Origin: a virus
DNA length: 64,000 nucleotides
Virus record (IMG/VR): IMGVR_UViG_3300024261_000014
Span: 19,880 to 83,879 of that record
Strand: one strand, 5' to 3'
Shown here: positions 1 through 64,000 of the stretch, piece after piece
How the letters are laid out: the number at the start of each line of letters is the position of its first letter
How positions within the stretch are numbered: position 1 is the first letter of the stretch
Notes under the pieces: generated by a model
The model's database searches: none
Told to the model about the DNA's origin: nothing
What the model saw: only the letters and a program-made list of their open reading frames with translations
Program-made: the position numbers and the translations under genes

Positions 1-221
1 ATTTCTCTGAAGTTATCTCGTAGTTCACCAATAGTTATTTTCTTTTCATCAACTTGTTCTAATCCTTGATTCAAATTAAAACAAATATCAATAATCACAT
101 TCTCTTTGTTTTCAATCTTAGTTAATGCTTTTTGTACACTAAGTAGATAATCTTTTATTATATCAATTTCATAGAATTGTACTAAACAACCTATCGCAAT
201 CTTGTTGGTTAACTTATGCAT
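1..221 (-). CDS. 5' part of a gene running off the window (possibly glycosyltransferase-like)
   Basis: Hand-translated MHKLTNKIAIGCLVQFYEIDIIKDYL..., open to base 1; the ATG overlaps the stop of the upstream gene; function guessed from context only. Confidence 0.55.
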   Translation of the reverse strand, partial: MHKLTNKIAIGCLVQFYEIDIIKDYLLSVQKALTKIENKENVIIDICFNLNQGLEQVDEKKITIGELRDNFRE

Positions 222-978
222 AATTGTGTTTTACTCTCTCCCACACATTCTTCATCAAAGCATTTCGTTCTTTCTTTTCGAACCCATTAAAATGCCACAC
301 CCAACCTACATTCCATAGTAAATCACTCTGTAATATTCCCCTTAGATGTAATTGCTGTAGGTTAAATCTCTCATCTAAGAACTCTATCTCGTGTTCACTA
401 TTTCGTATCATATAATTGATAGGTGTTTGGTCTGAACCTTTCTTTACAGTCTCGTGTTGTCTCATTCGTATTTCATCTTCATTTTTGTAATAGAAATCCG
501 TAACACTCTTACACCACTCTTTGTGTTTTTTATTCAATACAATAAAACCACAATTAAAATATGTTAACCAATCAAACTTCACATCAGGCCAGAAATCTTG
601 GTAACCTTGAATACTATTGTGTGTCCACTCTATAAAAAATCTATCTTGTATTGCACCGAACTCACCCTTAGATGCTTCAAAGAAATCTGGACAATCCCAA
701 TGTACCATCGTATCAATATCAACTAATGCCACATTATCATATTCTATACCATTTGCATCTAATACTTCCATTGCATGCCATCTCTGCCAAGTAGGTTTCA
801 TACCTGGAACTTTATGTGTTCCATCACCCTTTGGTCGTAACTCATCTTCTAATATAAATAACTCTACACCATTCTTATCACACCAATATTGCCACGATTT
901 ATAACACCATTCAGCATAATCTAATCTGTCTGGTGCATCTATCATTGCAGTCATAAATACTACATTCTTACTCTTCAT
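214..978 (-). CDS. GT-A fold glycosyltransferase (GT8/GT34-like)
   Basis: DxD motif (LVDIDT), YFNCGFIV, SDQTPIN and WHFNG motifs. Confidence 0.8.
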   Translation of the reverse strand: MKSKNVVFMTAMIDAPDRLDYAEWCYKSWQYWCDKNGVELFILEDELRPKGDGTHKVPGMKPTWQRWHAMEVLDANGIEYDNVALVDIDTMVHWDCPDFFEASKGEFGAIQDRFFIEWTHNSIQGYQDFWPDVKFDWLTYFNCGFIVLNKKHKEWCKSVTDFYYKNEDEIRMRQHETVKKGSDQTPINYMIRNSEHEIEFLDERFNLQQLHLRGILQSDLLWNVGWVWHFNGFEKKERNALMKNVWERVKHNYA

Positions 979-1195
979 TAAAAACCTCTATACATAATAT
1001 GTTTTTATCATTAACCATTATCCAAGTACCATCCATCTGTTTAAACTTAGTGAACTGCCCTTGTAACAATGATTTTGATAAGACATGATTAAATGTTCTT
1101 TTCTCACCACCAACAAAATGTATGATTTGTGTTACCACTTCACCTACTGCATTTACTGATGACCTTAAATCTGTATATTCTTTACTACTATCCAT
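968..1195 (-). CDS. small hypothetical protein
   Basis: Overlaps both neighbours in an operon-like arrangement. Confidence 0.6.
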   Translation of the reverse strand: MDSSKEYTDLRSSVNAVGEVVTQIIHFVGGEKRTFNHVLSKSLLQGQFTKFKQMDGTWIMVNDKNILCIEVFNEE

Positions 1196-1808
1196 TTTTC
1201 CTTAACCCTACTATCGTTTGTCCACCCTCTCCTACTTGTGTATCTTTTATACTAACAACTTCAGTATAATAATCAAACACTTTATGATATTCTGGTCTTG
1301 GCCAGAAATCGTGTATGAAAACGATGGAATCTTCATCTATATAATTTAATACTTTGTATGCACAATCTGTTCTTGCTCTACCATCTATGAATACTATATC
1401 AAAATGGTCAACCCCCAAGTTATCTACATAATCTATGTACTCACCCCAAACATATTTATCTCTTGGATATACACAATCATCTAACTTTGGTATATTATGA
1501 TTATCTAAATGTTCTGAAGCATATAGTATATTATCATCATACTTGTTCCAAAATTCTTCTCTATTGGTTGGTACACCCTTTGGTATATCACATAAGTGTA
1601 TTTCTGCGTTATTAAGTTTATCATCATATAATTCCTGTTGTACATTCCAATACCAATCTAAGTTATGTTCTATACTATAAAACTTCTTTACATACTTTGG
1701 GAATATTGTAGTACTACCACCACAACCCCACTCTAACATTACCGAATCATCTTTGCAATAACTCTGTACTAATTCTATTTCTCGTGGATGTATATTAGGT
1801 GTTAACAT
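1188..1808 (-). CDS. class I SAM-dependent methyltransferase
   Basis: MLEWGCGGST (motif I), SIEH, FDIVFIDGRAR, IHDF. Confidence 0.8.
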   Translation of the reverse strand: MLTPNIHPREIELVQSYCKDDSVMLEWGCGGSTTIFPKYVKKFYSIEHNLDWYWNVQQELYDDKLNNAEIHLCDIPKGVPTNREEFWNKYDDNILYASEHLDNHNIPKLDDCVYPRDKYVWGEYIDYVDNLGVDHFDIVFIDGRARTDCAYKVLNYIDEDSIVFIHDFWPRPEYHKVFDYYTEVVSIKDTQVGEGGQTIVGLRKNG

Positions 1809-2335
1809 AATCTTGAAAATGTATGTCTATCATTTTGGTTACCATAAACTAATTCGTAATCGCGTTCGATTGTTTTAAAACTCATACCATTTCGTGATTC
1901 AGCAATTCTATCCCTTGAATCAGAACCACCCTCAAATAGTATATGTTTACCTTTCTTAATCATATCTTGTATAAACTCATTATCTAATATTTTTTTGATT
2001 CTTTGACCTTCGTTATGAACATCTATGTAGAGTAAATCAAATTCTATTGGATTATCAAAGTATGTATCATAACTTTCATTGTAGTAATATATATCATCTA
2101 CGATGCCCCAAGTACCAAAGTTTTTTGATGCACCTTGATATTTTTCTTCATCTAATTCTCGTGAATGTAATTCACCACCATAAGTTTCTTGTGCTTTTCT
2201 CATATAGATTGTTGTAGAACCCCAACCACTGCCAAACTCTATAATAGTTTTAGGTTTATGTTCTATAACATAATCATACATCTTTTCCAAATAACCTTTA
2301 GGATAAGGTGTTGGAAGATTTACATTTGGGTACAT
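1802..2335 (-). CDS. class I SAM-dependent methyltransferase (Methyltransf_24-like)
   Basis: IIEFGSGWGST and FDLLYIDV motifs. Confidence 0.75.
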   Translation of the reverse strand: MYPNVNLPTPYPKGYLEKMYDYVIEHKPKTIIEFGSGWGSTTIYMRKAQETYGGELHSRELDEEKYQGASKNFGTWGIVDDIYYYNESYDTYFDNPIEFDLLYIDVHNEGQRIKKILDNEFIQDMIKKGKHILFEGGSDSRDRIAESRNGMSFKTIERDYELVYGNQNDRHTFSRLC

Positions 2336-3501
2336 TACCAGCCTTTTTTAATAGTCTGAACGATATACTCTCGTTCTTTTTTAGTAACCCACCACCCAAC
2401 TGGTATTGCAATTAATCTTGGTGCAATCCTATCAAGTGTAGGTAGGTTTCTCTGAAATTCCTTTACACAACTATGAATATCATTTCTCTCGTGAACTTGT
2501 GATACCATAATATCGTGTTTCTTCATATGTTCCATAAAATCATCTTTTCTATCAACTAATAAACTATAAATCCAAAACGATGATTTGTGATTAGGTTTTC
2601 TTTCTAATAATTGTACATCTGTTACATCACTCAACTCTTCATCATAGTATTGTGCGTTATCTTGGTGTTTACCAACTATCTCATCTAAATGTTTAAAGTT
2701 CTCAATACCAAGTGTTGCAGCAATATCATTCATATGAAATTTGAATCCCCACTCTTTGATATCCTCTTCACATCTGAAATCTTTCTTATTAGATTCTCTA
2801 TCTATACCATACCATCTTAACAACTTAGACCTATCATATGATTCTCTATCTGGTGTGATTAATATCCCACCATCACCCGTTGTGATATGTTTAATTGCCT
2901 GGAAACTGAAAGTACTCCAATTACCATATGAACCTACTGGTTTGTTATTATATGTAGAACCCATCGCGTGAGCACAATCTTCTATAATTGCTGGTTTAAA
3001 ACCAAATCTTTTTTCTGTGTTCCTTGCAATCATATCTAATCTATCTAAATCGACTGGATAACCACCCCAATGTACAACAAATATAACTTTTGTTTTCTTT
3101 GTTATCTTTCTCTCTAAATCCACTAAATCCATATTCAATGTGTTCTCATCTACATCAACCCATTTTATTTTTAGGTTGTTTGCAAGTATTGGCCAATTGG
3201 TTGCAGTACAAGTTAGTGGTGTAGTTAATACTTCATCACCATCTTTTAAACCAGGCCATACTTCTCTTGATGCACACCCATCAAATACTTCTTGTATTGG
3301 ATTCTTCAATTGATGTAGTGCCAAATGTTCTGCAGATGTTGCAGCATTTACAGTCGATATATAATCAACTCCAAAGTATTCTTTTAGATTACTTTCAAAT
3401 TCTTCTACCTTTGGCCCTTGTCCTATAAACCCACTCTCCAATACCTTTCGTACTGATTTGTGAGCATTCTTGTCCATAAATACTTTAAATAGTGGTATCA
3501 T
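2335..3501 (-). CDS. DegT/DnrJ/EryC1/StrS family PLP-dependent sugar aminotransferase
   Basis: GPKVEEFE, VHWGGYP, IEDCAHAMG, FSFQAIKHITTGDGG (PLP lysine). Confidence 0.95.
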   Translation of the reverse strand: MIPLFKVFMDKNAHKSVRKVLESGFIGQGPKVEEFESNLKEYFGVDYISTVNAATSAEHLALHQLKNPIQEVFDGCASREVWPGLKDGDEVLTTPLTCTATNWPILANNLKIKWVDVDENTLNMDLVDLERKITKKTKVIFVVHWGGYPVDLDRLDMIARNTEKRFGFKPAIIEDCAHAMGSTYNNKPVGSYGNWSTFSFQAIKHITTGDGGILITPDRESYDRSKLLRWYGIDRESNKKDFRCEEDIKEWGFKFHMNDIAATLGIENFKHLDEIVGKHQDNAQYYDEELSDVTDVQLLERKPNHKSSFWIYSLLVDRKDDFMEHMKKHDIMVSQVHERNDIHSCVKEFQRNLPTLDRIAPRLIAIPVGWWVTKKEREYIVQTIKKGW

Positions 3502-4222
3502 CTAAGTATCTCCTCGCTTCCTTGTTCCATAAATCTATGGTTTCTTGTGGTCTTGTTTCTCCTCTACCATAATGGAAGAAGAATGGTTTTTGATTGATTG
3601 AACATTGTTCTCCGTGTGGTAAATTTAAAATGTGTTTTGATTTATCACCAACATATTGTCCTTGCATTGTAAATGATGTATTCTCTAATATAATACAACT
3701 CTCTCTATTCTCTGCTGCTACCTTAGTTATGTTACCACAACTATCAATGTGAGTTGCATCAGGATACAAATCATACTTCTCAAAATTCTCTCGTTTAAAT
3801 ATCATAAACATTTCTCTACATATACTTCTATCAAACCTATTACTCACCAAGAAAACATTTTCTATTAGTGGTAATATATCCTCTGTCCAAGTATCAAGGA
3901 ATAATATATCTGAATCTAAAAAACAAACTATTGGATTGGAAGTATTTTTCATACCCATTGTTAATCCTGCAGAATGATTTATACTACCATCACCAGGTTT
4001 CTTCCAAACACCATTTTGTGGGCCTTTTAATATCTGATAGTTATCCTTATCCTTATAAAGTTCTTTGTATCGTTTTACATCATCACCATTATCAACTATA
4101 GTTACATCAAATGGATGGTCTACGAACTTCTCCACACTTTCAAGTGCGAGTTTTACATACTCGGTATTCTTGAAACTTACTATTATAAAATCTATTTTAT
4201 TTAATGTGTTGACCACTATCAT
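3485..4222 (-). CDS. family 2 glycosyltransferase
   Basis: IIVSFK, IVDNG and FLDSD motifs. Confidence 0.85.
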   Translation of the reverse strand: MIVVNTLNKIDFIIVSFKNTEYVKLALESVEKFVDHPFDVTIVDNGDDVKRYKELYKDKDNYQILKGPQNGVWKKPGDGSINHSAGLTMGMKNTSNPIVCFLDSDILFLDTWTEDILPLIENVFLVSNRFDRSICREMFMIFKRENFEKYDLYPDATHIDSCGNITKVAAENRESCIILENTSFTMQGQYVGDKSKHILNLPHGEQCSINQKPFFFHYGRGETRPQETIDLWNKEARRYLDDTTI

Positions 4223-4940
4223 CCCTTGAATTTGAATTGTAAGTATGTCCTTCTAACCCAAAATTAATAAATGGATTAAGTGATACTACATCACAATCAT
4301 ACACTAATTTTAATCTTTTCTTTACCGCAATTGTTTGTGGTTCAATACTACCAACCCATTTAGAAGCACTCGTGTAGTTATCTGCACTATGCCAATCTGA
4401 TTCGGTATATGTTGGGTCATATAACTCCCCATCAATACTACCACAATCATGTCCAACTAAAATAATATTCTGAGCACCCATATATGCTGCGAGATTTAAT
4501 GCACTCGTAACAGTCGAGCGAGATACAACTAATTTATCTGTACCTATTACTGATAACACCTCGTCGCCCATCTCCGCACTTTTGTTATCTAAGTGTTCGA
4601 AATACCAACCACTTTTCTCTGGTGCAAGATTTGGTTTATTCTTACCATCTGATAAATGAGCAGTATGATATTCTGAAAAAATCAATTTAATATCAGTTTT
4701 TTTAATCTCTTCTACCATTCTGGTAAATCGTGGTCGTTCTCGTAAATCCTTTGCTATCACATAGTTACAAGGAAACTTCTTGAAAACATTATTAACCCCA
4801 ATTACAATCTTATCAGTAAAGAATCTTGCTGGAAAATAATCCGAACTTGGACCAGCACAAATCACATAAATATCTTTACCTTTATGTGTATCCTTAAATT
4901 CCTTTATACTTCTATAATCCATAAACCCTCTTATAAACAA
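4197..4940 (-). CDS. DUF115/MAF-like (MptE-fold) putative nonulosonic acid transferase
   Basis: HKGKDIYVICAGPS, IGVNN, LAAYMGAQNIILVGHD; adjacent to a CMP-sugar synthetase. Confidence 0.7.
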   Translation of the reverse strand: MFIRGFMDYRSIKEFKDTHKGKDIYVICAGPSSDYFPARFFTDKIVIGVNNVFKKFPCNYVIAKDLRERPRFTRMVEEIKKTDIKLIFSEYHTAHLSDGKNKPNLAPEKSGWYFEHLDNKSAEMGDEVLSVIGTDKLVVSRSTVTSALNLAAYMGAQNIILVGHDCGSIDGELYDPTYTESDWHSADNYTSASKWVGSIEPQTIAVKKRLKLVYDCDVVSLNPFINFGLEGHTYNSNSRDDSGQHIK

Positions 4941-5562
4941 ACTCTGCTGTCATAAAATCAAACTCTGTATCTATATCAATACTTTCTATTTCATCTGTGA
5001 TATGAAATGTAGGTTCAACTACAACATTCTTATGTTTGTATAAATCTTCTTTGGATAAAATACAACAACCATAATTTACCGAATAGATATCAGGTAAATC
5101 TTGCGAGTTTGGTGATTCACTTGGGTTATAATTCAATGGTCTACCATCTAACCACATATGATGTTTTTGTGGTGTGACAGTAACAATATTTTTTAAATCA
5201 TTTTCCTTATACTTAGTAACTATCTCTGTAATAGTTTCACTACTTAGTAATGGTGATGTACAAGGTGCATACATAATATCACCCTCATCAACTATCGTGG
5301 ATAGGTTTTGCATAAAATCACTATTGTTAACAATGTTACTTGCAAAGTGTTCATCTCTTTTGTGTGTACTAACATTGTGTTTTTCTGCAATAAATAACAT
5401 TTCATCAGAATCACTCGATACAATTATCTCATCGATACCTTGTACTTTCTTTAGTGTTTCTATTTTTATGTCTAATAGAGTAGAGTTAGCAAAAGGTTTT
5501 AGATTTTTATTCTTTACCCTTTGTGAACCTGCTCTTACTGGTATGATTGCTGTTAATTTCAT
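4912..5562 (-). CDS. neuA: acylneuraminate (CMP-nonulosonic acid) cytidylyltransferase
   Basis: AIIPVRAGSQRVKNKN, CTSPLL, SQDLP, SIDIDTEFDF. Confidence 0.92.
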   Translation of the reverse strand: MKLTAIIPVRAGSQRVKNKNLKPFANSTLLDIKIETLKKVQGIDEIIVSSDSDEMLFIAEKHNVSTHKRDEHFASNIVNNSDFMQNLSTIVDEGDIMYAPCTSPLLSSETITEIVTKYKENDLKNIVTVTPQKHHMWLDGRPLNYNPSESPNSQDLPDIYSVNYGCCILSKEDLYKHKNVVVEPTFHITDEIESIDIDTEFDFMTAEFVYKRVYGL

Positions 5563-5583
5563 AATAACCCTTTAATATAAATA

Positions 5584-6204
5584 TTAATAAATTTTGTAAA
5601 GAGAACATTTTTTTGTCTCTGTTTCTGGTGTTCTCCAATATGTCCACGCGTTTCCGTTTTTATATATATTGTAAATATCTGTGTACATCTCAACATTTAA
5701 TTCACACTCGAACAACTTATGTTTGTAGAAATCCATTTCTATTCGTCTTGGTATTTCGTGGTGTGATGGCCAATGCGTTTCATATTGTAATAAATCTGTA
5801 ATCAATAATGGTTTATCAACCCTCGTGTACATTAACTCAAATAACATTTTGTGGTCTATCATCCCATACTCACCCATTGGATTATGTGTAAATACAAAAT
5901 CACATTCCTTTGAGTTTACACAATCCACAATAGTGTTTTGCATATCCTCTAATGTAGTTCCACGAGTTTCTAATTTATAAAATTCTGATGGATAATCAAA
6001 ACAAGTTAATGGAATTTCATACTTATCACATACTTCTTGTAATAGAAGTTTCCTATGAGCATATTCTTGTCTTACTGGATTATTAAAATCCGTACTACAC
6101 ATTATGATTTCTTTTTCATAATCATCATCTTGGAATATTGGCCAACCAAATATTATCTCATCATCGGGATGTGCCAACACCATTACTACCTTTGTTTTAG
6201 CCAT
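5584..6204 (-). CDS. PIG-L/LmbE family N-deacetylase
   Basis: AHPDDE and THNPxGEYGxxDH motifs; probable start MAKTK. Confidence 0.8.
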   Translation of the reverse strand: MAKTKVVMVLAHPDDEIIFGWPIFQDDDYEKEIIMCSTDFNNPVRQEYAHRKLLLQEVCDKYEIPLTCFDYPSEFYKLETRGTTLEDMQNTIVDCVNSKECDFVFTHNPMGEYGMIDHKMLFELMYTRVDKPLLITDLLQYETHWPSHHEIPRRIEMDFYKHKLFECELNVEMYTDIYNIYKNGNAWTYWRTPETETKKCSLYKIY

Positions 6205-6967
6205 CTTGATTCTCCAAATAATAATCTGCAACTTTTTTATGTCCAGTATGTAGTATGATTACATCATCAATACCCACACTCATATCACAAACACACCATT
6301 GAAATGGTAATATGTAAGGATTAACCCCACTCTTCCATATTGCTCTCCACATTGATAAAGGGCCTCTTGCTGGATTTGTTTCCATCTCGTTACAATATTC
6401 TTCTAATAATTTTCTACCACTCTCACTTTTGGTATGTAGAGCAATTGGTGACATATTCGTAATCATACCATTACCTCGTGTTACATCTTCATTAATATTA
6501 TAATTACCATCCATACCACGAATACCATCAAACCTAACCTGTAGTCTTGGATTCTCAGGAATAGTAACTCCAAACTTTTCTGTTAGTGGTAGTAGTGTAT
6601 TCACTTCACTATTAACTACATACATATCTGAATCCATACATATAGCATAATCCTTATCAGATTCCAACAAACCTTTTACTTTGTAATAATCATTACTTCT
6701 ATTTCCATATCGCTCTTCACCTTTACTTGAAATGTGATTATCCTTGAAAATATTATCAGTAACATTAATTACTTTATAAGTGATATCAGTTTGTACACTA
6801 ATCTCTGTATCTGTATATATTGTTAAACTTACATCGTGTTCATCACTTATATTATCTGTGAATGTAGTTAATGTTGGGTCTAATCGTTGTGAACCATCAA
6901 AAACATTTCCACCCATATTTTTTCGTTCTTCTCCGAACTCTGCCATTACTAATTCTATGCTAGCCAT
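6197..6967 (-). CDS. putative GT-A glycosyltransferase
   Basis: ICMDSDMY DxD motif, YYKV, C-terminal ILH; glycosylation-cluster context. Confidence 0.55.
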   Translation of the reverse strand: MASIELVMAEFGEERKNMGGNVFDGSQRLDPTLTTFTDNISDEHDVSLTIYTDTEISVQTDITYKVINVTDNIFKDNHISSKGEERYGNRSNDYYKVKGLLESDKDYAICMDSDMYVVNSEVNTLLPLTEKFGVTIPENPRLQVRFDGIRGMDGNYNINEDVTRGNGMITNMSPIALHTKSESGRKLLEEYCNEMETNPARGPLSMWRAIWKSGVNPYILPFQWCVCDMSVGIDDVIILHTGHKKVADYYLENQDG

Positions 6968-6994
6968 CGTTTAATATCCTTGTTCTTAACTCGG

Positions 6995-7816
6995 TTAATA
7001 TCGCCATGCTAATCTCCTACCATCTTCATTATCTATCTTTACCTTTGGGTAATACTTTGGATGTAAATATCTGAACACTTCTTGGTCATCTGCCAATTTC
7101 ATATGTTCAGGTGCTTCTGGTGGATGTTGTGTGAATTGTTTATCGTATTTTAATTTCAACGCTTCTTCAAGTAATTCAATTAAGAACTCCGTTTTTCCAA
7201 TCACAACTCCACTATTCAAATATAATCCTTTTTGGTTATCCATATGTGATAATGCTTCTCTTCCCCACTCTCCGTGAAAACCACCTTTGTTTCCTTTACA
7301 AAATGTAGTACTCATAAATAATGCATCACAATCATAACCATAGAATATATCTATAATTTTTTGTGGGTCATCTTGAAAAATAACATCTCCCGCATCACAC
7401 CACATTGATAATTCTGTTTGTTCATTATTTTTTAAATATTCTAAAATCCATTCTTCTTTCATTAAGTGAGAATACATACCATACTTCTCAATCATCTTCT
7501 CGTCCACTATATGGTGGCCACACACGGGTTTCGATACAACTACGGGTGTTCCTATGCCTAAATGTTCTAAATTTCTTTCAAAAATAGTTACCTTTCTACC
7601 ATCTTCCAATTCGTATAATTGATTGTAACGATGTAGTTTAGATTCCGCAGTTCCTGTCTCATCATCAATATAATTGTGGGCAGTTATAAAAGTTATATTA
7701 TCAGGTTTGGTATAAGAATCCTTTTGTACATCATTCTCTATCATCCAGTCCATAATCTCTCTTGCGTGTTCACCCGCGTGAACGATTGGTTGTTTTATCT
7801 CTGAATGTGGTCTCAT
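6995..7816 (-). CDS. PLOD (lysyl hydroxylase)-type glycosyltransferase domain protein
   Basis: CDAGDV, YLNSGVVIG and DDQ motifs typical of the PLOD GT domain. Confidence 0.65.
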   Translation of the reverse strand: MRPHSEIKQPIVHAGEHAREIMDWMIENDVQKDSYTKPDNITFITAHNYIDDETGTAESKLHRYNQLYELEDGRKVTIFERNLEHLGIGTPVVVSKPVCGHHIVDEKMIEKYGMYSHLMKEEWILEYLKNNEQTELSMWCDAGDVIFQDDPQKIIDIFYGYDCDALFMSTTFCKGNKGGFHGEWGREALSHMDNQKGLYLNSGVVIGKTEFLIELLEEALKLKYDKQFTQHPPEAPEHMKLADDQEVFRYLHPKYYPKVKIDNEDGRRLAWRY

Positions 7817-8487
7817 AATCTATCCATAATATATTCTGCAAATAGTTCGTGAGCTTTTTCATTAGGATGGTATTCTGGTTTTAATCCAGCATACTCTAAT
7901 GCAAATTCTCTAAATGTTTCACTTGGGTTAATCAAACTTGGAAACCTACCTGTATCAATATTTTGTATATACAACTTGTTCACTTTATCTAAATCAAACC
8001 CATCTATAATCTCTGCTCCAGTCTGATTCCACATTGTATGCTGTCCACCATCTATTTTGAAAAAGAAATAATTGATATTATGTTTTTTTAGGAATGATTC
8101 TACAACTGATACTTCCCACATAAAATCTAACATATCCTTTTCTGTGGATTGGAACATACCATAGTAATAATATGGAGCATCGTGTCTGTTACCTACTGAA
8201 TTAGGTGTTAACCCTTTCCAACCACCATCGTAATACTCCCACCTTGAAACCAAACTCCACCCAACAACAACATCTAAATCTTTTGTATCTTTACCACTAT
8301 CAACATACTCCATCAAGTAATCCATAGTCTTTCTACAAATTTCTTCATTACCTGCACCACATCTTGCGTGGTTTATAACATTCATATTTCTTGTACTTGA
8401 TATTATAGATGGAAACCTCTGAACTTCAGGATGTCCTAATTCATCCCCAAGAGTAAAACTACAACCATTTGCGTATAATGTTTTCAT
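7813..8487 (-). CDS. SGNH-hydrolase-like phage protein
   Basis: NGCSFT, NxAxxGAGN, HPNxxAH. Confidence 0.7.
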   Translation of the reverse strand: MKTLYANGCSFTLGDELGHPEVQRFPSIISSTRNMNVINHARCGAGNEEICRKTMDYLMEYVDSGKDTKDLDVVVGWSLVSRWEYYDGGWKGLTPNSVGNRHDAPYYYYGMFQSTEKDMLDFMWEVSVVESFLKKHNINYFFFKIDGGQHTMWNQTGAEIIDGFDLDKVNKLYIQNIDTGRFPSLINPSETFREFALEYAGLKPEYHPNEKAHELFAEYIMDRL

Positions 8488-8594
8488 TTATATATAAACG
8501 GGTCTTTTTTCTTTACATTCTGCAATTTCCTTTTAATCTTACGATTCATTCTAAAATCTTCTATCTTATTTAGTATCCAATACCACAATCTCAC
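8484..8594 (-). CDS. small basic protein (36 aa), absent from the ORF track
   Basis: GTG start, MRLWYWILNKIEDFRMNRKIKRKLQNVKKKDPFIYK*; fills the gap exactly and overlaps both neighbours. Confidence 0.55.
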   Translation of the reverse strand: MRLWYWILNKIEDFRMNRKIKRKLQNVKKKDPFIYK

Positions 8595-9589
8595 AATACT
8601 TCCTCTAATATTTCATCCCAATTATTATCATATGTAATACCTCTATCATCTATATAATATTCTGCTCTTGGTTTCTCCCAAGTGATTTCATCTACATATT
8701 GTAATACATCGTGTTTATCCAACCACTCTTCTACTAATTCTATCCCAGTCTTTCCATTTACTAATGGTCTATCAGGTCTACCTTTAGCAGTAAAGATTAT
8801 TATATTCCACTTCGTGTATAATTTTCTTAATGCTTCTAAACTACCTGGTAGTGGTTCTCCATAACAAGTACCATCATACCAACCCTTATCCATATTGTGA
8901 ATAACACCATCAAAATCAACTGCAATATTCTTTTGTTCGTTCTCAAATCCAGGTGGTACATTCAAATTAGATATTTCAGTATTTACTTCTGATTCTATTC
9001 CCAAATCTTCAAATCTTCTTTGGGTTGCTTTATCAGCAATAGTTGGACATTTAAAACCAGCACCATGAATTAATTCATATGTTAATGCAAGTGATAATAT
9101 TTCTGATGTGTGATAATTTATAACATCAAAACTTATAGGAAGAATCCTAACATCTAAATCTTCTTTTGGTTGAGCACTCCACAAACATCCATTCATACCA
9201 ATATCAACAGCATAATTCAACGCGTTTACTAATGAGTTTGATGATGCTCCTGTCGTTGAACAACTCATCCCAATTGCCAAACACTTAGAAGTATCCAATC
9301 CTCGTGTTCTTATCTCTAACCACTTTGACAACCAAGTTTCAAATGATTCATCTGAAATAATTGATGTTGCAAGGATACCACTACCTGGAGCAATAATATT
9401 CTTATCTGTTAATCTTGAACCATCAATTGCTGCGTGGTCAGCTATTCCAAGATTACCACCATGCCCAAACAAAAAGATATGTTCTGCTTTATTATATTTT
9501 TCTTGTAATTTTTTCCATTCATCGGTTCTACCTATACTCTTAAACTTTCTATCAAAATTTTCTATATTAACCATCTGTTTCTTCCTCAT
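8591..9589 (-). CDS. SIS-domain (GmhA-like) fused to HAD-family phosphatase
   Basis: N-terminal FLFGHGGNLGIADHAAID; C-terminal AVDFDGVIH, FTAK, KP, YYIDDR. Confidence 0.75.
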   Translation of the reverse strand: MRKKQMVNIENFDRKFKSIGRTDEWKKLQEKYNKAEHIFLFGHGGNLGIADHAAIDGSRLTDKNIIAPGSGILATSIISDESFETWLSKWLEIRTRGLDTSKCLAIGMSCSTTGASSNSLVNALNYAVDIGMNGCLWSAQPKEDLDVRILPISFDVINYHTSEILSLALTYELIHGAGFKCPTIADKATQRRFEDLGIESEVNTEISNLNVPPGFENEQKNIAVDFDGVIHNMDKGWYDGTCYGEPLPGSLEALRKLYTKWNIIIFTAKGRPDRPLVNGKTGIELVEEWLDKHDVLQYVDEITWEKPRAEYYIDDRGITYDNNWDEILEEVL

Positions 9590-10595
9590 TTATTTCTTTA
9601 AACATATTAACAACATGCTCTAAATAATTTTTCACATCATATACTTTTAAATATTGTTCTCTTGCATAAGTAGTTACTTTATCATTAAGGTTATTAAAAT
9701 CTTCTACAATACCACCAACTACCTCATTTAAATCTGACCAATCATATTGAACTCCGAAATATGTTTTACCCTCTACATACATATTTGGTGCAGTATCAAC
9801 TAACCCCATTGTTGGTTTAACCATTATTGTATTCGTTGCCCATATCTCAAAATCTCTAAAACATATCTCACCCATACCAAATGGTGATAAACAAACTTTA
9901 GAATTATATAAATAGTTAATATAATCTTGATATGGTAACATATCTTTATTAGATATAAAATCAATACTCAACTCATTCCACGCACCCCTTCTATGTTTAG
10001 TATATGGAATATCATTTCTCATTTCGTGTTCATAATTCTCTTTGTGTTCTGCTTGATATATTGCACAAACATCATATGGTTTAACATTTGCTGATGGCAT
10101 TATTAAATCCTTATCAAATAAATGTCCTTGTAAATATCCAAGATTCCATCCACTCAATGCTATTTTTTTCCACTCATCTTCAGTAATATCGTAACTTAGG
10201 TTATTTTCACCTTTACCCCAAAACCATCTACCAAAATCCGCGGGAGTATTATATAATTCTCGTTTTAATAACTGATTCTTTATATAACGCGTTGGGTTAG
10301 TATTTCTCATCACCTCAATACCACCCATCAATGATGTAGAATCTGAACCATCAAACATCATAAATCTACCACCTTGTGTTAGTTTCTCTACATTTTCAGT
10401 TCCCCATTCAATACTATATTTCAATGGTATCTTTTTATTTATAAAATCATGCATACCAATAAACATTACATCAAAATCATCTGATTCAGTTATTTCTACA
10501 CCATAATTTCTAAAATGGTCTTTACACGCCATAAATATTCTAAATGTTGGTTCGTTTCTATCAAGAGTCGGATTTATAACTTTTACTTTTATCAT
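9567..10595 (-). CDS. GT-B-type glycosyltransferase
   Basis: YLYNSKVCLSPFGMGEICFRDFE motif. Confidence 0.7.
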   Translation of the reverse strand: MIKVKVINPTLDRNEPTFRIFMACKDHFRNYGVEITESDDFDVMFIGMHDFINKKIPLKYSIEWGTENVEKLTQGGRFMMFDGSDSTSLMGGIEVMRNTNPTRYIKNQLLKRELYNTPADFGRWFWGKGENNLSYDITEDEWKKIALSGWNLGYLQGHLFDKDLIMPSANVKPYDVCAIYQAEHKENYEHEMRNDIPYTKHRRGAWNELSIDFISNKDMLPYQDYINYLYNSKVCLSPFGMGEICFRDFEIWATNTIMVKPTMGLVDTAPNMYVEGKTYFGVQYDWSDLNEVVGGIVEDFNNLNDKVTTYAREQYLKVYDVKNYLEHVVNMFKEINEEETDG

Positions 10596-10834
10596 AGATG
10601 GGTATCCATTATTATTGCACTATAAAGTTGATTTTGGGTTTCTTGTTTATGTATGGTTTTTGGGTGATACAAACTCAATTCCTCTTGTGGTGGTATATGA
10701 GCAAAGGTTTTACAGCCCGTAATCATTTCGTGTACTTTTCTTCTCCACCTAATATCTGGTGAATTTCTAAATACTCTTGATTGAAAATCGGGCGAATTAA
10801 TTATCGGAACTTTATATTTTACTTTGACTTTCAT
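10592..10834 (-). CDS. C-terminal fragment of a split GT2 glycosyltransferase
   Basis: INSPDFQSRVFRN..IRW..KVHE..LYHPK is the typical GT2 C-terminal part (PDxQxR, W..VHE). Confidence 0.75.
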   Translation of the reverse strand: MKVKVKYKVPIINSPDFQSRVFRNSPDIRWRRKVHEMITGCKTFAHIPPQEELSLYHPKTIHKQETQNQLYSAIIMDTHL

Positions 10835-11492
10835 CTATAACCTTTACATCTAATATTAATTTATCACTCTTTTTAAGATTTGTTTCCCAATCTATAAATC
10901 TTAGATTACTTATATCACCAATTCTTTCAGGCTCAATACCCCACTCAAATCCCAATCTCACAGGTATTATGTGGTCTAATTGATAAGCTCCACTTACACC
11001 ACATTTATCACGAGGCTTATCATAATTTTCTAATGTATGAATTGGTTGATTATTCGTAATACTTCTAACTTGTCGTTGATATTTTTTATACTCACTCAAT
11101 TCACTTAAATATTCTTCGTAACTTATATTTTTTTCTTTTAGTATGGATTGTATTCTAACTGAATCTTCTCCCGTTTTAGTAAAAACGCTATTTTTTCGCA
11201 ACCAATCTTTTTGATGCTCTGAAACTCCACCATTTCCATTTCTTCTTCGACTATCCCATATTTTATCATTCCACACCAGTTTCCGCCCCTTAAGCGCCTT
11301 ACCAATCTTTTCTTTATGTTCTTTTGTCAGCGTTTTTAATTTGCCACTACAACTTTTACAATTCAGTTTTTTATTCTCTGAATTATTTCTAGCATATTTA
11401 CTTTTATATGTAATTGTAACATTACACTTAGGACATTTCCTATTAAATAAATTCGGTATTTCTTTATTCCATCTCATATTAATAAGTATCAT
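10812..11492 (-). mobile_element. free-standing HNH homing endonuclease gene (Zn-ribbon, NUMOD3-like DNA-binding segment, HNH)
   Basis: CPKC..CKSC, TKEHKEKIGKALKG, YQLDHIIP..NLRFI....N; sits between the two halves of a GT2 gene; probable start near 11477. Confidence 0.85.
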
Positions 11493-11528
11493 TTGATTGT
11501 ATTTTTCACTAAGTAAAAGATAAAATAA

Positions 11529-12062
11529 CTAAATTTTCTTTTCATCAACAATTAAGTCCATTTTTTTCAAAAGTTTATATTCTTCACTTTCAGTATCCAT
11601 AACCTTTTCATTATAGATTTCATATGGTGCATTAACTCTCCATCCCCATTTCTGAATATGATGTTCTGTTATACCATCGACTGTATTCACTCTTGGTACA
11701 TATATTAAATCAACTCCATCATTCATTTCTATTATTTGTTTAAGTTGTTGTAATAATGTTTCGTGTGGATATTCATCGGCATCTATATGCATGATGTAGT
11801 CTCCACTACAATTTTCTATAACTGAATTTTTTTGTGAAGCAAAATCACCATCAAGTTTTCTATGATACACCTTGATAGTTTTCATATCTTCGTGTCCATA
11901 TTGTTGAACCCAACTCGTTATAACTTCTTGTACTTGTTCATCCTCACCATCAACGCAAATAACTATTTCATCTTCCACATCTGTTTTGTGGATAAGGATT
12001 TCTAATAAATTATTTAACTCTTCAGATTCATTGTGGACAGTAATACCATAACTAATTTTCAA
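11529..12062 (-). CDS. N-terminal fragment of a split GT2 glycosyltransferase
   Basis: ISYGITVHNE, DFASQKN, HIDADE, VPRVNTV; probable TTG start at 12062 overlapping the upstream stop. Confidence 0.8.
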   Translation of the reverse strand: MKISYGITVHNESEELNNLLEILIHKTDVEDEIVICVDGEDEQVQEVITSWVQQYGHEDMKTIKVYHRKLDGDFASQKNSVIENCSGDYIMHIDADEYPHETLLQQLKQIIEMNDGVDLIYVPRVNTVDGITEHHIQKWGWRVNAPYEIYNEKVMDTESEEYKLLKKMDLIVDEKKI

Positions 12063-12558
12063 ATCCAGCCTCAATTTGTTTTGTGAACTTTCGTTCCATT
12101 TCTTTACTAAATTCAACTAATGTATCTTTTGGTATTTTATTGTAATCCACTTCGAGATACACTCTTCGTTTTAAACATTCTCTTCTATCAAATGTTCTGT
12201 AATTTTTATAATTCTTAACTAATGCTTTTAATCTTCTGTACATTACTCGTGTTTGAGCTTTTGAAACTCTATCAGGTAAATCTGCTGCAATTGCTTCTTC
12301 TTCAAACTCTAACCCACCAAGTTTACCAAACAACTTCTCAACTTTACTTTCTGTTAATGGTCTTGTAATTGCAGTATCTAATACTAATCCCGCAACAAAT
12401 CTTTTAATTCGTTTAGTAGTTTTTTTTCTAAATCGTAAATCTGGATTTAGTAATAATATGGTTCTCTTGTATCCACGAGTCTCACCCTTTGATTTATACA
12501 TAAAGGTTACTATCTGACCTGGTTCAACTTTCGTCCATGCGGTATTCCGTACCGACAT
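12052..12558 (-). CDS. hypothetical basic protein
   Basis: Closely packed ORF; no recognisable motif. Confidence 0.6.
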   Translation of the reverse strand: MSVRNTAWTKVEPGQIVTFMYKSKGETRGYKRTILLLNPDLRFRKKTTKRIKRFVAGLVLDTAITRPLTESKVEKLFGKLGGLEFEEEAIAADLPDRVSKAQTRVMYRRLKALVKNYKNYRTFDRRECLKRRVYLEVDYNKIPKDTLVEFSKEMERKFTKQIEAGFEN

Positions 12559-12560
12559 TA

Positions 12561-13022
12561 TTAATCAAGGTCCTTGATTATACCCATCTCTTTACAAGCA
12601 TCTAAGAACTCGTGTTGACCATAGGTTTTAGCATTATCTACATCTAATATACTATCATGTCCTTTATACTTATCATCCTTTAGTTCTAAATCTGTTAACT
12701 TACGAACTTCTGCTAATTTATAATTCCAACTACTCTGAACTCCATCTGGATAAACAACTCCTAATTTCCCCATATTCAATACTGATGGAAACCACATGAG
12801 TTCTCGTTCTTCATCATAGAATGAAATATCATTCATTAATTGTGATGAACCTATTTGTGCTTTTTTCAAATCAGGAGAATCCCAAGTGTATGTTGAATTA
12901 CTTGTGAACCCACAATTAAAACACATAAATGAAGAAAACTTTTTCTCTTCAAGTACTTGTTCATCCTCAAAACATCGTTTATCATTAAAACAATTTGGAC
13001 AAGTTATTACTTTTTCAGCCAT
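12561..13022 (-). CDS. hypothetical Zn-ribbon protein
   Basis: CPNC ... CFNCGF. Confidence 0.65.
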   Translation of the reverse strand: MAEKVITCPNCFNDKRCFEDEQVLEEKKFSSFMCFNCGFTSNSTYTWDSPDLKKAQIGSSQLMNDISFYDEERELMWFPSVLNMGKLGVVYPDGVQSSWNYKLAEVRKLTDLELKDDKYKGHDSILDVDNAKTYGQHEFLDACKEMGIIKDLD

Positions 13023-13023
13023 T

Positions 13024-14352
13024 TTATACCTTCTTCAATTTGGGTAATTTTAACCCTTTGTTATCTTCTACTTTACTTAACTTCGGCAGTTTCAATTCTA
13101 CTTGCTGGGGAACTGATGCTATAATTGGGTCAAGGATAGCTTCAAGTTTATTCTTCATTGCTTCATAAGAAAATTGTAACTTAGTGTATGCTTGTAATTG
13201 TTTACCCTTTACCACGTACTTACTATAATTATTGTGAATCTCAGTAAAAATACTCGATGCAACATTATAATTGACAGTAATCCACTTATTTTCTGGTGAA
13301 TCAAACGCCATATCCTTTGGAAACGCATCCATAGGAACTTTTGTTAATGAACCAGGTAATAACTGAGCATAATTCTTATGTAAAAAATCTACATGACCAC
13401 TCCATCCTGGAGCAACAATTGGTTTACCACTCTGTGCAGCTTCTAATAATGGTCTACCGAAACCCTCTCCGTGAGTAAATGTAACGTGGGCCTTTACTTT
13501 TGGATGATTATATAATTCATTCATCTCACTATCCGTAAAATCTCCATGTATCAAATATATATTCGGAAGTTTACTACCAACCACCCCTTCTTTAATATAA
13601 GTAATTTTATTTAAAATATCTTCCCTATCTAATATAGAAAAATCTGCACCACTGGTTTTCAATAATAATGCTGGCTGATTTCTTGTATTTTTGAAAGTTT
13701 CCAAGAATACTTTAATTAACATACCAACATCTTTTCTATCTTTCCCGATACTTCCACCTAACCAATGACCCGTAAACAAATAACAAAAATCCTCTTTAAT
13801 TGGTTTGAATGCACGTTTAGTAGTTTTACCAAATGTTTTTGTTTCTTTATAAACATTAGTATCTACACCCTCAAATAAAACACTCATTGGTTTATTCACT
13901 TTTAATTCTTGATTCTTGTTTGGGTTTTGTTTATCTTCAATATTAAATGCTGCTTGTTCAAAAACTGCTTTTGAAAACTCTGATGTAAATATAGTTTCAT
14001 CCATACGATTTACACCCTCTACCCATCGTGGTATAGGTATTGTAGATTCAATTCCAGCAGTCATACCAACATTCTTCCTACCGATTGGGTTGAACTCTCC
14101 AGGAATAACTATATGTAAATGTACATCGGGTTGTTTTTGTAAGTCGGGCCCGGTCATTAAATGTGATTTAATTTTATCGTGTTGTGAGTTATTTTCTTCC
14201 AATGCGGTCATTGGTGTATTACCCCACCGAACTGAATTTATTTTCACATCGTATTTATCTAATTCAATCAATGCACTACAAATATCCCTTGAGTGATTTC
14301 CGTATCCACTACGAGTTTTGACTGGTGCCGTTACTAATATCATTGGTTTCAT
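13024..14352 (-). CDS. GT4-like (GT-B) glycosyltransferase
   Basis: TRSGYG, DRKDVG, THGEGFGRPLLEA, SGHVDF. Confidence 0.9.
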   Translation of the reverse strand: MKPMILVTAPVKTRSGYGNHSRDICSALIELDKYDVKINSVRWGNTPMTALEENNSQHDKIKSHLMTGPDLQKQPDVHLHIVIPGEFNPIGRKNVGMTAGIESTIPIPRWVEGVNRMDETIFTSEFSKAVFEQAAFNIEDKQNPNKNQELKVNKPMSVLFEGVDTNVYKETKTFGKTTKRAFKPIKEDFCYLFTGHWLGGSIGKDRKDVGMLIKVFLETFKNTRNQPALLLKTSGADFSILDREDILNKITYIKEGVVGSKLPNIYLIHGDFTDSEMNELYNHPKVKAHVTFTHGEGFGRPLLEAAQSGKPIVAPGWSGHVDFLHKNYAQLLPGSLTKVPMDAFPKDMAFDSPENKWITVNYNVASSIFTEIHNNYSKYVVKGKQLQAYTKLQFSYEAMKNKLEAILDPIIASVPQQVELKLPKLSKVEDNKGLKLPKLKKV

Positions 14353-14355
14353 ATT

Positions 14356-15792
14356 CTACGCCTTATATGTGTTAACTTTATGTCTTGGTGTCCATTTCTC
14401 AAATGCAGTTTCCATATGGTCTATGAAATTCTTACACATCCATCGTGCACTCATCATAGATTCATCACTACACACCCATTCGTGTCCAATAAACCCACAC
14501 TCTTCTCTTGCTTCCTTACCCATTTCATACCATTCTTTTATGGCATTTCCAGCATCCTCCCAATCACATCTATCATCAAAGATATATGGTGTTGGTACTG
14601 AACCCATTAGTGAACGAGTCTTAGGCCAGACTGGTTTACACCACTCACCCCAAGTTAATTCTGAGTTATGTTCCCACTTCTTCCAATCGTGTAATGATAG
14701 TAATTCCTTATAATCATCTGAAGTTAAGAACTTATCATTAATTTTAAATCCTACTTGGTCTTGTAATCCACCCGTAACATTAACAATAATTGGTGTTCCA
14801 CTCATTAATGATTCACAAGTTCCCAATCCGAATCCTTCATTGGATGCAATATTCATTGTTACATCGGCAATATTATATAGGAAATTCATTTGTTTATTAT
14901 CAAGTTTCTTATCACTAAACACTACATTTATTTCTGGTGCAATTGCATTAATTAATGCTGGTAAATCAGTTCCATTCCCATCAACTGGTTGAGTATGCAT
15001 TACATAGGTAACTTTATCTCTCTCTTCGGGTGGGATTGAATTAACAAAATGTTGAAATGCAAGAATACAATCACCCATCATTTTCCTACGAATATTTCTA
15101 TTCACATATAACAATGTGAAGTTATGGGGCCTATTACCCAATAACTCATTCTTAAATTTCCTCATTTCCAATAACTCAGCATCATCTTTAATTGGATAGA
15201 ATTGTGTTTCGTTAATTCCGTGTGGTAAGTATGTAGAATCCCAATCTGTTCTTGGTTTTGTTTTTGCAACTTCATTAACTAATCCAACAGTCTGTTTGGA
15301 AATATTCATAATCAAATCACAACTCTCATAAAAGAACTCATTATAATGTGGTGCAGGTAAATCATCCCAAATATTATAATAAAATATAGGAATGTTCTGT
15401 CTTAATTCGTGTTCCATGTGGTATAACCACCCCCAAAATCTTGGGTCTGTGTAGTGTAGAATAGCATCAGGTTTCTCAAGTTCCATAATCTCTTTTAAAA
15501 TATCTGGATTACCATAACCATCAATTGGATAAACTTTTAAATATCCATCTTTCACACCAGTCTCTTCCAACACGGCATCGTGCATATCAACCACTTTACC
15601 TTTATCTGGATGTTCTATTGCTCCACCAATCTGAACCCAATCGTATTTATCGATTGTACCCAATACAAATTCTCTTGACATCGTACCAACCCCACTTGAC
15701 ATACGAAGGTCATCTGATAAAAGTAGTATCTTTTTCTTCTTACGAGCTTGTACTTCTTTTACTGACTTTAATTTTGGTAATTTAATATCCAT
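14356..15792 (-). CDS. GT4-like (GT-B) glycosyltransferase
   Basis: PHGIN, NRNIRRK, SNEGFGLGTCESL, TGGLQDQ. Confidence 0.9.
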   Translation of the reverse strand: MDIKLPKLKSVKEVQARKKKKILLLSDDLRMSSGVGTMSREFVLGTIDKYDWVQIGGAIEHPDKGKVVDMHDAVLEETGVKDGYLKVYPIDGYGNPDILKEIMELEKPDAILHYTDPRFWGWLYHMEHELRQNIPIFYYNIWDDLPAPHYNEFFYESCDLIMNISKQTVGLVNEVAKTKPRTDWDSTYLPHGINETQFYPIKDDAELLEMRKFKNELLGNRPHNFTLLYVNRNIRRKMMGDCILAFQHFVNSIPPEERDKVTYVMHTQPVDGNGTDLPALINAIAPEINVVFSDKKLDNKQMNFLYNIADVTMNIASNEGFGLGTCESLMSGTPIIVNVTGGLQDQVGFKINDKFLTSDDYKELLSLHDWKKWEHNSELTWGEWCKPVWPKTRSLMGSVPTPYIFDDRCDWEDAGNAIKEWYEMGKEAREECGFIGHEWVCSDESMMSARWMCKNFIDHMETAFEKWTPRHKVNTYKA

Positions 15793-15813
15793 TTATAACC
15801 CTTATTATTTAAA

Positions 15814-16008
15814 TTAAAATTTACTTCCACTTTGAAATAATTTGTCATGCTCGAGAATTTCCTTCCGGAACTCATCATCATAAACGAATTTATTAAGTGT
15901 ACGATTTACCAACTTCTGTAGTGAAAACTCTGATTCTATTGTCTCACTTTTAAATTTACTATACAACTCCGATATTACTTTCACCGAAGTTAATTTTATC
16001 TCTTTCAT
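15814..16008 (-). CDS. small protein, possibly ribbon-helix-helix DNA-binding
   Basis: LTSVKV beta strand followed by two helices (LYSKFK, SLQKLVNRTL); GAGG RBS. Confidence 0.55.
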   Translation of the reverse strand: MKEIKLTSVKVISELYSKFKSETIESEFSLQKLVNRTLNKFVYDDEFRKEILEHDKLFQSGSKF

Positions 16009-16058
16009 ATTATATCCTCTATTATATACGTATATATTGTATATATATAAATATACAA

Positions 16059-16499
16059 CTAATCAATAATAATGTACTTTTTTTCTATTTTATGTGCATA
16101 TTTTAAGGCAGATGCAGTACCATTTGATATCTCACCATTTAGACAAAACGCAACAACTTTATCACTATACTCTACCAAATCTTTATTTCGTCTATGGTAG
16201 TGTCCAACATTATATTGTTTATTATATCTAAAACTCTCTTTAACACAATGTATATTATGTGGTTCGTGGTATGCTGGGAACTCGGAATAATTTACATCAA
16301 AATCTAAAGCAAATCGTTTTGCATATTTATCTGCTCCATCTTTTGCTCCACCACTAACTATAACCAATCTATCAGAGAACTTTTGTTTTAGTTCCCAAAC
16401 AAATTGTTTTATCTTTCGTTTATTTGTGTAACTACGCGACCCGATGATTGCTATCTTTACCATCGTTTCTTTTTTGTTGTTTTTTATTTGGTTTTTCAT
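16059..16499 (-). CDS. SLOG/YspA-like (DUF2493-type) protein
   Basis: IAIIGSR, IVSGGAKDGAD, RNKDLV, SNGT; probable start MVKIAIIG. Confidence 0.75.
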   Translation of the reverse strand: MKNQIKNNKKETMVKIAIIGSRSYTNKRKIKQFVWELKQKFSDRLVIVSGGAKDGADKYAKRFALDFDVNYSEFPAYHEPHNIHCVKESFRYNKQYNVGHYHRRNKDLVEYSDKVVAFCLNGEISNGTASALKYAHKIEKKYIIID

Positions 16500-16905
16500 C
16501 TATAACGAACTTATAAATATTAATAAATTCTTGTAATCCTTCTAATATATCATTAGGGTTAACATATCTCCACGAAAATCTCGTGTACATATTTGTAATC
16601 CCATGGGCATTTGGTGTTAGTGATTCTCTCATCTTATAAGACATTAAGTCGTACCATATAAAATCATTTTGTGTATCAAAATAATAGGGTCTAATTATTG
16701 TCTTAAAATTTGTATGTCCTTTACTTTCCCAAGTATTAACGAAATCTTTTAATTCTTTTGGTTTTAAATCAGGTTCGTGATACCAAAAATATAATTTTGC
16801 ACTACGAACTTTATTGGATATTTCAGTTAACATATCTAAAATTTCTTCTGTATTATCACTATGGATAACATCAGGTAAGTACAATCTTATATTTGGATTA
16901 CTCAT
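16432..16905 (-). CDS. hypothetical protein
   Basis: Overlapping operon ORF. Confidence 0.6.
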   Translation of the reverse strand: MSNPNIRLYLPDVIHSDNTEEILDMLTEISNKVRSAKLYFWYHEPDLKPKELKDFVNTWESKGHTNFKTIIRPYYFDTQNDFIWYDLMSYKMRESLTPNAHGITNMYTRFSWRYVNPNDILEGLQEFINIYKFVIDEKPNKKQQKRNDGKDSNHRVA

Positions 16906-17765
16906 ATCATTTTCCTATCACATATATCTGGTTTGTTTTTAAACTCACACCATTTACAATTCTTTGCTGAAGCTATCTTAGTATATTCTTTCTGAATATG
17001 TTTACCTTCTTCATCAAACCCATCTTCAATAAATTCTGATAACCTCTTCATAACTCTATTGATACTTGGCGTTCCACTTGCAGGTGAAAATTGCTGTATT
17101 CTCTTTTGTGGATATTGTAAGTTCTCGTACAATTTTCTCTTCAATATTAAATATTCAACATCTATTTTATCGATAGAAATATCTCGTTGTTTAGCAAAAA
17201 ATTGTTTATACAATAGTAACTGATTTGTTTTATTCTTATCTGCTTTTTGCCATTTGTTCCAACCCATTGTAGAAGTTTTAATATCAATAATTCGTACCCT
17301 ACCCCTTTTCTTGTCGTGAATAACCACATCCATATAACCAATAAACTTCATCTTATTTGGTAAATCAAAATCTAAATTTAATTCTATACCAAGTAGTTCG
17401 TGGTCTTTTTTAGGAAAATATCTACTTTTTAATTTAAGAAATTCGTTAACTATTTTTAACCCATCCTCATAAAACTCTTTCATCTCTTCAAGTGTTATAA
17501 CTAAAACTTTAGATTCTTTGGCATACTTTTTATAGTTCTCTTCCATCCTATATAATAAGATTTCTTTCATTGGAAGTGCATCAGCTTTTTTTATGGTCTT
17601 ATCATAATAACAAACTAAATATGCTTGAATTGTTTCGTGAACTGCAGTTCCAAAGACCGTATAGATATTACCTTCAAATGTGCCAAGTTTATCTACATAA
17701 TTAAGTTTCCACATATTAGGGCATTTATCCCATTGTGAAAGTTGACTATAACTAATCCTCCCCAT
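16902..17765 (-). CDS. PD-(D/E)XK nuclease (RecB/Cas4-like)
   Basis: ISYSQL..CP, GTAVHE, E..GYMD..IIDIKT, QLLLY, C-terminal CxxC..C. Confidence 0.85.
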   Translation of the reverse strand: MGRISYSQLSQWDKCPNMWKLNYVDKLGTFEGNIYTVFGTAVHETIQAYLVCYYDKTIKKADALPMKEILLYRMEENYKKYAKESKVLVITLEEMKEFYEDGLKIVNEFLKLKSRYFPKKDHELLGIELNLDFDLPNKMKFIGYMDVVIHDKKRGRVRIIDIKTSTMGWNKWQKADKNKTNQLLLYKQFFAKQRDISIDKIDVEYLILKRKLYENLQYPQKRIQQFSPASGTPSINRVMKRLSEFIEDGFDEEGKHIQKEYTKIASAKNCKWCEFKNKPDICDRKMI

Positions 17766-17896
17766 TAATCCATCCACCTACCATGTTTATATAAATGCCA
17801 TAACCTATGTTTAAATATTTCCCACGTTAATCCAATAAATGTATTAGCTGTGTATTCACCTTCTGGCACTTTATAAAAAAATGCTTTCTTTTTCAT
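17765..17896 (-). CDS. small protein (43 aa), absent from the ORF track
   Basis: MKKKAFFYKVPEGEYTANTFIGLTWEIFKHRLWHLYKHGRWMD*; TAATG-coupled to both neighbours. Confidence 0.6.
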   Translation of the reverse strand: MKKKAFFYKVPEGEYTANTFIGLTWEIFKHRLWHLYKHGRWMD

Positions 17897-18303
17897 TATT
17901 TTCCCCACTTACCATTCTTAACTATTGTTGCCATTATACCATAGTTGGACATATCCAAAAAGGCATCTTCTAATGGTTCACCCTCTACGGCATTAACTCT
18001 TCCACCAATCAACAAGGTCTTTACTCTTTGGATTTTGTCATTAATTCTGAAGAACAATCCTGTAAGAGATAGTTTTATATCTTCTTCTGTTTGTAATTGT
18101 GTTCCGACACTTATGTTGCCTGGGCCGTAATCGTGTTGCTTGTGACAGAACAATATGTATTGTTCTCTTTGTAATCTTTTAAATTCTTCAGTCATCTGTG
18201 GCCATTCTTGTTCCATTAGTGTTACAATGTCGCCGTGGTTGCCTGTTAAATAAGAATTTACTTCTTTTTTTGTACTTGATTCTTTTATGTATGTTTCACT
18301 CAT
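17896..18303 (-). CDS. DUF1599 / nucleotide-modification-associated domain 1 protein
   Basis: KQHDYGPGN, RINDKIQR, EPLEDAFLDMSNYGIM. Confidence 0.75.
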   Translation of the reverse strand: MSETYIKESSTKKEVNSYLTGNHGDIVTLMEQEWPQMTEEFKRLQREQYILFCHKQHDYGPGNISVGTQLQTEEDIKLSLTGLFFRINDKIQRVKTLLIGGRVNAVEGEPLEDAFLDMSNYGIMATIVKNGKWGK

Positions 18304-18326
18304 ATTTTACTCCGATTTCATACTTG

Positions 18327-18356
18327 AATATACGACATTTTTGCCATACAAGTCAA
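18327..18356 (-). promoter_or_regulatory. sigma70-like promoter TTGACT-N18-TATATT
   Basis: Same architecture recurs at 33034, 57848 and 58117. Confidence 0.7.
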
Positions 18357-18364
18357 GTACTTTT

Positions 18365-18943
18365 TTAAATAATTTTATCGATGATACCATACTCTAAACA
18401 TTGTTTGGCATCTAAGTATGTATCGTTTCTATTCATTCTCTTCCAAAACTTTACATCCTTGTTAGTTACTTCCGCGAGTAACTGATTAATATCTTTTGCT
18501 AATACTTTTAAATGGTCAACACCTCTCATAACATCAGTAGATTTACCAACCTCTACTGCAGAACCCTCATGTACCATCACAGTCGAGTGGTTTGTCATTG
18601 TTCGAGTTCCTGTACCACAAGCTAATAATACTGCTGCAGCACTCATACAAGTTCCAACACAATGTGTATTAACCTTAACATCCATGTTTTGAATATAATC
18701 AACCAACCCCAACATAGCATAAACATCTCCACCATAAGAAGCGATATTAAGATTTATCGCATCTAAGTGTGGATTTACCCTCTGTAGGTAATCCAATTTA
18801 ACTATTGTACTATATAAACTATCAATGTCAAATTCAAAATTCATGTATGTAGTGTTCGTATATGAATTTACACCCCACTCCATCTCTGACATTGCGAATT
18901 GTTCTTCTTTTTTATAACCTTGTTCTGCCATTACTTGCTCCAT
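18365..18943 (-). CDS. clpP: ClpP-like protease subunit
   Basis: IASYGGDV, CMSAAA (Ser), MVHE (His), RNDTYL (Asp), YGIIDKI. Confidence 0.88.
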   Translation of the reverse strand: MEQVMAEQGYKKEEQFAMSEMEWGVNSYTNTTYMNFEFDIDSLYSTIVKLDYLQRVNPHLDAINLNIASYGGDVYAMLGLVDYIQNMDVKVNTHCVGTCMSAAAVLLACGTGTRTMTNHSTVMVHEGSAVEVGKSTDVMRGVDHLKVLAKDINQLLAEVTNKDVKFWKRMNRNDTYLDAKQCLEYGIIDKII

Positions 18944-19365
18944 ATGTTTTTAAGTTCTTTGTCTGATACACCATATTTCATTATGATTGATGTAACCTGT
19001 TCTTTTGTTAATATTTCCAAATGTTGTTCAACCTCTCGTGTACTACATTCAAAGTAATCCACTAAATGTTCCATAGCCCATTTTTCAACTTTTGATTTCT
19101 TCTTTGATTTTGTATATCTAAGAAATGTTCTACCTCTTGGTATTATGTCAACATAAAACTGATACAAATTCTTTGGTTTTAATTCCCAATACTTTTGTAT
19201 TTCATTTACAACCTCTAACCATTCAGATTTCATACTAAGAAATCTATGTACCATATAGTTACTCCAAGTTTTTTTATCAGCATCTGATAAGGAGTCCCAA
19301 TACATAGTATTTTGAACATTAGTAATTTGTTTTATGTGGTCGAATAACGATTTTGTTTTTGCCAT
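18931..19365 (-). CDS. clamp loader small subunit (T4 gp62-like)
   Basis: LFDHIKQI, YMVHRFLSM, LVDYFECS.REV pattern. Confidence 0.6.
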   Translation of the reverse strand: MAKTKSLFDHIKQITNVQNTMYWDSLSDADKKTWSNYMVHRFLSMKSEWLEVVNEIQKYWELKPKNLYQFYVDIIPRGRTFLRYTKSKKKSKVEKWAMEHLVDYFECSTREVEQHLEILTKEQVTSIIMKYGVSDKELKNIWSK

Positions 19366-19415
19366 AATAACCTTTTGATATATATAAATAGAGAATATAA
19401 TCTCTAAAATTTAAT

Positions 19416-20012
19416 TTATTTAAAAGTGTTTCCTGCAACCCAACAAACACTTGTGTACCTTACACCTTTAGTGACTGGTGTAACTTGGTGTCCTGCAAAT
19501 GATGGAAATATAATCAATCTACCTGGTTCTGGTTCAATTATAGTATCATCAAATAATATAAAATCTCCACCCTCATATTCATTATTTAAAAATAATACTG
19601 CAGTCATTTTAACTATACTAAAATCATCTGATGGATGAAAATCTGCGTGTGGTGTGTACCAATCTCCAACTTCATATTTATGACCAGTATATTCATTTCT
19701 ATGAATCCCACCGATATCAAATTTATAATAAAGTTGATTTGCTAGTTTAAATGCGTTCCAATATTTTGTTAATATTTCCTCATCCGTATAGAGTGCAACA
19801 TTTAAGTTACAAACTGCAGGGTCTTTTTTATACTTAGGATTAGAATCTGCACCATAGTAAACATCCTTTTGTTTCTTCACACAATCTTTATCAATTCGCG
19901 TTATAAACTCATCACACTCTTCTTGAGTAATAAAGTTTTTTCTATCCACCCACCATCTAAAATTTGGATTAGGTGTAAAGTTCTGTTCTATTGGTTTATA
20001 CAAAGGTATCAC
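19416..20012 (-). CDS. 2OG-Fe(II) oxygenase (prolyl-4-hydroxylase-like)
   Basis: HAD ... YEGG ... GHQVTPV..G.R. Confidence 0.9.
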   Translation of the reverse strand: MIPLYKPIEQNFTPNPNFRWWVDRKNFITQEECDEFITRIDKDCVKKQKDVYYGADSNPKYKKDPAVCNLNVALYTDEEILTKYWNAFKLANQLYYKFDIGGIHRNEYTGHKYEVGDWYTPHADFHPSDDFSIVKMTAVLFLNNEYEGGDFILFDDTIIEPEPGRLIIFPSFAGHQVTPVTKGVRYTSVCWVAGNTFK

Positions 20013-20604
20013 CTATTATAAATTCTTGAATACAATGTCGTATTCCCTTTGTAACTGGAGTTACTCTATGAAAAAATATTGGTGAGAATACAATTAAAGT
20101 TCCCTTTTCTTGTGGAATTGTATAATACTCCATAGAATGTGGGTCTTGTATAGCAAATTGTGTTTTACCACCCTCATATTCACTTGGGTCTGTTAATTGT
20201 ACAATACACGCTAACTTTCTTAGAGAACTTTGGCCTGCATTAAAATCTGAATGCCAAGTATAAAAATCTTCAGTCTCTCCATTATACTGAATCATTTTTA
20301 TATTGTTTTCTACTTCTTGAATATTAAAGTTCCAAGATAACTGATTCATTACTTTTGCAGATAAAAATAATTTCTGTTGTATGTCTGAATAATCACCCTT
20401 TGCATAATCTCTCATATCTTTATGTAAATACCATTCTTTAACACTTCTAAATTCTAAATTATGGTCTGAACCCATATGTGGTTCTATACAACCTGTTTCA
20501 CCCTTTTCCGTACTTTTAACCCTTTCAATAAACTCATCACATTCTTCTGGTGTAAAGAAGTTTGGTTTTGTCATATACCATTGAAAGTTTTCATTCTTTT
20601 TCAT
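19996..20604 (-). CDS. 2OG-Fe(II) oxygenase
   Basis: WHSD, RKL, YEGG, HRVTPVTKGIR. Confidence 0.9.
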   Translation of the reverse strand: MKKNENFQWYMTKPNFFTPEECDEFIERVKSTEKGETGCIEPHMGSDHNLEFRSVKEWYLHKDMRDYAKGDYSDIQQKLFLSAKVMNQLSWNFNIQEVENNIKMIQYNGETEDFYTWHSDFNAGQSSLRKLACIVQLTDPSEYEGGKTQFAIQDPHSMEYYTIPQEKGTLIVFSPIFFHRVTPVTKGIRHCIQEFIIGDTFV

Positions 20605-21209
20605 CTTAGTGGTTCTCCTATGTAGGTTTCTCTCATTATAAATCTTTCTCCACTTTTAAGTGGTGTAACCATATGGTTCGTAAACGATGGGAACATAAAT
20701 AAATATCCTTGTTTATATGGACATTTAAAAAAATCTTCTTTTTCATTACTAAATGCAAAATGTAAATCACCACCATCAAAATCTTTTGGGTCGGATATTT
20801 GAATCAAGCAAGCTATTTTGTTTAATGATAGTATTCCAGCATCTGTACCCGAATGCCAATTGAAATGGTCTCCCTTTTGATATTCAATAGTTCTAAAATC
20901 CCCTTGATTTCGTTCAATATCGAATTTCCAAACCCTATCATTTGTAATCTTTACTATAGTATTTAGTTTATCTACCAACCAACTATAATCATTCTTTATA
21001 TTACTATTTAATTCTGGTAATAAATATATTTCATTACAATCACGATGGTGAGATAGATTAACTTTTGTAGGCTCTTCTTCTTGTGGATTATATGTTCCAC
21101 CTTGAACCCAACTATCTTCACCCTTAACTTTTTTTACTAAATCATTACATTGTTCTACACTAAGAAATGATAAATGTATAAACCATTTAAAATCATTGTT
21201 TTCTTTCAC
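20601..21209 (-). CDS. 2OG-Fe(II) oxygenase with HxG in place of HxD
   Basis: WHSG, FDGGDL, HMVTPLKSGER. Confidence 0.85.
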   Translation of the reverse strand: MKENNDFKWFIHLSFLSVEQCNDLVKKVKGEDSWVQGGTYNPQEEEPTKVNLSHHRDCNEIYLLPELNSNIKNDYSWLVDKLNTIVKITNDRVWKFDIERNQGDFRTIEYQKGDHFNWHSGTDAGILSLNKIACLIQISDPKDFDGGDLHFAFSNEKEDFFKCPYKQGYLFMFPSFTNHMVTPLKSGERFIMRETYIGEPLR

Positions 21210-21796
21210 CTAAAAGTATCTCCGTGTAACCAACCAACGATGGAATATCTTGAGCCAGAAAGTAATGGTGTAATTCTATGTATTACTAATGGATTAAAAA
21301 TAATTACACTCCCCTTTTTTCTTGTACCCTTAACAAAACTATCACTATCTTTGGTTGTTAATGCAAACTCTAAATCTCCACCATCATAATCATCACCATC
21401 TGATAATTGAACTATAACACTTAATTTTCTCGTTGATTCATCACCTTTACCAAAATCTGGATGCCATCCATACCCATCACCCTTTACATATTTTAATAGT
21501 TTAAAATTCTCGTAAGAATCCCAATCAATATCGTAATTGAAATGTAGTTTATTAGCAACCTTAGTGAGATTTAATATTTTATCAGTAATTTTACTACTTT
21601 CTATTTGGAACTCTGTTGCTTTTCTGTAATCTCTAACCTCACTACCACTCAAACCAACAAGTTCAGCTCTACTACCATTGGTATTGATTGTGTGTTGAGA
21701 TTCACCAAAACTTTTATTTTTAATAAAATCTATTTCTGAATCACTTAGAAAGTTTTCCTTTTCAATATAATACTTAAAACCATTATTTTTTTTCAT
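21206..21796 (-). CDS. 2OG-Fe(II) oxygenase
   Basis: WHPD, RKLS, YDGGDL, HRITPLLSGSR. Confidence 0.9.
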   Translation of the reverse strand: MKKNNGFKYYIEKENFLSDSEIDFIKNKSFGESQHTINTNGSRAELVGLSGSEVRDYRKATEFQIESSKITDKILNLTKVANKLHFNYDIDWDSYENFKLLKYVKGDGYGWHPDFGKGDESTRKLSVIVQLSDGDDYDGGDLEFALTTKDSDSFVKGTRKKGSVIIFNPLVIHRITPLLSGSRYSIVGWLHGDTFR

Positions 21797-21812
21797 ACTT
21801 ACTCTTTAAGGT

Positions 21813-21863
21813 CCTTTTGGTGGTAAGTTATGCACCACCACCACCTTTTGGTGGTAAGTTATG
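21813..21863. repeat. 20-bp perfect direct repeat (21813-21832 and 21844-21863) at the 3' end of the Hint gene
   Basis: CCTTTTGGTGGTAAGTTATG occurs twice, 31 bp apart. Confidence 0.9.
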
Positions 21864-23375
21864 AACTAATATATCACTTGAAAAATAAGTATCAATATCC
21901 TCTACATCTAATGAATAGAAAGTTTCATCGGTAGTTACTTCGACTGTTGATGTTACTTCAATAAGGTTACCATCCTTATCCATTAGTTCATCACCAACTT
22001 CAATTTCAAATGCTCTAAGGAATTTATACTCATTTGCTCGTTTTACAAATATCATCCCCATCCAACCAAACTTATAAGTATCATTTATTATATAATGTTC
22101 TGGTTGTACATTAGAAGATACCTCAAGTACAACTGAACCACTCGAAACACTATTGGTTAAATCTGTTGATGAATATGCTGCAAAATCGTGGTCACTTAAA
22201 CTCATTCCAACTGGTTGATATGATTTAACCACATCACCAACTTCTACATCTTGTATTTGTTTAGTACTACCATCATACATACGAATTAAACTTCCACTCG
22301 GTGTTGTAGTACCTCTATTTGCAACCAGTTTCCACTTATACCAATCATTATCTATAGATGAACTTACACCTGTAGGTGGATTTATTTGTATGTATTGTGG
22401 ACTATAATAAGAACACAATACTTCTGTATGTTGTGGTGTGAATAATATATATGCTCTACCAGTCCCTAAGTATTTATTTCCATTACCATCTAAACTACCA
22501 GAAGATGGAATAAATTTTTCTGGATAAGTAGATATACCAGTACTCGTCTCGATATCATACCAATATGTCATACTGGTGTGAACGCGCTCTTTATAATCCG
22601 AATTTGATTCCCAAGTTTGTTCAACTCCATCCGCATCTGTATAGGTAGATGAGTATATATTTCTTTGTTCTGCATTAGTTATATATGAGTTAAAACTTAT
22701 ATTGAATGGACTAACTAATAATGAACCATCTTCAGTTTTAGATTTTAAAACAAAATCTGGCCAAGTTCCTACTCCACGATTAGCTGCAATTGATGATGAA
22801 GTAAAACCATCTATAAATGTCTCACCAACATTTGCACTCTGAAGTATAGTTCTAAATTTAGTTTTATCCATAGAACCAGTAGCCATTGTATATAATGTAT
22901 CATCTGCTCCGTAACCATTTGGTGTATCAACGAAAAGATGAAATTTACTTGAAGATGCCTCTACCCGAGAATTAACATATGGTGCTGAACTATCATAAAC
23001 AAAAGAAGAACTTATGTTATGATTAGCGAAACTTGCGGATATACTTGAAAGTTTAGTTTGTCTTGGATTTTGCATATCTGCCCAAGTAGAACCATAAATA
23101 TTTACACTACTATAACTTTGTGTAACAGCATATTGTGCAATTCTATCAAAGAAATCCGAACCTTGTACTGATAAAGGTATCTGTACACTTGGATTTGTAT
23201 TAAACTCAAATATTTTTGTATCATTACTACCACTCTCAATAGTAAAATCATATGCACCAATAAATGCTGAATAACTATGATTTGGCCAATCTCCTGCACT
23301 ACCTGTTATGTAATCACTAATTTCTTTTACTTTAGCGTTTACATCTGATTTTTGTGTATAATTTACTATACTCAT
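21828..23375 (-). CDS. ATP-grasp-like region plus C-terminal Hint (BIL-like) domain protein, copy 1
   Basis: Hint at 21858-22307: TTPSGSLIRMYDGSTKQIQDVEVGD ... FYSLDVEDIDTYFSSDILVHN; N-terminal YDF..E.N, DK..FR, PDFVLK, EKFI. Confidence 0.75.
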   Translation of the reverse strand: MSIVNYTQKSDVNAKVKEISDYITGSAGDWPNHSYSAFIGAYDFTIESGSNDTKIFEFNTNPSVQIPLSVQGSDFFDRIAQYAVTQSYSSVNIYGSTWADMQNPRQTKLSSISASFANHNISSSFVYDSSAPYVNSRVEASSSKFHLFVDTPNGYGADDTLYTMATGSMDKTKFRTILQSANVGETFIDGFTSSSIAANRGVGTWPDFVLKSKTEDGSLLVSPFNISFNSYITNAEQRNIYSSTYTDADGVEQTWESNSDYKERVHTSMTYWYDIETSTGISTYPEKFIPSSGSLDGNGNKYLGTGRAYILFTPQHTEVLCSYYSPQYIQINPPTGVSSSIDNDWYKWKLVANRGTTTPSGSLIRMYDGSTKQIQDVEVGDVVKSYQPVGMSLSDHDFAAYSSTDLTNSVSSGSVVLEVSSNVQPEHYIINDTYKFGWMGMIFVKRANEYKFLRAFEIEVGDELMDKDGNLIEVTSTVEVTTDETFYSLDVEDIDTYFSSDILVHNLPPKGGGGA

Positions 23376-23413
23376 TAACTTCTCCTAATGATACTTTTAT
23401 TCATATATAAATA

Positions 23414-23833
23414 TCATATTTTTACATTATAGTTACTATTTAGGAACATCTTCTGTGCTGATTTATTCCAACTATCTGATTGTGCCCACCAAGAATCCCA
23501 ATCTTGGCAATATCTATGTAGTGAATTAACAATCTCACCACCTATACCTTTATTTCTATATTTAGGATTTACATAGATGTTACATATTTCCTTTGTTTCT
23601 GTATTTAACCAACCCCAACCTTGTATCATTTGTTGTGGATTAAATACTACAAACTTCCAACCATTGTCTAATCTGATTTTTGCTTTAGGTAAATCCCACA
23701 TATCATCCCACTTAATTATTGAATTAAAGTAGTCTATCTCATATTGTAAATTATATAAGGTACACTCATCATAATCAAATGATGGACATAAATCAGATAC
23801 TTCCGCATCTTCCCTATTGATGTTAAATAACAT
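23414..23833 (-). CDS. GNAT family acetyltransferase
   Basis: IYVNPKYRNKGIG (motif A), NKSAQKMF; probable start MLFNIN. Confidence 0.85.
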   Translation of the reverse strand: MLFNINREDAEVSDLCPSFDYDECTLYNLQYEIDYFNSIIKWDDMWDLPKAKIRLDNGWKFVVFNPQQMIQGWGWLNTETKEICNIYVNPKYRNKGIGGEIVNSLHRYCQDWDSWWAQSDSWNKSAQKMFLNSNYNVKI

Positions 23834-23975
23834 CTTCAACACCTTTACCATCAGTTACACAACCATCTCTAACAACTTCGGTATCTTTTATTGTCTGTAC
23901 TATCTCATCACATTTTTCGTGTGATAGGAATGTTGGTATTTGAATTGAGAATTTAAATGCTTTATTTTCCCCCAT
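23823..23975 (-). pseudogene. truncated N-terminal fragment of a 2OG-Fe(II) oxygenase (50 aa)
   Basis: MGENKAFKFSIQIPTFLSHEKCDEIVQTIKDTEVVRDGCV.. matches the N-termini of the four neighbouring oxygenases. Confidence 0.7.
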
Positions 23976-25509
23976 GTCCTGGCGCATTATGAACTAATAT
24001 ATCTGATGAAAAGTATGTATCAATATCTTCTACATTGAGTGAATAAAAAGTTTCAGTAAGATACTTCTCTTCCACTGCAGTGACATCAATCCAATTACCA
24101 TCTTTATCAAATAATTTATCATCCACTTCTACCTCATAACCTTTTCTAAACTGAAAGTATCCCAAACCACCCCTATCCATATAGACTCCTGCTAATTGTG
24201 GAATCTTATAAGTATCATTTATCAAATAGTATAAATTTACTTCTTCTGAATGTACATCCACAACAACTGAACCACTTGCAAAACTATCACTTACATCTGT
24301 AGAACTCCAACTTAAATAATTCATATCACTATCTGGCATTCCCAATGAACCAGAACCACCTGGTTGATACGATTTAACTACATCACCAACCTCTACATTT
24401 TGTACCAATTTAGTACTATTATCATACATACGAATTGTTGCACCATGTGGTGTAGATGGGCCTTGGTAGGGTTTTAATGTCCACTCGTACCAATCATTAT
24501 TCAGAGATGAACTTACACCTGTTGGGGCGTTTAATAATGAAAACTTACTATTATAGTAAGTACCAAGTGTAATTACTTTTTCGGGTGTTAATAATTGTAC
24601 ACTTCTACCATTACCTATGAATTTTCTTGCACCATCATCACTACCTGATGAAATAATATAATCCTCTACATAATTACCCGTTCCATCTTCCACATCTATA
24701 CCATAAAAGTGTTGCATACTCTCTGTGAATGGTGTACCCACACTCCAATTTACTTCATTTCCATCAGCATCTGTAAAAACACTTCCGGTTAGCTCTCTTA
24801 CTTCTGCACTACTGATGTATGAATTAAATGAAATCGAACCATCAGCTGTAACCATAAATGATGCATGTTTAGCTAAATCTTTTAAAACATAATCTGGATA
24901 ATCACTAACCCCTTTATTTGCTGCTATTGAAGCTGAATTAAATGCCCCAATTAAAGAATCACCACCAATTGGTGATGCCCCAAGTATAGTTCTAAAACTT
25001 GTTTTAGTAAATGAACCACTTGATATCTGATACAAAGTATCATCCGTGTTACTTGGTGAAGCTACGAATACATGGAAACTCCCCGAATTTGAAGCAGTTC
25101 CTCTTTTTGCTAAGTATTGTGCTTGGTCTGTATAATTAAATGATGAACTAATATTATATTGAGCAAAACTTGCAGATATTGTAGGTTGTGTTGCAGTAGG
25201 TGGATTATATGTTCCAAATTGAAAACTACCATATACTTGTACATCTGAATAACTTTGTGTTGAGGCATATTGTGCAATATCATCATATATGTTTCCATAT
25301 AGACTACTCATCTGAGTACTATTGATTGCAGTATTCATCTCAAATACCTTTACATCATCACTACCACTTTCAATTGTAAAATCATAACACGCAAGTATTC
25401 CTGCGTAAGATGAATCAGGCCAACCACCAGCACTACCTGTAATGTAATTAGATAGTGATTCTAACTTCGTTTCTACATCTGATTTCTGACTAAATATTGT
25501 TATTGACAT
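23962..25509 (-). CDS. ATP-grasp-like region plus C-terminal Hint (BIL-like) domain protein, copy 2
   Basis: Full-length paralog of 21828-23375; Hint at 23986-24456 ends FYSLNVEDIDTYFSSDILVHN-APGHGGK. Confidence 0.75.
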   Translation of the reverse strand: MSITIFSQKSDVETKLESLSNYITGSAGGWPDSSYAGILACYDFTIESGSDDVKVFEMNTAINSTQMSSLYGNIYDDIAQYASTQSYSDVQVYGSFQFGTYNPPTATQPTISASFAQYNISSSFNYTDQAQYLAKRGTASNSGSFHVFVASPSNTDDTLYQISSGSFTKTSFRTILGASPIGGDSLIGAFNSASIAANKGVSDYPDYVLKDLAKHASFMVTADGSISFNSYISSAEVRELTGSVFTDADGNEVNWSVGTPFTESMQHFYGIDVEDGTGNYVEDYIISSGSDDGARKFIGNGRSVQLLTPEKVITLGTYYNSKFSLLNAPTGVSSSLNNDWYEWTLKPYQGPSTPHGATIRMYDNSTKLVQNVEVGDVVKSYQPGGSGSLGMPDSDMNYLSWSSTDVSDSFASGSVVVDVHSEEVNLYYLINDTYKIPQLAGVYMDRGGLGYFQFRKGYEVEVDDKLFDKDGNWIDVTAVEEKYLTETFYSLNVEDIDTYFSSDILVHNAPGHGGK

Positions 25510-25527
25510 AAGGTTCTCCTATATATA

Positions 25528-26232
25528 TTATAAATATCTCTCATATAAATTTTTGGTAAATAATTCGTTAGATAAAACTCCAGCGTGGTTGCCACCAACT
25601 GCCTCATCTTCCCAACACCCAAGATATTCATCTATAACATTTGTTAGTAATCTAATTCCTTTATTTTCCAAATAATTCTCAATCAGTAATTGATTTCTGT
25701 ATAGATTGTCATTATCATATTCATCGTTCTGTAAATTTACAAGTGAATCGTGAGCTAACAACCCATCATCAGTTTTCCAATAATCCCATTTACCATCAGG
25801 CTTAAAAGAGCATTTCCTACCATCTAATGTGGTGTACTCTCTCCTATGTGGATACGTATATAAAACAACAATTAAATCTGGTTTTAAAATTTCGGTATAT
25901 GATAGAACTGCTCTACTAATTGTATCATTAGATATTCCTTGAATACCACAATTAATATGTGAGTGTTGAATTTCGTTTGCTAATAAATGTGGCCATGTTT
26001 CCTCATTTCCTACACCTACACCCAATGTATGACTGCATCCAAAAGTAAGTAACTTAGATTTTGATGAAAAATAAGTTTCTAAATCATCTCCCCTAAATCC
26101 AAGTTCATTAAATGTATATCCACCAACTACTCTACCAGATTTATCTCCACCGACAGTTTTATGTGTTTGATTCTTTCTTGATTTTAAATCATCAAATATA
26201 TCAAACTCTTTATGAGTCCAGTGCGGGTTCAA
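25528..26232 (-). CDS. SGNH-hydrolase-like phage protein
   Basis: FNELGFRG, FGCSHTLG, NCGIQGISN, HAG. Confidence 0.7.
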   Translation of the reverse strand: MNPHWTHKEFDIFDDLKSRKNQTHKTVGGDKSGRVVGGYTFNELGFRGDDLETYFSSKSKLLTFGCSHTLGVGVGNEETWPHLLANEIQHSHINCGIQGISNDTISRAVLSYTEILKPDLIVVLYTYPHRREYTTLDGRKCSFKPDGKWDYWKTDDGLLAHDSLVNLQNDEYDNDNLYRNQLLIENYLENKGIRLLTNVIDEYLGCWEDEAVGGNHAGVLSNELFTKNLYERYL

Positions 26233-26467
26233 GACCTGTTCCCTTTAACATCTCGGTTGGTACTTGTCCACAATTACCACAACTAAATACTTCAATTGGA
26301 ACTAATCCTTCTTGACCATTCGGTGACATTATTGCAGATATCCTTTTTATAATCGTTGATGTTATAAACAAATAATTACCACACGCCTGACAATTTAGTG
26401 TATCTGCTTTACTTAAATCTAATTTTTGTTGTGGTTTATTTATCGGTTTTTGTGCTTTCATATTCAT
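26210..26467 (-). CDS. small Zn-ribbon protein
   Basis: CQACG ... CGNCG. Confidence 0.65.
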   Translation of the reverse strand: MNMKAQKPINKPQQKLDLSKADTLNCQACGNYLFITSTIIKRISAIMSPNGQEGLVPIEVFSCGNCGQVPTEMLKGTGLEPALDS

Positions 26468-27387
26468 TTTACTTTTCCTATTATCTCAACAAACATTGCC
26501 ATAGCATTTATTTCTTTATCCACTACTACTGCATCACTTTGTTGATATTGACTTAATACTAAAATACATTCTGCGACATGTCCTCTACCCCAATCATCGA
26601 CTGTATCAAACAACAACCTAAACATATCACTAAAGTCTGTAACTTTGGAATCTGCTAATAATTGTCGAATGTTCTTGAATGCATTCTTCTTATCTTGAGT
26701 TTTCAAGATTTCTAAAACTTCTAACTTGTAATCGTTTTGTGTACTCATCGCTTCATCTATAACGAGTTTCTCTTTTACTACCTGTCTCTGAGCAGCATTG
26801 ATTACTCTTCTGATATCGGGATAACCACCATTCACTATCGTTACGATATCATCTACTTTTGCATCTACCGATTCTTTCTGTAAGATTTTCGACATATGCA
26901 TCGCGACTTGTTTTCTATCGGGTGGTATAATCTGAAAGGATTGACATCTTGATTGGATTGGGTCAATTATTCTTTCAACATAATTACAAGTTAGGATAAA
27001 CCTACAATGTTTTGAAAATGTTTCCATTAGATTTCTTAATGCTGCTTGTGCATTTGGTGTAATGTAATCACACTCATCTAATATTATAATCTTCATCTCT
27101 GAAAATCCAAGTGTTGATGCAAAATTCTTTACTTTATCACGAACTACATCTACACTATTCTCATCAGATGCATTAATATATAAATAATCACAATCTATAT
27201 TATTAACGAGTAATTTAGCGAGAGTGGTTTTACCTGTACCTGCACGTCCATAAAGCAAAAGGTGTGGTAAATCGCCACTCTCCAAATACACTTTGACTTT
27301 ACTTTTGAGATGTTCATTCCCAATGTAAGTGTCAAGTGATTGCGGCCGATACTTTTCTACCCATAAGGTATTTTTAATTTCTTCCAT
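26464..27387 (-). CDS. clamp loader large subunit (RFC / T4 gp44-like AAA+)
   Basis: WVEKYRP, GRAGTGKT, INASDE, LDECD, SRC. Confidence 0.95.
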   Translation of the reverse strand: MEEIKNTLWVEKYRPQSLDTYIGNEHLKSKVKVYLESGDLPHLLLYGRAGTGKTTLAKLLVNNIDCDYLYINASDENSVDVVRDKVKNFASTLGFSEMKIIILDECDYITPNAQAALRNLMETFSKHCRFILTCNYVERIIDPIQSRCQSFQIIPPDRKQVAMHMSKILQKESVDAKVDDIVTIVNGGYPDIRRVINAAQRQVVKEKLVIDEAMSTQNDYKLEVLEILKTQDKKNAFKNIRQLLADSKVTDFSDMFRLLFDTVDDWGRGHVAECILVLSQYQQSDAVVVDKEINAMAMFVEIIGKVK

Positions 27388-27388
27388 A

Positions 27389-27949
27389 CTATTCCTTTAT
27401 TGCATCTTCTTCTAAAAATATCTGAACACTCCATCGAATACCAGATGTAATTTCATTTACCCAATGTAAATGTTTATCTGCTATCCAAACATACCCAGCA
27501 TCTTGTTTCATTGTTCTAACACCATCGTTAGTTTCAAATTGTAATTCTCCACCCTCATATTCACCATACTCTTTATCAGATAATTGAATACCAATCGTAA
27601 AACATCTCTTCCTTAGAATTTCACCATCAGTACCTGTCATAACATCATCTATATGTGGTTTAAAATAACAACCTTTACTATAGTGACATATTATCATTGA
27701 GTAACCAAGATTATCAATGTTTAAATCTAAAGTATTTGTCCAATCTTTAATCCTATCATAAACCCAAGATATATCATAAGGTGAATTACCCCAAGGCAAA
27801 GCATCTGATAACATTTTACTACCAACTTTTTCATATTCGTTGTGGTAGACATCAACTACTCTAACTTTTAATCTAGCATATGATTTTATTTTTTCACATT
27901 CTTCTTTACTAAATAATCTTTTTTCTATTAAAGTTTTTTCCATATCCAA
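27389..27949 (-). CDS. 2OG-Fe(II) oxygenase
   Basis: PHID, YEGGEL, HWVNEITSGIR. Confidence 0.85.
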   Translation of the reverse strand: MDMEKTLIEKRLFSKEECEKIKSYARLKVRVVDVYHNEYEKVGSKMLSDALPWGNSPYDISWVYDRIKDWTNTLDLNIDNLGYSMIICHYSKGCYFKPHIDDVMTGTDGEILRKRCFTIGIQLSDKEYGEYEGGELQFETNDGVRTMKQDAGYVWIADKHLHWVNEITSGIRWSVQIFLEEDAIKE

Positions 27950-29175
27950 ATCGGTTCACAAAAAGTTTTATCTTTTGTCTTTTCCGCCAGTTCCCTTGTC
28001 TCATCTTTGAATCTATCTTCTGCTGCAGTTCCTGCACCACCACTATTTGGTCTTTTTGCCATTTCCATTCCAATACAACCTTGATACTCTGAATCAGTAA
28101 ATGTTGATACAAAATCATTCATAGGATTACAAATCTCTAACCATTTCTTACCATGAGAATTTAATCTCTTTTGTTTTGCTCCACTACTCGCATAAACATC
28201 ACTTATATTCACTAATAAATATCCACCACTTTTGATAGAACCCCATAATTTTTTAATAGTTGTCTGTAAAAATTTATCATTCCACTCATCAATAGTTTTG
28301 TATCTTACCCAACTTTGAGTATCATCATAACTATATCTCTCAACTCCAAAATATGGTGGTGATGTAAAGACAGTATCAAACATATCTTTATATTGTTCAA
28401 AATCTACATCTTCTGCTGGTGATTCTAAAAACTCTGAATCTTTATCAACCTCGAAGAACATATTTCTGTGTTTTTCGTAGAACTCTTTTTGTTCTCTATA
28501 GAGTGGATGGTTTTCTTTTCGTGGGTCTATCCCAAGATAATATTTACCACTCTCACTACCATAGAATCCTGCTAATCTATCTCCCCAACCTGCAGAGAAA
28601 TCTAATATGTTCTCACTACCCAACTTATCATAGAGTACTTTTGCAACATTAGGTTTAAATTGAGAACAAATATACTTTCTCAAACTTAACATAATCCTAA
28701 GATTACCCGCAGTAATTTTTGGTAACTTCAAAGTATATGCAGCACCCATAAGTGATGTCATATATTTTTCTGTTTCCCAAGTTCTCTTTGGACCTGGTGC
28801 AATTGTTCCATCCACACTCCAACGATTTACTTGTTGGAAGAAATTACTGGCAGCATTACCTATGTTAACTCTTCTAAAGTATTGTTGTTTACCCTCAAAT
28901 TCTAAACCATATCTGTATGCAGTTCCCTCACGAGCAAACCACTCTCCCTCTACCAAAATTTCATTATGTCTCATACCCTTTAACTTCATTAAAGCTTTGT
29001 AGGCATCATCCTCTGAAATAGTGGCATAGGGAATCTCATAAGTCATTGCTACTTTAGCAAGACTTTCTTTGACATCATCCTTTTCGAATGTTTCTTTGAT
29101 ATACTCCCATTCTTTCTCATCTATTTCAAGATAAGGAGTCATACCTTTAAATTTATCAAAATATTCTAAATACAT
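27928..29175 (-). CDS. amino-DNA methyltransferase (SPPY type)
   Basis: ILDFSAGWGDR (SAM binding) followed by FTSPPYF. Confidence 0.85.
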   Translation of the reverse strand: MYLEYFDKFKGMTPYLEIDEKEWEYIKETFEKDDVKESLAKVAMTYEIPYATISEDDAYKALMKLKGMRHNEILVEGEWFAREGTAYRYGLEFEGKQQYFRRVNIGNAASNFFQQVNRWSVDGTIAPGPKRTWETEKYMTSLMGAAYTLKLPKITAGNLRIMLSLRKYICSQFKPNVAKVLYDKLGSENILDFSAGWGDRLAGFYGSESGKYYLGIDPRKENHPLYREQKEFYEKHRNMFFEVDKDSEFLESPAEDVDFEQYKDMFDTVFTSPPYFGVERYSYDDTQSWVRYKTIDEWNDKFLQTTIKKLWGSIKSGGYLLVNISDVYASSGAKQKRLNSHGKKWLEICNPMNDFVSTFTDSEYQGCIGMEMAKRPNSGGAGTAAEDRFKDETRELAEKTKDKTFCEPIWIWKKL

Positions 29176-29678
29176 TATGATTTCTCGAAATTAAAAAACT
29201 TCCTCACTGCTGCAGAATCTGGTGTAACCCAATTACTACCATTGGTTGCAGTCTGTTTAGGTGTTGGGATATAATTATCACTCAACAACTCTTCAAACTC
29301 AAACCAATCCAACATATGTACTTCACAATCGTGTAATCGTTCCATACTATGAATAGATTCCCTAACTTCCTTACTTAAACCACTATATGGATGTAAGATA
29401 TGGATAGAACCACCAGCAAGTTCATACTTTCGTACATACTTATCTACTTTGGTTGCTATCTTCTCATCTATACTTCCAGCAGTTCCAGTACTTACACAAT
29501 CCAAATACACCCTACCAAATTTAGTACTGATTCGGAAATCTATACCCCTATTTGGTGTATAAGTGTAGTGTATCTTTTTATTATTAAGGTATTCTTCTAC
29601 TTTATCTTCAAGTTTCTTACCGCGTTTATTTGCAGTATGAATCCCTAATTGGGCTTTATCAAGTATATTATTTGCCAC
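29175..29678 (-). CDS. putative PD-(D/E)XK restriction-like endonuclease
   Basis: GKKLEDKV, IDF, YLDC, GSIDEK; GTG start; stop overlaps the MTase start. Confidence 0.5.
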   Translation of the reverse strand: MANNILDKAQLGIHTANKRGKKLEDKVEEYLNNKKIHYTYTPNRGIDFRISTKFGRVYLDCVSTGTAGSIDEKIATKVDKYVRKYELAGGSIHILHPYSGLSKEVRESIHSMERLHDCEVHMLDWFEFEELLSDNYIPTPKQTATNGSNWVTPDSAAVRKFFNFEKS

Positions 29679-29688
29679 TTTTGACTCC

Positions 29689-30420
29689 TTATGTCACTTG
29701 TTGGGTTGCAACCAAGAAATATTGTGATTTATAATCATCAATATTAAAACTGATTGTAGCTAATCCATCTGAACTAACCTTTAATACAGCTTTCTCACAT
29801 TCTTTATTTGCAGTTAAAATATTTGCAAACATATTTGCGTTAAATGAAATAGGTTCAGTATCACTAAACTCTTCACACTCAACTGGTATTGTTACCCTAT
29901 TAGTTGCAACATTACTGAATCCGATAACTACTTTTGCACTATTATCTTTTGCAATAATAGTAAATGTATCGGTATCAGGTAACGCACCTTTACCACTAAT
30001 AAATGTATCAATGAAATACCTATCAATCTTCAATTCTAATTCGAATGTTGATGGTAAGTTTTTAAGTTCTGGTGGTGTTGGTATAACTGACAAATCACTT
30101 AACATATACTTTGTATGTGTACCATGTTGCGAGTCTTTCATATTAACACTCACAAACTTATCGCCCATTTTTTGTAAACTAAAATCTACATCTTCTTCTA
30201 AGATGGATAGTAGTGATACTAATTGCGAAGTGTTGTAAACTCCAATATCTGATGCTTCTATATCATCGAAGTTGTCCAATACTACCGACCCCACTAATGA
30301 TTTATCACCACTAATGAACCTTGTAGCCAATTGTTTTCCATTGGATGACCATTTTACTGATTTAATTTCACCACCAAGTGAATACTTGTCGATAAAACGA
30401 ATTAGTTTTGTTTTATTCAT
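29689..30420 (-). CDS. sliding clamp (T4 gp45-like)
   Basis: IGVYNTSQL.., VSSDGL; 243 aa, located between PolB and the clamp loader. Confidence 0.75.
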   Translation of the reverse strand: MNKTKLIRFIDKYSLGGEIKSVKWSSNGKQLATRFISGDKSLVGSVVLDNFDDIEASDIGVYNTSQLVSLLSILEEDVDFSLQKMGDKFVSVNMKDSQHGTHTKYMLSDLSVIPTPPELKNLPSTFELELKIDRYFIDTFISGKGALPDTDTFTIIAKDNSAKVVIGFSNVATNRVTIPVECEEFSDTEPISFNANMFANILTANKECEKAVLKVSSDGLATISFNIDDYKSQYFLVATQQVT

Positions 30421-30496
30421 AACCTTATTGTCCTTTTGTTAATAGTTATTACTTATTGTTTCCTATGTATATACATATATACCAGAAATCTCAAAA

Positions 30497-33001
30497 TCAA
30501 AAAAATCTTTCAATACTTTGCTGTTTATCTACGACGGCTTCCCACCCCAAACTTTCGTAGAACATTCCTATCTTTTTACTCATTGCTTGTTCAAACATCT
30601 TAGTATGGTCAATGTTCGTTTTAATAAAATCTAATATTTGAGGCGGGTCCTCATATCCTTTATAACCAATTACATCAAATCCAAATTCATTATTCTTTAG
30701 GTAAACCCACCTAATCTTATTACCATTAGTAATCTTCTCATACTTTCTACCTTCAAACCAATGATGTAATATAGAATTATAATTTATTGCTGCTTTAACA
30801 TGGACTGGTGCACCCTTTTTATATTTACTGAATGATGACTCTTCATCTTTAGAAATATATTTACCTATACCTTTTACTCCGATAGGATTTGCCAATACAC
30901 TATAATGTAGCATATGTAGATTCCTCTTAAACTTACTGATTCTTTCATCAATCTTTTCCTTTGGAACATCTGCCAATATATCATCTAATACATTTTGTAA
31001 TAAATCTTTCATCGCAGGAGCAAAATTACTTCTGACTGTATCCAAACCTTTTACTTGTGTTTTGTTTACCTTTCTACCAGCATCATTGATGATTCGTAAA
31101 CCATATCGTTTCTTCGTTACGAACAAACCTGTCTTTGCGATTACCTCTTGTTTGATATCAAACACGTGTTCATCTATATTCAAAAATTTCTTGGCGAAAT
31201 AATCGTAACTTAAATTTAGATAATCTTGTACCTCTCCACATATCTCCATAATTCTTTGTGTCATCATAGTTTCAGATAATTTCTGATTTGGAAACCTTTT
31301 CTCAACTAATGGTACTGCGGATGCGAAAATAGAATCTGTATCAATATAGATAACATAATCCTTATCAGTACCTAACTCTTTATTATAAAAGTGGTTGGTA
31401 ATTTTCTTACTGAACTTAATCAATGATTGACCTGTGGTTGTGGTTGCTTCTGCATTATCTAAATCATAAAATCTAAATACTGGTAATCCCAATACACCAT
31501 ATAATGAATTTAGAAGAATCTTCTGAAGATATTGTCTCCTATCAAAATATTGAGATTTCTTTTTATCACCTTGGTCGTGAAACTTCTTCACAAGTTTTCT
31601 CATCTCTACTCGTTCATTAAACCACTTTGTGAGTAGAGCAGGAATCAATCCTTGTTTATCAGTACGATACATAACCCCATTACTTGATATACTTAATCCA
31701 GTCTCATCTAAATAACTCTCCAGTTCTGTATTGGTTATTTGTTGTATTTCCTTACCCTTTGTGTTAATCATAGAATAAGTTTTCGTATGTCCTGTCTTTA
31801 GATACTGGTCTACATCCCATTCCAAAACCTGCCCAACCTTAGTTTCAGGTGAGATATTCAATGAACGAATAACACTTGGATACATACTTGTGATATCTAA
31901 ATCATAAACCCAATCGTGTTTACCTTTTTGTGGGTCTTGTACATATGCACCAGAGAACTTTTCATCATCCCCTCTTCGTTTAGGATTTCTTGGTTTGTTT
32001 GGTGCAACAATACCCATCTTTTTTAAATAAACTAATATCGCACCCTCTAAATATCTTGAACTCATAAACACATCTTCATATGGGACATGTCCTAAATGTG
32101 CTATACCACAAGCAACTCCGATATAATCCAACTTATCATTTAACTCCACAAGAATACGAACATCTCGAATGTTATAATCTATAAACTTCTGTAAATCATT
32201 TTCAAATAAATCATTGAGTGTTCCATCATACTCAATTTTCTTCATACCAACTTCAACTTCACCAATGTAATCTAAACGATAACTTGATTGTTGAATTGGC
32301 GAGAACTTTTTATATAATGCAAGATAATCTAACACACTAACACCTGCAATAACAAACTTCTTTTTGTATTCATTGTAATAACAATGTCTGATAGGTGATA
32401 GCATCTTTGCAACTTCTGAACCTAAAACTCTGACTGTTCTATTATATAGATACGGAATATCAAAATAATCAATGTTCCACCCACTTAATATTGTAGGATT
32501 TATTTCTGCGTATTTCTGATAAAATCTTGTCAATAATTCGTTTTCAGTTTTAAATAACTCTACTGATGTATCACCATTTTCATAATTTTGTATAGTATTT
32601 TTAGAATCTAAAGTATAACATATATACTTTTTCATTATCTCATCATATATTGCAATAGATGTAATTGCAGTTTCTGCTTTTTCTACATCTGGAAAACCAT
32701 CAACCACTTCCACCTCGATATCAAAATAGAAAGTTCTATTTCCCTCTGCAACATCATCCGAATCCGTGTATTGGTCAACTAAAAATCTTGTAGTGATTGG
32801 TACATCACTCTCATATAAACCTGGGTCATCATCATCCCAAGTGTACACCTTTTTAACTTTACTACCATCAAGTGTATGATGTAAACCACTTGAATGTTTT
32901 ACATATGCGTATTTTTTATAAGGTACAATAAGATGGCCTCTTCTGTCATCCCAAACATGCACTTTGTTTTTTCTCTTATCATAAAAAACATTTTGATACA
33001 T
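30497..33001 (-). CDS. polB: family B DNA polymerase (T4 gp43-like)
   Basis: FDIEV exonuclease motif, DLDITSMYPS, KILLNSLYG, YIDTDS, KKRY. Confidence 0.97.
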   Translation of the reverse strand: MYQNVFYDKRKNKVHVWDDRRGHLIVPYKKYAYVKHSSGLHHTLDGSKVKKVYTWDDDDPGLYESDVPITTRFLVDQYTDSDDVAEGNRTFYFDIEVEVVDGFPDVEKAETAITSIAIYDEIMKKYICYTLDSKNTIQNYENGDTSVELFKTENELLTRFYQKYAEINPTILSGWNIDYFDIPYLYNRTVRVLGSEVAKMLSPIRHCYYNEYKKKFVIAGVSVLDYLALYKKFSPIQQSSYRLDYIGEVEVGMKKIEYDGTLNDLFENDLQKFIDYNIRDVRILVELNDKLDYIGVACGIAHLGHVPYEDVFMSSRYLEGAILVYLKKMGIVAPNKPRNPKRRGDDEKFSGAYVQDPQKGKHDWVYDLDITSMYPSVIRSLNISPETKVGQVLEWDVDQYLKTGHTKTYSMINTKGKEIQQITNTELESYLDETGLSISSNGVMYRTDKQGLIPALLTKWFNERVEMRKLVKKFHDQGDKKKSQYFDRRQYLQKILLNSLYGVLGLPVFRFYDLDNAEATTTTGQSLIKFSKKITNHFYNKELGTDKDYVIYIDTDSIFASAVPLVEKRFPNQKLSETMMTQRIMEICGEVQDYLNLSYDYFAKKFLNIDEHVFDIKQEVIAKTGLFVTKKRYGLRIINDAGRKVNKTQVKGLDTVRSNFAPAMKDLLQNVLDDILADVPKEKIDERISKFKRNLHMLHYSVLANPIGVKGIGKYISKDEESSFSKYKKGAPVHVKAAINYNSILHHWFEGRKYEKITNGNKIRWVYLKNNEFGFDVIGYKGYEDPPQILDFIKTNIDHTKMFEQAMSKKIGMFYESLGWEAVVDKQQSIERFF

Positions 33002-33033
33002 TTATGTTGTAATCTCCGAATTTATCATATCTG

Positions 33034-33063
33034 AATATAACACTAAAACCATATACTTGTCAA
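33034..33063 (-). promoter_or_regulatory. sigma70-like promoter TTGACA-N18-TATATT upstream of polB
   Basis: AAAAAAGTACTTGAC context identical to the 18327 promoter. Confidence 0.7.
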
Positions 33064-33080
33064 GTACTTTTTTGATAAAT

Positions 33081-33103
33081 GGGGGATATTTTTTCAATCC
33101 CCC
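33081..33103 (-). terminator. possible terminator hairpin after the TonB receptor gene
   Basis: GGGGGAT / ATCCCCC stem; weak U-tract. Confidence 0.4.
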
Positions 33104-33114
33104 AAATCACCATT

Positions 33115-35853
33115 TTAAAAATCAATAGTTAATCCTATGTTTGCATATCTTGGTGTTCCAAGAAATACTTCAGAATTATGAGCTAAGTGAAGTTTATCAC
33201 CATACCCATTGTATTGACTATTATCAACTGCATCTTGTACATAAACTTCATCAAGTGCGTTAAAGATGTGACCTGTAATAGTCAAATCTAAACCAGCAAT
33301 ACTTGGAAGTTTGTAAGATGCGTGTAAATCAAGTTTTGAGTAACCAGGAGCTTCCCAAACTTGTGTTCTATCTGCAACTCCATCAGAATCCACTTCTCTT
33401 GAACCAGGACTCCAATCTGCATAGTTCTTATCATATACATTGTAAAGTGCTTGTACTCTCAATCCCTTAATAGGTTTAAGTGTTACACCCAATATATAAG
33501 ATGATTGTGGTTGGTCACCAACAAATAACCCATCAAGTGCATATGCATATTCAGTAGTTTGATAACCAATTACTTGGTTGTCATCGTTATATTGAGATTC
33601 TTGGTAAGTACCATTGGCATCACCATCGAACTTCCAACCACCGAAAGAAGCAATCAAATCAAGTTCTACCATTTCGTGTGGTAATACTTTTACTTCAACT
33701 TCTGTACCTCTATGTTTCTGATTAACACCTCTTAAAAAGATTACATCAGTATCACCTGAATCTCCTTGACCCGTGTCAACATTACGAGTAAGGTTTCTAT
33801 CTTTCCAATCTGTGTTATAAGCAGATACTTTCACGGCAACTTTATCGTTTGCATATCCAACACCAACTTCTGTTGATAAGAATTTCTCATTGTCTGGGTC
33901 GGATGCGACCGTACCAGAATAATCAATTACATTATCAAGAATTGGTGCTTTTTCCACATATCCTGAATTTATAAAAGTAGTAACACCATCTAACCATTCA
34001 TAGTGTACTCCACCTTTAACTTGATATGATGAAATAGCATCAGCAGTAATTTTCTCGTTTTCTACTGAAAAATGGTCTTGATATGAATATTTAATAGATG
34101 ATATTCCACCCATTCCATATACATTTAGATTATCTTTCGTGTAGTTACCTTGAACAAATCCACCTAACCAATCGACAGTAGTAGTGTTATGATAAGCAAT
34201 AATATCACCTAACCCAACAACTTTTCCATCTGGTGCATTGTCATCAGCAAAATCAACATAGTAATCACCACCTAATAAATCACGAACTTCACGAGCGTGT
34301 TCTATTTCAGCAGTTCTCCAATCGATACCAGTTTGAAATTCTAAATCTTCATTAACTTTATAATTTAATTTAGAAATTAATCCATATGTATCTTGTCTGT
34401 TGATTGAGTTTCTAAGAATACCTGTAGAACGATGGTCTGTTTCAGAATAATCAGCATCGATATTAGTACGATTCTGTTCAATCTCTCCATTCCAATCCCA
34501 CATCCAAGGCGAACTTGAATACCAAGCATTATCTGCTACGGCTGGTGTTCTCATTACACTACCATAAGTTCCTGTTCCACCACCTGAACCACCACTCCAA
34601 TAAAGAACTGATGATAATTTAGTTTTATCATTTATCTCTAAAAAGTGATTTAGATTCACTAATGGTTTATGGAAGAAATTCTCCCTTTCATTAAGAAAGT
34701 TTGAATTTTTTCTTTTGGTTGTGTTTGCTCCATACATATACCAATATTGTTCTCCAGTATAGTCGGAACTAACTGGTGCCCAATTTTGACTAAAGAATCT
34801 ACCAGCTTCAGTTTCGAATTTGTTACCCTCTGCAAAAGCATCAGTATCATATCCGTCAATATCACTTGCTAACTCTTGTGAGTAAGTAGCAATATTCTGT
34901 TTGTATAGATTTTGTCCGTGTCTTTGTGGTGCACCGATTGCGTACAACTCGAATCGTTGTTTATCGGATACTGCATAAGAACTTCCAAAATAATAAGCCC
35001 AAGCATCTGTCCAGTTTCCATCAATGATACCATCACCAGTCTTACGAACAATTGTTCCAGCCAGTGCAAGTTTATCACCAATCAAACCTGAATTGTAGTT
35101 AATAGTAGTTTTAATAAAACCACCATCTCCTGCTTCTTGTTTGAACTTACCACCCTTTTCGTATTTAGCAGGGTCTGTAATGATATTCATAGTTCCACCA
35201 ATAGAAGGTGTGGCAAGATTTACAGCTGATAGTCCTCTTTGTAACTGAATTGATTGAGCAGCATCTGCAACCCCATCCCAATTACTCCAATAAACCCATC
35301 CGTTCTCCATATCATTTTGGGGAACACCATTAATCATCACCGCAACATTTCTTTGGTTAAACCCTCGTACATTAATACGAGCATCACCAGCACCACCACC
35401 TTGTTGAGTTGCATATACACTTGGTGTAGTATTCAAAGCCATTGGAACATCTTGACTACCAAGTCTAAGTTCCATTTCTTCTTTACTAACCATTGAATAA
35501 GCAACAGGTGTTGTTGCAACAGCTCTTGAAGCCAAAACTTCAACATCTGTTAGAGTAAGAGCATCAATTGCCAAAGCAATATTCACTTTTACTTCACTAT
35601 CACCCACAACAACCTCTTTAGATTGAGATGAGTATCCTATGAATGAAGCAGTAATAGTATAAGTTCCAGCTTCTACTGAAATTGTAGTAAGACCTGTCTC
35701 GTTAGTAACACCACCGAGTTCAGTTCCCTCTACCACTACATTTGCTCCAACCAAAGGGTTATATTCAACATCTTTAACATCAACAACAATGGATTGAGCG
35801 AACAATCCTGTCATCAATACGAAAGATGCTATTAGTTTACGATATATATTCAT
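33115..35853 (-). CDS. TonB-dependent outer-membrane receptor with N-terminal carboxypeptidase-regulatory-like domain
   Basis: Signal peptide, PLVGANVVVEGT..G, plug motifs (RINVRGF, MINGVP, GGTMNIIT), C-terminal NALD..Y..GTPR....GLTIDF. Confidence 0.92.
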   Translation of the reverse strand: MNIYRKLIASFVLMTGLFAQSIVVDVKDVEYNPLVGANVVVEGTELGGVTNETGLTTISVEAGTYTITASFIGYSSQSKEVVVGDSEVKVNIALAIDALTLTDVEVLASRAVATTPVAYSMVSKEEMELRLGSQDVPMALNTTPSVYATQQGGGAGDARINVRGFNQRNVAVMINGVPQNDMENGWVYWSNWDGVADAAQSIQLQRGLSAVNLATPSIGGTMNIITDPAKYEKGGKFKQEAGDGGFIKTTINYNSGLIGDKLALAGTIVRKTGDGIIDGNWTDAWAYYFGSSYAVSDKQRFELYAIGAPQRHGQNLYKQNIATYSQELASDIDGYDTDAFAEGNKFETEAGRFFSQNWAPVSSDYTGEQYWYMYGANTTKRKNSNFLNERENFFHKPLVNLNHFLEINDKTKLSSVLYWSGGSGGGTGTYGSVMRTPAVADNAWYSSSPWMWDWNGEIEQNRTNIDADYSETDHRSTGILRNSINRQDTYGLISKLNYKVNEDLEFQTGIDWRTAEIEHAREVRDLLGGDYYVDFADDNAPDGKVVGLGDIIAYHNTTTVDWLGGFVQGNYTKDNLNVYGMGGISSIKYSYQDHFSVENEKITADAISSYQVKGGVHYEWLDGVTTFINSGYVEKAPILDNVIDYSGTVASDPDNEKFLSTEVGVGYANDKVAVKVSAYNTDWKDRNLTRNVDTGQGDSGDTDVIFLRGVNQKHRGTEVEVKVLPHEMVELDLIASFGGWKFDGDANGTYQESQYNDDNQVIGYQTTEYAYALDGLFVGDQPQSSYILGVTLKPIKGLRVQALYNVYDKNYADWSPGSREVDSDGVADRTQVWEAPGYSKLDLHASYKLPSIAGLDLTITGHIFNALDEVYVQDAVDNSQYNGYGDKLHLAHNSEVFLGTPRYANIGLTIDF

Positions 35854-35937
35854 AAATCGTCTCCTCTGTTTGTTTTGTTAAGACACATTTTTTACCAGGT
35901 GTGTCAACTGCCTGTGTATGTGAAATCATACACATAT

Positions 35938-37974
35938 TTAGTTTGCGTAATCTTGGTCATCATTATCACCAGTCGTAGGTGTGATTTCTATATCACAAAA
36001 ATCACCATCACAAAACTTCTCTACATTAGCTTCTTCTGCTTTGATTACACCAAAGTTTAGTTTACCTAATTTCTTAACATCTTTATTATATTGGTTTTCA
36101 TCAATTGCTTCATATGGCATTTGTTTGTATGCTCCATAATCATGTCTTGGTAGTAATGAAATACCCTTCAAATGATATTGGTAATAGTTTAATACTTGTG
36201 GTATCATTTCTCCCTCTGTTTCAGGATTAAATGTGACCGTACAACTTACTTGATTATCAGCCCAATGTCTTTGCATAAATGCTGCTAATGAGAATTGTTC
36301 CCATATGGATAACTCTCCGACTGTTCTAATTCCCTCTCCTACATCGACAGGAACTTCAACAACCATAGTGGTATCCTCTGAACCAAACGCAGGTTCTACT
36401 TTATATCCTGCCTTTTTCAAAGGTTCTAACAAATCTGAATGTTTCGATACTCTAATTCTTCTTGTATAGAATCTTGATTCTGGATAATGTAATCCAGGTG
36501 TTGAACCTGCTAATAGTGATACTGTCCCACTTGGTTTAACACTTGTAGTCTTAATTGATTTTGGTACTGCAAACCAATCTGAATACATTTTATCCCACTC
36601 TTGTATGGTATCATATCCATCTTCCAACCAAGTCTTTAACTCGTGTAATCCACGATTAGTTATGAACTGAGCAATTCCACTCACACTACATCCAATTCTT
36701 CTGTTTCTCAACATAACTCTATTTGTATCACTCCAATGAGTTCTACCAAGTGTTACAGTTTTTGCATACAAATATGCATATTTTAAAGTTCTTTTATAAT
36801 CCTCTAATGAGTCGTGATTGTTTGGGAATGTTTCCACTAAACAACATAATTCATAACTTTCTAATGATTGTTCTAAACAAGGATTACCACCCGCAACTCT
36901 ATGGTCTTTATCATCTCCACCATTCTTCATACGAGAGTATTTTCTCATGTTGTCTAACCACGCAAATCCAGGCTCACCATTATCATTAATTCTTTTTGAT
37001 GCCTCTGTATAATCCATACCGAGTTCTGCAAATATTGAATTATTAGACGTCCAACCATATTGTTCTCTGTGTGGATTTACTTTATAATTCTTTAAATCTA
37101 AGTATTCTTCTGAATTAGGGTCTCCAAATACAATCTCAGCAGTTCTTCTAACATTTCCTGCCACTACACACTTACCGATTAAATTCATAATATCTACGAT
37201 TGTTGTGATTGTTATTGGTTTTCCACTATTAGCTTCTAATGTTTCTCTAACAGTCTCGTGTACTTCCATTAGTGGTTCAGGACCTGAACTTACTCCACCA
37301 AAACCTTTGATTGGTTCACCTGCTAATCTGACTAAACTATAATCAAATACAACTTCTCCCTGTCCGTGAAAATAACTTTCTAATAAAAGTTGTAATGATT
37401 CTACCCAACCCTCACGAGTATCTGGTATTTGAAAGTTTTGTTCATCTCGTTTGATATCAATACCTTTAATATCTATCTCTCCAGCACCTTTAGTATCAAA
37501 TCCTACTCCAACACCTAACATTGAAGCATCCATAAGGAAACAAAATGGTTTTGCGTAATCTTCTTTGATTGTTTTAGTGGATACGAATGCACAATTGTTT
37601 AGTGCTGCATACAAACCCTTTTCTTCTGTGATTGCTGTTCCCATCGCCCATAAACCACGACCTGGTGGTAAGAACTTCATTGTAAAGATTCTTTCGTACA
37701 TATCTTGTGCTGATTTTTGTGCTTGCCATGGATTCCAACCTAATTGGTGAGATTCAATCCAATTCATTTGCATTGTATAAGTTCCCTCTACAACTCTTTT
37801 GACGGTTTCCCACCATCTCTCGTTTTTCCCATCTTCTTTAATACGTGAATACGTTCTCATATAAACTAATTCACCCAACCCATTGAAACCAAAAGGCGGT
37901 TTCTTTCTTTTATACTTATTAATAAAATTTTCTGATAATTTAAACTTATGCGTACCCATTTTAAAACTCTCCAT
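35938..37974 (-). CDS. nrdJ: class II (adenosylcobalamin-dependent) ribonucleotide reductase, monomeric RTPR type
   Basis: PPGRG, NNCAF, GNVRRTAE, NPCLEQ, TSVKPSGTVS, C-terminal CxxxxC. Confidence 0.93.
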   Translation of the reverse strand: MESFKMGTHKFKLSENFINKYKRKKPPFGFNGLGELVYMRTYSRIKEDGKNERWWETVKRVVEGTYTMQMNWIESHQLGWNPWQAQKSAQDMYERIFTMKFLPPGRGLWAMGTAITEEKGLYAALNNCAFVSTKTIKEDYAKPFCFLMDASMLGVGVGFDTKGAGEIDIKGIDIKRDEQNFQIPDTREGWVESLQLLLESYFHGQGEVVFDYSLVRLAGEPIKGFGGVSSGPEPLMEVHETVRETLEANSGKPITITTIVDIMNLIGKCVVAGNVRRTAEIVFGDPNSEEYLDLKNYKVNPHREQYGWTSNNSIFAELGMDYTEASKRINDNGEPGFAWLDNMRKYSRMKNGGDDKDHRVAGGNPCLEQSLESYELCCLVETFPNNHDSLEDYKRTLKYAYLYAKTVTLGRTHWSDTNRVMLRNRRIGCSVSGIAQFITNRGLHELKTWLEDGYDTIQEWDKMYSDWFAVPKSIKTTSVKPSGTVSLLAGSTPGLHYPESRFYTRRIRVSKHSDLLEPLKKAGYKVEPAFGSEDTTMVVEVPVDVGEGIRTVGELSIWEQFSLAAFMQRHWADNQVSCTVTFNPETEGEMIPQVLNYYQYHLKGISLLPRHDYGAYKQMPYEAIDENQYNKDVKKLGKLNFGVIKAEEANVEKFCDGDFCDIEITPTTGDNDDQDYAN

Positions 37975-38086
37975 TTTTTGTCTTTTCTTTTATTTTCTTA
38001 TACCCATAATACATATAGTATATACTACTTAAATACACCATTATTTTTGAATTATTTAATTTTTTCTTTGAATTTTTTTGGAAGTT

Positions 38087-39448
38087 TTATTCAAACCCTT
38101 CACCATCAAAATCTTTTTTCTTTTGTGCCAAGGTTTTACGTAGATACTCATCTGCATTATTCATTTTACCTTGGGCCTCTTTTCCACCTTGTGAGCTGGT
38201 TTCGTAGATTTGTATGAAACCTGTATTGGTATTGATGGTTGCTGGAAATGTAATTCCATCAGGCCCAAATCTATTTTTAATAACGTGGAATCTACCTGTA
38301 TTTGCTATCTTATCTTCTACTTTTCTACTCATACTCATTACAAAATCTGATGTCATCACCTTGCTATAGTCCTCACTAACTTTTGATGCATCAATAACAT
38401 CTTCTTCTAACGCAGAACGATTTGCTTGCGATGCAGTCCATACTGGAATATCAAACTCTCCTGCCATACCTCTTAGTTCTTCATAAACGTGTCCAATTTG
38501 ATGTCTTTTTTCTGTGAAGTTAGATGTTGATTTCATAATATCTGCATAATCCACAATAACCATATCTGGTTTTATACCTTGCAATTCACATTGTTGTAAA
38601 TGTGCTACGATTGAATTTACACTTGCAGTTCTCGTTGGCCAATACTTGATAATTAAGTTACCTTTTAATTTATCAATTGCTTTCTGCACTTCTTCTTTAT
38701 AATATTGTAAGTTACCCGTTGGTTGTCCACTAACAATTGTATCATATCGTAACCCAACATACTGAGCATTTAACTCTAATGTATAGTGAATTACGGTCTT
38801 ACCTTGTTTAACTGCATGAGCACCAATTGCCTGTAGTGTCCAAGATTTACCGATACCAGCAGGGGCAACAATCACTCCAAGCTCTCCACCTGCTAAACCA
38901 CCATCCATCAAATCATTAACACTATCCCATGCGGTTGGCATAACTATTCTCGCTTGTTGACTCATTCTCTCTTCAAAACCAGTAATGTATTCGTGTCCGA
39001 TATCCCTTTCCATACCAGCAGTCATTGCTTTGTCAATTATACCTTTGATTTCATCATATCGATGAGATTCTAATAATTCAACTGATTGCATAATCGCACC
39101 CTTAACAACTTGATTCTTACAAAACTCTAATGTTTGTTCTTGAACAAATGGTAAATCTGTTGCTTCTCTATAATTCCAAGCATTTCGTAATGAATCAACA
39201 ATTGTGGTTTTTAATGTAGGATTATCTACCTCTTCCAGTATAACCTTAACTGCTTCCATTGTTGGTGGTGTTTTGTATTTAACAAAATATTCTTTGATAG
39301 ATTTTATCAGATATTTATTAGAATCCGTATCAAAATAACTTACTTCTAATATTTCTATAATTTGTTTTGTAAATTTACTATCAAGTAATAAACTTGTAAT
39401 TATTTTTGACTGGAACGATGTTCCATATTGTATTAAATTTTCGCTCAT
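38087..39448 (-). CDS. DnaB-family replicative helicase (T4 gp41-like)
   Basis: APAGIGKS, YTLEL, VDYAD, TASQANR, KNRFG. Confidence 0.93.
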   Translation of the reverse strand: MSENLIQYGTSFQSKIITSLLLDSKFTKQIIEILEVSYFDTDSNKYLIKSIKEYFVKYKTPPTMEAVKVILEEVDNPTLKTTIVDSLRNAWNYREATDLPFVQEQTLEFCKNQVVKGAIMQSVELLESHRYDEIKGIIDKAMTAGMERDIGHEYITGFEERMSQQARIVMPTAWDSVNDLMDGGLAGGELGVIVAPAGIGKSWTLQAIGAHAVKQGKTVIHYTLELNAQYVGLRYDTIVSGQPTGNLQYYKEEVQKAIDKLKGNLIIKYWPTRTASVNSIVAHLQQCELQGIKPDMVIVDYADIMKSTSNFTEKRHQIGHVYEELRGMAGEFDIPVWTASQANRSALEEDVIDASKVSEDYSKVMTSDFVMSMSRKVEDKIANTGRFHVIKNRFGPDGITFPATINTNTGFIQIYETSSQGGKEAQGKMNNADEYLRKTLAQKKKDFDGEGFE

Positions 39449-39459
39449 TATAACCTATA

Positions 39460-39648
39460 TTAAGTATCCAGATTCGTGTACAAATCTTGGACTTTTTTAT
39501 CATAAAATTCTTTTCTTTTCTTATCACGATACCTTTGTCGTGCTTTTGCTTTTAAATCTTCAGCATTACGCATATAATGTTCCATCTGCCACTTTCGTTG
39601 AGCATCCTGACGTTCTTTATCGGTATGGTATTTACGTTTTCGTCCCAT
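39460..39648 (-). CDS. small basic protein
   Basis: MGRKRKY...; overlaps the upstream gene. Confidence 0.55.
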   Translation of the reverse strand: MGRKRKYHTDKERQDAQRKWQMEHYMRNAEDLKAKARQRYRDKKRKEFYDKKVQDLYTNLDT

Positions 39649-40696
39649 GTGTTTTCTCTGCCATAAAATTTAATCTATTAAATGTTGTGTGTAACCAACT
39701 ATCTAAATTAGGTAACGCCGTGTACAATTTATCTTCCAAAAATTTCTTTTGAAATATATGTTTCACTAAACGCTGTATAGGATTCCCACATATCTCTTGT
39801 ATTTTTAACTTACTACTTCCAGATATGTTTATCTCATCTAAATCCATCAGTTTCTTATTCAAGAGTAATTGGTCTGAAGAATTAGTAATTACTTCACATA
39901 ATTTAAATTGTTTCTTTTTAGATTCTGCACTTTTCAGAACATCTTCTATTGTAAACTTATGGGGGGATTCAAGCCAAGGAAATAACTTTAAAAGGGTTTT
40001 TATTCCAGCACCCTTAATACCAGGTATCCCATCCGATTTATCACCATCCATTGTTCTAAATAATAAAAAGTTTGTGGAACTTATGCCATATTCTTCCAAT
40101 ATTTTTTCTTGGTCATACATCTTCTTCTTAGTAGGTGACCAAACTGAAATTCTATCATCCACCAATTGTAAGAAATCTTTATCGGTTGACATTATAGTAA
40201 CCTTATCCTTAAAGACATGTTTTGCTGAATAACCAATCACATCATCTGCTTCTATGTTTTCAGCAGTAGTAATAGTTAAAGGTAATAGTTCTAAATACTC
40301 GATTACTCTATTTAATTGAGCAATCATCATTTTATGTTCATCTGCACGAGTTAAAGATATTCCATCTGTTCTATTCAACCGAAGAGACATCTTTCTTCCT
40401 GCCTTATACTCTGGAAATATTTTTCTACGGCGGTTAGACCCACCTTTACCATCAAATACTATGATAGTTCTTGTGGGTCTTACCATATTAATAGCGAATC
40501 CAATTGACCTTAAAAAACCTACTATTCCACCAATGTGAACCCCATCCTCATTAGTAGTAGGTACTGCGGTAAACACTCTAATAAAAGTGTTTAAACCATC
40601 AATCAATAAAACCGAGTCATTTGGTTCTCCACCATCAACCTTTCCGCCAGATTTTTTTATTTCTTCGAGTATAGATAAGTGTTTTTGATTAATCAC
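39632..40696 (-). CDS. 5'-3' exonuclease / RNase H (FEN-like)
   Basis: IDGLN, FDG, YKAGR, EADD, STDKDFLQL, GDKSDGIPGIKG. Confidence 0.93.
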   Translation of the reverse strand: MINQKHLSILEEIKKSGGKVDGGEPNDSVLLIDGLNTFIRVFTAVPTTNEDGVHIGGIVGFLRSIGFAINMVRPTRTIIVFDGKGGSNRRRKIFPEYKAGRKMSLRLNRTDGISLTRADEHKMMIAQLNRVIEYLELLPLTITTAENIEADDVIGYSAKHVFKDKVTIMSTDKDFLQLVDDRISVWSPTKKKMYDQEKILEEYGISSTNFLLFRTMDGDKSDGIPGIKGAGIKTLLKLFPWLESPHKFTIEDVLKSAESKKKQFKLCEVITNSSDQLLLNKKLMDLDEINISGSSKLKIQEICGNPIQRLVKHIFQKKFLEDKLYTALPNLDSWLHTTFNRLNFMAEKTHGTKT

Positions 40697-41789
40697 CTAA
40701 GACCTCATCTGTGAACTCTACATCATCAATACCAAGTTTTTCTTTGTATTTTAATATAACCTTATCACAAATGATACCATAGACATAGTCTTTCAACTCA
40801 TCATCTTTGGTAATTAACTCTTCCCAATCCTTAGATAAAAACTTATGGTCTTTACCATTTTGGTCTGTAAGAGTGTACCACGCACCAGCTGATTTAATCA
40901 ACTTATGTTCTTTTAGAACAGTCAACCAAGCTCCGTAGTTATCAATACCCCTATCAAAGTACATATGATAATCTGTATGTCTTAAAGGTGGCCCAAGTCT
41001 GTTTTTCACAATCTGTGCTCTACACTTCATACCTAATACATTTTTTGCTGTATCTTTAATTTGTCCCATGTTCTTCAACCTAATTCTTGTTGAAGCGTGG
41101 AATGGTAATGCTTTCCCACCACTTGTTGTCCAAGGGTCTCCGAACATTACTCCGAGTTTTTGTCTTAATTGATTAGTAAACACAAGTGCCACTCGTTGTC
41201 TACCAACCATTTGAGTAATCTTTCTCAATGCTTTTGATATAATGATTGCTTTTGCAGTTGCCCAACCATCTTTATCAAAATCTGCTTCCAACTCTACTTT
41301 CGTAGTAGCTGCAGCGAGTGAATCAACCATAATAGTTACTAATCTATCTTTATCTGATTCCCTAACTTTAGTTATAATTTCTACAATCGCTTCAAATATA
41401 TCTTCTACTGTCTCTAAGTGTAGATATAACATCTTACCCATATCAATTCCAATCACTTCCATAAACTCTTGAGAAACTGAAGTTTCAGTATCTATATAAA
41501 CTGCAACCCCACCTTTCTTTTGAGTTTCTGCTAAGATGTGTGCACCAAGTAGAGATTTTCCACTTGATTCTAATCCATTGATTTCTGTAATTCTTCCAAC
41601 TGCAATTCCACCATTTGGTCTATTTGATATAGCCAAATCTAACATAGAACTACCTGTTGAGATAAAATCTGTGATATCCGTAGGTGTATTATCTGTACCA
41701 TCCAGAAAGTATGCTACTTTATTATCTTTAAATTTCTTATTTAAACTGTCGGCCAAAGTATCGGCCAATACATCGTGTACTGATGACAT
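40689..41789 (-). CDS. recA: RecA/UvsX recombinase
   Basis: GLESSGKS, YIDTE, VDSLAA, FTNQLR, TSGGKALPFHAS. Confidence 0.95.
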   Translation of the reverse strand: MSSVHDVLADTLADSLNKKFKDNKVAYFLDGTDNTPTDITDFISTGSSMLDLAISNRPNGGIAVGRITEINGLESSGKSLLGAHILAETQKKGGVAVYIDTETSVSQEFMEVIGIDMGKMLYLHLETVEDIFEAIVEIITKVRESDKDRLVTIMVDSLAAATTKVELEADFDKDGWATAKAIIISKALRKITQMVGRQRVALVFTNQLRQKLGVMFGDPWTTSGGKALPFHASTRIRLKNMGQIKDTAKNVLGMKCRAQIVKNRLGPPLRHTDYHMYFDRGIDNYGAWLTVLKEHKLIKSAGAWYTLTDQNGKDHKFLSKDWEELITKDDELKDYVYGIICDKVILKYKEKLGIDDVEFTDEVLGD

Positions 41790-41889
41790 TCATTTCTCCT
41801 TATCAAATTGTTAATGTGTAGTTAGGGAATACAATAACACCCATCTCTACTTTTGTTGTATGTTGCCACACATTAACGGGGGTTTTTAT

Positions 41890-42663
41890 TTACGAGTTAA
41901 ATAACTCATCAAAAGCATCACCAGTATTACTTACCTTAGATTTGTCAAGTTCAGCTACATTTCCTCCAACGGCTTTTGCTGTTGTTGATACTTCTGAATC
42001 TTCTTCAGTTGCATCACCATCAGGGTTTAACCATGTATTTAGTATATCTGTCATATCATCGTATGATAACTCTTGATAGATTTCTGTAATGTCCTGTTGT
42101 TTCTTTACTTTTTCAAGTATATCAGGCTCATCAGAAATCGGTGATTGATTAGGTTTGACGCGAATGTTAGTTTTTGGATAACTTGCTCCACTCTCCTCAG
42201 CTGAGATAAACTCTACCGAAATATCACGACCATTAATTGGGTCTGTAATATCACCATAATCAGGGTCTGCGATTACTGAAAGAAGTTCTTGATAAACTGT
42301 CTTTCCAAATCCCCAAAACTTCACACCTTGCGATTCTTCACCACGAACTATAACTGGAGCAAAAGTTCTCATCTTTGCTTCAAGTTTACGTGATAACTGA
42401 TAATCTTCCTTATTGCCACTTGCTTTTAGTTTTTGAGCAAACTCTTCAATAGGGTCTGGTCTACCAAAAGAAATTGGTGATAAATAAGAGCGATTGCTCA
42501 GATTGTAGTGAAAAAACAATTCAATAAAAGGATTATCTTTATTGAATGAGTAAGGTACGATACGAATTTGAGTTTTACCTGGTTGTGGTTTCCAAAGACT
42601 GGAAGTCCGATTGTTAGTTGTTTGTAACTGCCCGAGGCGTTTTTTTATTGCGTTTAAATCCAT
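41890..42663 (-). CDS. single-stranded DNA-binding protein (gp32-like)
   Basis: WKP..G...IRIVP, WGFGK, DITD...GRD, acidic tail ending FDELFN. Confidence 0.8.
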   Translation of the reverse strand: MDLNAIKKRLGQLQTTNNRTSSLWKPQPGKTQIRIVPYSFNKDNPFIELFFHYNLSNRSYLSPISFGRPDPIEEFAQKLKASGNKEDYQLSRKLEAKMRTFAPVIVRGEESQGVKFWGFGKTVYQELLSVIADPDYGDITDPINGRDISVEFISAEESGASYPKTNIRVKPNQSPISDEPDILEKVKKQQDITEIYQELSYDDMTDILNTWLNPDGDATEEDSEVSTTAKAVGGNVAELDKSKVSNTGDAFDELFNS

Positions 42664-42775
42664 TTCATATTCTCCATTTGTTTATGTTTATTTTTCATTT
42701 GTCAATCAAGTGTAACCTTGATACAATAATATATATCAACTAAATTTGCTAAAATGTAATATAGTTTAAGTTTTT

Positions 42776-42854
42776 TATAAAAAAAAAAGGTTCATTTCGT
42801 TTTTAAGTCTATCATAAGTGGAAACTAAAAATCGGTGAGAACCTTTTTTTATAA
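42776..42854. terminator. long inverted repeat / bidirectional terminator-like hairpin
   Basis: TATAAAAAAAAAAGGTTC ... GAACCTTTTTTTATA. Confidence 0.6.
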
Positions 42855-42855
42855 G

Positions 42856-43261
42856 TTGGAAATTTTAGGGAATGTAGGATTTGCATACCTACAACTTTCT
42901 GCTCAGATTTTATTGCCCTTGTACCTAACACCCATCAGTTACGATGATTCTCCTCAAGATGGTTAATCTCATTGGAGTGAGTACAATCTCTGTGTCAGTG
43001 CCTTATCTCTCTGAGTTTAGATTGATTCAGCCACAAGTTGGGATTTCAGTTTTACCCTTACCCAAAACAAGGTCTAAAGAATTGCTTCTTTATGTTTTCA
43101 GAAAGTACATTAGATGATTGATGTCTCAACTACTTAACCATTCGGCTTTGTAGATTCACCACGAACTCATCTTGGATTACCTTATGGGCTTCTAAAGTCT
43201 ACCCATTATTCGGTCAATTCCATACGAAGTTAATTACTCCTCGTACTTTTCAAAAATCCAA
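42856..43261 (-). ncRNA. candidate ~400-nt multi-helix non-coding RNA, family unassigned
   Basis: ORF-free, GC-richer core with many nested complementary segments; promoter-like motif upstream and terminator downstream; strand inferred from context. Confidence 0.6.
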
Positions 43262-43472
43262 TTTGTCAAAAAACTATGTATCTCATTTGATACATTAATA
43301 TATATGTATATAAATTCCCAAAATACATTTTATTTTAAAAAAAAACGTAAATAACTGAAAAAAACTTGATATTTATATATAGTTAACCGATTATGAGTTA
43401 ATTCAAACGCGTTGTTTTGGAGTGTATTGTTTTAATACACCCGTACTATATCATAATGATACACTTGTGTAA

Positions 43473-43880
43473 CTATTTGTTCCAATCCTTCACATTTACT
43501 ACCTGGTGTATTTTAGTAGGTATTATATTCAAACCTGTTTCGTTGGTTAGTAGTAAAGTATTTTGATATTCACTCCAATCAACATTAAAGCTCTTATCTA
43601 AGATTCCTTTATTCTTTGCTCTGATAACTTCATTCAAAGCGTTAATAGTATATAGAGTATTACTCTGTTTCTTTCTATGTAGTGAAATAGTGTTCTCTAT
43701 GTTCTCCTCGTAATTATCAATAAACTCGACATTATAGGTACAAATTAATTGGGTTTCTTCCTTCATATTCTGAAAAATGTATATTTTATCATAAAGTATA
43801 TCGTTACACTCTATAATAACATCAAGTGTTTCTGGCAATCGAGATAAGCGGGTAAATGTACATAATAATTGAGTTCTCAT
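43473..43880 (-). CDS. hypothetical phage protein
   Basis: QLLCTF, HRKKQSNTLYTINALN. Confidence 0.65.
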   Translation of the reverse strand: MRTQLLCTFTRLSRLPETLDVIIECNDILYDKIYIFQNMKEETQLICTYNVEFIDNYEENIENTISLHRKKQSNTLYTINALNEVIRAKNKGILDKSFNVDWSEYQNTLLLTNETGLNIIPTKIHQVVNVKDWNK

Positions 43881-43881
43881 A

Positions 43882-45225
43882 TTATTTCCTAAATGCTCCT
43901 AATAAACCAGACCAATCGTTTGAAACTAATTTATAATCTGATTTAACTCCGGGTACTCCATCCATTTGTCCATCCGCAAATCGAATCGTTATGATAACAG
44001 TCCCAATACCACCAACGTCTTGTGTACCAACATCTAATAAAAATTGATATCCAGATTTTGATTCTTTTAATTCATAATCAGCAATAAATTCTTCAGGTCC
44101 CATTTTTTTATTATAAAGTTTTTCACTTGGGATAAACCAAAATGTATCACCACCCTTAGCAGCATAAAATAAACTTGTTTCCCCAACACTTAATTGTTTT
44201 TTAAATAAATTATGTAAACCTAATCGTATTGAATTTTCTTTACCTGATAAGTACGTTTCGAAAATATTCTTGAAATGTTTTGTCCGTTTGACATTCCAAA
44301 CTTTCCATTGTGGATGATTCTTCTCTTGCATTTTTCTACAAAAATATTTGAACTTTTTTGTTTTAGTAGCATATTTCATTTTAGGTAAACCAACTGCCTC
44401 TGTTAATATATTCAATTCTTCTTCTGTTAATATTTCTTTTTGATATTCATCCCAAGTGTTTTTAATATGATTCTTAAAAATCGTTTTTGCTTTTGAATCT
44501 TTTGTTTTTGAATTAAATAATTTTGTAACTAAAACTTTCCAATCTTTTGTCATCGCATCAAAATCTGATTTATATGTTGTTATAAAATCCTTTCCTTTTA
44601 ATTCTTTTAGTCCCAATGCTTTTGTAAAAGTACCCAGAGTTAAATTCTTTAATTGTCCAACCCCCTTCTTTAAAGATATACCAACATCACCATAACCACT
44701 AAATGTACCAGCAATATCTGCAGCTCCATACTTAGAACCATCGTTTGTTGGGCCGGTCCACATCATATTCGTACCCTTACCTAATTCTTTTACAATTCTC
44801 GAAGATAGTTTTTTTGCATCGGATACGAGGTCTCCCTTTGGAATTGAAGCTTTTAATAAAAATTTTTCCCATACTGCACCTGCAGGTGGGACTTCAGTTA
44901 ATCCAGAATTTACTGCTTTTATTTTTTTATTCTTAAAAAACTTTGCAACTTCTGCACCATCTTTGAATGAACTACTACCACCAGCAACTAATATACCAGT
45001 CATTACTTCGTGATAAAATGTAGTTGCACCTGTACTACCTTCTACAATAATTTGTGATGGTGTTGTGAGATTTTTTATAAGTCTAACTCTCTCATTAATT
45101 GGCCAATTGTATTCTTTCAACACATCAAACAATTTAATCAAGTGTTGTTCATTAGTTAAATCGGGTGTACCATCCTTAACTCTGTAACTCAACTCATTTA
45201 ATATTTTATCAAAATCTGTTATCAT
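43882..45225 (-). CDS. hypothetical protein with possible PD-(D/E)XK-like core
   Basis: HE ... ADI ... GISLK pattern; function uncertain. Confidence 0.5.
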   Translation of the reverse strand: MITDFDKILNELSYRVKDGTPDLTNEQHLIKLFDVLKEYNWPINERVRLIKNLTTPSQIIVEGSTGATTFYHEVMTGILVAGGSSSFKDGAEVAKFFKNKKIKAVNSGLTEVPPAGAVWEKFLLKASIPKGDLVSDAKKLSSRIVKELGKGTNMMWTGPTNDGSKYGAADIAGTFSGYGDVGISLKKGVGQLKNLTLGTFTKALGLKELKGKDFITTYKSDFDAMTKDWKVLVTKLFNSKTKDSKAKTIFKNHIKNTWDEYQKEILTEEELNILTEAVGLPKMKYATKTKKFKYFCRKMQEKNHPQWKVWNVKRTKHFKNIFETYLSGKENSIRLGLHNLFKKQLSVGETSLFYAAKGGDTFWFIPSEKLYNKKMGPEEFIADYELKESKSGYQFLLDVGTQDVGGIGTVIITIRFADGQMDGVPGVKSDYKLVSNDWSGLLGAFRK

Positions 45226-46490
45226 TAAAATCTCTTTGTTATATCCTTCATACTATGATAGTTATCACCCATAGATACTTTTGTTGGATATTTCCCATTT
45301 TGTTCTAATACTTCTTTTACTTTTTTTAAGTATCCCAAACCATCTCCTTTTACATCAAAATCAAATAAAAAGGCATCGTAATTATATAATACTAACCTAC
45401 TACTATAATCTCCATTTTCTATAATGGGAATTAATTCTTTTACGATACGAATATTATTTTCAGTCTCCGATAATTGTATCATATAATTGAACAATTTATT
45501 CGGATTCATATCGTGCAAGTTCACCTTAACTATTTCTCTATTATAAATATCAGATTGAATACTTTTCGATGATTTCCATGTACTCCACAACCCATTTATA
45601 AACTCATCAACCCTACCAAAAAACGGGTTTTGTTTCATTTCGGTAGTTATACCACCATATAAATACTTAAATGTTAATTGTTTTCCCTCATCATAACCTA
45701 ATCCATATGTTTTTGCTAGGTGATTATGTGCAGAACCTTTAGGGAATTTATAATCAATCATATCACCTATTAATCGTGGGTGATACGCATCAAAATCAAA
45801 CTCTACCAATACCCCATGTTTATGTCTACTGATAAATTGTTTTCTACTACCATCCTTTTTATTTAATGCTGCAAAATTCATTCCACCAAACCTATTACTT
45901 GGTCTACCCGTTAAAGTGTATGGATTATATTCTGAATAAACCATTTTATCATCTGTAGTGTATAATCCATTCTTTTCTATTTCATATAAAACTTCCAAGA
46001 TAGTTTGGTCATATTCCTTTTCAAAATTCACCATCAATTCTTTTGATACCTTTTCAAAATACTCAGCATGCTTTACCAACGGAATTATATCATTAACATT
46101 TTCTTTATCGTAATGTAATCTATAATTGTGGTGATGTGCAGTTGTTAAATGTTTATCAAAATCATATGGTTGATTTGTTTTCATATAATGACACCAATTC
46201 AAATCATAAACTTCATTAGAAGTTATCATAGAAATGTGCTTATGGGATTTTAAATCAGATACAAGCATTGGTGTATCTATATTCAGATATTGTATATCTT
46301 CCGAAAATTTTTCATTATGATGAACTGGTACTATAAATTCTCTTGTCATAGTACGAATATAATAACAAGACACTCGATTGTCAAGTGGATGTTTATTTAC
46401 ATCTGAAAACATTTGTAGATATACAAATGGTTCTTTCTGTAATCTTTTAGATAAAGTTTCCCAACTATCTTGTGTATTTACTATAACCAT
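45225..46490 (-). CDS. compact family A DNA polymerase-like protein
   Basis: TGRPS, motif A EFDFDAYHPRL, motif B KQLTFKYLYG, motif C YNYDAFLFD. Confidence 0.85.
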   Translation of the reverse strand: MVIVNTQDSWETLSKRLQKEPFVYLQMFSDVNKHPLDNRVSCYYIRTMTREFIVPVHHNEKFSEDIQYLNIDTPMLVSDLKSHKHISMITSNEVYDLNWCHYMKTNQPYDFDKHLTTAHHHNYRLHYDKENVNDIIPLVKHAEYFEKVSKELMVNFEKEYDQTILEVLYEIEKNGLYTTDDKMVYSEYNPYTLTGRPSNRFGGMNFAALNKKDGSRKQFISRHKHGVLVEFDFDAYHPRLIGDMIDYKFPKGSAHNHLAKTYGLGYDEGKQLTFKYLYGGITTEMKQNPFFGRVDEFINGLWSTWKSSKSIQSDIYNREIVKVNLHDMNPNKLFNYMIQLSETENNIRIVKELIPIIENGDYSSRLVLYNYDAFLFDFDVKGDGLGYLKKVKEVLEQNGKYPTKVSMGDNYHSMKDITKRF

Positions 46491-47374
46491 TAATTTAATT
46501 TATTCTTCACATACATAACTATCTGTTCAGCAACTCTTATCTCAGTATATTTTTCCATTCCGAAGAATCCAGGTGATGAATTAATCTCACATATTTTGTA
46601 TCCATCATTATCATATAATAAATCTACACCACCTATATCTAAATTTAATAATTTTGTAGATTCTAATGCTAAATATTCCATTTGTTCATCCAATTCTACT
46701 GGTTTTGCTTCTCCACCACGTGTGATGTTTGCTCTGAAATCTCCATCGGATGATTCCCGTTTCATTGCTCCAATAACTTTACCCCCCACTACGATAATTC
46801 TTAAATCTCTACCAAACGAATCACTAACAAATTCTTGTAATATAATATTAAACCTATCATTAAATTGTTCCATCATCTCTACTAATTGTTCGAAATTTGA
46901 TTTTTTTTCTGAAAGATAAACACCCTTTCCATGTGTTCCACTTAATGATTTTACCACTATGGGGAATCCAATATTCCTCTCCACATAACTTGAATCAATT
47001 GGATTTTTAACCAACATAGTTTTTGGATGTGGTATATTATTCTGTGAAAGTATTTGCATTGTGTAGAGTTTATCCTTTACATTATCAATTGCATCTGAAC
47101 TATTAATAAACAACACCCCCATACGTTCTAAGTGTCTGAATACTGCCTTCTGATAATATGTAGTGGATGAACCTACTCTTGGAATTACAAAATCAGGTAT
47201 TGTAGTGTGTTCATTTTCAACTAACACCGACCTTTTATTCTCTTTACTTATAAAGATATCAACATGATTTGGGTGTATTGCAAAACATTCTATACCCTCT
47301 TTTGCAAAACATTCTATTAATCTTTTAGTTTCATACGATGGGTTATCTTGTGTAGTAAATATCCAACCTTTCAT
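46490..47374 (-). CDS. rimK: RimK-family ATP-grasp ligase
   Basis: DKLYT, FPIVVK..GTHGKGV, QEFV, DLRIIVVG, FRANITRGG, GVDLL, EINSSPG; probable start MKGWIF. Confidence 0.9.
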   Translation of the reverse strand: MKGWIFTTQDNPSYETKRLIECFAKEGIECFAIHPNHVDIFISKENKRSVLVENEHTTIPDFVIPRVGSSTTYYQKAVFRHLERMGVLFINSSDAIDNVKDKLYTMQILSQNNIPHPKTMLVKNPIDSSYVERNIGFPIVVKSLSGTHGKGVYLSEKKSNFEQLVEMMEQFNDRFNIILQEFVSDSFGRDLRIIVVGGKVIGAMKRESSDGDFRANITRGGEAKPVELDEQMEYLALESTKLLNLDIGGVDLLYDNDGYKICEINSSPGFFGMEKYTEIRVAEQIVMYVKNKLN

Positions 47375-48075
47375 TACTTCTCCCAATAAGTTTCGCTCCA
47401 CAACTTAGTAGTTTCTGGAAATGTTTTCAGCATTATCTCTTTTAATGCAATAGCATATTCCCGTATCTCCCATTGTGAAGTAGATTCATCTCGTAATTCT
47501 ATAAAGTTCATAACACTTTGGAAAGATGCAGTCCAATAAACTAATGTGTATTGTGATAGTGGTAATACAATTCTAGCTTGTTCTTTTGCCATTCCCATAT
47601 TAACAAATCCCTCATACACTTCTATCATTTTTCTCATCAAATCCCCATATTCAAGTAATGCTCTATTAGATTGAAAATCTGTTAATTCCCCATCACTTGC
47701 TTGTTTATTATCATCTGATTGTTTTCTCCACTTATCAGGATAATAAAAATCTTTTACTGGCATATATCTACCACTAATTTCGTTCCAAGCATGGTCTTTG
47801 GTAACACTTGATGATGTGGTTTCAATCCCCACAACGTGTTTGTATGCTTGTCTCATAACAAATTCTGGTGCTTTAATAATAACTTGAATGTGTTGGTGTC
47901 TAAATGGTGAAAAGTGTTTATGTTTAATTAGAAACTTGGATAGTTTTCTATCCTTATCTGTAAACTTATCACTCTTTTGACCAAAGGAAACTCTTGCAGC
48001 ATTTACTGGAGTTAAATCATTACCAAGAGAATCAACTAATTCTATATAACCTTTATCTAATACATCAATTTTCAT
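47374..48075 (-). CDS. thyX: flavin-dependent thymidylate synthase
   Basis: NAARVSF, HFSPF, NEISGRY, EQARIVLP, SQWEIR. Confidence 0.92.
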   Translation of the reverse strand: MKIDVLDKGYIELVDSLGNDLTPVNAARVSFGQKSDKFTDKDRKLSKFLIKHKHFSPFRHQHIQVIIKAPEFVMRQAYKHVVGIETTSSSVTKDHAWNEISGRYMPVKDFYYPDKWRKQSDDNKQASDGELTDFQSNRALLEYGDLMRKMIEVYEGFVNMGMAKEQARIVLPLSQYTLVYWTASFQSVMNFIELRDESTSQWEIREYAIALKEIMLKTFPETTKLWSETYWEK

Positions 48076-48193
48076 TAAGCCTCACCACAATCTTTTATCT
48101 TCTTAATTAGCTTTTCCAAACCTTGAAACTTCATAGATTCTTTATGTAGTTTTTTAGTCTCAGGTTTCTTTAAAAACTTTATTAATTTTTTCA

Positions 48194-48580
48194 CTATGCA
48201 CTTCCTTTTAATTTAATCATTTCTATTAATTCATCACTTCTTTCTTTTTTATATTTTTCACGAATCTTTGTTGCAGATATCTCACCTATTTCTGTAGGTG
48301 GTGTGTGTTCTATAATATCATAACCCACTCCTCTACCATAATTGACTGATTCTATATCAGGTACTATCATAAGTTTAACTTGTTTAACTCTAATGTAATC
48401 TGATAACTCTCTGGATAACATATCAAATACTTCCTCACAAGTAAATGGATTGTTTTTGTCTGGCATCATATCTCGAATACAAATCAAAACATTCTTACCC
48501 TCTTTCAATCGTTGTTCTATTAACCATTGATGTCCTTTATGCCAAGGTTGCCATCTGCCGATAAACATCGAATATTTCAT
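48194..48580 (-). CDS. HxGH nucleotidyltransferase (cytidylyltransferase-like)
   Basis: FIGRWQPWHKGH, ISATKIR. Confidence 0.85.
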   Translation of the reverse strand: MKYSMFIGRWQPWHKGHQWLIEQRLKEGKNVLICIRDMMPDKNNPFTCEEVFDMLSRELSDYIRVKQVKLMIVPDIESVNYGRGVGYDIIEHTPPTEIGEISATKIREKYKKERSDELIEMIKLKGSA

Positions 48581-48989
48581 CTACACACTCCTTTATTGAT
48601 TTGTCTGCATTTATATCTGTAAAGTTTGTTAGTGGTGGTTCGTAATCATCCACCCAATATTGTTCTTTTTCTGTTGGTCGGGTTGAGTGTATATAAAACT
48701 CTGAAACATTCCTTGACCTCTTTAGTTCCTGCCTCATATCTCTATAAGGTGAAACTAATGACACCAATACAATGTAACCTATATTGTCTAAAACCTTTGC
48801 CATATCAATAGCAAACTGAACATTCTTTCGTCTACCATCTTCGGAATAATCTTTATTGTTTAAGATATCACGAAGGTTATCCCCATCAATATGCACCACT
48901 TTGTGTTTCCAAAATGACAACTTGTGTTTTAACTCTGTACATAATGTAGTCTTACCAGAACCTGGTTGGCCTGTGAACCATAGAATCAT
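48537..48989 (-). CDS. cysC: adenylyl-sulfate kinase
   Basis: WFTGQPGSGKTT, IDGDNLR, RRKNV, VSPY, YEPP. Confidence 0.85.
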   Translation of the reverse strand: MILWFTGQPGSGKTTLCTELKHKLSFWKHKVVHIDGDNLRDILNNKDYSEDGRRKNVQFAIDMAKVLDNIGYIVLVSLVSPYRDMRQELKRSRNVSEFYIHSTRPTEKEQYWVDDYEPPLTNFTDINADKSIKECVDEIFDVYRQMATLA

Positions 48990-49055
48990 AACATAACCTT
49001 TAATTAATAATATATATCAGTTTAAAACCCCAAATAAACTTTTAATTTGGCGATT

Positions 49056-51590
49056 TTATACTCCAGTAGATTTCTTTGCCGTTTCAAACTTTTGAGAATT
49101 TTGTTTTACTTGTAATACACTTGCAGATGATGAATTATCAAATGTAGAATTTATCTCTACAACTTTCGGGTCTGTATATGAACCAGCTTTTTTTGCTGCT
49201 TTAATTAATGAATCCATATCCACTCGTAACATTCCACTTAGTTTTGTATCCCAACCTGATGGTGATAGTGTATGGTCAACTGAATTAACTTGAAATAAAC
49301 CATAATCTCTATATCTCTTTGGTAAGTAATCTACTGCGAATAAATCATACATACTTATTCCACCAATACCTGGAATAGTGAAGCTAATATTTAATGGTGT
49401 TAGTGGGTCTATAGCTGCTTGTGCTTCCGAAGATTTATTCATCATCCACAACATACCCCGTTCAAAACTTCCCAACATTTCTCCATCTGCGGTGTAAATT
49501 AATACTTCTTCCCTTTGAGATGGATTATCATCACCAAACCAATTATTTGCACTTTCGAATTTTTCAATCTCACCCTCAGTTTTTAAGCTCATCTCTGCGG
49601 ACTTTCCAACTTCTATATCAGTATCTAATCCCTCTAATTTATTTTGTTCTCCCACATTTGAAAGAACTAAATCAGAATTTGGGTCATTTGGGTCTTTTCT
49701 AGTCATTCTCTGCGGGCCAGTGTTGTTACTTGGGTTACCAAGATATGGAAACCAAACCTCATCAAGTATGTAATCCTTACTATCTTCTTGGGATTGTACA
49801 TTTGCAGTTTTATCTGCCATAGTTTGATTTTGCATTGATGCTAATGCAGTAACTCCTATATCTTCTGGTTTGCCACTTCCACCTTCACCTTGTGTACCAA
49901 AATTTTTATTACTATGAAACATTGCCTGTGTAGCCATTTGAGAACTCAACTTAACCTCTAAAGAGAAATCTTTAAACATTGAACGATTACTATATAATGG
50001 AAATTCAAAAACGTGATTTGGGTCATCAAATGTAGACCGTTTACCATCCATCTTAGGGTTAATATCTTTAATTCTATTTTCTGTAGCATAATTATCAATA
50101 ACCCCTATCCTACCATTGTGTCCAGCATCTTGTACTACTCTAAAATCCCAAAATGAACCATATTGTGCATTAACTGCATTCCAAAAATTATTTAAACCAT
50201 CTTCTAAACTTCTAATACCACTAAATTGTTGTGCAATAAAATCTGCACTAAATACTATATTTCTTATACTACCCCACTCCGAACCATCAATTTTGAATGG
50301 TAAAAATAAACTATTTATATCATCAAATGTTTTGCCCAAAGTTACATACTTTTCAGCAATTTTAGATTCAAATACCTTATTTGCATTCGCTCCGGCTTCT
50401 TTTATTGTTCGTATCCCAATATATTTACCTGGAAATTGTATGTGTGGATTCATCGTATATAAATGAAAACTATCCCTACATGGATTATCGCCAGTTATCT
50501 TTTCTGAATCAACTATCTCACCTAAACTATCTACTGAAATTGCATACTTCGTACCCATACTTCTAATTTGTGTAGTCAATTCACTACCAGGGTCGGTGGA
50601 ATCTGCTGCACCATATTTTTTAGTAACCATACCAAAGAATGTATTTAGAATCTCATCTTCAAACCAGCCATAACTACAATATCCCTTATTATTATCTTCT
50701 TGAAAATAAACTCCAGCAGCACCACTTTCAAATTCTAATTTGAGTCTTTCATTAAAAGATTTCATATAGGTTTCAAAATTTACTTGTGATTTCTGAAAAG
50801 CTTCTTCTATAGTTTTAGTATTTTTATTTCTTACCACTTCTGGTACAGGATTATCCGCGGGGTCTACGGGCCCTTTGAATAGTGTATTCCCCATTGAAGT
50901 TAATTCTGTAGTACAATCAAATTCTCCGTTAACTCCTATGTTATAACTAAAACTTTTTATAACACCCATAGCTGCATAATAATCACCACCACTTGATATA
51001 ATTTTTTCTTGTATCGAATTGTAGTATTGTAGTAAATCTTCAGGTTTTTCTGGCTTAGTTAATGTTTTAGTTTCGGGTGTTGACCAACCAAACTCTACTA
51101 AGACAGTTCTTCCATGTTTTAAAAATGCTTTTTCATATACCTCAAAATCATTTATGTCCCATAATTTCCAATTGATACTTACATTTTGTATCGAATGGTT
51201 TTTAAAACTTGTGGATATACCAATAACTCCTGTATGCGGTCTTAATATAGATGTTGGTTTATTGTTTAATAAATTAGTTTTTGAAGCAAGTGGTTGATTT
51301 AATGGTTGGCCATCTTTGAATGCACTTGATAACCGCATTGGTTTATGTCCAAGTTTTTCTAATGGATATACATACTGACCCTCAAATTCACCAGATGCGT
51401 GTTTTTTATACTCTGGAACTGCAGCTGTAACTCTAACCCAACAAGATTTTGTCATCATTTCGGATACACTATTTGATTGTTGTTCTTCTTGTAATCCTAA
51501 TGGACTCATATTACCACTTCGTGAAAGTGCATTCATTCGCTTATATAAGGTTTTTTGTATATTTGGTGGAATATTGTTAAATTGAAACAT
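49056..51590 (-). CDS. baseplate hub / tail-associated protein
   Basis: VLVEFGWS, FDCTTELTS, PGIGG..VDYLP..FQV..V.H....W.T; position after the LysM-like gene. Confidence 0.6.
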   Translation of the reverse strand: MFQFNNIPPNIQKTLYKRMNALSRSGNMSPLGLQEEQQSNSVSEMMTKSCWVRVTAAVPEYKKHASGEFEGQYVYPLEKLGHKPMRLSSAFKDGQPLNQPLASKTNLLNNKPTSILRPHTGVIGISTSFKNHSIQNVSINWKLWDINDFEVYEKAFLKHGRTVLVEFGWSTPETKTLTKPEKPEDLLQYYNSIQEKIISSGGDYYAAMGVIKSFSYNIGVNGEFDCTTELTSMGNTLFKGPVDPADNPVPEVVRNKNTKTIEEAFQKSQVNFETYMKSFNERLKLEFESGAAGVYFQEDNNKGYCSYGWFEDEILNTFFGMVTKKYGAADSTDPGSELTTQIRSMGTKYAISVDSLGEIVDSEKITGDNPCRDSFHLYTMNPHIQFPGKYIGIRTIKEAGANANKVFESKIAEKYVTLGKTFDDINSLFLPFKIDGSEWGSIRNIVFSADFIAQQFSGIRSLEDGLNNFWNAVNAQYGSFWDFRVVQDAGHNGRIGVIDNYATENRIKDINPKMDGKRSTFDDPNHVFEFPLYSNRSMFKDFSLEVKLSSQMATQAMFHSNKNFGTQGEGGSGKPEDIGVTALASMQNQTMADKTANVQSQEDSKDYILDEVWFPYLGNPSNNTGPQRMTRKDPNDPNSDLVLSNVGEQNKLEGLDTDIEVGKSAEMSLKTEGEIEKFESANNWFGDDNPSQREEVLIYTADGEMLGSFERGMLWMMNKSSEAQAAIDPLTPLNISFTIPGIGGISMYDLFAVDYLPKRYRDYGLFQVNSVDHTLSPSGWDTKLSGMLRVDMDSLIKAAKKAGSYTDPKVVEINSTFDNSSSASVLQVKQNSQKFETAKKSTGV

Positions 51591-51591
51591 T

Positions 51592-51900
51592 TTAATCCAC
51601 TCTATTGTTCAATCGTTCTAACTCCGATATTATTTCACCAAGGTCCATAGGTATGATTATTTTTTCACCTACTTTAAACTTAATATTACCCTTAAAACCC
51701 TCATTTGCTTTTGCTATAATCCACCATAAAGATTGGTCATCATAAAATCTATTTGCCAGTGAACCATAAGAATCGCCAAATCTTGTATAATAGGTTATAT
51801 CACTATCTTTTGATGTTATCTTTGGATAAAGAGTAGTGGATTTATATCGTACACCCTCTACCTTATCTTTCCTAACTCGTGTAAATTTATATCTATTCAT
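51592..51900 (-). CDS. LysM-like baseplate wedge protein
   Basis: GDSYGSLANRFYDDQSLWWIIAKAN ... IIIP. Confidence 0.75.
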   Translation of the reverse strand: MNRYKFTRVRKDKVEGVRYKSTTLYPKITSKDSDITYYTRFGDSYGSLANRFYDDQSLWWIIAKANEGFKGNIKFKVGEKIIIPMDLGEIISELERLNNRVD

Positions 51901-53330
51901 TAGTTAAGTCCATCTGACCAGCCGGTTTTTTTGCCTTTTCTGGTTGGAACTCTACCAAGGCTTGTTGGGTCTTGGTCACCAAATGTCTGATATTTACCAT
52001 CCCCATGACCACTATCCTCTAACCAAGGCACTTCATAATGTTTACTCAAGGTTGTAGGTAAGTATTTACCAATGTAAACGAAATTAACACTAACATTAAA
52101 AAACATAGGAATTTGAAATCCCTCATCAAGTTCCCAAGTAGCATTCTCTTCCATAGTGATTGTAATATTATCAAAGTAACCAGGTGTATTGTTGAATAAA
52201 TCACCAATAGTTAAATAAATATAAGGTGATACTGGTCTACCCTCACCATCTCCATCAAACATTGGTTTAAATGATGGATATCCCAATCCCATTAGATAAT
52301 TCATCTTCTCTTGAATGATTGGTATTTCTTGTTTGGTAAATGCTGCTACTTTAAAATCAAATCCAACACTACGATTAGTACCTGTATAGATATGTACACT
52401 ATCAGGTCTACCGATATATCTTTCTGTAGAATATTCTGGAGTGACAGTATCTGTTATTGAACCAAGATGAGCAGGAAAGATTAACCACTTTCCATTCACC
52501 GCATCTCTAATTCTAAACTTTATAAAATCTTTAGGTAGTTTATTCCCCTTAGTACCTGATGCATAACTTAACTTTCCGTATTGCCCGCCATATGGAACTT
52601 GTAGGGTATTGCTTGTACCCACTTCATAAATATCTGTACCTTTTTTTATTTTACCAGTCCCCAAATTAAATTCTTTAGCATCTACTCCTCCACCCAACCC
52701 ATCTTCACCAAACCCAAATGCTGCTGCGATATTTTGTCCAATTCCTGCTAACCCATCTCCCTTTACATTAGAAACATTTGTTGCATCAATAGTTTCACTA
52801 TTCTCTACTTCATCTTGATATCTTGGTGGTGTACCTAAAGGATTAAGAAATGTTTTGTTATGTCTTTCTGCGTGTACTAATGGTGCGACAGATAACATTT
52901 GTCTTAGTGGATTATATTTTCTCGTTTCTTTTCTTGGGTTTTGATTTTGTAATAATGCTTGTTTTAATCCAAAGATAACACCTCTTGGTGATGCTGCAAA
53001 CTTTGCTATTCTAATAACATCTTCTACAGTTCTTTGTACTTGTAATGGTAAATCAATTGCCCATATTCCTGTATGAGCATAACTATCACCTATATCTCGT
53101 ATAATAAATGGTTCATCAAATCCTAAACCATCTCCTCGTAATGAATTATTACCACCGAGTTTTTTATATTGTGCATCAATCTCACTACCCCTATCTCCCA
53201 ACTCAGGTATAGGTGGTGTTATTGTGGTATCACCTGCTGGCAAATTACTCTGATTGGAATCGTGTTTCTGTGATTTATCCCAGTCGAAACTTGTTAGTTT
53301 ATCTGTTTTTAGTTTTTCAAATAGTCCCAT
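51900..53330 (-). CDS. baseplate / tail-tube-initiator-like protein
   Basis: FPAHLGSITD, YIGRPD..YTGTNR...F.F, LTIGDL; follows the tape measure gene. Confidence 0.6.
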   Translation of the reverse strand: MGLFEKLKTDKLTSFDWDKSQKHDSNQSNLPAGDTTITPPIPELGDRGSEIDAQYKKLGGNNSLRGDGLGFDEPFIIRDIGDSYAHTGIWAIDLPLQVQRTVEDVIRIAKFAASPRGVIFGLKQALLQNQNPRKETRKYNPLRQMLSVAPLVHAERHNKTFLNPLGTPPRYQDEVENSETIDATNVSNVKGDGLAGIGQNIAAAFGFGEDGLGGGVDAKEFNLGTGKIKKGTDIYEVGTSNTLQVPYGGQYGKLSYASGTKGNKLPKDFIKFRIRDAVNGKWLIFPAHLGSITDTVTPEYSTERYIGRPDSVHIYTGTNRSVGFDFKVAAFTKQEIPIIQEKMNYLMGLGYPSFKPMFDGDGEGRPVSPYIYLTIGDLFNNTPGYFDNITITMEENATWELDEGFQIPMFFNVSVNFVYIGKYLPTTLSKHYEVPWLEDSGHGDGKYQTFGDQDPTSLGRVPTRKGKKTGWSDGLN

Positions 53331-53332
53331 TA

Positions 53333-55690
53333 CTACTCCTGAGTTAACCTTGCGATTTCGTCTACACTCTTACCAGTATTCTTAGAAACTTCCATCATTA
53401 TTGCTGCTAATTCTGCCATCTCCATACTTCTCTTATCTGAGTCACCTGATTCTGCTTTCGCTTTTAAGAATGCTTCCAATGTACCTTGAGCCATTGCTTG
53501 CTGTACCATTTGTTTTTGTTTTGCATCTAAATCACCAAATTCTTTACTTACCATTCCACCCATAGCAGAATCACGAGTAGTTCCAGGTGTTGTACTTACA
53601 CCACCCTTAGCTTGGACAGTTCCGGTTAATTCAGGTTTCTCACCTAATAATTTTCCAACCATTGGGATAGAGTAAATTAAATCAATAACTCCTTGCATCA
53701 CACTTTTAAATATACTTACAATTCCATCTCTAAAATCTCTAAATACATTTGCAACGACTGTACCCATATTTTCCCATCCGAAGAATTCACCAATATTATT
53801 TAGAATACCCTCACCTAACCCAAGTATCATATCGGTCAGAAATACATATAGCGTGGTCATTGCAAGTCTTAGTCCAACCAGTAATTTTAAAAATATTTCA
53901 GGTAAAGCTTTAACTAATGCTACTAATGTAGTTGCTAATGCCTGTCCTAACTTGGTTGCGAAAGTTCCCTCTCCACCAAATATCTCACCAACTTGTTTCA
54001 TTATTGATGAACCTAAATTAGCAAGTGCTGAACCTAAACCAGATTCACCAAATGCTGCTTGGAATATATTCTTGTAGTAATCTACTAAACCAGTACCCAT
54101 ATCAGTTACAAAACTACTAAACCCATCTAATGCAGTAATTAATTGTTCCATCAACTCATTCATTCTCTCTTGTGGAGTCGATTTTGGTGGTGCTAACGAT
54201 ATCTTACCACTTGAAAGTTTATTCATCTCCTCTACGGATACCCCAATAGAATCTGCCAATGCTCTTCTCTGCAGAACATTCAATTTACCAAGTTCTGCTT
54301 GTCCACCTAATTGTTTTACAACATCTGCAGTTGCTCCTGCAACATCTCCACTTAATGCAAGTTCACGAGCTTTATTATAATTTAATTGCTTCCCAATCAT
54401 CATTGAAGCTTCCATTTCTTTTTCAATACTTGATTCAAAATCTAATAATGAATTAGCAATCTTTGCGGTAGTACCTAAGTTAACTCCAAGTTTCTTTGCT
54501 TGTACTGCGGCTTTGGCTATATTCTTTCCACCATCTGCTCCAAACTCTGCAAACATCTCTGTATTTGCAGCGATATCTTTCATCACTGCTCCAGGTGCTA
54601 CATTATTTGCAACTGCAAGTTCTGAAGTGAGTTTAACCATATTAACCCCAGCTTCAAAACTACCACCACTTATATCCATGAATGATTTAACTAATACAGC
54701 AGAATCTTCAGTAGCAATACCTAATGTTTTTTCCATTCTACCAAGTGATTTTATATTCTTAGAAGTTACTTGGTCTAAATTACCGAATTCGTCAGTTAAC
54801 TGACTAGCAATCTGATTAACATCATAACCCATTACCATTGCTTCTAAACGAGCACCTTGTAATTGTTTATTTAACATTGTTGCCTGCCCGACACTTGCTC
54901 CTAATCCATCTCGTAATGCAAATGAATCGGATATAAATTTTTTCATTAACGCAAGAATACCAATAATAACAGCAGCAAGTAAGAAGATTGGATTTGCCAA
55001 CAACACTTTTGTAAACATTTTAGCACTTTTAATCATACCTTTCATCTTAGTACCCATTGATGTAAACTTACCTATGGTGGCATCGCGTAATGAGTTTTCA
55101 GCCTGTAAATAATCTTGTTGTTCTTGTAAAACATCAACTTGAGCATCCATATCACCCAAAACTTGGTTTATAGCTTTTTTAGAAGCTGCATCTGCGTTAA
55201 CCGATTTCTTTTTAATATCTACTATTGAGCTTTGTAATGCAGCTAAATCTGCTCCTGCTAATACTTCCTCATCGGTAATATCTAAGATACCTTGTCTTAA
55301 TCCTAATAATCCCTTTGCTGCTTCTTGTTGAATATTAAGTTGTCTTGAAGTTTTCTCAACATCCTTACCACCTTTCTTCATAGTAGTAGCATTTAACTTT
55401 GCCATAACATTAGCTTCTGCTAAAATTGTGGCTCTATTTTGTGTTGCTTTGGTTATTCCAGTTGAGAGGTCTAATTGGTCTTTTAACCCTTTGTAATATT
55501 TATCGGATTCTTTATTAGCATGTGCAATCCCATCCACTCTACCATTAGCTAATACTAATAGTTTTGCTGCTCTTTTTTCTGCGGCTTTATCACCCTTTTC
55601 TTGAGCGGCGTAAAGCTCATCTTGAAGTACCTTTAATTTTTCGGTTTCTCTTGAGAGTTTATCTACTTGTTTAGGACTTAAACCAGCCAT
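53333..55690 (-). CDS. tape measure protein
   Basis: Long Ala/Gly/Leu-rich helical protein with hydrophobic stretches, downstream of tube and chaperone genes. Confidence 0.8.
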   Translation of the reverse strand: MAGLSPKQVDKLSRETEKLKVLQDELYAAQEKGDKAAEKRAAKLLVLANGRVDGIAHANKESDKYYKGLKDQLDLSTGITKATQNRATILAEANVMAKLNATTMKKGGKDVEKTSRQLNIQQEAAKGLLGLRQGILDITDEEVLAGADLAALQSSIVDIKKKSVNADAASKKAINQVLGDMDAQVDVLQEQQDYLQAENSLRDATIGKFTSMGTKMKGMIKSAKMFTKVLLANPIFLLAAVIIGILALMKKFISDSFALRDGLGASVGQATMLNKQLQGARLEAMVMGYDVNQIASQLTDEFGNLDQVTSKNIKSLGRMEKTLGIATEDSAVLVKSFMDISGGSFEAGVNMVKLTSELAVANNVAPGAVMKDIAANTEMFAEFGADGGKNIAKAAVQAKKLGVNLGTTAKIANSLLDFESSIEKEMEASMMIGKQLNYNKARELALSGDVAGATADVVKQLGGQAELGKLNVLQRRALADSIGVSVEEMNKLSSGKISLAPPKSTPQERMNELMEQLITALDGFSSFVTDMGTGLVDYYKNIFQAAFGESGLGSALANLGSSIMKQVGEIFGGEGTFATKLGQALATTLVALVKALPEIFLKLLVGLRLAMTTLYVFLTDMILGLGEGILNNIGEFFGWENMGTVVANVFRDFRDGIVSIFKSVMQGVIDLIYSIPMVGKLLGEKPELTGTVQAKGGVSTTPGTTRDSAMGGMVSKEFGDLDAKQKQMVQQAMAQGTLEAFLKAKAESGDSDKRSMEMAELAAIMMEVSKNTGKSVDEIARLTQE

Positions 55691-55698
55691 AAATTACA

Positions 55699-55911
55699 TT
55701 ACCAATTCTTACTATGTTTTAGTATATCTTGAGTATTTTTTGCAATTTTAGCTCTATACTTTTTAGCTATCTTCCTCATCTTTGGGTCTGTTACATTGAT
55801 GATGGCTTGATTTTTTTTCTTTCTTTCTTTATTAACCATACCAATAAGTTTATCTACGATATTATCGATGATACCCTCAACAAATTGGTGCTTGTTTACT
55901 ATTTTAGACAT
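55699..55911 (-). CDS. small hypothetical protein
   Basis: AGGAG RBS; directly precedes the tape measure gene. Confidence 0.6.
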   Translation of the reverse strand: MSKIVNKHQFVEGIIDNIVDKLIGMVNKERKKKNQAIINVTDPKMRKIAKKYRAKIAKNTQDILKHSKNW

Positions 55912-55970
55912 TATATATCTCCTGAAATGTAGTTATTCGTAACTATAAATAAATATTAGGAAATGAAGTT

Positions 55971-56162
55971 TTATCTTCTTTTCTTGGCGGTTTTCATTGC
56001 CTCTTGTTCAGCCTTCTTGGCTTCAGATAAAGAATTTAAATAAAATCTTCTTAAATATACTGGTAGTTTATAGACTTCTGATTGAGTCCATCCACCCTGA
56101 CCATAATAACACAATGAAAATATTTCATCGTGTACAACTTTCTTATACTCGGGCTTCAGGCC
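55971..56162 (-). CDS. probable frameshift extension of the tail assembly chaperone (no start codon of its own)
   Basis: Open +1 frame GLKPEYKKVVHDEIFSLCYYGQGGWTQSEVYKLPVYLRRFYL...KRR* begins at a T7 run. Confidence 0.65.
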   Translation of the reverse strand, partial: GLKPEYKKVVHDEIFSLCYYGQGGWTQSEVYKLPVYLRRFYLNSLSEAKKAEQEAMKTAKKRR

Positions 56163-56919
56163 AAAAAAATGTAACCCCGATTGGTATTGTGACCATGTGG
56201 GGCTCTCCTATTTCTGAAGTTATTTCTACCTCAAAATTTATATCGGGAGAAAGTTCTTTGATGTGTGCTCTAAACTCTCGTGAATCTATTGATAAAAATT
56301 TATTATCAACAAAATCATCAATAACTTTTTTATCATCAACACCATCTATTGAAATAATTTGTTTCTTTAATCTTGTAGTAAGTTCTTTAGAAACCCCAGT
56401 TACTTTAGTAATTTTTTCTAATGCTTTTAAAGTATTTCCAACTTCAAGTTCATCCTTGTGGGTAACCAATCTAAATTCTAATACTACCTTTGAATTTGGT
56501 AGTGTGTATGAGAATAAATTCTTACCTGCAGAATATTTCTTTTCATCAAGTTTTAGAGTTTTTAGTGATGTTAAATCAATAGAATGTTCTACCTGATTTC
56601 CCGTATCGGGGTCCTTGAGTGTAATAGGATAGTCTTTACCATATCCAAGTACTCGTGTACCAACCATTAATGCATTCTTATCACCAATTAACATATCGTT
56701 TAATTTAACTTTTGGGTCTGCTATGACACTTTCTAAAAGTTTATCAATTACAGTCCCTCTCTCGATTAAATTTGATGATGTTAGAATATCTTCTTCTTTT
56801 GCAGTCATATACTTGACTTCTATTTTTCCACTACTTAACGGACTATCTTTTGAATATAGTAACCCCTTTGAAGGTAACGATAGTTCTTCAGTAGGGAAAT
56901 CGTACTGATTATCAGCCAT
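56143..56919 (-). CDS. tail assembly chaperone / baseplate-hub assembly protein (T4 gp26-like)
   Basis: LPSKG, MTAKEEDIL, GD...L....R..GYG, FFWP; lies between tube and tape measure genes. Confidence 0.7.
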   Translation of the reverse strand: MADNQYDFPTEELSLPSKGLLYSKDSPLSSGKIEVKYMTAKEEDILTSSNLIERGTVIDKLLESVIADPKVKLNDMLIGDKNALMVGTRVLGYGKDYPITLKDPDTGNQVEHSIDLTSLKTLKLDEKKYSAGKNLFSYTLPNSKVVLEFRLVTHKDELEVGNTLKALEKITKVTGVSKELTTRLKKQIISIDGVDDKKVIDDFVDNKFLSIDSREFRAHIKELSPDINFEVEITSEIGEPHMVTIPIGVTFFWPEARV

Positions 56920-56992
56920 TATTATTTCTCCTATGAAATGTGTTTAAAACCATTATACTTATAACTATTATGTAACTTTCGAAAAAACGAAT

Positions 56993-57214
56993 TTATTTTT
57001 TGAATACTTTTTCAGCTCCTGCGATTCCAAATGAACCTAAAGTAGTGAATAGAAAAGAATTGTAAACAACATCGTTAATTACTAAATCTTTACCCATTAT
57101 ACCTGTTACAACATCTGCACCTGCAAACATTACCATTATAGCAAAAGCACCGAACCCTATGATTGATTTTTCATTGAACTCATTATCATCTTTAAAGATA
57201 TCTTTAAACGCCAT
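56993..57214 (-). CDS. small membrane protein with two hydrophobic helices (holin-like?)
   Basis: IIGFGAFAIMVMFAG and FLFTTLGSFGIAG segments, basic C-terminus. Confidence 0.55.
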   Translation of the reverse strand: MAFKDIFKDDNEFNEKSIIGFGAFAIMVMFAGADVVTGIMGKDLVINDVVYNSFLFTTLGSFGIAGAEKVFKK

Positions 57215-57233
57215 TATGTTTTCCTTATAGTTA

Positions 57234-57725
57234 TTAGAACGAGAGTACTGCGTAATCGTAACGTAGTGTTAACGATATATCAGCAACATCTGTTCCATTA
57301 GCAAAATCTAAATCATTGAAGTTTGCTGTTTGAATGAAAGCACCATGTAGTACCCATTCTTCAACCTTATCACCGACTGGTCCTAAAAGATTGAAACGAA
57401 CTTCTTTTTTATAAAAGTCTGCATATCCATCACGACCTGTTACTGATTCGTGATGTAATCTTACCCATTCCATTACTGCTTGTGCTCCACTTGGAACGAT
57501 TGGGTCATATAGAGTAATTTCTAATGGCTCCCAAGTACCTTTACCTTTAACATATCTTTTTACATTGATATGATTAAGTTCGATTTCTTCAAAAGTAATC
57601 TGTGGTCTATTAGCTGTCTTTACGAAATAAGATGGTATCCCATCAATATACATAATGAACCTATTCTTTGTTTTCGGTTCAAATGCTTTAAAAAAGATTT
57701 CATCTGTTGTTAATATGTCGGCCAT
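57234..57725 (-). CDS. tail tube protein (T4 gp19-like)
   Basis: FEPK..NRF, W..LEITLYDP, VMEW, YKK, EEW.L.GAF, LTLRYD. Confidence 0.88.
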   Translation of the reverse strand: MADILTTDEIFFKAFEPKTKNRFIMYIDGIPSYFVKTANRPQITFEEIELNHINVKRYVKGKGTWEPLEITLYDPIVPSGAQAVMEWVRLHHESVTGRDGYADFYKKEVRFNLLGPVGDKVEEWVLHGAFIQTANFNDLDFANGTDVADISLTLRYDYAVLSF

Positions 57726-57847
57726 TGCCTATCTCCATTTAAATTAGTGCTGTTTTTTTCTTCGATAATAAATATCAGGTTATTAAAAAATGTGTAATTT
57801 CTTATATCATTCTTTGAAGTTTTATTGAAGTTTTTTGAAAATAATCC

Positions 57848-57877
57848 TTGACTTGTATAGTATTTATGTCGTATATT
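57848..57877 (+). promoter_or_regulatory. sigma70-like promoter TTGACT-N18-TATATT
   Basis: Upstream of the 57904 ORF, which has a GGAG RBS. Confidence 0.7.
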
Positions 57878-57903
57878 TAGGTATAAGAAATGGGAGATAA
57901 ATA

Positions 57904-58098
57904 ATGAAGTGTGATAAATGTAAAAAAATCAAAGCTGTTATTAAGTATAATGGTGGGAACTATTGTACTTGGTATTGTGTGAAGAGTAAATGTCTTACTC
58001 CACCAAATATCGGTGGTGAAGCATTATATCTGAAATTGGGTAGAGATAAAGAGAACCATGATTTTGATATGGCTATGAATGGTATAGAAATTTATTAA
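57904..58098 (+). CDS. small Cys-rich hypothetical protein
   Basis: CxxC..CxxxC; has its own promoter and RBS. Confidence 0.65.
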   Translation: MKCDKCKKIKAVIKYNGGNYCTWYCVKSKCLTPPNIGGEALYLKLGRDKENHDFDMAMNGIEIY

Positions 58099-58116
58099 AA
58101 AAAAATAAAAAAACAC

Positions 58117-58146
58117 TTGACTTATATGGCGAAATGGCCTTATATT
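58117..58146 (+). promoter_or_regulatory. sigma70-like promoter TTGACT-N18-TATATT
   Basis: Upstream of the 58173 ORF, which has an AAGGA RBS. Confidence 0.7.
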
Positions 58147-58172
58147 AGAGTATCAAATAAAGGAATTAAAAT

Positions 58173-58421
58173 ATGATTAAGATAAAACAACAAATTAGGG
58201 GATTAAATTCACTTTCAGAACTGAATGAATTATCTTCCTATATTAATGAGTGTAAGACTATGATAGGTAAAACTTCATTGTCTGTAGGTTCTAAGGTTTG
58301 GGTTGTTCAAAAGACAAAGAAAACTGAAGGCGTTGTCACTAAAATGAATACCAAGAAAGCTTTGGTTGATATGAATGGTAGGATTTATAGTGTACCATTT
58401 TCAATGTTAGAACTAATGTAA
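58173..58421 (+). CDS. small protein with SH3/KOW-like beta barrel
   Basis: LSVGSKVWV....EGVVTKMNTKKALV......YSVPFSMLE. Confidence 0.7.
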   Translation: MIKIKQQIRGLNSLSELNELSSYINECKTMIGKTSLSVGSKVWVVQKTKKTEGVVTKMNTKKALVDMNGRIYSVPFSMLELM

Positions 58422-58562
58422 TTATATTAGATTCGTGGGTTGCCGATATACTACGATAATTTGGAATCGGTATGGGTTATGTAGTGTTTCACGATATTAG
58501 AAACAACCCTTGTGAGTTAGGTGGTTAAACTCTCAAAATTTATTCATTGGACCTCCTAAAAA

Positions 58563-58598
58563 GAAAAACCCACAGTCATTTAAGATTGTGGGTTTTTC
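58563..58598. terminator. bidirectional intrinsic terminator
   Basis: GAAAAACCCACAGTC / GATTGTGGGTTTTTC between convergent transcription units. Confidence 0.8.
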
Positions 58599-58623
58599 GT
58601 ATAAGCGATTTTATAAGTTAAAC

Positions 58624-60963
58624 TTACTCAGGAAATGCTGCACCTGTTGGTTGAATTACAAAGTCAAGTACAATGAACTCAGCAGTTCGTGTAGGTTGGA
58701 TAAATATCTGTCCTACTAACTGGTTTCTATCAACAACATCTGGTGTGTTGTTAGAATCATCCATTACTACTTTAAATGCACTTAAACCACTATTTGATTG
58801 AACACTCGCTAAGAAAGGATTAACGATTCCTAAGAATCTATTTCTTGTTGCGGATGTGTTTTGTTCAAATACTAAGTATCTTGATGAAGAAGCAATGAAC
58901 TTACGAAGTCTGATTAACAATCTTCGTACATTGATTCTATCAAGTGCACTTGGTTTACCTTGTAGTGTTTTCTGTCCGAAAACTACAACACCTTGACCTG
59001 GGAATGAAGCGATTGGATTCAAACGACCTTCATACAAATCATCTCGTTCTGTATGTGTTAGTCGTGTTTTTGCTTCCAATACTGAACTCAATCCACCTCT
59101 GTTTAAACCAGCAGGAGCGAACCATTCGTGTGCTACTGAGTCATTAAATGAAATGACACCTGGTAGGACAACTGATGGCGGAACCCACATTGGTTTATTC
59201 TTTACTGAATCAAGTATCTTGACCCAAGGATAATATACACCAGCATAATTCGAATCGATAGTTTTGATATCGTTTATCGCATTTGCTACACTTCTACCCC
59301 ATCTTGAACCATCCATTACATAAAAAGCATCAGCGCGAGCTTCAATTTTCGATATAGCATGGTTTGAAACGGAATTGTGATATTCGTGTATAATACCAGG
59401 TGTTACCATTAAGTTAATATCAAACTCATCTGGGTTTGATACCGCATTAATTGCTCGTTTGTACGCGATTGAACCACTAGCAGTAGTACCACTACAATCT
59501 AAACCTTGTTGGTTTGTTGCAGAAATATCATTACCAGTTGCTTTCAATACAGTCGGGTCATCTCCATCGAATCCATGCTGAAAAGGAATTGTAAATTTTC
59601 TCTGAGCTTTCGCTGATAGAGCTAATGTAATTGCCTCTGCTGCTGTAGATTCTTGAGTATCTCCAATTGTTGTTGCATCCGCATGTCCTAACATATTCTC
59701 TAAACTGAACACTGCATTATTACCAGTACCAGCACTTGCAGGTATTGGTGAAAGGAATGCTTTATTATCAGTATTTGAGAAATCCCAACCATAGTAAACA
59801 TTTTGGTCAAATACACCGAGTGTGTTAGTTTGTTGTGAAACAAAACTTGCACTTGGGATTTGTGTAGTACCGAGAACTGGGTTAGAAGCTGCTGCAAATC
59901 CATGTGGTAATAAATCTGATGCTATTCCCTCAAGATTTGAAGAGTAATCACTTAGATATACATGAACTGATTGATTTGGCCAATCACCATTATAGGTAAG
60001 TTTGCCTTCTGTATCAATTGTTACATATCTATCACCAATTGCTCTTGGTACAAAGTTTACTGAATCAGGGTCAAAGCTAAGATTAGTGAACTCTTCTAAA
60101 ACTTCACCATCATTGTTTTCGCCTGGATTGTTTCTTAATACACGGAGTGCAAAAGAACCATAATCAGAACCTGGTACATTAGCTGCTGTTGTCAAATCTG
60201 CTACTGCAATTTTGAAATCATCATTTACATTCGTACCATGCGAACGAGTATTAACTTTAAATAAATTTTTTCTAGCTCCACCACTTAATTGTGATACAAT
60301 ATAAGGTGTTGTTGCTACTTTGTAATCGTGAGTAAAATCATCACCATTTGCTTCTGAAGCTGAGACTAAACTCATACTTACATTAGCATCAAATCCATTA
60401 CTTGAATGGAATTTTTTGAATGATTTATACACATATACATTTGTATTCGTTGTTTGTGGGTCTGTACCGAATACTTTTTCGATATAATTATCAGAACCCG
60501 TTTGGAAACTAATTGTTTTTGCAGCTGCACTACCTAATGTGATAGCACCCCCTACAAAATCAGCTCCCGCTGCTAAAGATGCACTCGTTGCACCACCTAA
60601 ATCCAACGTATTACTTAGTCTTGATGGTTTTAAAACTGCTGCAGTATATGTTCCGAGTGAACTTGATAAGTTAACTCTAATTGCAGAATGTTTATATCCA
60701 CCGATTCCTAATACACGAACTATGGTGACGGTCGGAGCATTCTTTATATATTCTTGGACGGTATATGGTACATAAAATCGAGTATCTAAACCACCAAAGA
60801 TATTTTCAAATTCCGAAAAACTTGTTACTTGTGTTGGTACAAACGCCGGACCTTTAACTGTCGGTCCAATGATTGCAGCTCCAATATCAGCAATACCTTG
60901 TGGTAGGAAAGATAAATCTTTTTCTCTTGTAAATACACCTGGTGAGACTATTCTCTCGGCCAT
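58624..60963 (-). CDS. contractile tail sheath protein
   Basis: SPGVFTRE.D, GPTVKGP, YYPWV, WFAPAGLNRG, GQKTLQ, RINVRRL, FEQN, QPTRTAEFI. Confidence 0.96.
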   Translation of the reverse strand: MAERIVSPGVFTREKDLSFLPQGIADIGAAIIGPTVKGPAFVPTQVTSFSEFENIFGGLDTRFYVPYTVQEYIKNAPTVTIVRVLGIGGYKHSAIRVNLSSSLGTYTAAVLKPSRLSNTLDLGGATSASLAAGADFVGGAITLGSAAAKTISFQTGSDNYIEKVFGTDPQTTNTNVYVYKSFKKFHSSNGFDANVSMSLVSASEANGDDFTHDYKVATTPYIVSQLSGGARKNLFKVNTRSHGTNVNDDFKIAVADLTTAANVPGSDYGSFALRVLRNNPGENNDGEVLEEFTNLSFDPDSVNFVPRAIGDRYVTIDTEGKLTYNGDWPNQSVHVYLSDYSSNLEGIASDLLPHGFAAASNPVLGTTQIPSASFVSQQTNTLGVFDQNVYYGWDFSNTDNKAFLSPIPASAGTGNNAVFSLENMLGHADATTIGDTQESTAAEAITLALSAKAQRKFTIPFQHGFDGDDPTVLKATGNDISATNQQGLDCSGTTASGSIAYKRAINAVSNPDEFDINLMVTPGIIHEYHNSVSNHAISKIEARADAFYVMDGSRWGRSVANAINDIKTIDSNYAGVYYPWVKILDSVKNKPMWVPPSVVLPGVISFNDSVAHEWFAPAGLNRGGLSSVLEAKTRLTHTERDDLYEGRLNPIASFPGQGVVVFGQKTLQGKPSALDRINVRRLLIRLRKFIASSSRYLVFEQNTSATRNRFLGIVNPFLASVQSNSGLSAFKVVMDDSNNTPDVVDRNQLVGQIFIQPTRTAEFIVLDFVIQPTGAAFPE

Positions 60964-61062
60964 TGTTATTCTCCTATTTATTGATTATTTGTCATAGATA
61001 AAACTATACACTATATAAGTATAAAGCTAAATCACCAAACGATATCAGCTTAGAGAAATTTC

Positions 61063-61362
61063 TTAACTATTCGGTGTAAATTCACCAGTACCGATATCTA
61101 AATTACCAGCACCATACTTGTCGTTAAGTTCTTTTACTAACTCTTGTTCATTTTGTTGATTTTCAGCATATCTGGTTTCTAATTCTATTTCAGTTTGTTC
61201 TAAACCATCCAGTTGTTGCTGTAATAATATTTTACGAACTTTAATAACACCAAAATCACTTTGTATGGTATTGTATGAAGTGCGTAAAGTTTCAAGGGAT
61301 TTTAACTCATCCTCTGAAAATACTATTTTTGTTTTATCCGCTTTTGTTTGCTTTTCAGCCAT
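61063..61362 (-). CDS. small coiled-coil phage protein
   Basis: Helical protein ending KYG.G..D..TGEF. Confidence 0.65.
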   Translation of the reverse strand: MAEKQTKADKTKIVFSEDELKSLETLRTSYNTIQSDFGVIKVRKILLQQQLDGLEQTEIELETRYAENQQNEQELVKELNDKYGAGNLDIGTGEFTPNS

Positions 61363-61428
61363 ATCATAACTCCTTTATTAATATGTTTAATTCAGTTGTA
61401 TATAAATATAAATGTATAACTCTAAATA

Positions 61429-61923
61429 CTACTTTTTTTGCTTTAATCTTCTCACTGCACTTGCAAGACGGGTCATTTTTCTATTAGAGCTATTTTTTTC
61501 TTCTAAAAGATTTTCAAGGTGGTCGACCTTTTGATTTAATTCCTTGATTCCCTCAACTAATAATGGAATTATCTTATGATACTGAACACCCTTGTAACCA
61601 GTATCTCGGTCGGAAACTGCAGATGGTAAAATGGCTTCAATTTCTTGAGCAATAACTCCAACATCTTTTCCTGAATAAATGTCTTGTTTTTTATTCCAAT
61701 CAAAATCATAACCACCAATTTTCTGTAACTTTTCTAATGGATTTCCTATGTAGGTTATGTTATCTTTTAACCTCTCATCAGATGAATTGAAAGCAATGAT
61801 ATCACCACTGGCTCGTATGGTTGAACCACTTATATCAGATTCAGTCCATATAACTCCAGATGCAGTTACTTCATTTAAATGGGCACTTGAACCCGATACT
61901 ACTACTTTTTTCCAGTTTGGCAT
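61429..61923 (-). CDS. tail-fibre-associated protein with peptidase S74 intramolecular chaperone domain
   Basis: SDERLKDNI, GVIAQEI, Y..IIPLLVEGIKEL coiled coil. Confidence 0.88.
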   Translation of the reverse strand: MPNWKKVVVSGSSAHLNEVTASGVIWTESDISGSTIRASGDIIAFNSSDERLKDNITYIGNPLEKLQKIGGYDFDWNKKQDIYSGKDVGVIAQEIEAILPSAVSDRDTGYKGVQYHKIIPLLVEGIKELNQKVDHLENLLEEKNSSNRKMTRLASAVRRLKQKK

Positions 61924-61995
61924 TTAATTCATCTCCTTATGGTTGGTTACCTTTCGGCCCACTTCCTATTGTCGCCAAACAATAGGCCAATAAAG

Positions 61996-62286
61996 TTATT
62001 CTTTAATAAAAAGTTCACCATCTTGTTCTTTAATTTCTTGTTGAACCTTTTCTATATTCTCTTTTACTACATCCTTAGTGCTTTTAATTGTCTTAACTAC
62101 AGCACCCTTTCGGTTTAACAATTGATATTGAGATTTTAATTTATTAATCACATCCATTGCAATACCAATATGTTTACCTGGAATCATTCCATTTTTAATC
62201 AATTCAAATAAAAATTCAATTTCATCCTTTTTAAACTTTGCTACTTCATTAACAATAGTTTTTACTTCTTTCGCTCTTATCGCCAT
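61996..62286 (-). CDS. hypothetical protein
   Basis: GAGG RBS; operon position. Confidence 0.6.
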   Translation of the reverse strand: MAIRAKEVKTIVNEVAKFKKDEIEFLFELIKNGMIPGKHIGIAMDVINKLKSQYQLLNRKGAVVKTIKSTKDVVKENIEKVQQEIKEQDGELFIKE

Positions 62287-62310
62287 ATAACCTCTTTTAT
62301 TTATTATTTA

Positions 62311-64000
62311 TTAACTATAAATCCAAATCTCACCATCATTAGTGTTGACATGCATCATTCCAATTCTATCTCCTGCTGCTGTTCCAAAATCTGATGGAGT
62401 AGCACCTGGTGATGTTGCAGAACCACTAACCGAAACAACATATTGTCTTGGTGTGATTGCTGTAGCATCGTGAGCAGTGTCATCTTCTTTGCTTAATCCC
62501 CATCTCTTAACACTATCATCGTATCCGATTGCTGTACCAATACCATTTGCACCAGTTCCGATTATTAAACCACCATCTCCACTCGTTGAACCACTTGAAG
62601 CGTAGATAAATCTATCTGCAACTCTCAAGTTTGTACTATCGATTGTAGTCAATGAACCATTTACATCCAAGTTACCACTAATAGTAACTGCACCAGTTAC
62701 ATCTACACCCGTCGCAGTTACACTAAGAATCTCTGAATTATTAATCTTAGTATTAACCTCATTAGTAGTTGAGAAATCAACATACTCTTGTGATGCTGCT
62801 GAACCAACTTTTAAAGCCGTATTGTATATCGAAGTAATCGTTGTTTGCCCTGCAGTGATTGCAATATCATTCGCATTGGCAGTGATTCCATCACCACCCA
62901 CTACATTTAAAGTTCTTGTTGCGGCAATTGTTCCACCGCCTGTTAGACCTGCACCAGCTGTTATTGTTACACCACTATGGTCAATGTGTTCGTTTGCTAC
63001 AAATCCACTTAAATTATCGTGAACAATCTCACTATCTGTGGTTGTTATTTCATCGGCGTTTGCAGTTATACCTGTTCCACCAACAACATTGATAGTTCTG
63101 TTAGCTGCGATTGTTCCACCACCTGTTAATCCTGCTCCGGCTACTACCGATACTGCTGAGTGGTCTATGTGTTCATTCGCTACGAAATTTGCTAAACTAT
63201 CGTGGTCTATTGTTCCTTGTGTTGCTGTTGCGATAGTTCCGTTTATATTACCAGTAACTTTAAAGTTACCACCACTACCACTTATATAGCTTGTAGTATC
63301 TCCTACCCATAAATCTGCAGAACCACTAATCAATGAACCGAAACTTACAGCATCTGTAGTTCCAACTCCGATTGAAGTTCTTAATGTTGCTCCACTTTCT
63401 GCTACTGGGTCACCACTACCATCACCAACAATCATTTGGGAATCTGAAAGAACACCCATTGCTGTGATTGCACCAGTTCCACTACCTAATAGAACTCCAC
63501 CATCAGTTAATGTACTTGCACCTGTTCCACCATCTGCTACTGGAACATCAGTTCCACCAGCACGATAAACAACATTACCCTCTACATTTAAATCTCCAGC
63601 ACTTGCTCTTGTAATTGTTGTATCACTACCATGTCCTAATTCTATACCTGTAAATTGTGGAGAAGCATCACTTGTAACATCTTGGTTAATTGTAGAATTT
63701 GCTTCAATGGTTATTGTTTTCAAACCATCAGTTCTATTTTGTCCAATCGTAGTACCATAAACTGCAGAACCACTAATAGTTCCTGTATATGTTCCCGTAG
63801 CACCACTAATAGTTCCAGTCGTAGATATCGCTCCAGCACCTACATCTATTGATGTAAATCCTGAAGTAATAGAACCCGCATCCAAAGCTCCGACTGTAGT
63901 TAGGTTACTTAATGTATCAATAGCGGATTCTATAGTTGCTTCCGTTGTTGCGTCAATTGCATCTATATTATTCAAGGAAGTGGTATTACCACCAGAAAAT
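62311..64000 (-). CDS. tail fibre / structural protein (5' end outside the window)
   Basis: Gly/Thr/Ser-rich; VPVADGGTGA, AGAGLTGGG and VTISGNLDVNG fibre motifs. Confidence 0.8.
   Translation of the reverse strand, partial: FSGGNTTSLNNIDAIDATTEATIESAIDTLSNLTTVGALDAGSITSGFTSIDVGAGAISTTGTISGATGTYTGTISGSAVYGTTIGQNRTDGLKTITIEANSTINQDVTSDASPQFTGIELGHGSDTTITRASAGDLNVEGNVVYRAGGTDVPVADGGTGASTLTDGGVLLGSGTGAITAMGVLSDSQMIVGDGSGDPVAESGATLRTSIGVGTTDAVSFGSLISGSADLWVGDTTSYISGSGGNFKVTGNINGTIATATQGTIDHDSLANFVANEHIDHSAVSVVAGAGLTGGGTIAANRTINVVGGTGITANADEITTTDSEIVHDNLSGFVANEHIDHSGVTITAGAGLTGGGTIAATRTLNVVGGDGITANANDIAITAGQTTITSIYNTALKVGSAASQEYVDFSTTNEVNTKINNSEILSVTATGVDVTGAVTISGNLDVNGSLTTIDSTNLRVADRFIYASSGSTSGDGGLIIGTGANGIGTAIGYDDSVKRWGLSKEDDTAHDATAITPRQYVVSVSGSATSPGATPSDFGTAAGDRIGMMHVNTNDGEIWIYS
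62864..63210 (-). repeat. two ~60-aa internal tandem repeats in the fibre gene
   Basis: HD.L..FVANEHIDHS.V...AGAGLTGGGTIAA.RT.NVVGG.GITANA..I occurs twice. Confidence 0.85.

Follow-up and report, generated by a model that had tools for sequence, protein, structure and literature searches.

How could an enzyme be made from a glycosyltransferase gene that is cut in two, with a putative endonuclease gene lying in the gap? Such a locus occurs on the minus strand of the window (the whole 64,000-nucleotide stretch of viral DNA analysed here, positions 19,880 to 83,879 of IMG/VR record IMGVR_UViG_3300024261_000014), where a family-2 glycosyltransferase (GT2) gene is split by a cassette into two separately read pieces. 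As the probable explanation, we propose that a mobile cassette made this "gene in pieces", that the two halves re-form a GT2 enzyme non-covalently, and that the split and its tails can outlast the nuclease.

Architecture of the split locus

The host is a large marine myovirus, and the split gene lies in its sugar-modification island, with other sugar-pathway genes as neighbours. The features of the locus are listed in Table 1. Relatives of the N-half begin with M/L-K-I-S-Y-G, and the TTG codon at 12062 was therefore taken as its likely start. The enzyme part of the N-half, which was aligned to intact homologs of 210-222 aa, comprises the nucleotide-sugar-binding half and the D-A-D-E motif. The N-half ends with ...KWGWRVN, followed by APYEIYNEKVMDTESEEYKLLKKMDLIVDEKKI and the stop codon. 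The endonuclease-like ORF between the halves is in its own frame and is fused to neither of them; it overlaps the C-half in a different frame, and the first 23 nt of the leader also encode the last seven residues and the stop codon of the HNH-like protein. The initial annotation, made from the letters alone, had placed a free-standing HNH gene in the gap, with a short spacer on one side and an overlap on the other, and this geometry was borne out (36 nt and 23 nt, respectively).

The locus is no assembly artefact: 17 public runs each contain half or more of its sampled words (20 holder rows from 16 studies). A scan of positions 10400-12300 found no terminator-like sites and six promoter-like sites against 12.3 expected, which is uninformative.

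Table 1. Features of the split GT2 locus, in window coordinates
Feature	Position	Strand	Content or basis
GT2 N-half	12062-11529	-	ORF 11529..12116
GT2 N-half, enzyme part	11631..12062	-	TTG to N codon of WGWRVN; PF00535, family profile, alignment
5' co-transferred flank	11631..11758	-	identity to contig L004 (60-nt windows, first/last mismatches)
N-half C-terminal tail, cassette-borne	11529..11630	-	33 codons (APYEIY...DEKKI) + TAG
Spacer, N-half stop to HNH ATG	11493..11528	-	36 nt
Free-standing HNH-like gene, 226 aa	10812..11492	-	phrog_5104, phrog_6050, invariant residues, NUMOD3
GT2 C-half, 80 aa	10592..10834	-	starts MKVKVKYKVPI, then INSPDFQSR...W...VHE
C-half N-terminal leader (MKVKVKYKVPI)	10802..10834	-	10-11 aa, basic
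GT2 C-half, enzyme part	10592..10801	-	INSPDFQSR...VHE...PP.EELSLYH.K to stop; family profile

Two halves of one predicted enzyme

Do the halves derive from a single enzyme, cut once? Among the best 120 homologs listed, 110 are uninterrupted proteins of 205-225 aa. In a profile built from these 110 sequences, the N-half matches positions 1-144 (E 3.8e-91) and the C-half matches positions 147-213 (E 5.3e-34), which upholds the earlier reading of a glycosyltransferase gene broken at one point. The N-half also matches Pfam PF00535 (E 6.8e-14; score 52.6 bits, cut-off 23.3), and the C-half has a C-terminal match to phrog_37334. Residues D94, A95, D96, and E97, which are invariant in 77 homologs, are present in the N-half of the window.

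In the AlphaFold2 model of the intact homolog P0016 (pLDDT 92.7), the cut maps to T143-G146, after a bridge at residue 142 and before the strand 147-159, and the break thus modelled falls in a surface turn. The model adopts a GT-A fold, with SunS/ThuS, TarS, and SpsA as the best Foldseek hits. We therefore assign the protein, from its sequence and model, to GT2 with a predicted GT-A fold and an Asp-x-Asp-type motif; its transferase function is likewise predicted.

The tail and the leader

Scores against the glycosyltransferase profile are -0.2 bits for the tail and -2.0 bits for the leader. By this comparison with uninterrupted homologs, the 33-residue tail and the 10-11-residue leader are unrelated to the enzyme family, and the extra terminal segments that had been noticed on both halves are real additions. 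An origin of the two segments as decayed duplicates of the sequence flanking the break was considered, as BLAST extended into the tail, but the profile scores spoke against it, and the idea was rejected. A phmmer search with the 34-aa tail found nothing at E<=0.001 among 1.84 billion representatives, although so short a query makes this a weak search. A structured RNA in the DNA of the tail and leader found no support either: in the nuclease-less allele L032, where the whole insert is 137 nt, the fold energy is ordinary relative to shuffled sequences (z +0.65, or -0.35 with flanks).

The tail is acidic (pI 4.65) and the leader is basic (pI 10.18). In the nine split N-halves, 27 of the 34 tail columns are invariant, as compared with 54 of 149 in the enzyme body, and the leader is invariant through residue 13 (MKVKVKYKVPIIN) in all 12 split C-halves. 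At synonymous sites, pS is 0.09 in the tail core and 0.16 in the leader, as compared with 0.53-0.73 in the flanks (0.53-0.57 for those of the tail); these low values can stem from a recent spread of the cassette instead of selection on the peptides. In the relative P0145, a difference within the overlap alters the HNH-like protein (S to G) and leaves the leader unchanged.

The HNH-like gene

The protein encoded in the gap matches phrog_5104 (E 1e-24) and phrog_6050, "HNH endonuclease" (E 4.3e-4). It contains a zinc ribbon, a weak NUMOD3 element, and a C-terminal D-H...N...N nuclease motif. NUMOD3 is found in four of the seven family members (best E 6.7e-4), and D173, H174, N196, and N205, which we take to be the HNH catalytic motif, are invariant across all seven. 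A Pfam search returned no HNH model at E<=10, and a search with the family profile against the sequences of solved structures gave only zinc-finger hits at chance level (E 0.44-0.95) and none for the nuclease part. The assignment as an HNH protein is weak. Separately, atlas neighbours of the protein that carry PF01844 score 0.87-0.90, and we regard these as leads only.

The window's copy is without the first CxxC...CxxC zinc-ribbon segment found in its two closest relatives, P0144 and P0145 (71% and 66% identical), and may therefore be inactive. The proteins P0144 and P0145 end in the overlap-encoded VIDESQSKI or VTDEGQSKI, which is absent from more distant relatives. The longest contig is 58,789 for both P0144 and P0136, and 1,054 for both P0145 and P0126, where P0136 and P0126 are diverged leader-bearing C-halves. 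On the basis of the equal longest contigs and the overlap-encoded C-terminus, the members of each pair are probably adjacent. Further searches added no full cassettes: with P0144 as the query, one unrelated weak locus appeared in viral contigs and none in genome contigs, and a metagenome scan with the window's HNH-like protein yielded six loci and no new split allele.

Members of the family also adjoin or interrupt sugar-island genes in other marine phage contigs. In L027, for example, an HNH-like gene lies directly upstream of an intact homolog of the glycosyltransferase. The initial annotation had called a glycosyltransferase an unusual target for a homing endonuclease; these neighbourhoods make that rarity a relative one.

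Alleles with three kinds of gap

How did the nuclease gene and the split come together? Related phages carry the same split, with tail and leader, around a gap of three types: with an HNH-like gene (the window and L004), with a tRNA-Tyr gene (L035/L036), and empty (L032/L034). In all three, the variable region lies exactly between the stop codon of the N-half and the ATG of the C-half, and in L032 the C-half starts only 2 nt past the N-half stop. The gap may thus be a site that different tenants occupy. Relatives are split without any HNH gene, and therefore the earlier phrase "fractured by an HNH gene" holds as a description of the gap in the window, while as a statement about origin it is an inference.

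These alleles raise an alternative, in which the split predates the nuclease: a two-gene unit, produced by some earlier event, would have been colonised in its gap later and independently by an HNH gene, by a tRNA-Tyr gene, or by nothing. The exact limits of the variable region fit this account, and so does the fact that the HNH ORF runs into conserved leader DNA, borrowing its last seven codons there. No HNH remnant is found in the gap of L036 (best blastn-short E 0.29), and since such nuclease-less alleles hold no trace of the gene, the nuclease may have settled later in a split that was already there. Free-standing family members are intergenic elsewhere as well, as in L027.

Three observations oppose this account. 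First, the overlap-encoded ends shared by P0144 and P0145, together with their pairing with leader-bearing C-halves, suggest that the nuclease has long been resident in the gap. Second, a recent event appears to have carried a cassette with its HNH gene into an intact-allele background. Contig L004 matches the intact-allele phage L009 at 100% identity for over 1,300 nt, as far as ~11753-11759 in window coordinates; from 11758 to its own end, a stretch that spans the tail and reaches into the HNH gene, it matches the window at 100%. This breakpoint is sharp and lies ~125 nt before the break in the glycosyltransferase gene, and the mosaic therefore points to a recent transfer of the cassette. 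L032 and L036 likewise match at every position around the split (100% identity), yet over most of the first 90 codons their identity falls to 27-67%. Third, the corresponding tails of phage Aeh1 are thought to have come with the endonuclease gene mobE (PMC3045599). We consider an older split unlikely, and keep to the proposal that the mobile cassette made the gene in pieces.

Integrity and modelled assembly of the halves

Are the halves still parts of a working enzyme? In the rival view of a pseudogene in the making, the insertion would have killed the enzyme, and the halves would persist because the event is recent or the transferase is dispensable. Intact alleles are indeed far commoner, as the 110 of the best 120 hits attest. 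Moreover, all of the split alleles have other residues in place of W147, which is invariant in intact enzymes, and of Y150, which is almost invariant there, and the N-half modelled alone is disordered from residue 118 on (pLDDT <50 over nearly all of 118-177). Against these points stands the state of the halves themselves. Nine distinct split N-halves and 12 distinct split C-halves are open and keep the family invariants, with enzyme parts down to 59-62% identity with the window; decay of the C-half in relatives, which had been named as a sign against the earlier claim, is not seen among these 12. The catalytic-type invariants are present on both sides, as D-A-D-E in the N-half and as H-E and PP.EELSLYH in the C-half. 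In both halves pN is well under pS, with pN/pS at ~0.2-0.6 in the enzyme parts, HNH-less alleles included, and nuclease-less split alleles keep the precise coupling of stop and start, as the 2-nt gap of L032 illustrates. This pattern supports the view that purifying selection maintains the two halves, and we judge the pseudogene account to be quite improbable.

A re-formed enzyme is also consistent with the fold model of the two halves, in which they associate with an ipSAE of 0.86 (three runs: 0.82, 0.86, and 0.89), as compared with 0.01 for the best control, although two pieces of a single domain would be expected to score in this way, and likeness alone can pass. Of 157 solved complexes, 116 reach the mark applied to this score, as do two of 215 mismatched pairs. 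The three runs have at least 83% of contacts in common, with a partner pLDDT of at least 80. The modelled interface includes tail residues 145-158, 162, 164-165, 168, and 170-177, and leader residues 1-11; contact between the tail and the leader is not evident from the output. The tail and leader would both exit the enzyme at the turn where it is broken, and they most likely hold the halves together or otherwise shape the assembly. The earlier idea of a reassembly clasp fits these results: the two segments are oppositely charged, surpass the rest of the proteins in conservation, and lie within the modelled interface.

Could splicing instead restore continuity, with the HNH ORF carried by a self-splicing intron, or with the tail and leader acting as a split intein? 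HNH genes often reside in group I introns and inteins, and a Ser follows the leader's I-I-N, as after the terminal Asn of an intein. Marine metagenomes also contain "fractured genes", in which a split intein is accompanied by a free-standing endonuclease gene between the halves (PMC2677866). In agreement with the initial annotation, positions 10300-12300 have no Rfam matches at E<=10, and thus no ribozyme core of a group I intron; no Hint or intein family of Pfam matches the tail, the C-half, or the HNH-like protein at E<=10, and neither HINT halves nor splicing motifs were found. The tail begins with Ala, and the tail and leader total 44 residues. The HINT fold needs ~130 residues. These ends, short and without intein motifs, cannot form an intein fold. 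The insert of L032 is too short and too ordinary in its folding to favour an intron, and halves joined at the borders would be without the conserved turn. Finally, contigs from RNA libraries cross both borders unspliced (X15, 10406-11030 and 11492-11642; X16, 11539-11690; X17, 11462-11711). The contigs of the four RNA-library runs contain no splice joints, though contigs can drop rare spliced forms, and those covering both halves may derive from DNA carry-over. Positions 11360-11423 are uncovered by such contigs in all four runs, and we attach no meaning to this. Splicing is thus the least credible of the explanations, and a most improbable one.

Proposed course of events

The course that we favour, invasion by a mobile cassette followed by non-covalent reassembly, would run as follows. 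First, the cassette, composed of a 33-codon acidic tail with its stop codon, a variable gap, and a new start codon with a 10-11-codon basic leader, would come to sit in a surface turn of a GT2 gene of the GT-A fold. The HNH-like protein may copy, or may once have copied, the cassette into intact alleles, with flanking gene sequence carried along. Second, the two halves would be translated separately, with the start of the C-half overlapping the stop of the HNH gene, and the enzyme would re-form from them non-covalently, without RNA or protein splicing. Finally, in some lineages the nuclease gene would since have been lost or swapped for a tRNA-Tyr gene. We propose that the enzyme can no longer do without the split and the tails, and that they are retained for this reason.

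Comparison with known systems

The closest precedent is nrdA-a/mobE/nrdA-b of phage Aeh1, and the present locus is a well-documented further example of a known trick, with no new principle. The parallel, cited earlier only as a gene split by mobE that works as two polypeptides, proved to be closer than that: the mobE-borne tails were shown to be essential (PMC3045599). Aeh1 NrdA is the one biochemically studied case, and in it tails borne by the insertion can rescue a fragmented enzyme; heterodimers form without the tails but need them to dimerise (Crona et al. 2011, PMC3045599), and the authors of that study predict similar, overlooked tails elsewhere.

The two loci share a free-standing endonuclease gene (of the HNH family in Aeh1, PMC3045599, and HNH-like here) inside a normally continuous gene, a break between adjacent β-strands, an endonuclease ORF that overlaps the downstream half, and a unique tail on each half, unrelated to the host protein and opposite in charge to the other. 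In both cases, related endonuclease genes lie intergenically beside the intact gene in other phages: mobE between nrdA and nrdB, and the HNH-like gene upstream of the intact glycosyltransferase in L027. In Aeh1 there is neither RNA nor protein splicing, and here a lack of splicing is likely, as neither splicing signals nor, in the contigs of the RNA libraries, joints were found. The differences lie in the target, here a GT2 sugar transferase from an auxiliary glycan island and in Aeh1 a DNA-precursor enzyme, and in the charge polarity, which is reversed, the upstream tail being acidic and the downstream leader basic. The Aeh1 tails were tested biochemically, whereas ours are known from sequence and model. 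Conversely, the tails here occur in many diverged alleles, some of them without the endonuclease or with a tRNA gene; no such series is given for Aeh1 (PMC3045599).

In T4 gp39/mobA/gp60, too, a Mob-type insertion splits an enzyme gene in two, with tail-like extensions (PMC3045599; bioRxiv 2022.08.31.505936), and extra cassette sequence travels with the endonuclease gene (PMC3045599). The T4 gene 60 also has a 50-nt translational bypass, while here there is no sign of one, and the 33 conserved tail codons end in an ordinary stop. The "fractured genes" (Dassa et al. 2009, PMC2677866) resemble our locus in their marine, phage-type setting and in the extra peptides at both broken ends. They differ in that those ends are full trans-splicing split-intein halves, in contrast to the 44 residues without intein motifs here, and in that their hosts are DNA synthesis and repair enzymes and not a glycosyltransferase. 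Our literature search found no split phage glycosyltransferase among the matches listed (title and start of abstract).

Implications

The locus provides a case outside DNA metabolism, with comparative evidence beyond that of the Aeh1 paper (PMC3045599): tails better conserved than the enzyme across diverged alleles, a recombinant contig suggestive of a recent transfer, and nuclease-less split alleles. It also offers, on an enzyme of a soluble-sized ~215 aa, testable ideas, namely that the tails are functional and that an endonuclease invasion can permanently turn one gene into two. In practical terms the locus offers a modest gain, with the tail and the leader as candidates for a natural pair in split-protein assembly.

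A bolder reading, which we hold to be possible but doubtful, is that the tail and leader form a portable "cut-and-clasp" module, on which the enzyme would remain dependent after loss of the nuclease, with the protected gap serving as a landing pad for cargo such as a tRNA-Tyr gene. If this is true, the pair would be a very small natural heterodimerising tag, and the intact, nuclease-bearing, tRNA-bearing, and empty-gap alleles would represent the whole life cycle of an endonuclease cassette, the end point of which would be an enzyme that stays in two pieces for good, as opposed to a restored gene.

Architecture of the split locus

The locus comprises the N-half of a family 2 glycosyltransferase (GT2), an HNH-like gene, and the C-half, all on the minus strand, which carries every gene in this part of the window. 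The layout given in the initial annotation is matched by the coordinates of these three ORFs, by a 36-nt spacer between the N-half stop and the ATG of the middle ORF, and by a 23-nt overlap of the middle ORF with the C-half ORF, which is in a different frame. The N-half probably starts at the TTG at 12062, because its relatives begin at M/L-K-I-S-Y-G. Read upstream, the frame continues as far as an ATG at 12116 and overlaps the preceding gene (12052-12558); contigs L023 and L024 also have this upstream frame open. Most homologs begin at the MKISYG position, making the TTG the likelier start. The 83.9-kb virus fragment, estimated to be 41% complete, carries a tail sheath gene, T4-type replication genes, and a sugar-pathway block around the split gene, which also contains several ORFs without a family. 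Among named phages with an intact homolog, the nearest are the Flavobacterium phages in the genus Immutovirus (42% identity).

Features of the split locus and the surrounding sugar-pathway island (window 1-16000)
Feature	Window position	Strand	Remark
GT2 N-half ORF	11529..12116	minus	Pfam Glycos_transf_2 PF00535, E 6.8e-14
HNH-like middle ORF, 226 aa	10812..11492	minus	ORF between the halves
GT2 C-half ORF, 80 aa	10592..10834	minus	family profile match
Aminotransferase	2335-3501		sugar-pathway island
Sialyltransferase-like protein	4197-4940		sugar-pathway island
Protein with phosphoheptose-isomerase-like (sugar-isomerase-like) C-terminal part	8591-9589		sugar-pathway island
Two GT1-like transferases	13024-15792		sugar-pathway island

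A single break in one enzyme gene

How do the two halves relate to the intact enzyme? The N-half search retrieved 5,665 proteins at E<=1e-5, and 110 of the best 120 are 205-225 aa long. The aligned homologs run uninterrupted across the break (...WGW(R/K)V(S/T)E(K/Q)GW(V/I)NYPD(Y/F)Q...). The family profile built from these 110 homologs is matched at positions 1-144 by the N-half (E 3.8e-91) and at positions 147-213 by the C-half (E 5.3e-34); by these matches, the halves are one gene with a single break. The tail ending the N-half (33-34 residues) and the leader opening the C-half score -0.2 and -2.0 bits against the same profile, and both peptides are therefore foreign to the enzyme. An origin as decayed duplicates of the break-flanking sequence is rejected on these scores.

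When the intact homolog P0016 is modelled with AlphaFold2 from a 77-row alignment (mean pLDDT 92.7), the break maps to the turn T143-E-K-G146, which follows a bridge at residue 142 and precedes the long strand 147-159. The best Foldseek matches of this model are the family 2 GT-A enzymes SunS/ThuS, TarS, and SpsA. Trp147, invariant in 77 intact homologs, is Ile in all split alleles (window 10793-10801), and the nearly invariant Tyr150 is Ser, Thr, or Pro. These replacements could be an adaptation to the break or could protect the site from the nuclease.

The intervening gene

The middle protein matches phrog_5104, of unknown function (E 1e-24), and weakly the PHROG family phrog_6050 “HNH endonuclease” (E 4.3e-4); neither a Pfam HNH model nor a solved-structure sequence was matched. 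Asp173, His174, Asn196, and Asn205 are invariant among seven family members, a pattern that we take to be the HNH motif, and four of the seven contain a NUMOD3 motif. Relatives of the nuclease part occur in 242 phage records, mostly T4-like, where they are annotated as hypothetical. We read the gene as a putative HNH-like homing endonuclease. The window copy begins about 24-40 residues later than its two closest relatives, P0144 and P0145, and may be weakened or partly decayed, because it lacks their first N-terminal CxxC...CxxC zinc-ribbon segment.

Sugar islands of other contigs also carry members of this family. In contig L027, a related HNH-like gene of 211 aa (2053-2688; 38% identical overall) lies immediately upstream of an intact GT homolog (2685-3341), whose first 4 nt it overlaps. 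Another phage sugar island, in L003 (the same contig as L028 and L037), contains two broken HNH-like copies (2665-3288 and 4819-5001), the second abutting a 423-aa GT2-like gene, which suggests repeated invasion of glycosylation islands by this family.

The gap and its occupants

A search with a degenerate pattern for the tail recovered another four viral contigs, among which there are two distinct sequences. In L032 and L034, the tailed N-half ends in TAA and the leader ATG follows 2 nt later, with no nuclease gene. L035 and L036 have a 147-nt gap, in which a tRNA-Tyr(GTA) gene (3089-3169 in both) takes the place of the HNH gene; no tRNA gene occurs in the window. Whichever of the three gap types is present, the variable DNA is confined precisely to the stretch from the N-half stop to the C-half start. 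The initial observation, an enzyme gene in two halves that bear extra terminal segments, with a free-standing HNH gene in the gap, is confirmed. The accompanying interpretation is for the most part right, except that the gap has variable tenants, of which the nuclease gene is one. A 2026 paper is reported to connect phage tRNA-Tyr with SegB homing and with escape from the Septu defence (PMC13096335).

The split might be older than the nuclease, a reading that we consider rather unlikely. A nuclease-gene trace was looked for in the 147-nt gap, and none was found. On the other side, the leader overlap encodes the nuclease C-terminus VIDESQSKI in P0144 (71% identical to the window protein) and VTDEGQSKI in P0145 (66%), a peptide absent from more distant HNH-like relatives. 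The longest contigs are equal in size for P0144 and the diverged leader-bearing C-half P0136 (58,789) and for P0145 and the diverged leader-bearing C-half P0126 (1,054), from which we infer that the members of each pair adjoin. The nuclease gene thus appears to have long been resident in this gap.

Conservation and movement of the cassette

The cassette consists of the tail and stop, the gap, and the new start and leader. In nine split N-halves, identity to the window in the enzyme part drops as low as 59%; invariant columns number 27 of 34 in the tail versus 54 of 149 in the enzyme body. The first 13 residues of the C-half are invariant in all 12 split C-halves, and in P0145 the overlap alters the nuclease protein while the leader is unaltered. 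The two peptides differ in charge, with a pI of 4.65 for the acidic tail and 10.18 for the basic leader. When the window is compared with L032 or L036, synonymous differences amount to a proportion of 0.09 in the tail core, 0.16 in the leader, and 0.53-0.73 in the adjoining enzyme codons. This can reflect selection or a cassette younger than its host alleles, and the data fit both.

The split-allele contig L004 matches the intact-allele phage L009 at 100% identity over more than 1,300 nt, ending at window position 11753-11759. Starting at 11758, its identity to the window is 100% across the tail, the spacer, and the first 97 nuclease-gene codons, at which point the contig ends. On the upstream side of the breakpoint, L004 and the window share only 60-87% identity. 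Such a pattern is expected if a cassette-free allele receives a copy of the cassette together with about 125 nt of the flanking gene. L032 and L036 form a similar mosaic: their identity is 100% near the split and 27-67% across most of the first 90 codons. The C-halves P0122 and P0123 share their last 45 residues with the window and differ at residues 12-35, just past the leader.

Modelled assembly of the two halves

The complex model of the N-half and C-half has an ipSAE of 0.86 (runs 0.82, 0.86, and 0.89), while the best control gave 0.01; of 157 solved complexes, 116 attain the ipSAE mark, as do 2 of 215 mismatched pairs. At least 83% of contacts are common to the runs, with a partner pLDDT of at least 80. 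Two pieces of one domain would be expected to attain such a score through likeness to solved folds. The modelled interface includes tail residues 145-158, 162, 164-165, 168, and 170-177 and leader residues 1-11; the list names residues of both peptides without asserting contact between tail and leader. When the N-half is folded alone, its pLDDT stays under 50 throughout nearly all of 118-177, which fits a dependence on the C-half.

A pseudogene is improbable: pN is well below pS for both enzyme halves in every comparison, and both retain the family's invariant residues. The decay of the C-half in relatives, which the initial annotation had named as contrary evidence, was accordingly not seen. 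We consider a functional two-piece enzyme with cassette-borne tails the probable reading.

Continuity restored by splicing is the least credible explanation, as Rfam gave no match at E<=10 in window 10300-12300, and no Hint or intein family was found by Pfam at E<=10 in the tail, C-half, or HNH protein. The entire insert of one relative that lacks the nuclease gene measures 137 nt, and its folding is no stronger than that of shuffled sequences (z +0.65). Joints were looked for in the contigs of four RNA-library runs and none was found; unspliced contigs span both borders (X15, 10406-11030 and 11492-11642; X16, 11539-11690; X17, 11462-11711). These contigs count only weakly against splicing and do not prove expression, because they can come from contaminating DNA and drop rare forms. 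Another contig, X17 record 12, matches 44 nt of the leader region (10769-10812) with four differences, followed by 107 letters unlike the window; its probable source is a divergent split allele present in that sample.

Comparison with known systems

The closest known case of this kind is Aeromonas phage Aeh1. In Aeh1, mobE splits nrdA and bears oppositely charged, essential tails; mobE overlaps nrdA-b there and is intergenic in other phages; and overlooked tails of this kind are predicted elsewhere, with T4 gp39/mobA/gp60 named as a likely second case (PMC3045599). The L027 HNH-like gene beside the intact GT occupies an intergenic position comparable to that of mobE, which in most T-even phages lies between nrdA and nrdB. 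The “fractured genes” with split inteins (PMC2677866) have a similar map but splice. No paper on a split phage glycosyltransferase was among the literature matches listed. The present locus adds a split target, a glycosyltransferase, outside DNA metabolism, a recombinant contig with a sharp breakpoint, and an allele series that keeps the split and the tails without the nuclease gene.

Follow-up and report, generated by a model that had tools for sequence, protein, structure and literature searches.

Predicted permuted ATP-grasp ligase–Hint fusion proteins at the core of a putative peptide-tailoring island in uncultured marine T4-like phages

We analyzed a 64,000-nucleotide stretch of an uncultured marine T4-like phage (positions 19,880–83,879 of IMG/VR record IMGVR_UViG_3300024261_000014; hereafter, the window), which carries two copies of a ligase–Hint fusion protein. 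Structure models and homolog comparisons indicate that each 515-aa protein belongs to a new family, in which a circularly permuted ATP-grasp domain, predicted to be an amide ligase, is joined to a BIL-type Hint domain. Between the clamp-loader genes, one clade of uncultured marine T4-like phages carries an island with the fusion as its fixed core, and this island looks like an undescribed peptide-tailoring module. A preliminary description of this DNA knew of no system with such an architecture, and we likewise found no description of the fusion or the module in the literature searched.

All module genes, as well as the flanking genes and sequence features given below, lie on the minus strand (coordinates from the ORF reading). 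Fusion gene 1 (21828–23375) encodes the permuted ATP-grasp part (residues 1–~350, 22326–23375), the Hint part (residues ~355–506, 21858–22313) and the tail LPPKGGGGA (21831–21857); fusion gene 2 (23962–25509; 515 aa) has the same architecture and the tail APGHGGK, each tail following a VHN motif. These are the two paralogs recognized in the preliminary description, and they are 49% identical (E = 7e-161). All of its motifs were found (DKTKFRTIL/TKTSFRTIL, PDFVLK/PDYVLK and EKFI/EDYI, in both genes), although the N-terminal spacer is YDF-x11-FEFN and not x8-10. The neighbors it had named are also present: a GNAT acetyltransferase (23414–23851; Pfam Acetyltransf_1, E = 2.7e-8, 34.5 bits, cut-off 20.7), four tandem prolyl-hydroxylase-like 2OG-Fe(II) oxygenases and an SGNH/GDSL-like hydrolase (25528–26232). 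The last, a 234-aa protein, had no match in the Pfam search; a 25-sequence profile matched GDSL/SGNH esterases in the PDB (4rsh, E = 6.9e-8), and Ser67, Asn94 and His216 are invariant or near-invariant. Upstream lies an 85-aa CxxC…CxxC protein (26210–26467) with only faint zinc-ribbon matches in Pfam and a BLAST homolog in 62 of 80 related loci. The island is flanked by a clamp-loader large subunit (26464–27387; Pfam AAA, E = 2.8e-19; DNA_pol3_delta2, E = 3.8e-12) and a clamp-loader A (small) subunit-like gene (18931–19365; Phage_clamp_A, E = 1.5e-4, under the cut-off).

AlphaFold2 produced a confident model of residues 1–355 (pLDDT 84.4, pTM 0.85). Foldseek matched this model to 36 PDB entries at E ≤ 0.001, the best ranks listed (probability 1.0) being YjfC/YgiC, eukaryotic glutathione/homoglutathione synthetases and glutathionylspermidine/trypanothione synthetases. 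Using VIA-align against 48,161 chains, we observed that ranks 1–10 all belonged to the permuted clade (glutathione synthetase, glutathionylspermidine synthetase or YgiC-type ligases; Z 10.2–13.2, 233–267 residues aligned), that Z fell to 6.9 at rank 11, and that classical ATP-grasps reached Z 4.6–5.9 in alignments starting only at residues ~84–89. Mean column identity across 68 homologs is 30%, yet 12 N-terminal columns are invariant (S26, D43, E57, N59, S113, S168, K171, P206, D207, E286, G293 and S294), which, together with the confident fold, places the pattern above chance. Under the motif mapping that we assume, the order, with D43…E57-x-N59 N-terminal and K211 and E286 farther along, suits a permuted ATP-grasp. 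The models thus support the earlier motif-based assignment of the N-terminal ~350 residues to the permuted ATP-grasps of glutathionylspermidine-synthase/glutathione-synthetase type.

Compared with the known permuted ligases (glutathionylspermidine/trypanothione synthetase, YgiC/YjfC, eukaryotic glutathione synthetase and the fungal Cp1B of the E-64 pathway), the phage family is alike in fold, in permuted element order and in the conserved Asp…Glu-x-Asn, Lys, Glu pattern, but it lacks detectable sequence membership. Identity in the structural alignments is 7–12%, no Pfam ATP-grasp model reached its threshold in the fusion family, PF03738 had no match anywhere in the record, and aligning the family with E. 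coli YgiC, used as a single sequence, in hhalign gave no match. Faint echoes among the 68 members were limited to CPSase_L_D2 (5/68), Dala_Dala_lig_C (2/68) and a weak match to a RimK-like PHROG (1/68). The phage proteins also differ from these ligases in being always fused to a Hint domain. A pattern scan of 185,579 prokaryote species, each represented by a single genome, retrieved no relative, and the ligase part went unmatched in 50,697 deposited phage records. The only known carriers of the family are uncultured marine phages.

The AlphaFold2 model of the Hint part (residues ~355–506; pLDDT 87) was closest in fold to Tetrahymena BIL2 and C. thermocellum BIL (TM 0.77–0.82, normalized to the target), and phmmer searches from the family Hint reached canonical Cys…His-Asn Hint domains (E 1e-12 to 1e-18), bearing out the proposed C-terminal Hint domain ending in His-Asn. 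The domain is present in 78/78 locus genes and in every full-length homolog inspected, with His-Asn and the Pro at +2 invariant or near-invariant. Of 24 sampled first Hints, 19 have Ser/Thr in the Cys-1 column and the other 5 have Ile/Met/Leu there, and the block-B His is absent from all 24, whereas the extra Hints of longer relatives are canonical (Cys-1 and T-x-x-H in 8/8 sampled second Hints; match to 2lwy, E = 7e-21). The fusion Hint is BIL-type, with the N-terminal acyl-shift machinery lost and the C-terminal His-Asn kept; since the first Hints lack a conserved Cys-1 and block-B His, only C-terminal cleavage is plausible. Type A BILs (C. thermocellum, 2lwy; Tetrahymena BUBL BIL2, 6y75/6tmm) and pretoxin-Hint are its best structural matches and share with it a C-terminal His-Asn whose +1 residue is not a nucleophile. 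The phage cargo, however, is 4–9 residues long, where theirs is a toxin or a ubiquitin-like domain.

Residues past His-Asn are variable in other C-terminal Hint proteins but begin with [L/I]-P in the fusion family, whose usual tail is [L/I]-P-x-[K/R], 4–5 residues long. Read from the nucleotides, both window tails are atypical and arose through recent indels. Fusion gene 1 ends in a 31-nt tandem duplication (21806–21863), in which a 20-nt core gives the codons of HN-LPPKG a second time; read in its own frame, the second copy specifies HN-LPPKGP, the ending of the 92% identical relatives L001–L004, but it is out of frame in gene 1. Fusion gene 2, compared with L019, has a 4-nt gap that abolishes the stop and lengthens the reading frame; its nearest relatives (P0003, L006 and L019) end in LPRK. 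The resulting APGHGGK still retains Pro at +2, and the altered window tails argue against a strict sequence requirement beyond this position. The "Pro/Gly peptides" previously envisaged are not supported in that form: the tail survey retained the near-invariant Pro at +2, but Gly-rich tails are not the norm, and the Gly runs in the window are accidents of the duplication and the deletion. One subclade (P0126, P0132, L060 and L079) ends exactly in …VHS, without the Asn or a tail, and keeps the ligase–Hint fusion, which therefore has a role independent of the tail. In relatives with extra Hints, the [L/I]-P-x-[K/R] tetrapeptide (as IPPK) is bracketed by Hint 1, ending in Asn, and Hint 2, starting with Cys. 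In a sister subfamily (P0266, P0268 and P0269), His-Asn is followed by an extension of ~200 residues that weakly matches the endosialidase-chaperone domain (Peptidase_S74, E = 0.026, under the cut-off).

We surveyed gene linkage in 80 related IMG/VR loci, 78 of which contain the fusion gene, and found a nearly fixed order of GNAT, fusion and two to five oxygenases between both clamp-loader genes, confirming the proposed linkage in homologs. An oxygenase immediately follows the fusion gene in 71/77 loci, a count that is non-independent given the relatedness and common gene order of these phages, and at least one occurs within the next eight genes in 74/77. The GNAT lies immediately upstream in 60/69 loci and at most three genes away in 65/69; an SGNH-like homolog lies within three genes upstream in 24/69. 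The clamp-loader A-like gene, with a BLAST homolog in 55/80 loci, comes after the oxygenase array in gene maps. Some loci include radical SAM, sulfotransferase or AMP-binding genes, and unrelated accessory genes (QueC-like, PfkB) also gather here, marking the island as a hot spot. His-Asn, Pro at +2 and oxygenases occur together in 74/77 loci, neither Pro tail nor oxygenases in 3/77 and mixed states in 0/77; these counts are equally non-independent, and the co-variation comprises only two loss events on the tree. The exceptions occupy two positions: L008 (tail DFGK, no oxygenases), beside L010 (tail IPGKD, two oxygenases), and the deep-branching L060 and L079.

The four tandem oxygenases all exceed the Pfam 2OG-FeII_Oxy_3 cut-off (E 4e-14 to 4e-6): oxygenase 1 (19416–20012; E = 4.3e-14), oxygenase 2 (19996–20604; E = 8.9e-12), oxygenase 3 (20601–21209; E = 4.3e-6) and oxygenase 4 (21206–21796; E = 1.3e-13); a fifth lies at 27389–27949. 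Oxygenase 4 is P4H/PKHD-like, its ortholog profile matching PKHD-type hydroxylases and prolyl 4-hydroxylases in the PDB. Oxygenase 3 has a halogenase-like iron site in which His-x-Gly replaces His-x-Asp, a substitution found in 17/248 aligned oxygenases, all 17 retaining the distal His and Arg. In addition, 45 codons left over from the 5′ end of an oxygenase gene (23840–23975; translation MGENKAFKFSIQIPTFLSHEKCDEI...) overlap the end of fusion gene 2 and extend into the GNAT gene; they match the beginning of the oxygenase located after the fusion gene in L019. The two fusion copies thus resemble modules from two phage lineages that recombination brought together, rather than an in-place duplication.

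Borosins such as OphMA are enzyme–precursor fusions of RiPP biosynthesis. If the tail is released as we propose, the phage enzyme would likewise carry its own C-terminal substrate peptide for a single use, but it is an ATP-grasp instead of a methyltransferase, its peptide has just 4–5 residues, and release would use the built-in Hint instead of a separate protease. SICLOPPS is an engineered intein arrangement that cyclizes a peptide between a C-intein and an N-intein, and the multi-Hint relatives share its topology, Hint1(His-Asn)–IPPK–(Cys)Hint2. The phage genes are natural, however, with complete rather than split domains, and the window genes are single-Hint; we know of no cyclic product from the multi-Hint relatives. 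In the cited account of type A BILs, Asn cyclization cleaves the C-terminus and the freed amine can attack an upstream thioester (PMC4031507).

A rather unlikely alternative is that the ligase makes a small-molecule or peptide–polyamine conjugate unrelated to the tail, like glutathionylspermidine synthetase or YgiC/YjfC, with the GNAT and oxygenases tailoring the metabolite and the Hint acting as a scaffold or as an auto-processing switch that trims away a short pro-tail. The close structural relatives are all small-molecule or short-peptide ligases; YgiC is a peptide–spermidine ligase in RefSeq annotation, and YgiC/YjfC are termed peptidylpolyamine synthetases in one report (PMC12568646). The tailless VHS subclade points the same way, as do the sulfotransferase, AMP-binding and radical SAM genes of the island, which are characteristic of metabolite tailoring. 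So does a cyanophage cluster in which an amino-acid halogenase accompanies several 2OG hydroxylases, interpreted by Iyer et al (2021; PMC7824862) as tailoring secondary metabolites or polysaccharides; it resembles the present island in its phage-borne hydroxylase array with halogenase, but its core comprises carbamoyltransferases and a HemK-like methylase, and the account of that cluster mentions neither ATP-grasp nor Hint. Conjugate synthesis would, however, leave unexplained the conservation of His-Asn and the following [L/I]-P at ~30% identity, the twofold coincident loss of Pro tail and oxygenase array, and the retention of the Hint in all 78 locus genes and all full-length homologs inspected.

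An improbable reading is that host or phage proteins, such as those of the translation or replication machinery, are the targets of the module, with the oxygenases hydroxylating Pro/Lys, the GNAT acetylating and the ATP-grasp adding residues to a protein carboxylate like RimK or tubulin–tyrosine ligase. The best solved relatives of the oxygenase profile are protein prolyl 4-hydroxylases and PKHD-type hydroxylases, the island sits within the early replication module, one family member weakly matches a RimK-like PHROG, and Iyer et al (2021; PMC7824862) suggest host-protein modification as a role for phage GNATs and ATP-grasp peptide ligases. Yet the fold is nearest the glutathione/Gsp synthetase clade (RimK-type Z ~5, over a partial range), a Pro-rich repeat protein was not found on the coding strand of the 84-kb record (estimated 41% complete), and the tail–oxygenase co-variation would go unexplained. 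A non-enzymatic virion or structural protein, with a relic ATP-grasp-like fold and a degenerate Hint remnant, is very improbable: the sole PHROG match of the fusion is labeled "virion structural protein" (55/68 members) and the sister subfamily extension weakly resembles Peptidase_S74, but the PHROG match spans only the Hint part (residues 373–506), the ligase domain has 12 invariant enzyme-like residues (D, E, N, K, S), and the gene lies in the replication module, away from structural genes.

We tentatively favor, as the best overall explanation, a ligase–Hint fusion core whose released tail peptide is tailored, the release and tailoring of the peptide being in themselves a possible but doubtful step. 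Spending one 50-kDa protein per 4-residue peptide is costly. According to this proposal, the Hint would cyclize its last Asn and free the downstream peptide, in this phage clade [L/I]-P-x-[K/R]; in multi-Hint relatives, two self-cleavages would excise the tetrapeptide between Hint 1 and Hint 2. The oxygenases would hydroxylate, and perhaps halogenate, the Pro/Lys tail peptide before or after release, and the GNAT would acetylate one of its amines. The ATP-grasp would activate a carboxylate, most simply the C-terminal one of the tail peptide, as in the solved relatives, and join it to an amine.

All island ORFs claimed in the preliminary description are present where it placed them, among them the two 515-residue ligase–Hint fusion genes, gene 1 (21828–23375) and gene 2 (23962–25509), both on the minus strand. 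Their products share 49% identity over the full length. Searched against Pfam as single sequences, both proteins matched Hint models below threshold at the C-terminus and gave no match within residues 1–355. Across an alignment of 68 homologous sequences (A1), S26, D43, E57, N59, S113, S168, K171, P206, D207, E286, G293 and S294 are invariant, and K211 is kept in at least 90%. The AlphaFold2 model of residues 1–355 (pLDDT 84.4, pTM 0.85) yielded 36 matches at E ≤ 0.001 in a Foldseek comparison with the PDB (probability 1.0), the top ranks listed being E. coli YjfC/YgiC and glutathione, homoglutathione, glutathionylspermidine and trypanothione synthetases. An independent structural alignment against 48,161 chains placed the permuted clade at all of ranks 1–10 (Z 10.2–13.2), with the next match at Z 6.9. 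Lower still, at Z 4.6–5.9, were the classical ATP-grasps (LysX/ArgX, RimK, Ddl and PurK), which aligned only from residues ~84–89 onwards, as expected if the catalytic hairpin has been permuted to the N-terminus. The order of the motifs, D43…E57-x-N59 followed by K211 in the strand PDFVLK and E286 in EKFI, likewise agrees with a permuted ATP-grasp; by analogy with the Asp…Glu-x-Asn, strand Lys and hinge Glu motifs, we take D43, E57, N59, K171, K211 and E286 as putative Mg/ATP contacts. The model and both structural comparisons thus bear out the earlier proposal that the first ~350 residues form a circularly permuted ATP-grasp: the ligase domain, as modeled, has the circularly permuted fold of the glutathione/glutathionylspermidine synthetase clade, and is predicted to catalyze ATP-dependent carboxylate–amine ligation.

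Faint sequence echoes of other families were found among the 68 members (CPSase_L_D2 in 5, Dala_Dala_lig_C in 2 and a RimK-like PHROG in 1). The Pfam models GSP_synth, CP_ATPgrasp and GSH_synth_ATP matched none of the window proteins at E ≤ 1 and are absent from the families listed for the 68 members; PF03738 has no match anywhere in the virus record. Comparison of the family with E. coli YgiC using hhalign returned a probability of 0.07, with a single sequence on the YgiC side, so that remote homology is possible. Protein Atlas comparisons of the ligase domain provided leads only (ATP-grasp_3, TTL/YheCD and GshA clusters at 0.90–0.93). Sequence membership in a known ATP-grasp family was rejected, since the window proteins and the 68 members show only sub-threshold echoes. 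The permuted-clade fold, without a match to the curated permuted models, points to a new family that possesses the fold and lies outside the named families. The ligase part would accordingly work like glutathionylspermidine-synthetase-type enzymes, although it is not a sequence member of that group. Fusions of permuted ATP-grasps may be treated by Iyer et al. (2009).

Residues ~355–507 matched, by phmmer, many proteins ending in a canonical Cys…His-Asn Hint domain (E 1e-12 to 1e-18), and we inspected the sequences of 31 of these matches. The AlphaFold2 model of residues 341–515 (pLDDT 87) is closest to Tetrahymena BIL2 (6y75) and Clostridium thermocellum BIL (2lwy), both at E ~1e-9, with inteins and Hedgehog ranking next. 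At the C-terminus the His is invariant and the Asn is kept in at least 90% of sequences; the 77 loci with downstream sequence end in His-Asn in 75 cases and in His-Ser in 2. Fold and ending together uphold the earlier assignment of the C-terminal part to a Hint domain closing with His-Asn. The fusion is thus BIL-joined, yet by sequence it lies outside the curated BIL family, and the Pfam PT-HINT model scored 20.1 bits on a window protein (cut-off, 27.7). Pretoxin-Hint proteins of polymorphic toxins carry a toxin domain behind the Hint, whereas the fusion has 4–9 residues or further Hints.

We then aligned 24 sampled first Hints (the domain directly after the ligase), 8 second Hints from longer relatives and 12 canonical C-terminal Hints. 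The Cys-1 column of the first Hints holds Ser/Thr in 19 of 24 and Ile/Met/Leu in 5, the nucleophile thus not being conserved, and the His of block B (Thr-x-x-His) is missing from all 24. All 8 second Hints carry both Cys-1 and block B, and block B also occurs in each of the 12 canonical domains. Lacking a conserved Cys-1 and the block B His, first Hints are left with Asn cyclization as the sole plausible reaction. They share the Hint fold and the C-terminal His-Asn with type A BILs, but not the N-terminal Cys/Ser nucleophile or the block B motif; on these alignments, the first Hint is a one-sided, BIL-type domain that would perform the C-terminal reaction alone.

The residues behind His-Asn are strongly patterned. 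The family N-terminal motif occurs in 107 of the proteins collected, 103 of which also carry the end motif of the first Hint. In these 103 proteins and in 78 locus genes, the tail reads [L/I]-P-[P/K/G/R/S]-[K/R], in some cases extended by a single residue, before the stop codon; alternatively, the same 3–5 residues lead into the Cys of another canonical Hint, of which up to three can follow. In multi-Hint relatives a tetrapeptide is thereby flanked by the Hint 1 Asn and the Hint 2 Cys. Other C-terminal Hint proteins show variable residues after His-Asn. One subclade ends in …VHS, with neither Asn nor tail, and three metagenome proteins of ~715 aa from a sister subfamily (P0266, P0268 and P0269) carry ~200 residues behind His-Asn, comprising a Gly/Trp/Tyr-rich stretch and then a weak match to endosialidase chaperones (Peptidase_S74). 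The cargo behind the Hint therefore differs among lineages.

The Pro/Gly peptides originally proposed as the released product do not represent the family, whose conserved tail is [L/I]-P-x-[K/R]; the window tails are exceptions altered by indels. For gene 1, a 31-nt tandem duplication (21806–21863, minus strand) turns LPPKGP*, the ending of four homologous loci (L001–L004) that are 92% identical to gene 1, into LPPKGGGGA*. The gene 1 protein cluster comprises 47 member sequences on 37 contigs, so the duplication is probably not an assembly error. For gene 2, a 4-nt gap relative to the related locus L019 deletes the stop after LPRK and creates APGHGGK*. Directly after gene 2 lies a 45-codon oxygenase start (23840–23975, minus strand) that matches the beginning of the oxygenase gene following the fusion in L019 and is closed by a stop shortly after the annotated GNAT ORF begins; the true GNAT start probably lies at a Met downstream of the one at 23851. 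We read this remnant, from its sequence, as the joint of a recombination between the modules of two lineages, and the two copies in the window as recombined modules, SGNH–gene 2–oxygenases and GNAT–gene 1–oxygenases.

To place the fusion in its genomic setting, IMG/VR was scanned, giving 205 stretches that encode a relative, of which 80 loci were kept; neighboring ORFs were labeled by BLAST and by iterated HMMs built from window proteins. Of the 77 loci with sufficient downstream sequence, 71 have an oxygenase as the first gene after the fusion, and 74 have one or more within the following eight genes. In the 30 loci whose downstream sequence spans 5 kb or more, these eight genes include no oxygenase in 3 loci, two in 6, three in 9, four in 10 and five in 2. 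The GNAT, a 145-aa gene in the window, is directly upstream of the fusion in 60/69 loci and within three genes in 65; an SGNH-like gene occurs in the same three-gene range in 24/69. The anticipated linkage to oxygenases and GNAT thus recurs in homologs, mostly by direct adjacency (71/77 and 60/69), these counts measuring the stability of a block rather than independent associations, as the 80 loci come from related phages that have their gene order in common. The island is bounded by an AAA+ clamp loader gene and a clamp-loader-A-like gene. Its optional genes encode radical SAM/SPASM (15 loci), B12-radical SAM (5), an AMP-binding fragment (7), sulfotransferase (7), QueC-like (10) and PfkB kinase (5) proteins.

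The 234-aa product of 25528–26232 gave no Pfam match as a single sequence; S67 and H216 are invariant among its homologs, and N94 and G71 nearly so. A profile search with these homologs retrieved GDSL proteins (best E 6.9e-8), and at profile level the protein is an SGNH/GDSL-type hydrolase. Prediction of promoters and terminators over 18800–27600 gave no excess over shuffled sequence (44 versus 54.5 and 3 versus 2.3, respectively). Several further neighbors were recorded. In 40 loci (e.g., L006, 9717–10340), the final island gene, next to the clamp-loader-A-like gene, belongs to a ~213-aa family that has no Pfam match and does not occur in the window. A sulfotransferase (PF17784) adjoins the fusion gene in the deep-branching loci L060 (11382–12583), L079 (1475–2071) and L058 (3725–4327); in L060 it is followed by an Asp/Arg-hydroxylase-like cupin. 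L060 and L079 are without the P4H-like array, and L058 retains such an array.

The four tandem oxygenase genes (19416–20012, 19996–20604, 20601–21209 and 21206–21796) and a fifth at 27389–27949 all match 2OG-FeII_Oxy_3 (PF13640) above the Pfam cut-off, and the ortholog profile of oxygenase 4 matches PKHD-type hydroxylases and prolyl 4-hydroxylases. The four largest clusters of unlabeled ~200-aa neighbors were rejected as additional oxygenases (hhalign probability ≤ 3). Over 248 aligned oxygenases, the iron motif is His-x-Asp in 230 and His-x-Gly in 17, and the distal His and Arg are kept in 247. Oxygenase 3 (20601–21209, minus strand) is of the His-x-Gly type and retains the distal His and Arg; His-x-Gly also occurs in 16 homologs (L001–L004, L018, L025, L037, L061, L062, L067–L069, L072–L074 and L080). 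Fe/2OG halogenases are marked by an iron site in which Gly or Ala replaces the carboxylate ligand, and oxygenase 3 is a possible phage halogenase of this class. The oxygenases all end in G-[D/N/E]-x-F-[K/R/V]; this ending is absent from GNAT, SGNH and the other families here, and the idea of a common C-terminal tag on the island enzymes was discarded. As for an alternative oxygenase substrate, the 84-kb record (estimated to be 41% complete) showed no Pro-rich repeat protein on its coding strand. Complex prediction of Hint plus tail (A3) with oxygenase 4 (A4) gave a score of 0.00 (mark, 0.32) and is neutral on binding.

Tail and oxygenases vary together. His-Asn, Pro at position +2 and oxygenases coincide in 74 of 77 loci, the other 3 lack both a Pro tail and P4H-like oxygenases, and mixed cases number 0/77. 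On a FastTree phylogeny of the ligase domains, L008 (tail DFGK) neighbors L010 (tail IPGKD, two oxygenases), and L060 and L079, with VHS ends, form deep branches; L008 being apart from these two, two loss events are implied. Such a twofold co-loss of tail and oxygenases is suggestive, short of statistical proof. The GNAT is missing from L008 and L060 and also from three Pro-tail loci.

Several readings can accommodate these observations. Asn cyclization by the Hint would free the tail, and the oxygenases and GNAT could then act on the tail peptide; the ligase would activate a carboxylate and join it to an amine, its solved relatives using the C-terminal carboxylate of a peptide. For multi-Hint relatives, the tetrapeptide linking the first two Hints would be excised, and its freed amine could attack the thioester, by the type A BIL mechanism as presented in the available part of PMC4031507. 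Comparative hints of a RiPP-type pathway come from the conservation of the [L/I]-P tail and from its disappearance together with the oxygenases, and we regard the tail as substrate tentatively, as a possibility that falls somewhat short of even. Against it stand the cost of one whole protein per tetrapeptide, the VHS subclade that lacks a tail, and the altered tails tolerated in the window itself. The ligase might instead serve a metabolite or polyamine, the Hint being merely auto-processing, which we consider nearly as likely; modification of proteins by the module appears improbable, and a structural relic very improbable indeed.

The tail-as-substrate model has a more specific form, which we judge unlikely as a whole: a single-use, self-releasing peptide factory, in which a Hint-freed tetrapeptide of the [L/I]-P-P-K type would be hydroxylated or perhaps halogenated, acetylated, and then ligated or cyclized by the ATP-grasp through its C-terminal carboxylate. 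Where a second Hint is present, the peptide would be bracketed by Asn cyclization and a Cys thioester, the same bracketing as in an engineered peptide-cyclizing intein. Such a factory could yield a phage-made mini-peptide bearing these modifications, with a role as signal or inhibitor or as a polyamine conjugate.

The source virus record comprises 83,879 bases, and the window has a G+C content of 29–38% with nearly all genes on the minus strand. Its family-B DNA polymerase matches those of T4-like phages, but the best deposited match is merely 43% identical, and a pelagimyophage origin was dropped for this reason. An AAA+ clamp loader, ClpP, a PD-(D/E)XK nuclease and a class II ribonucleotide reductase are also encoded. 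Between the reductase and polymerase genes lies a 912-aa SusC-like TonB-dependent receptor (33115–35853, minus strand) with CarboxypepD_reg and Plug domains, from which a Bacteroidota host is suspected and which suggests phage-encoded nutrient uptake. Two proteins encoded around the island hint at DNA modification genes: one of 135 aa (17896–18303, minus strand) matches DUF1599 (“nucleotide modification associated domain 1”), and one of 415 aa (27928–29175) weakly matches a DNA methylase.

The family amounts to 331 marine metagenome proteins at E ≤ 0.001. Among the deposited phage genomes of INPHARED, tblastn with gene 1 and the homologous protein P0126 found no match, and with the homolog P0052 matched Hint domains alone (helicase inteins and an “intein domain protein”). 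A pattern scan of prokaryote genomes found no relative, using patterns from the Hint end that a stand-alone ligase domain could escape. The ATP-grasp ligase, BIL/Hint domain, P4H-like oxygenases and GNAT are each of known kinds. Neither the fusion nor the module is described in the available article texts on phage Hint domains and ATP-grasps, supplements aside (PMC7824862, PMC7029224). The text of the pelagimyophage genomics paper (PMC7029224) mentions no oxygenase, ATP-grasp, acetyltransferase or glutathionylspermidine, and the hydroxylase/halogenase cluster in the available part of the jumbo-phage survey (PMC7824862) differs from the ligase–Hint island.

Even if the tail is not a substrate, the fusion would represent a new permuted ATP-grasp clade joined to a natural Hint predicted to cleave at its C-terminus only, both directly testable by simple expression and mass spectrometry. 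If the tail is released and tailored, the module would embody a new logic, with enzyme, release device and substrate in one polypeptide, and would bring natural-product-like chemistry into early infection by abundant ocean phages. Should the peptide-factory reading hold, it would constitute a new route to ribosomal natural products, the first of its kind for marine phages.

Follow-up and report, generated by a model that had tools for sequence, protein, structure and literature searches.

An enlarged manA RNA, with a second manA-like core inside the first, upstream of phage SSB and RecA genes

The window analyzed here is the whole 64,000-nucleotide stretch of IMG/VR virus record IMGVR_UViG_3300024261_000014 (positions 19,880 to 83,879 of that record). 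Within it, an ORF-free gap of 809 bp (42664..43472) separates two minus-strand ORFs (41890..42663 and 43473..43880) and itself contains only chance-sized ORFs of 39–57 aa. What does this gap encode? The original prediction, made from the letters alone, had described a gap of about 810 bp with a GC-richer core and no hallmark of tRNA or tmRNA, and measurement agrees: G+C content is 36–42% in the core (42850–43250) against 17–25% in the flanks, and ARAGORN found no tRNA or tmRNA genes in the window. A blastn search of the gap against 50,697 phage records returned no match. The strand of the RNA described below is the minus strand, as for the flanking genes, and three genes identified by Pfam lie downstream of it:

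41890..42663, minus strand: gene for a gp32-like ssDNA-binding protein (SSB; PF08804), the downstream neighbor of the RNA
40689..41789, minus strand: RecA gene (PF00154), after the SSB gene
39632..40696, minus strand: 5'-3' exonuclease gene (PF02739), after the RecA gene

Covariation and the fold of the gap

Folding energy alone does not place the element beyond chance. The minus strand folds with a minimum free energy of -100.5 kcal/mol (z = -1.75), which 4 of 100 shuffles equal, and the plus strand gives z = +0.03. Energy was one of the measures on which the original prediction had staked its structure, and here the element comes close to being indistinguishable from shuffles; covariation nonetheless decides for structure, which comparison with relatives shows to be real. 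We based all pairing counts on an alignment of 79 sequences, A2. A first model of 19 helices has 93.6% of its cells paired on A2, compared with 36–46% for slid partners, and two-sided changes occur at 62 of the 92 pairs, a level reached by none of 500 shuffles; A2 is drawn from closely related marine phages, and its cell counts overstate the number of independent events. The proposed check for covariation among relatives thus came out in favor of the structure. Additionally, many G-U pairs in the aligned helices fit the minus strand only. A conserved loop word was used to search for further copies; among the matches listed, 80 distinct stretches are full-length and 78 of them carry the whole element, which therefore has at least 78 distinct IMG/VR copies. 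More distant relatives are conserved only over about 43275..42853.

The eight complementary pairs on which the prediction rested are all present at the plus-strand positions given for them, and covariation supports five, the closing stem weakly and the other two not at all. The five comprise the hairpins TGTAGG/CCTACA (99.5% paired in A2, four pairs changing on both sides), CATC/GATG (99.5%, five pairs), ATGGG/CCCAT (100%, five pairs) and TAAAGA/TCTTTA (71–84% in MAFFT columns, three pairs), together with the long-range pair CTCAGA/TCTGAG (100%, three pairs). The closing stem TTGGA/TCCAA, which we call P0, is 60% paired on MAFFT columns, where it is badly aligned; flanks from the same sequence form a mean duplex of -9.1 kcal/mol, versus -7.8 for flanks from different sequences, and on average a third of other sequences' 3' flanks pair equally well or better. 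AAAGTAC/GTACTTT is 86.4% paired versus 86.0% when shuffled, and both of its arms have better-supported partners. TTGTAC/GTACAA is 93% pairable and shows one-sided changes only; its 3' arm overlaps a helix, Hy, with four two-sided pairs. As a whole, the large, ornate and conserved structured RNA that had been envisaged upstream of the SSB-RecA genes, followed by a terminator, is borne out by the relatives.

The first model set two cores side by side in one closing stem and added a UUGUA/UACAA pseudoknot; it was replaced after an all-pairs covariation scan. That pseudoknot changes on one side only, and its 3' arm belongs to Hy.

A manA-like core nested in a manA core

At Rfam gathering thresholds nothing is found in the whole window, and manA (RF01745) surfaced only with E-value thresholds, as a full-length match (model positions 1–192) at 43065..42869 on the minus strand with 53.1 bits and an E-value of 1.7e-12. 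The manA gathering score is 55.2 bits; the stretch covered by the model lacks the 5' closing strand and most of P4, and for that reason the window copy falls 2.1 bits short. At the homologous place in related phage contigs, 14 of 20 loci lie above the cut-off (55.3–73 bits), as do four of four related IMG/VR records. The 5' half of the RNA is a second, weaker manA match, scoring 20.3 bits for the window copy and 39.9 for one relative. Both halves retain the sequence signatures of manA, as judged from the model alignments and from invariant alignment columns: GAAUAA...UAAGG around P2, the GUGGU loop, the ACCA loop, the GUA junction and GGUA...AAUCC in P5. Neither GOLLD nor ROOL matches in the window, whether at gathering score or at E-values up to 10, and no manA match occurs in the 190-kb genome of Microcystis phage Mel-JY01, the nearest cultured relative of the window phage (55% identity in RecA, 43% in PolB).

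The element is therefore an enlarged form of the known manA RNA, with a second manA-like core within the first, and not a new class. The setting also agrees: the relatives are IMG/VR contigs and the runs containing the element are marine or seawater metatranscriptomes, and manA was likewise found in marine phages and metagenomes, with an ibpA association, according to Weinberg et al., 2010 (PMC2864571). The literature that we searched, which comprised main texts, did not describe any fused or nested form of manA, and the words 'tandem' and 'fused' are absent from the text of a recent preprint on manA (Ren et al., 2026; 10.64898/2026.07.01.735769). The parts of the element are as follows:

42856..43274, minus strand: structured RNA of nested two-core manA type, about 419 nt; the invariant A2 columns start at 43274
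42869..43065, minus strand: the Rfam manA match, chimeric, made up of inner-core P5A, P2B and P3B, outer-core P5B and the closing strand
43223..43245, minus strand: P1A hairpin with a palindromic loop; 96.2% paired, four pairs changing on both sides
43217..43221, minus strand: 5' strand of the closing stem Pc, pairing with 42873..42869; 100% paired; encloses both cores
43112..43214, minus strand: outer-core P2A (43214..43179) and three-hairpin P3A (43172..43112), including the GUGGU loop
43099..43106, minus strand: 5' strand of Hx, the outer-core P4, pairing with 42901..42894; the inner core lies in the Hx loop
43075..43092, minus strand: P4A hairpin (helices 9–10 of the 19-helix model), with a loop predicted to kiss the P5B loop
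43068..43072, minus strand: 5' strand of Hy, which closes the inner core, pairing with 42921..42917
43038..43065, minus strand: P5A hairpin with an almost invariant 18-nt loop; 100% paired, two pairs changing on both sides
42926..43031, minus strand: inner-core P2B (43031..43000) and three-hairpin P3B (42997..42926); helices 12, 14, 15, 17 and 18 are 89.6–100% paired
42902..42907, minus strand: 3' strand of the pseudoknot (the CTCAGA/TCTGAG pair), pairing with the P2B loop at 43015..43010
42874..42892, minus strand: P5B hairpin of the outer core (the TGTAGG/CCTACA hairpin)

Covariation at these positions shows that the RNA folds as one interlocked molecule, held by two helices of long range together with a pseudoknot and a kissing loop. 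The outer manA core consists of P1A, Pc, P2A, the three-hairpin P3A, P4 (Hx) and P5B; the inner, partial manA-like core is made up of P5A, P2B and the three-hairpin P3B, closed by Hy, and sits in the loop of the outer P4. The two are tied together by the pseudoknot, in which the P2B loop pairs with the linker between Hy and Hx, and by the kissing loop of P4A with P5B.

The helices of manA (P1, closing stem, P2, three-hairpin P3, P4 and P5) are all present in the outer core and kept by compensatory change, with the manA-type P4 interrupted by the inserted core. In Pc, for instance, 65 sequences have G-C and 14 have A-U at one of the pairs. Helices 4–8, in P2A and P3A, are 85.7–100% paired, with helices 4–6 changing on both sides at every pair, and the third P3A hairpin is 95.9% paired with changes on both sides at four of four pairs. 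All eight Hx pairs form in 74 of 79 sequences, in 20 variants, whereas partners taken from other sequences give 5.75 of eight; the helix is 96.7% paired and six of its pairs change on both sides. Hy forms completely in 77 of 79 sequences (99.7% paired; 14 variants; four of five pairs changing on both sides), and the inner stem of P2B (43022..43019 with 43008..43005) is paired in all 79, in six variants. Taken together with the third P3A hairpin and the loop pairing KL2, these three helices have 97.8% of cells paired, compared with 78.9% when shuffled. Between the loops of P4A and P5B, a Watson-Crick run of at least four can form in 74 of 79 sequences, versus 33% with partners from other sequences. 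Moreover, the P1A loop holds a palindrome of at least 6 nt in 60 of 79 sequences, versus 23% of shuffled loops, and a second palindromic variant occurs.

Three other accounts of the element fare poorly against this evidence. The original prediction had proposed a possibly new class of phage RNA, that is, one wholly unrelated to known families, and the element's size and nested layout are indeed absent from the Rfam manA model, just as the window itself holds nothing at the gathering thresholds. Yet the 3' half matches manA over the full model, relatives lie above the cut-off and both halves carry the signatures, and we give this account almost no credence. A pair of independent manA RNAs in tandem, each folding by itself, would explain why both halves separately match Rfam manA; it is very unlikely, being already contradicted by covariation. 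Pc spans both halves, pairing 43221..43217 with 42873..42869; Hx and Hy join strands of the 5' half to strands of the 3' half with many compensatory changes; the 3' half lacks a 5'-side closing strand of its own; and both Rfam matches lay claim to the P5A hairpin, which is aligned once as P5 of the 5' half and once as P1 of the 3' half. An element acting as DNA, for example a replication origin or a protein-binding region, would be in keeping with the A+T-rich flanks (17–25% G+C) and with palindromes beside replication genes. Yet we found no iteron-like arrays, just two two-copy direct repeats, and cumulative GC skew does not turn at the gap; the compensatory changes, G-U pairs included, have meaning only in a minus-strand RNA, an RNA covariance model matches, and the element is present in RNA libraries. 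A role purely as DNA is accordingly improbable in the extreme.

A transcription unit of its own, or a leader

If the gap encodes a manA-type RNA, is that RNA a gene or a switch for the genes that follow? Four features around it bear on the answer:

43287..43338, minus strand: promoter-like module, copy 1, just upstream of the RNA (a putative promoter)
43277..43294, minus strand: small hairpin with 6-nt arms followed by a T run, between module copy 1 and the RNA, as read from the sequence
42771..42850, minus strand: long terminator-like hairpin with 27-nt arms and a T run (inverted repeat I1)
42718..42769, minus strand: promoter-like module, copy 2, ahead of the SSB gene; a direct repeat of copy 1

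The two module copies form a 52-nt direct repeat, 73% identical, that brackets the RNA cassette, and conservation among close relatives begins near 43337. The 15-nt word ATATATTANTGTATC occurs exactly in the window only at 43303..43289 and 42734..42720; it is not a genome-wide motif (five matches at two or fewer mismatches versus 3.6 expected). The module is not a good match to sigma-70, and a consensus promoter scan did not pick it on the minus strand. At the position before the SSB gene that matches the small hairpin, a hairpin varies among relatives with pairing kept, as judged by eye. The long terminator-like inverted repeat noted in the original prediction is real, with arms at 42782–42808 and 42824–42850 and then a T run on the RNA strand; of the 78 flanks from relatives, 68 have a stem with a T run, in 18 stem variants. 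A strict terminator scan found none, the hairpin loop being longer than the limit of the scan.

Among SSB loci with at least 700 nt upstream, 36 of 60 lack the RNA, and in the 10 of these 36 that we read, 10 of 10 keep such a module directly upstream of the gene. One locus (L014) keeps module and terminator with the RNA absent. At every locus examined, a gene on the same strand follows the element, with SSB no more than 500 nt downstream in 63 of 74. In the other 11 a gene other than SSB comes next; Pfam identifications among these include Hsp20 and a methyltransferase, and one locus has a gene of the Mom family as the second gene downstream.

Part of the stretch is contained in 20 metatranscriptome runs from 17 studies (marine or seawater). 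In all four runs that we examined, from three studies, contigs cover the element with 0 differing letters; these data are assembled contigs, which do not show strand, ends or level, and RNA libraries can contain DNA. A contig from run X1 (41730–43032) takes in the SSB gene, the terminator and part of the element in one piece, and therefore read-through molecules or contaminating DNA exist. A contig from run X11 offers a hint about the 5' end, as it stops at 43274, the first invariant A2 column, joined to adapter-like letters. Contigs ending in letters that we take to be library adapter do so at 43274 and 42902 in X11, at 43236 and 42886 in X5 and at 43225 in X1.

Contig depth cannot rank genes; for the record, word depths in X1, X2, X5 and X11 are 444.5, 171.9, 2823.1 and 95 for the element contigs and 85.9, 22.8, 84.9 and 4.9 for the longest SSB-gene contigs. 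In X2 and X5 no contig covers 42711–42885, and the SSB contigs of these two runs, from two studies, both end at 42710; these are RNA runs alone, in which uncovered parts prove nothing.

We lean towards the view that the element is a free-standing structured RNA gene of the manA family, about 420 nt long, and not a switch. The minus strand from about 43274 to 42856 would encode the RNA, which would be made from its own promoter-like module and would end at its own long terminator hairpin, and the SSB-RecA genes would start from the second module copy. A module and a terminator of its own, with a second module for SSB-RecA, would make the RNA a product in its own right rather than a switch for the SSB gene. 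The chief alternative is a cis-acting leader, in which the two-core fold would respond to a ligand or protein and so regulate read-through past the terminator at 42771–42850 into the SSB-RecA-exonuclease genes. manA is classed as cis-regulatory in Rfam and as a probable riboswitch by Weinberg et al., 2010 (PMC2864571); the position of the RNA relative to its downstream gene, constant across loci and mostly close to SSB, suits a leader, as do a terminator that comes after the fold, the one RNA-library contig that spans element, terminator and SSB gene, and a locus (L094) in which an ORF starts about 40 nt past the element with no terminator between. Against this, the terminator lies apart from the fold, and the two have no strand in common. 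No segment of the element co-varies with the terminator arm (5.56 letters shared with the own terminator versus 5.26 with those of others), which is to say that the partner expected of a riboswitch-type expression platform was not found. The SSB gene has its own module copy, also kept in the RNA-less relatives read, the downstream genes are functionally unrelated, and manA has no known ligand. On balance we think a leader rather unlikely.

Significance and relation to known RNAs

Since 2010 manA has been an orphan 'riboswitch candidate', and the 2026 preprint shows that it builds RNA cages in vitro (10.64898/2026.07.01.735769). The present element is a widespread natural form, with its IMG/VR copies and its occurrence in 17 metatranscriptome studies, and its fused cores, locked by loop contacts and covarying long-range helices, together with an apparent promoter and terminator of its own, argue against the switch model. 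The Rfam model does not take in the 5' half, and the window copy stays below its cut-off, leaving such genes unannotated. The fused form marks which manA contacts selection preserves, and it provides a well-constrained target of about 420 nt for structural biology.

By analogy with the cage-forming RNAs, the fused form may make manA kissing contacts within one chain, and the palindromic P1A loop may pair the RNA with a second molecule; self-assembly and a function in trans are proposed by the same analogy. A bolder proposal, which is speculative and which we rate as unlikely, sees in the two-core RNA a naturally occurring, covalent manA 'dimer' whose cage-building loop contacts have been turned inward (P4A with P5B loops, GUGGU with ACCA loops, and the P2B loop with the linker), the P1A palindrome still joining molecules. 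If that were true, it would be evolutionary evidence for natural selection on manA quaternary contacts, and phages would make an abundant self-organizing RNA particle or scaffold during replication, not a riboswitch.

GOLLD and ROOL are large, elaborate, phage-borne noncoding RNAs that behave as genes of their own; the element is smaller than these, carries the signatures of manA and has no Rfam match to either. Tandem-aptamer riboswitches such as the glycine riboswitch have two homologous docking domains, side by side, with a known ligand and an expression platform. The element resembles them in having two homologous domains in one RNA, predicted to dock on each other, and differs in that its cores are nested, with no known ligand and no platform coupling found.

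The closest comparison is with manA itself. The element shares the P1 hairpin, closing stem, P2, three-hairpin P3, GUA junction, P4 and P5, as well as the position upstream of a gene, and the Hsp20 neighbor in one locus (L098) recalls the ibpA association in PMC2864571. It is about twice as long as the 192-position manA model. Unlike manA, it has a second partial core inserted in the P4 loop, which lacks a P4 and P5 of its own and is closed by the new helix Hy, an extra pseudoknot and a predicted intramolecular kissing loop, and its own terminator and promoter-like module. According to Ren et al., 2026 (10.64898/2026.07.01.735769), manA RNAs with a single core form 8-, 10- and 60-mers in vitro via kissing loops, with a GNRA loop-receptor contact as well as kissing contacts organizing the assemblies. 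These self-assembling RNAs belong to the same family as the element, in which loops are complementary between the two cores. The RNAs of the preprint are shorter than 200 nt and make their contacts between molecules, in vitro, whereas the contacts proposed here lie within one chain and are deduced from covariation.

A manA-type RNA in the gap before the SSB gene

The source IMG/VR virus record is 83.9 kb long and 41% complete according to CheckV. ORFs of at least 120 aa in the window lie nearly all on the minus strand, and the flagged gap has minus-strand genes on both sides:

43473..43880, minus: 135-aa ORF, upstream neighbour, no Pfam or PHROG match
42664..43472: flagged gap
41890..42663, minus: gp32-like ssDNA-binding protein gene (SSB; PF08804), downstream neighbour

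The SSB gene is followed by RecA, 5'-3' exonuclease, DnaB-like helicase, ribonucleotide reductase and PolB. The closest cultured phage, Microcystis phage Mel-JY01, is distant (55% identity in RecA, 43% in PolB), and its complete genome yields no manA match; only about 116 nt separate the unannotated gene preceding its RecA from the gene before (L195, PP395634.1 53692-53807). A few genes upstream of the gap, on the same strand, lies a RimK-like ATP-grasp ligase gene (46490..47401, minus; PF08443, E 2.8e-50), separated from the 135-aa ORF by two ORFs (421 and 447 aa), neither matched in Pfam or PHROG.

The original prediction placed a large structured RNA, possibly of a new class, in this gap. 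No Rfam family matches at gathering thresholds; at E-value thresholds, the whole manA model (RF01745) covers 43065..42869 on the minus strand with 53.1 bits (E 1.7e-12; cut-off 55.2). A second, weaker match in the 5' half (43245..43040, 20.3 bits) keeps the family signature words, and a single relative's record gives two matches, one per half (61.2 and 39.9 bits). We collected 80 loci encoding relatives of the SSB protein. Gap identity is 67–84% in about 30 of them, and in the most distant the conserved part narrows to roughly 43275..42853, close to the predicted boundaries. Of the 20 loci among these 80 that were scanned with Rfam, 14 have a manA match exceeding the cut-off at the homologous position. 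Because of the Rfam match, the matches in both halves and these relatives, the element is a member or close variant of the manA family, and a new class is ruled out. The family itself is already known; its 2010 description (PMC2864571) drew on marine metagenomes and on T4-like cyanophages.

Other parts of the prediction held: the core is richer in GC than its flanks, and there is no tRNA or tmRNA. Folding energy compared with shuffles is unconvincing alone (minus strand, z = −1.75; plus strand, +0.03).

Covariation and an inner core nested in an outer core

A word taken from the invariant loop retrieved at least 116 stretches from IMG/VR; among the matches listed, 80 were full-length after de-duplication, and 78 of these carry the whole two-part element. 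Together with the window they form a 79-row alignment. Two contigs, L092 (near 690-711) and L191 (near 4745), match the invariant hairpin-loop word alone, with the rest of the element unmatched, and may carry a different manA-type RNA.

In a first model of 19 helices, 93.6% of 7130 cells are paired, as against 36–46% when partners are slid by 1–3 columns, though these cell counts overstate independent events because the rows are related phages. Both sides change in 62 of 92 pairs, none of 500 shuffles matches any measure, and distinct pair types per position are numerous despite the kinship of the rows. An all-against-all search for stacked covarying columns revealed helices absent from this model (all minus strand):

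43106..43099 with 42901..42894: Hx, a long-range helix; 8 of 8 pairs in 74 of 79 sequences, 20 variants
43072..43068 with 42921..42917: Hy, a long-range helix; full pairing in 77 of 79, 14 variants
43022..43019 with 43008..43005: inner stem of helix P2B; 79 of 79
43129..43126 with 43121..43118: third hairpin, P3A; full pairing in 68 of 79, 21 variants
within 43092..43075 and 42892..42874: kissing loop between the P4A and P5B loops; Watson-Crick run of at least 4 in 74 of 79, versus 33% for partners from other sequences

Pooled with the loop pairing KL2, Hx, Hy, the P2B inner stem and the P3A third hairpin are 97.8% paired, versus 78.9% when shuffled.

The flanks of Hx (GUA ahead of its 5' strand, UUG ahead of P5) are those of P4 in the Rfam manA consensus, which identifies Hx as the P4 of an outer core. 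The outer core is accordingly read as P1A, the closing stem Pc, P2A, P3A, Hx and P5B; the inner core, comprising P5A, P2B and P3B and closed by Hy, is seated in the loop of the outer P4. Rfam's match therefore joins parts of the inner core to parts of the outer core, and this chimeric make-up accounts for its low score. Pc encloses the whole structure and is 100% paired; at one of its pairs, 65 sequences have G-C and 14 have A-U. P3A's GUGGU loop is complementary to the ACCA loop of P3B (97.2% paired); both are near-invariant, making covariation uninformative.

The complementary words originally proposed all occur at the coordinates given for them. Covariation supports five of the eight pairs, namely four hairpins and CTCAGA/TCTGAG, a pseudoknot of the P2B loop with the Hy-Hx linker (100% paired, both-side changes in 3 pairs); the outer closing stem has weak support. 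The remaining two are unsupported: AAAGTAC/GTACTTT is 86.4% paired versus 86.0% when shuffled, and its two arms form part of P1A and Hx, while TTGTAC/GTACAA shows no compensatory change and clashes with Hy.

Probable cassette organisation and transcription

The predicted terminator-like inverted repeat is present 3' of the fold as a hairpin with 27-nt arms, then a T run. A stem and T run occur in the flanks of 68 of 78 relatives, with 18 different stems, and the hairpin is, on comparison of these sequences, conserved beyond the needs of a plain terminator. No co-variation of any element segment with the terminator arm was found. Within the hairpin (42782..42850, minus, and relatives) the inner half is conserved in sequence, with one of its words shared by 50 of the 68 hairpins, and the outer G+C stem varies freely. 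An eight-locus clade (L081, L168, L131, L111, L119, L126, L063, L139) has a different terminator and, between it and the element, roughly 65 nt of additional conserved sequence that could represent another small RNA module.

The same promoter-like module stands ahead of the RNA and of the SSB gene as a direct repeat of 52 nt (43287-43338 and 42718-42769; spacing 569 nt); exact matches to its core word occur in the window only at these two sites. With a second pair of direct repeats (42771-42791 and 43328-43348; spacing 557 nt), it flanks the RNA cassette, and this bracketing suggests that a terminator-tail-plus-promoter unit was duplicated or inserted to give the cassette. In the close relative L014 (2670-3001), whose SSB is 82% identical, the promoter-like module and terminator hairpin are present with no manA between, which would fit either a clean loss of the RNA or an insertion that never took place.

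We read this organisation as a promoter-RNA-terminator cassette ahead of an independently promoted SSB operon, and the element therefore as probably a free-standing RNA. The main rival, a leader or attenuator role, appears unlikely. On its side may be counted an RNA-library contig that spans the element into the SSB gene, and the SSB gene lying at most 500 nt downstream in 63 of the 74 element loci that have 500 nt or more of downstream sequence. Against it stand the 11 loci with a different next gene, and the 60 SSB loci that extend 700 nt or more upstream, where the RNA is present in 24 and absent from 36; in 10 of 10 RNA-less loci read, a module of this type and a small covarying 5' hairpin lie directly ahead of the gene. 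Next ORFs were scanned in all 11 loci but L163 and L139:

L098, 2567-3040: Hsp20 gene after the element (Pfam)
L136, 1608-2222, and L183, 8443-9057: methyltransferase gene inserted between element and SSB gene (Pfam)
L192, 1933-4044, and L146: 700-aa ORF after the element, no Pfam match
L194, 860-1642: first downstream ORF without match, second of the Mom family
L094, L135 and L181: next ORFs without match

The stretch is present in marine metatranscriptomes, in 20 runs from 17 studies; in the 4 runs (3 studies) examined, contigs cover the element exactly, and such contigs carry neither strand nor level information. In the SSB leader (42664..42722, minus) the arms of the 5' hairpin vary among relatives with pairing kept, as judged by eye, and an A/U-rich tract then reaches the ribosome-binding site, an arrangement that may be comparable to the operator through which T4 gene 32 regulates itself.

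Comparison with self-assembling manA RNAs

The nested two-core layout, interlocking helices and cassette organisation are absent from the Rfam manA model and were not found in the searchable literature. A term search of a 2026 preprint (10.64898/2026.07.01.735769) returned neither 'tandem' nor 'fused'. That preprint reports that single manA RNAs of less than 200 nt assemble in vitro into complexes of 8, 10 and 60 subunits, joined by kissing loops between molecules and by a GNRA loop-receptor contact. In the two-core RNA, the P1A loop contains a palindrome of at least 6 nt in 60 of 79 sequences, versus 23% of shuffled loops, and a second variant, likewise palindromic, is changed at two mirror positions. 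Whereas the contacts described there form between molecules, here loops in one core complement loops in the other, and we infer by analogy that the fused form may internalise the manA assembly contacts.
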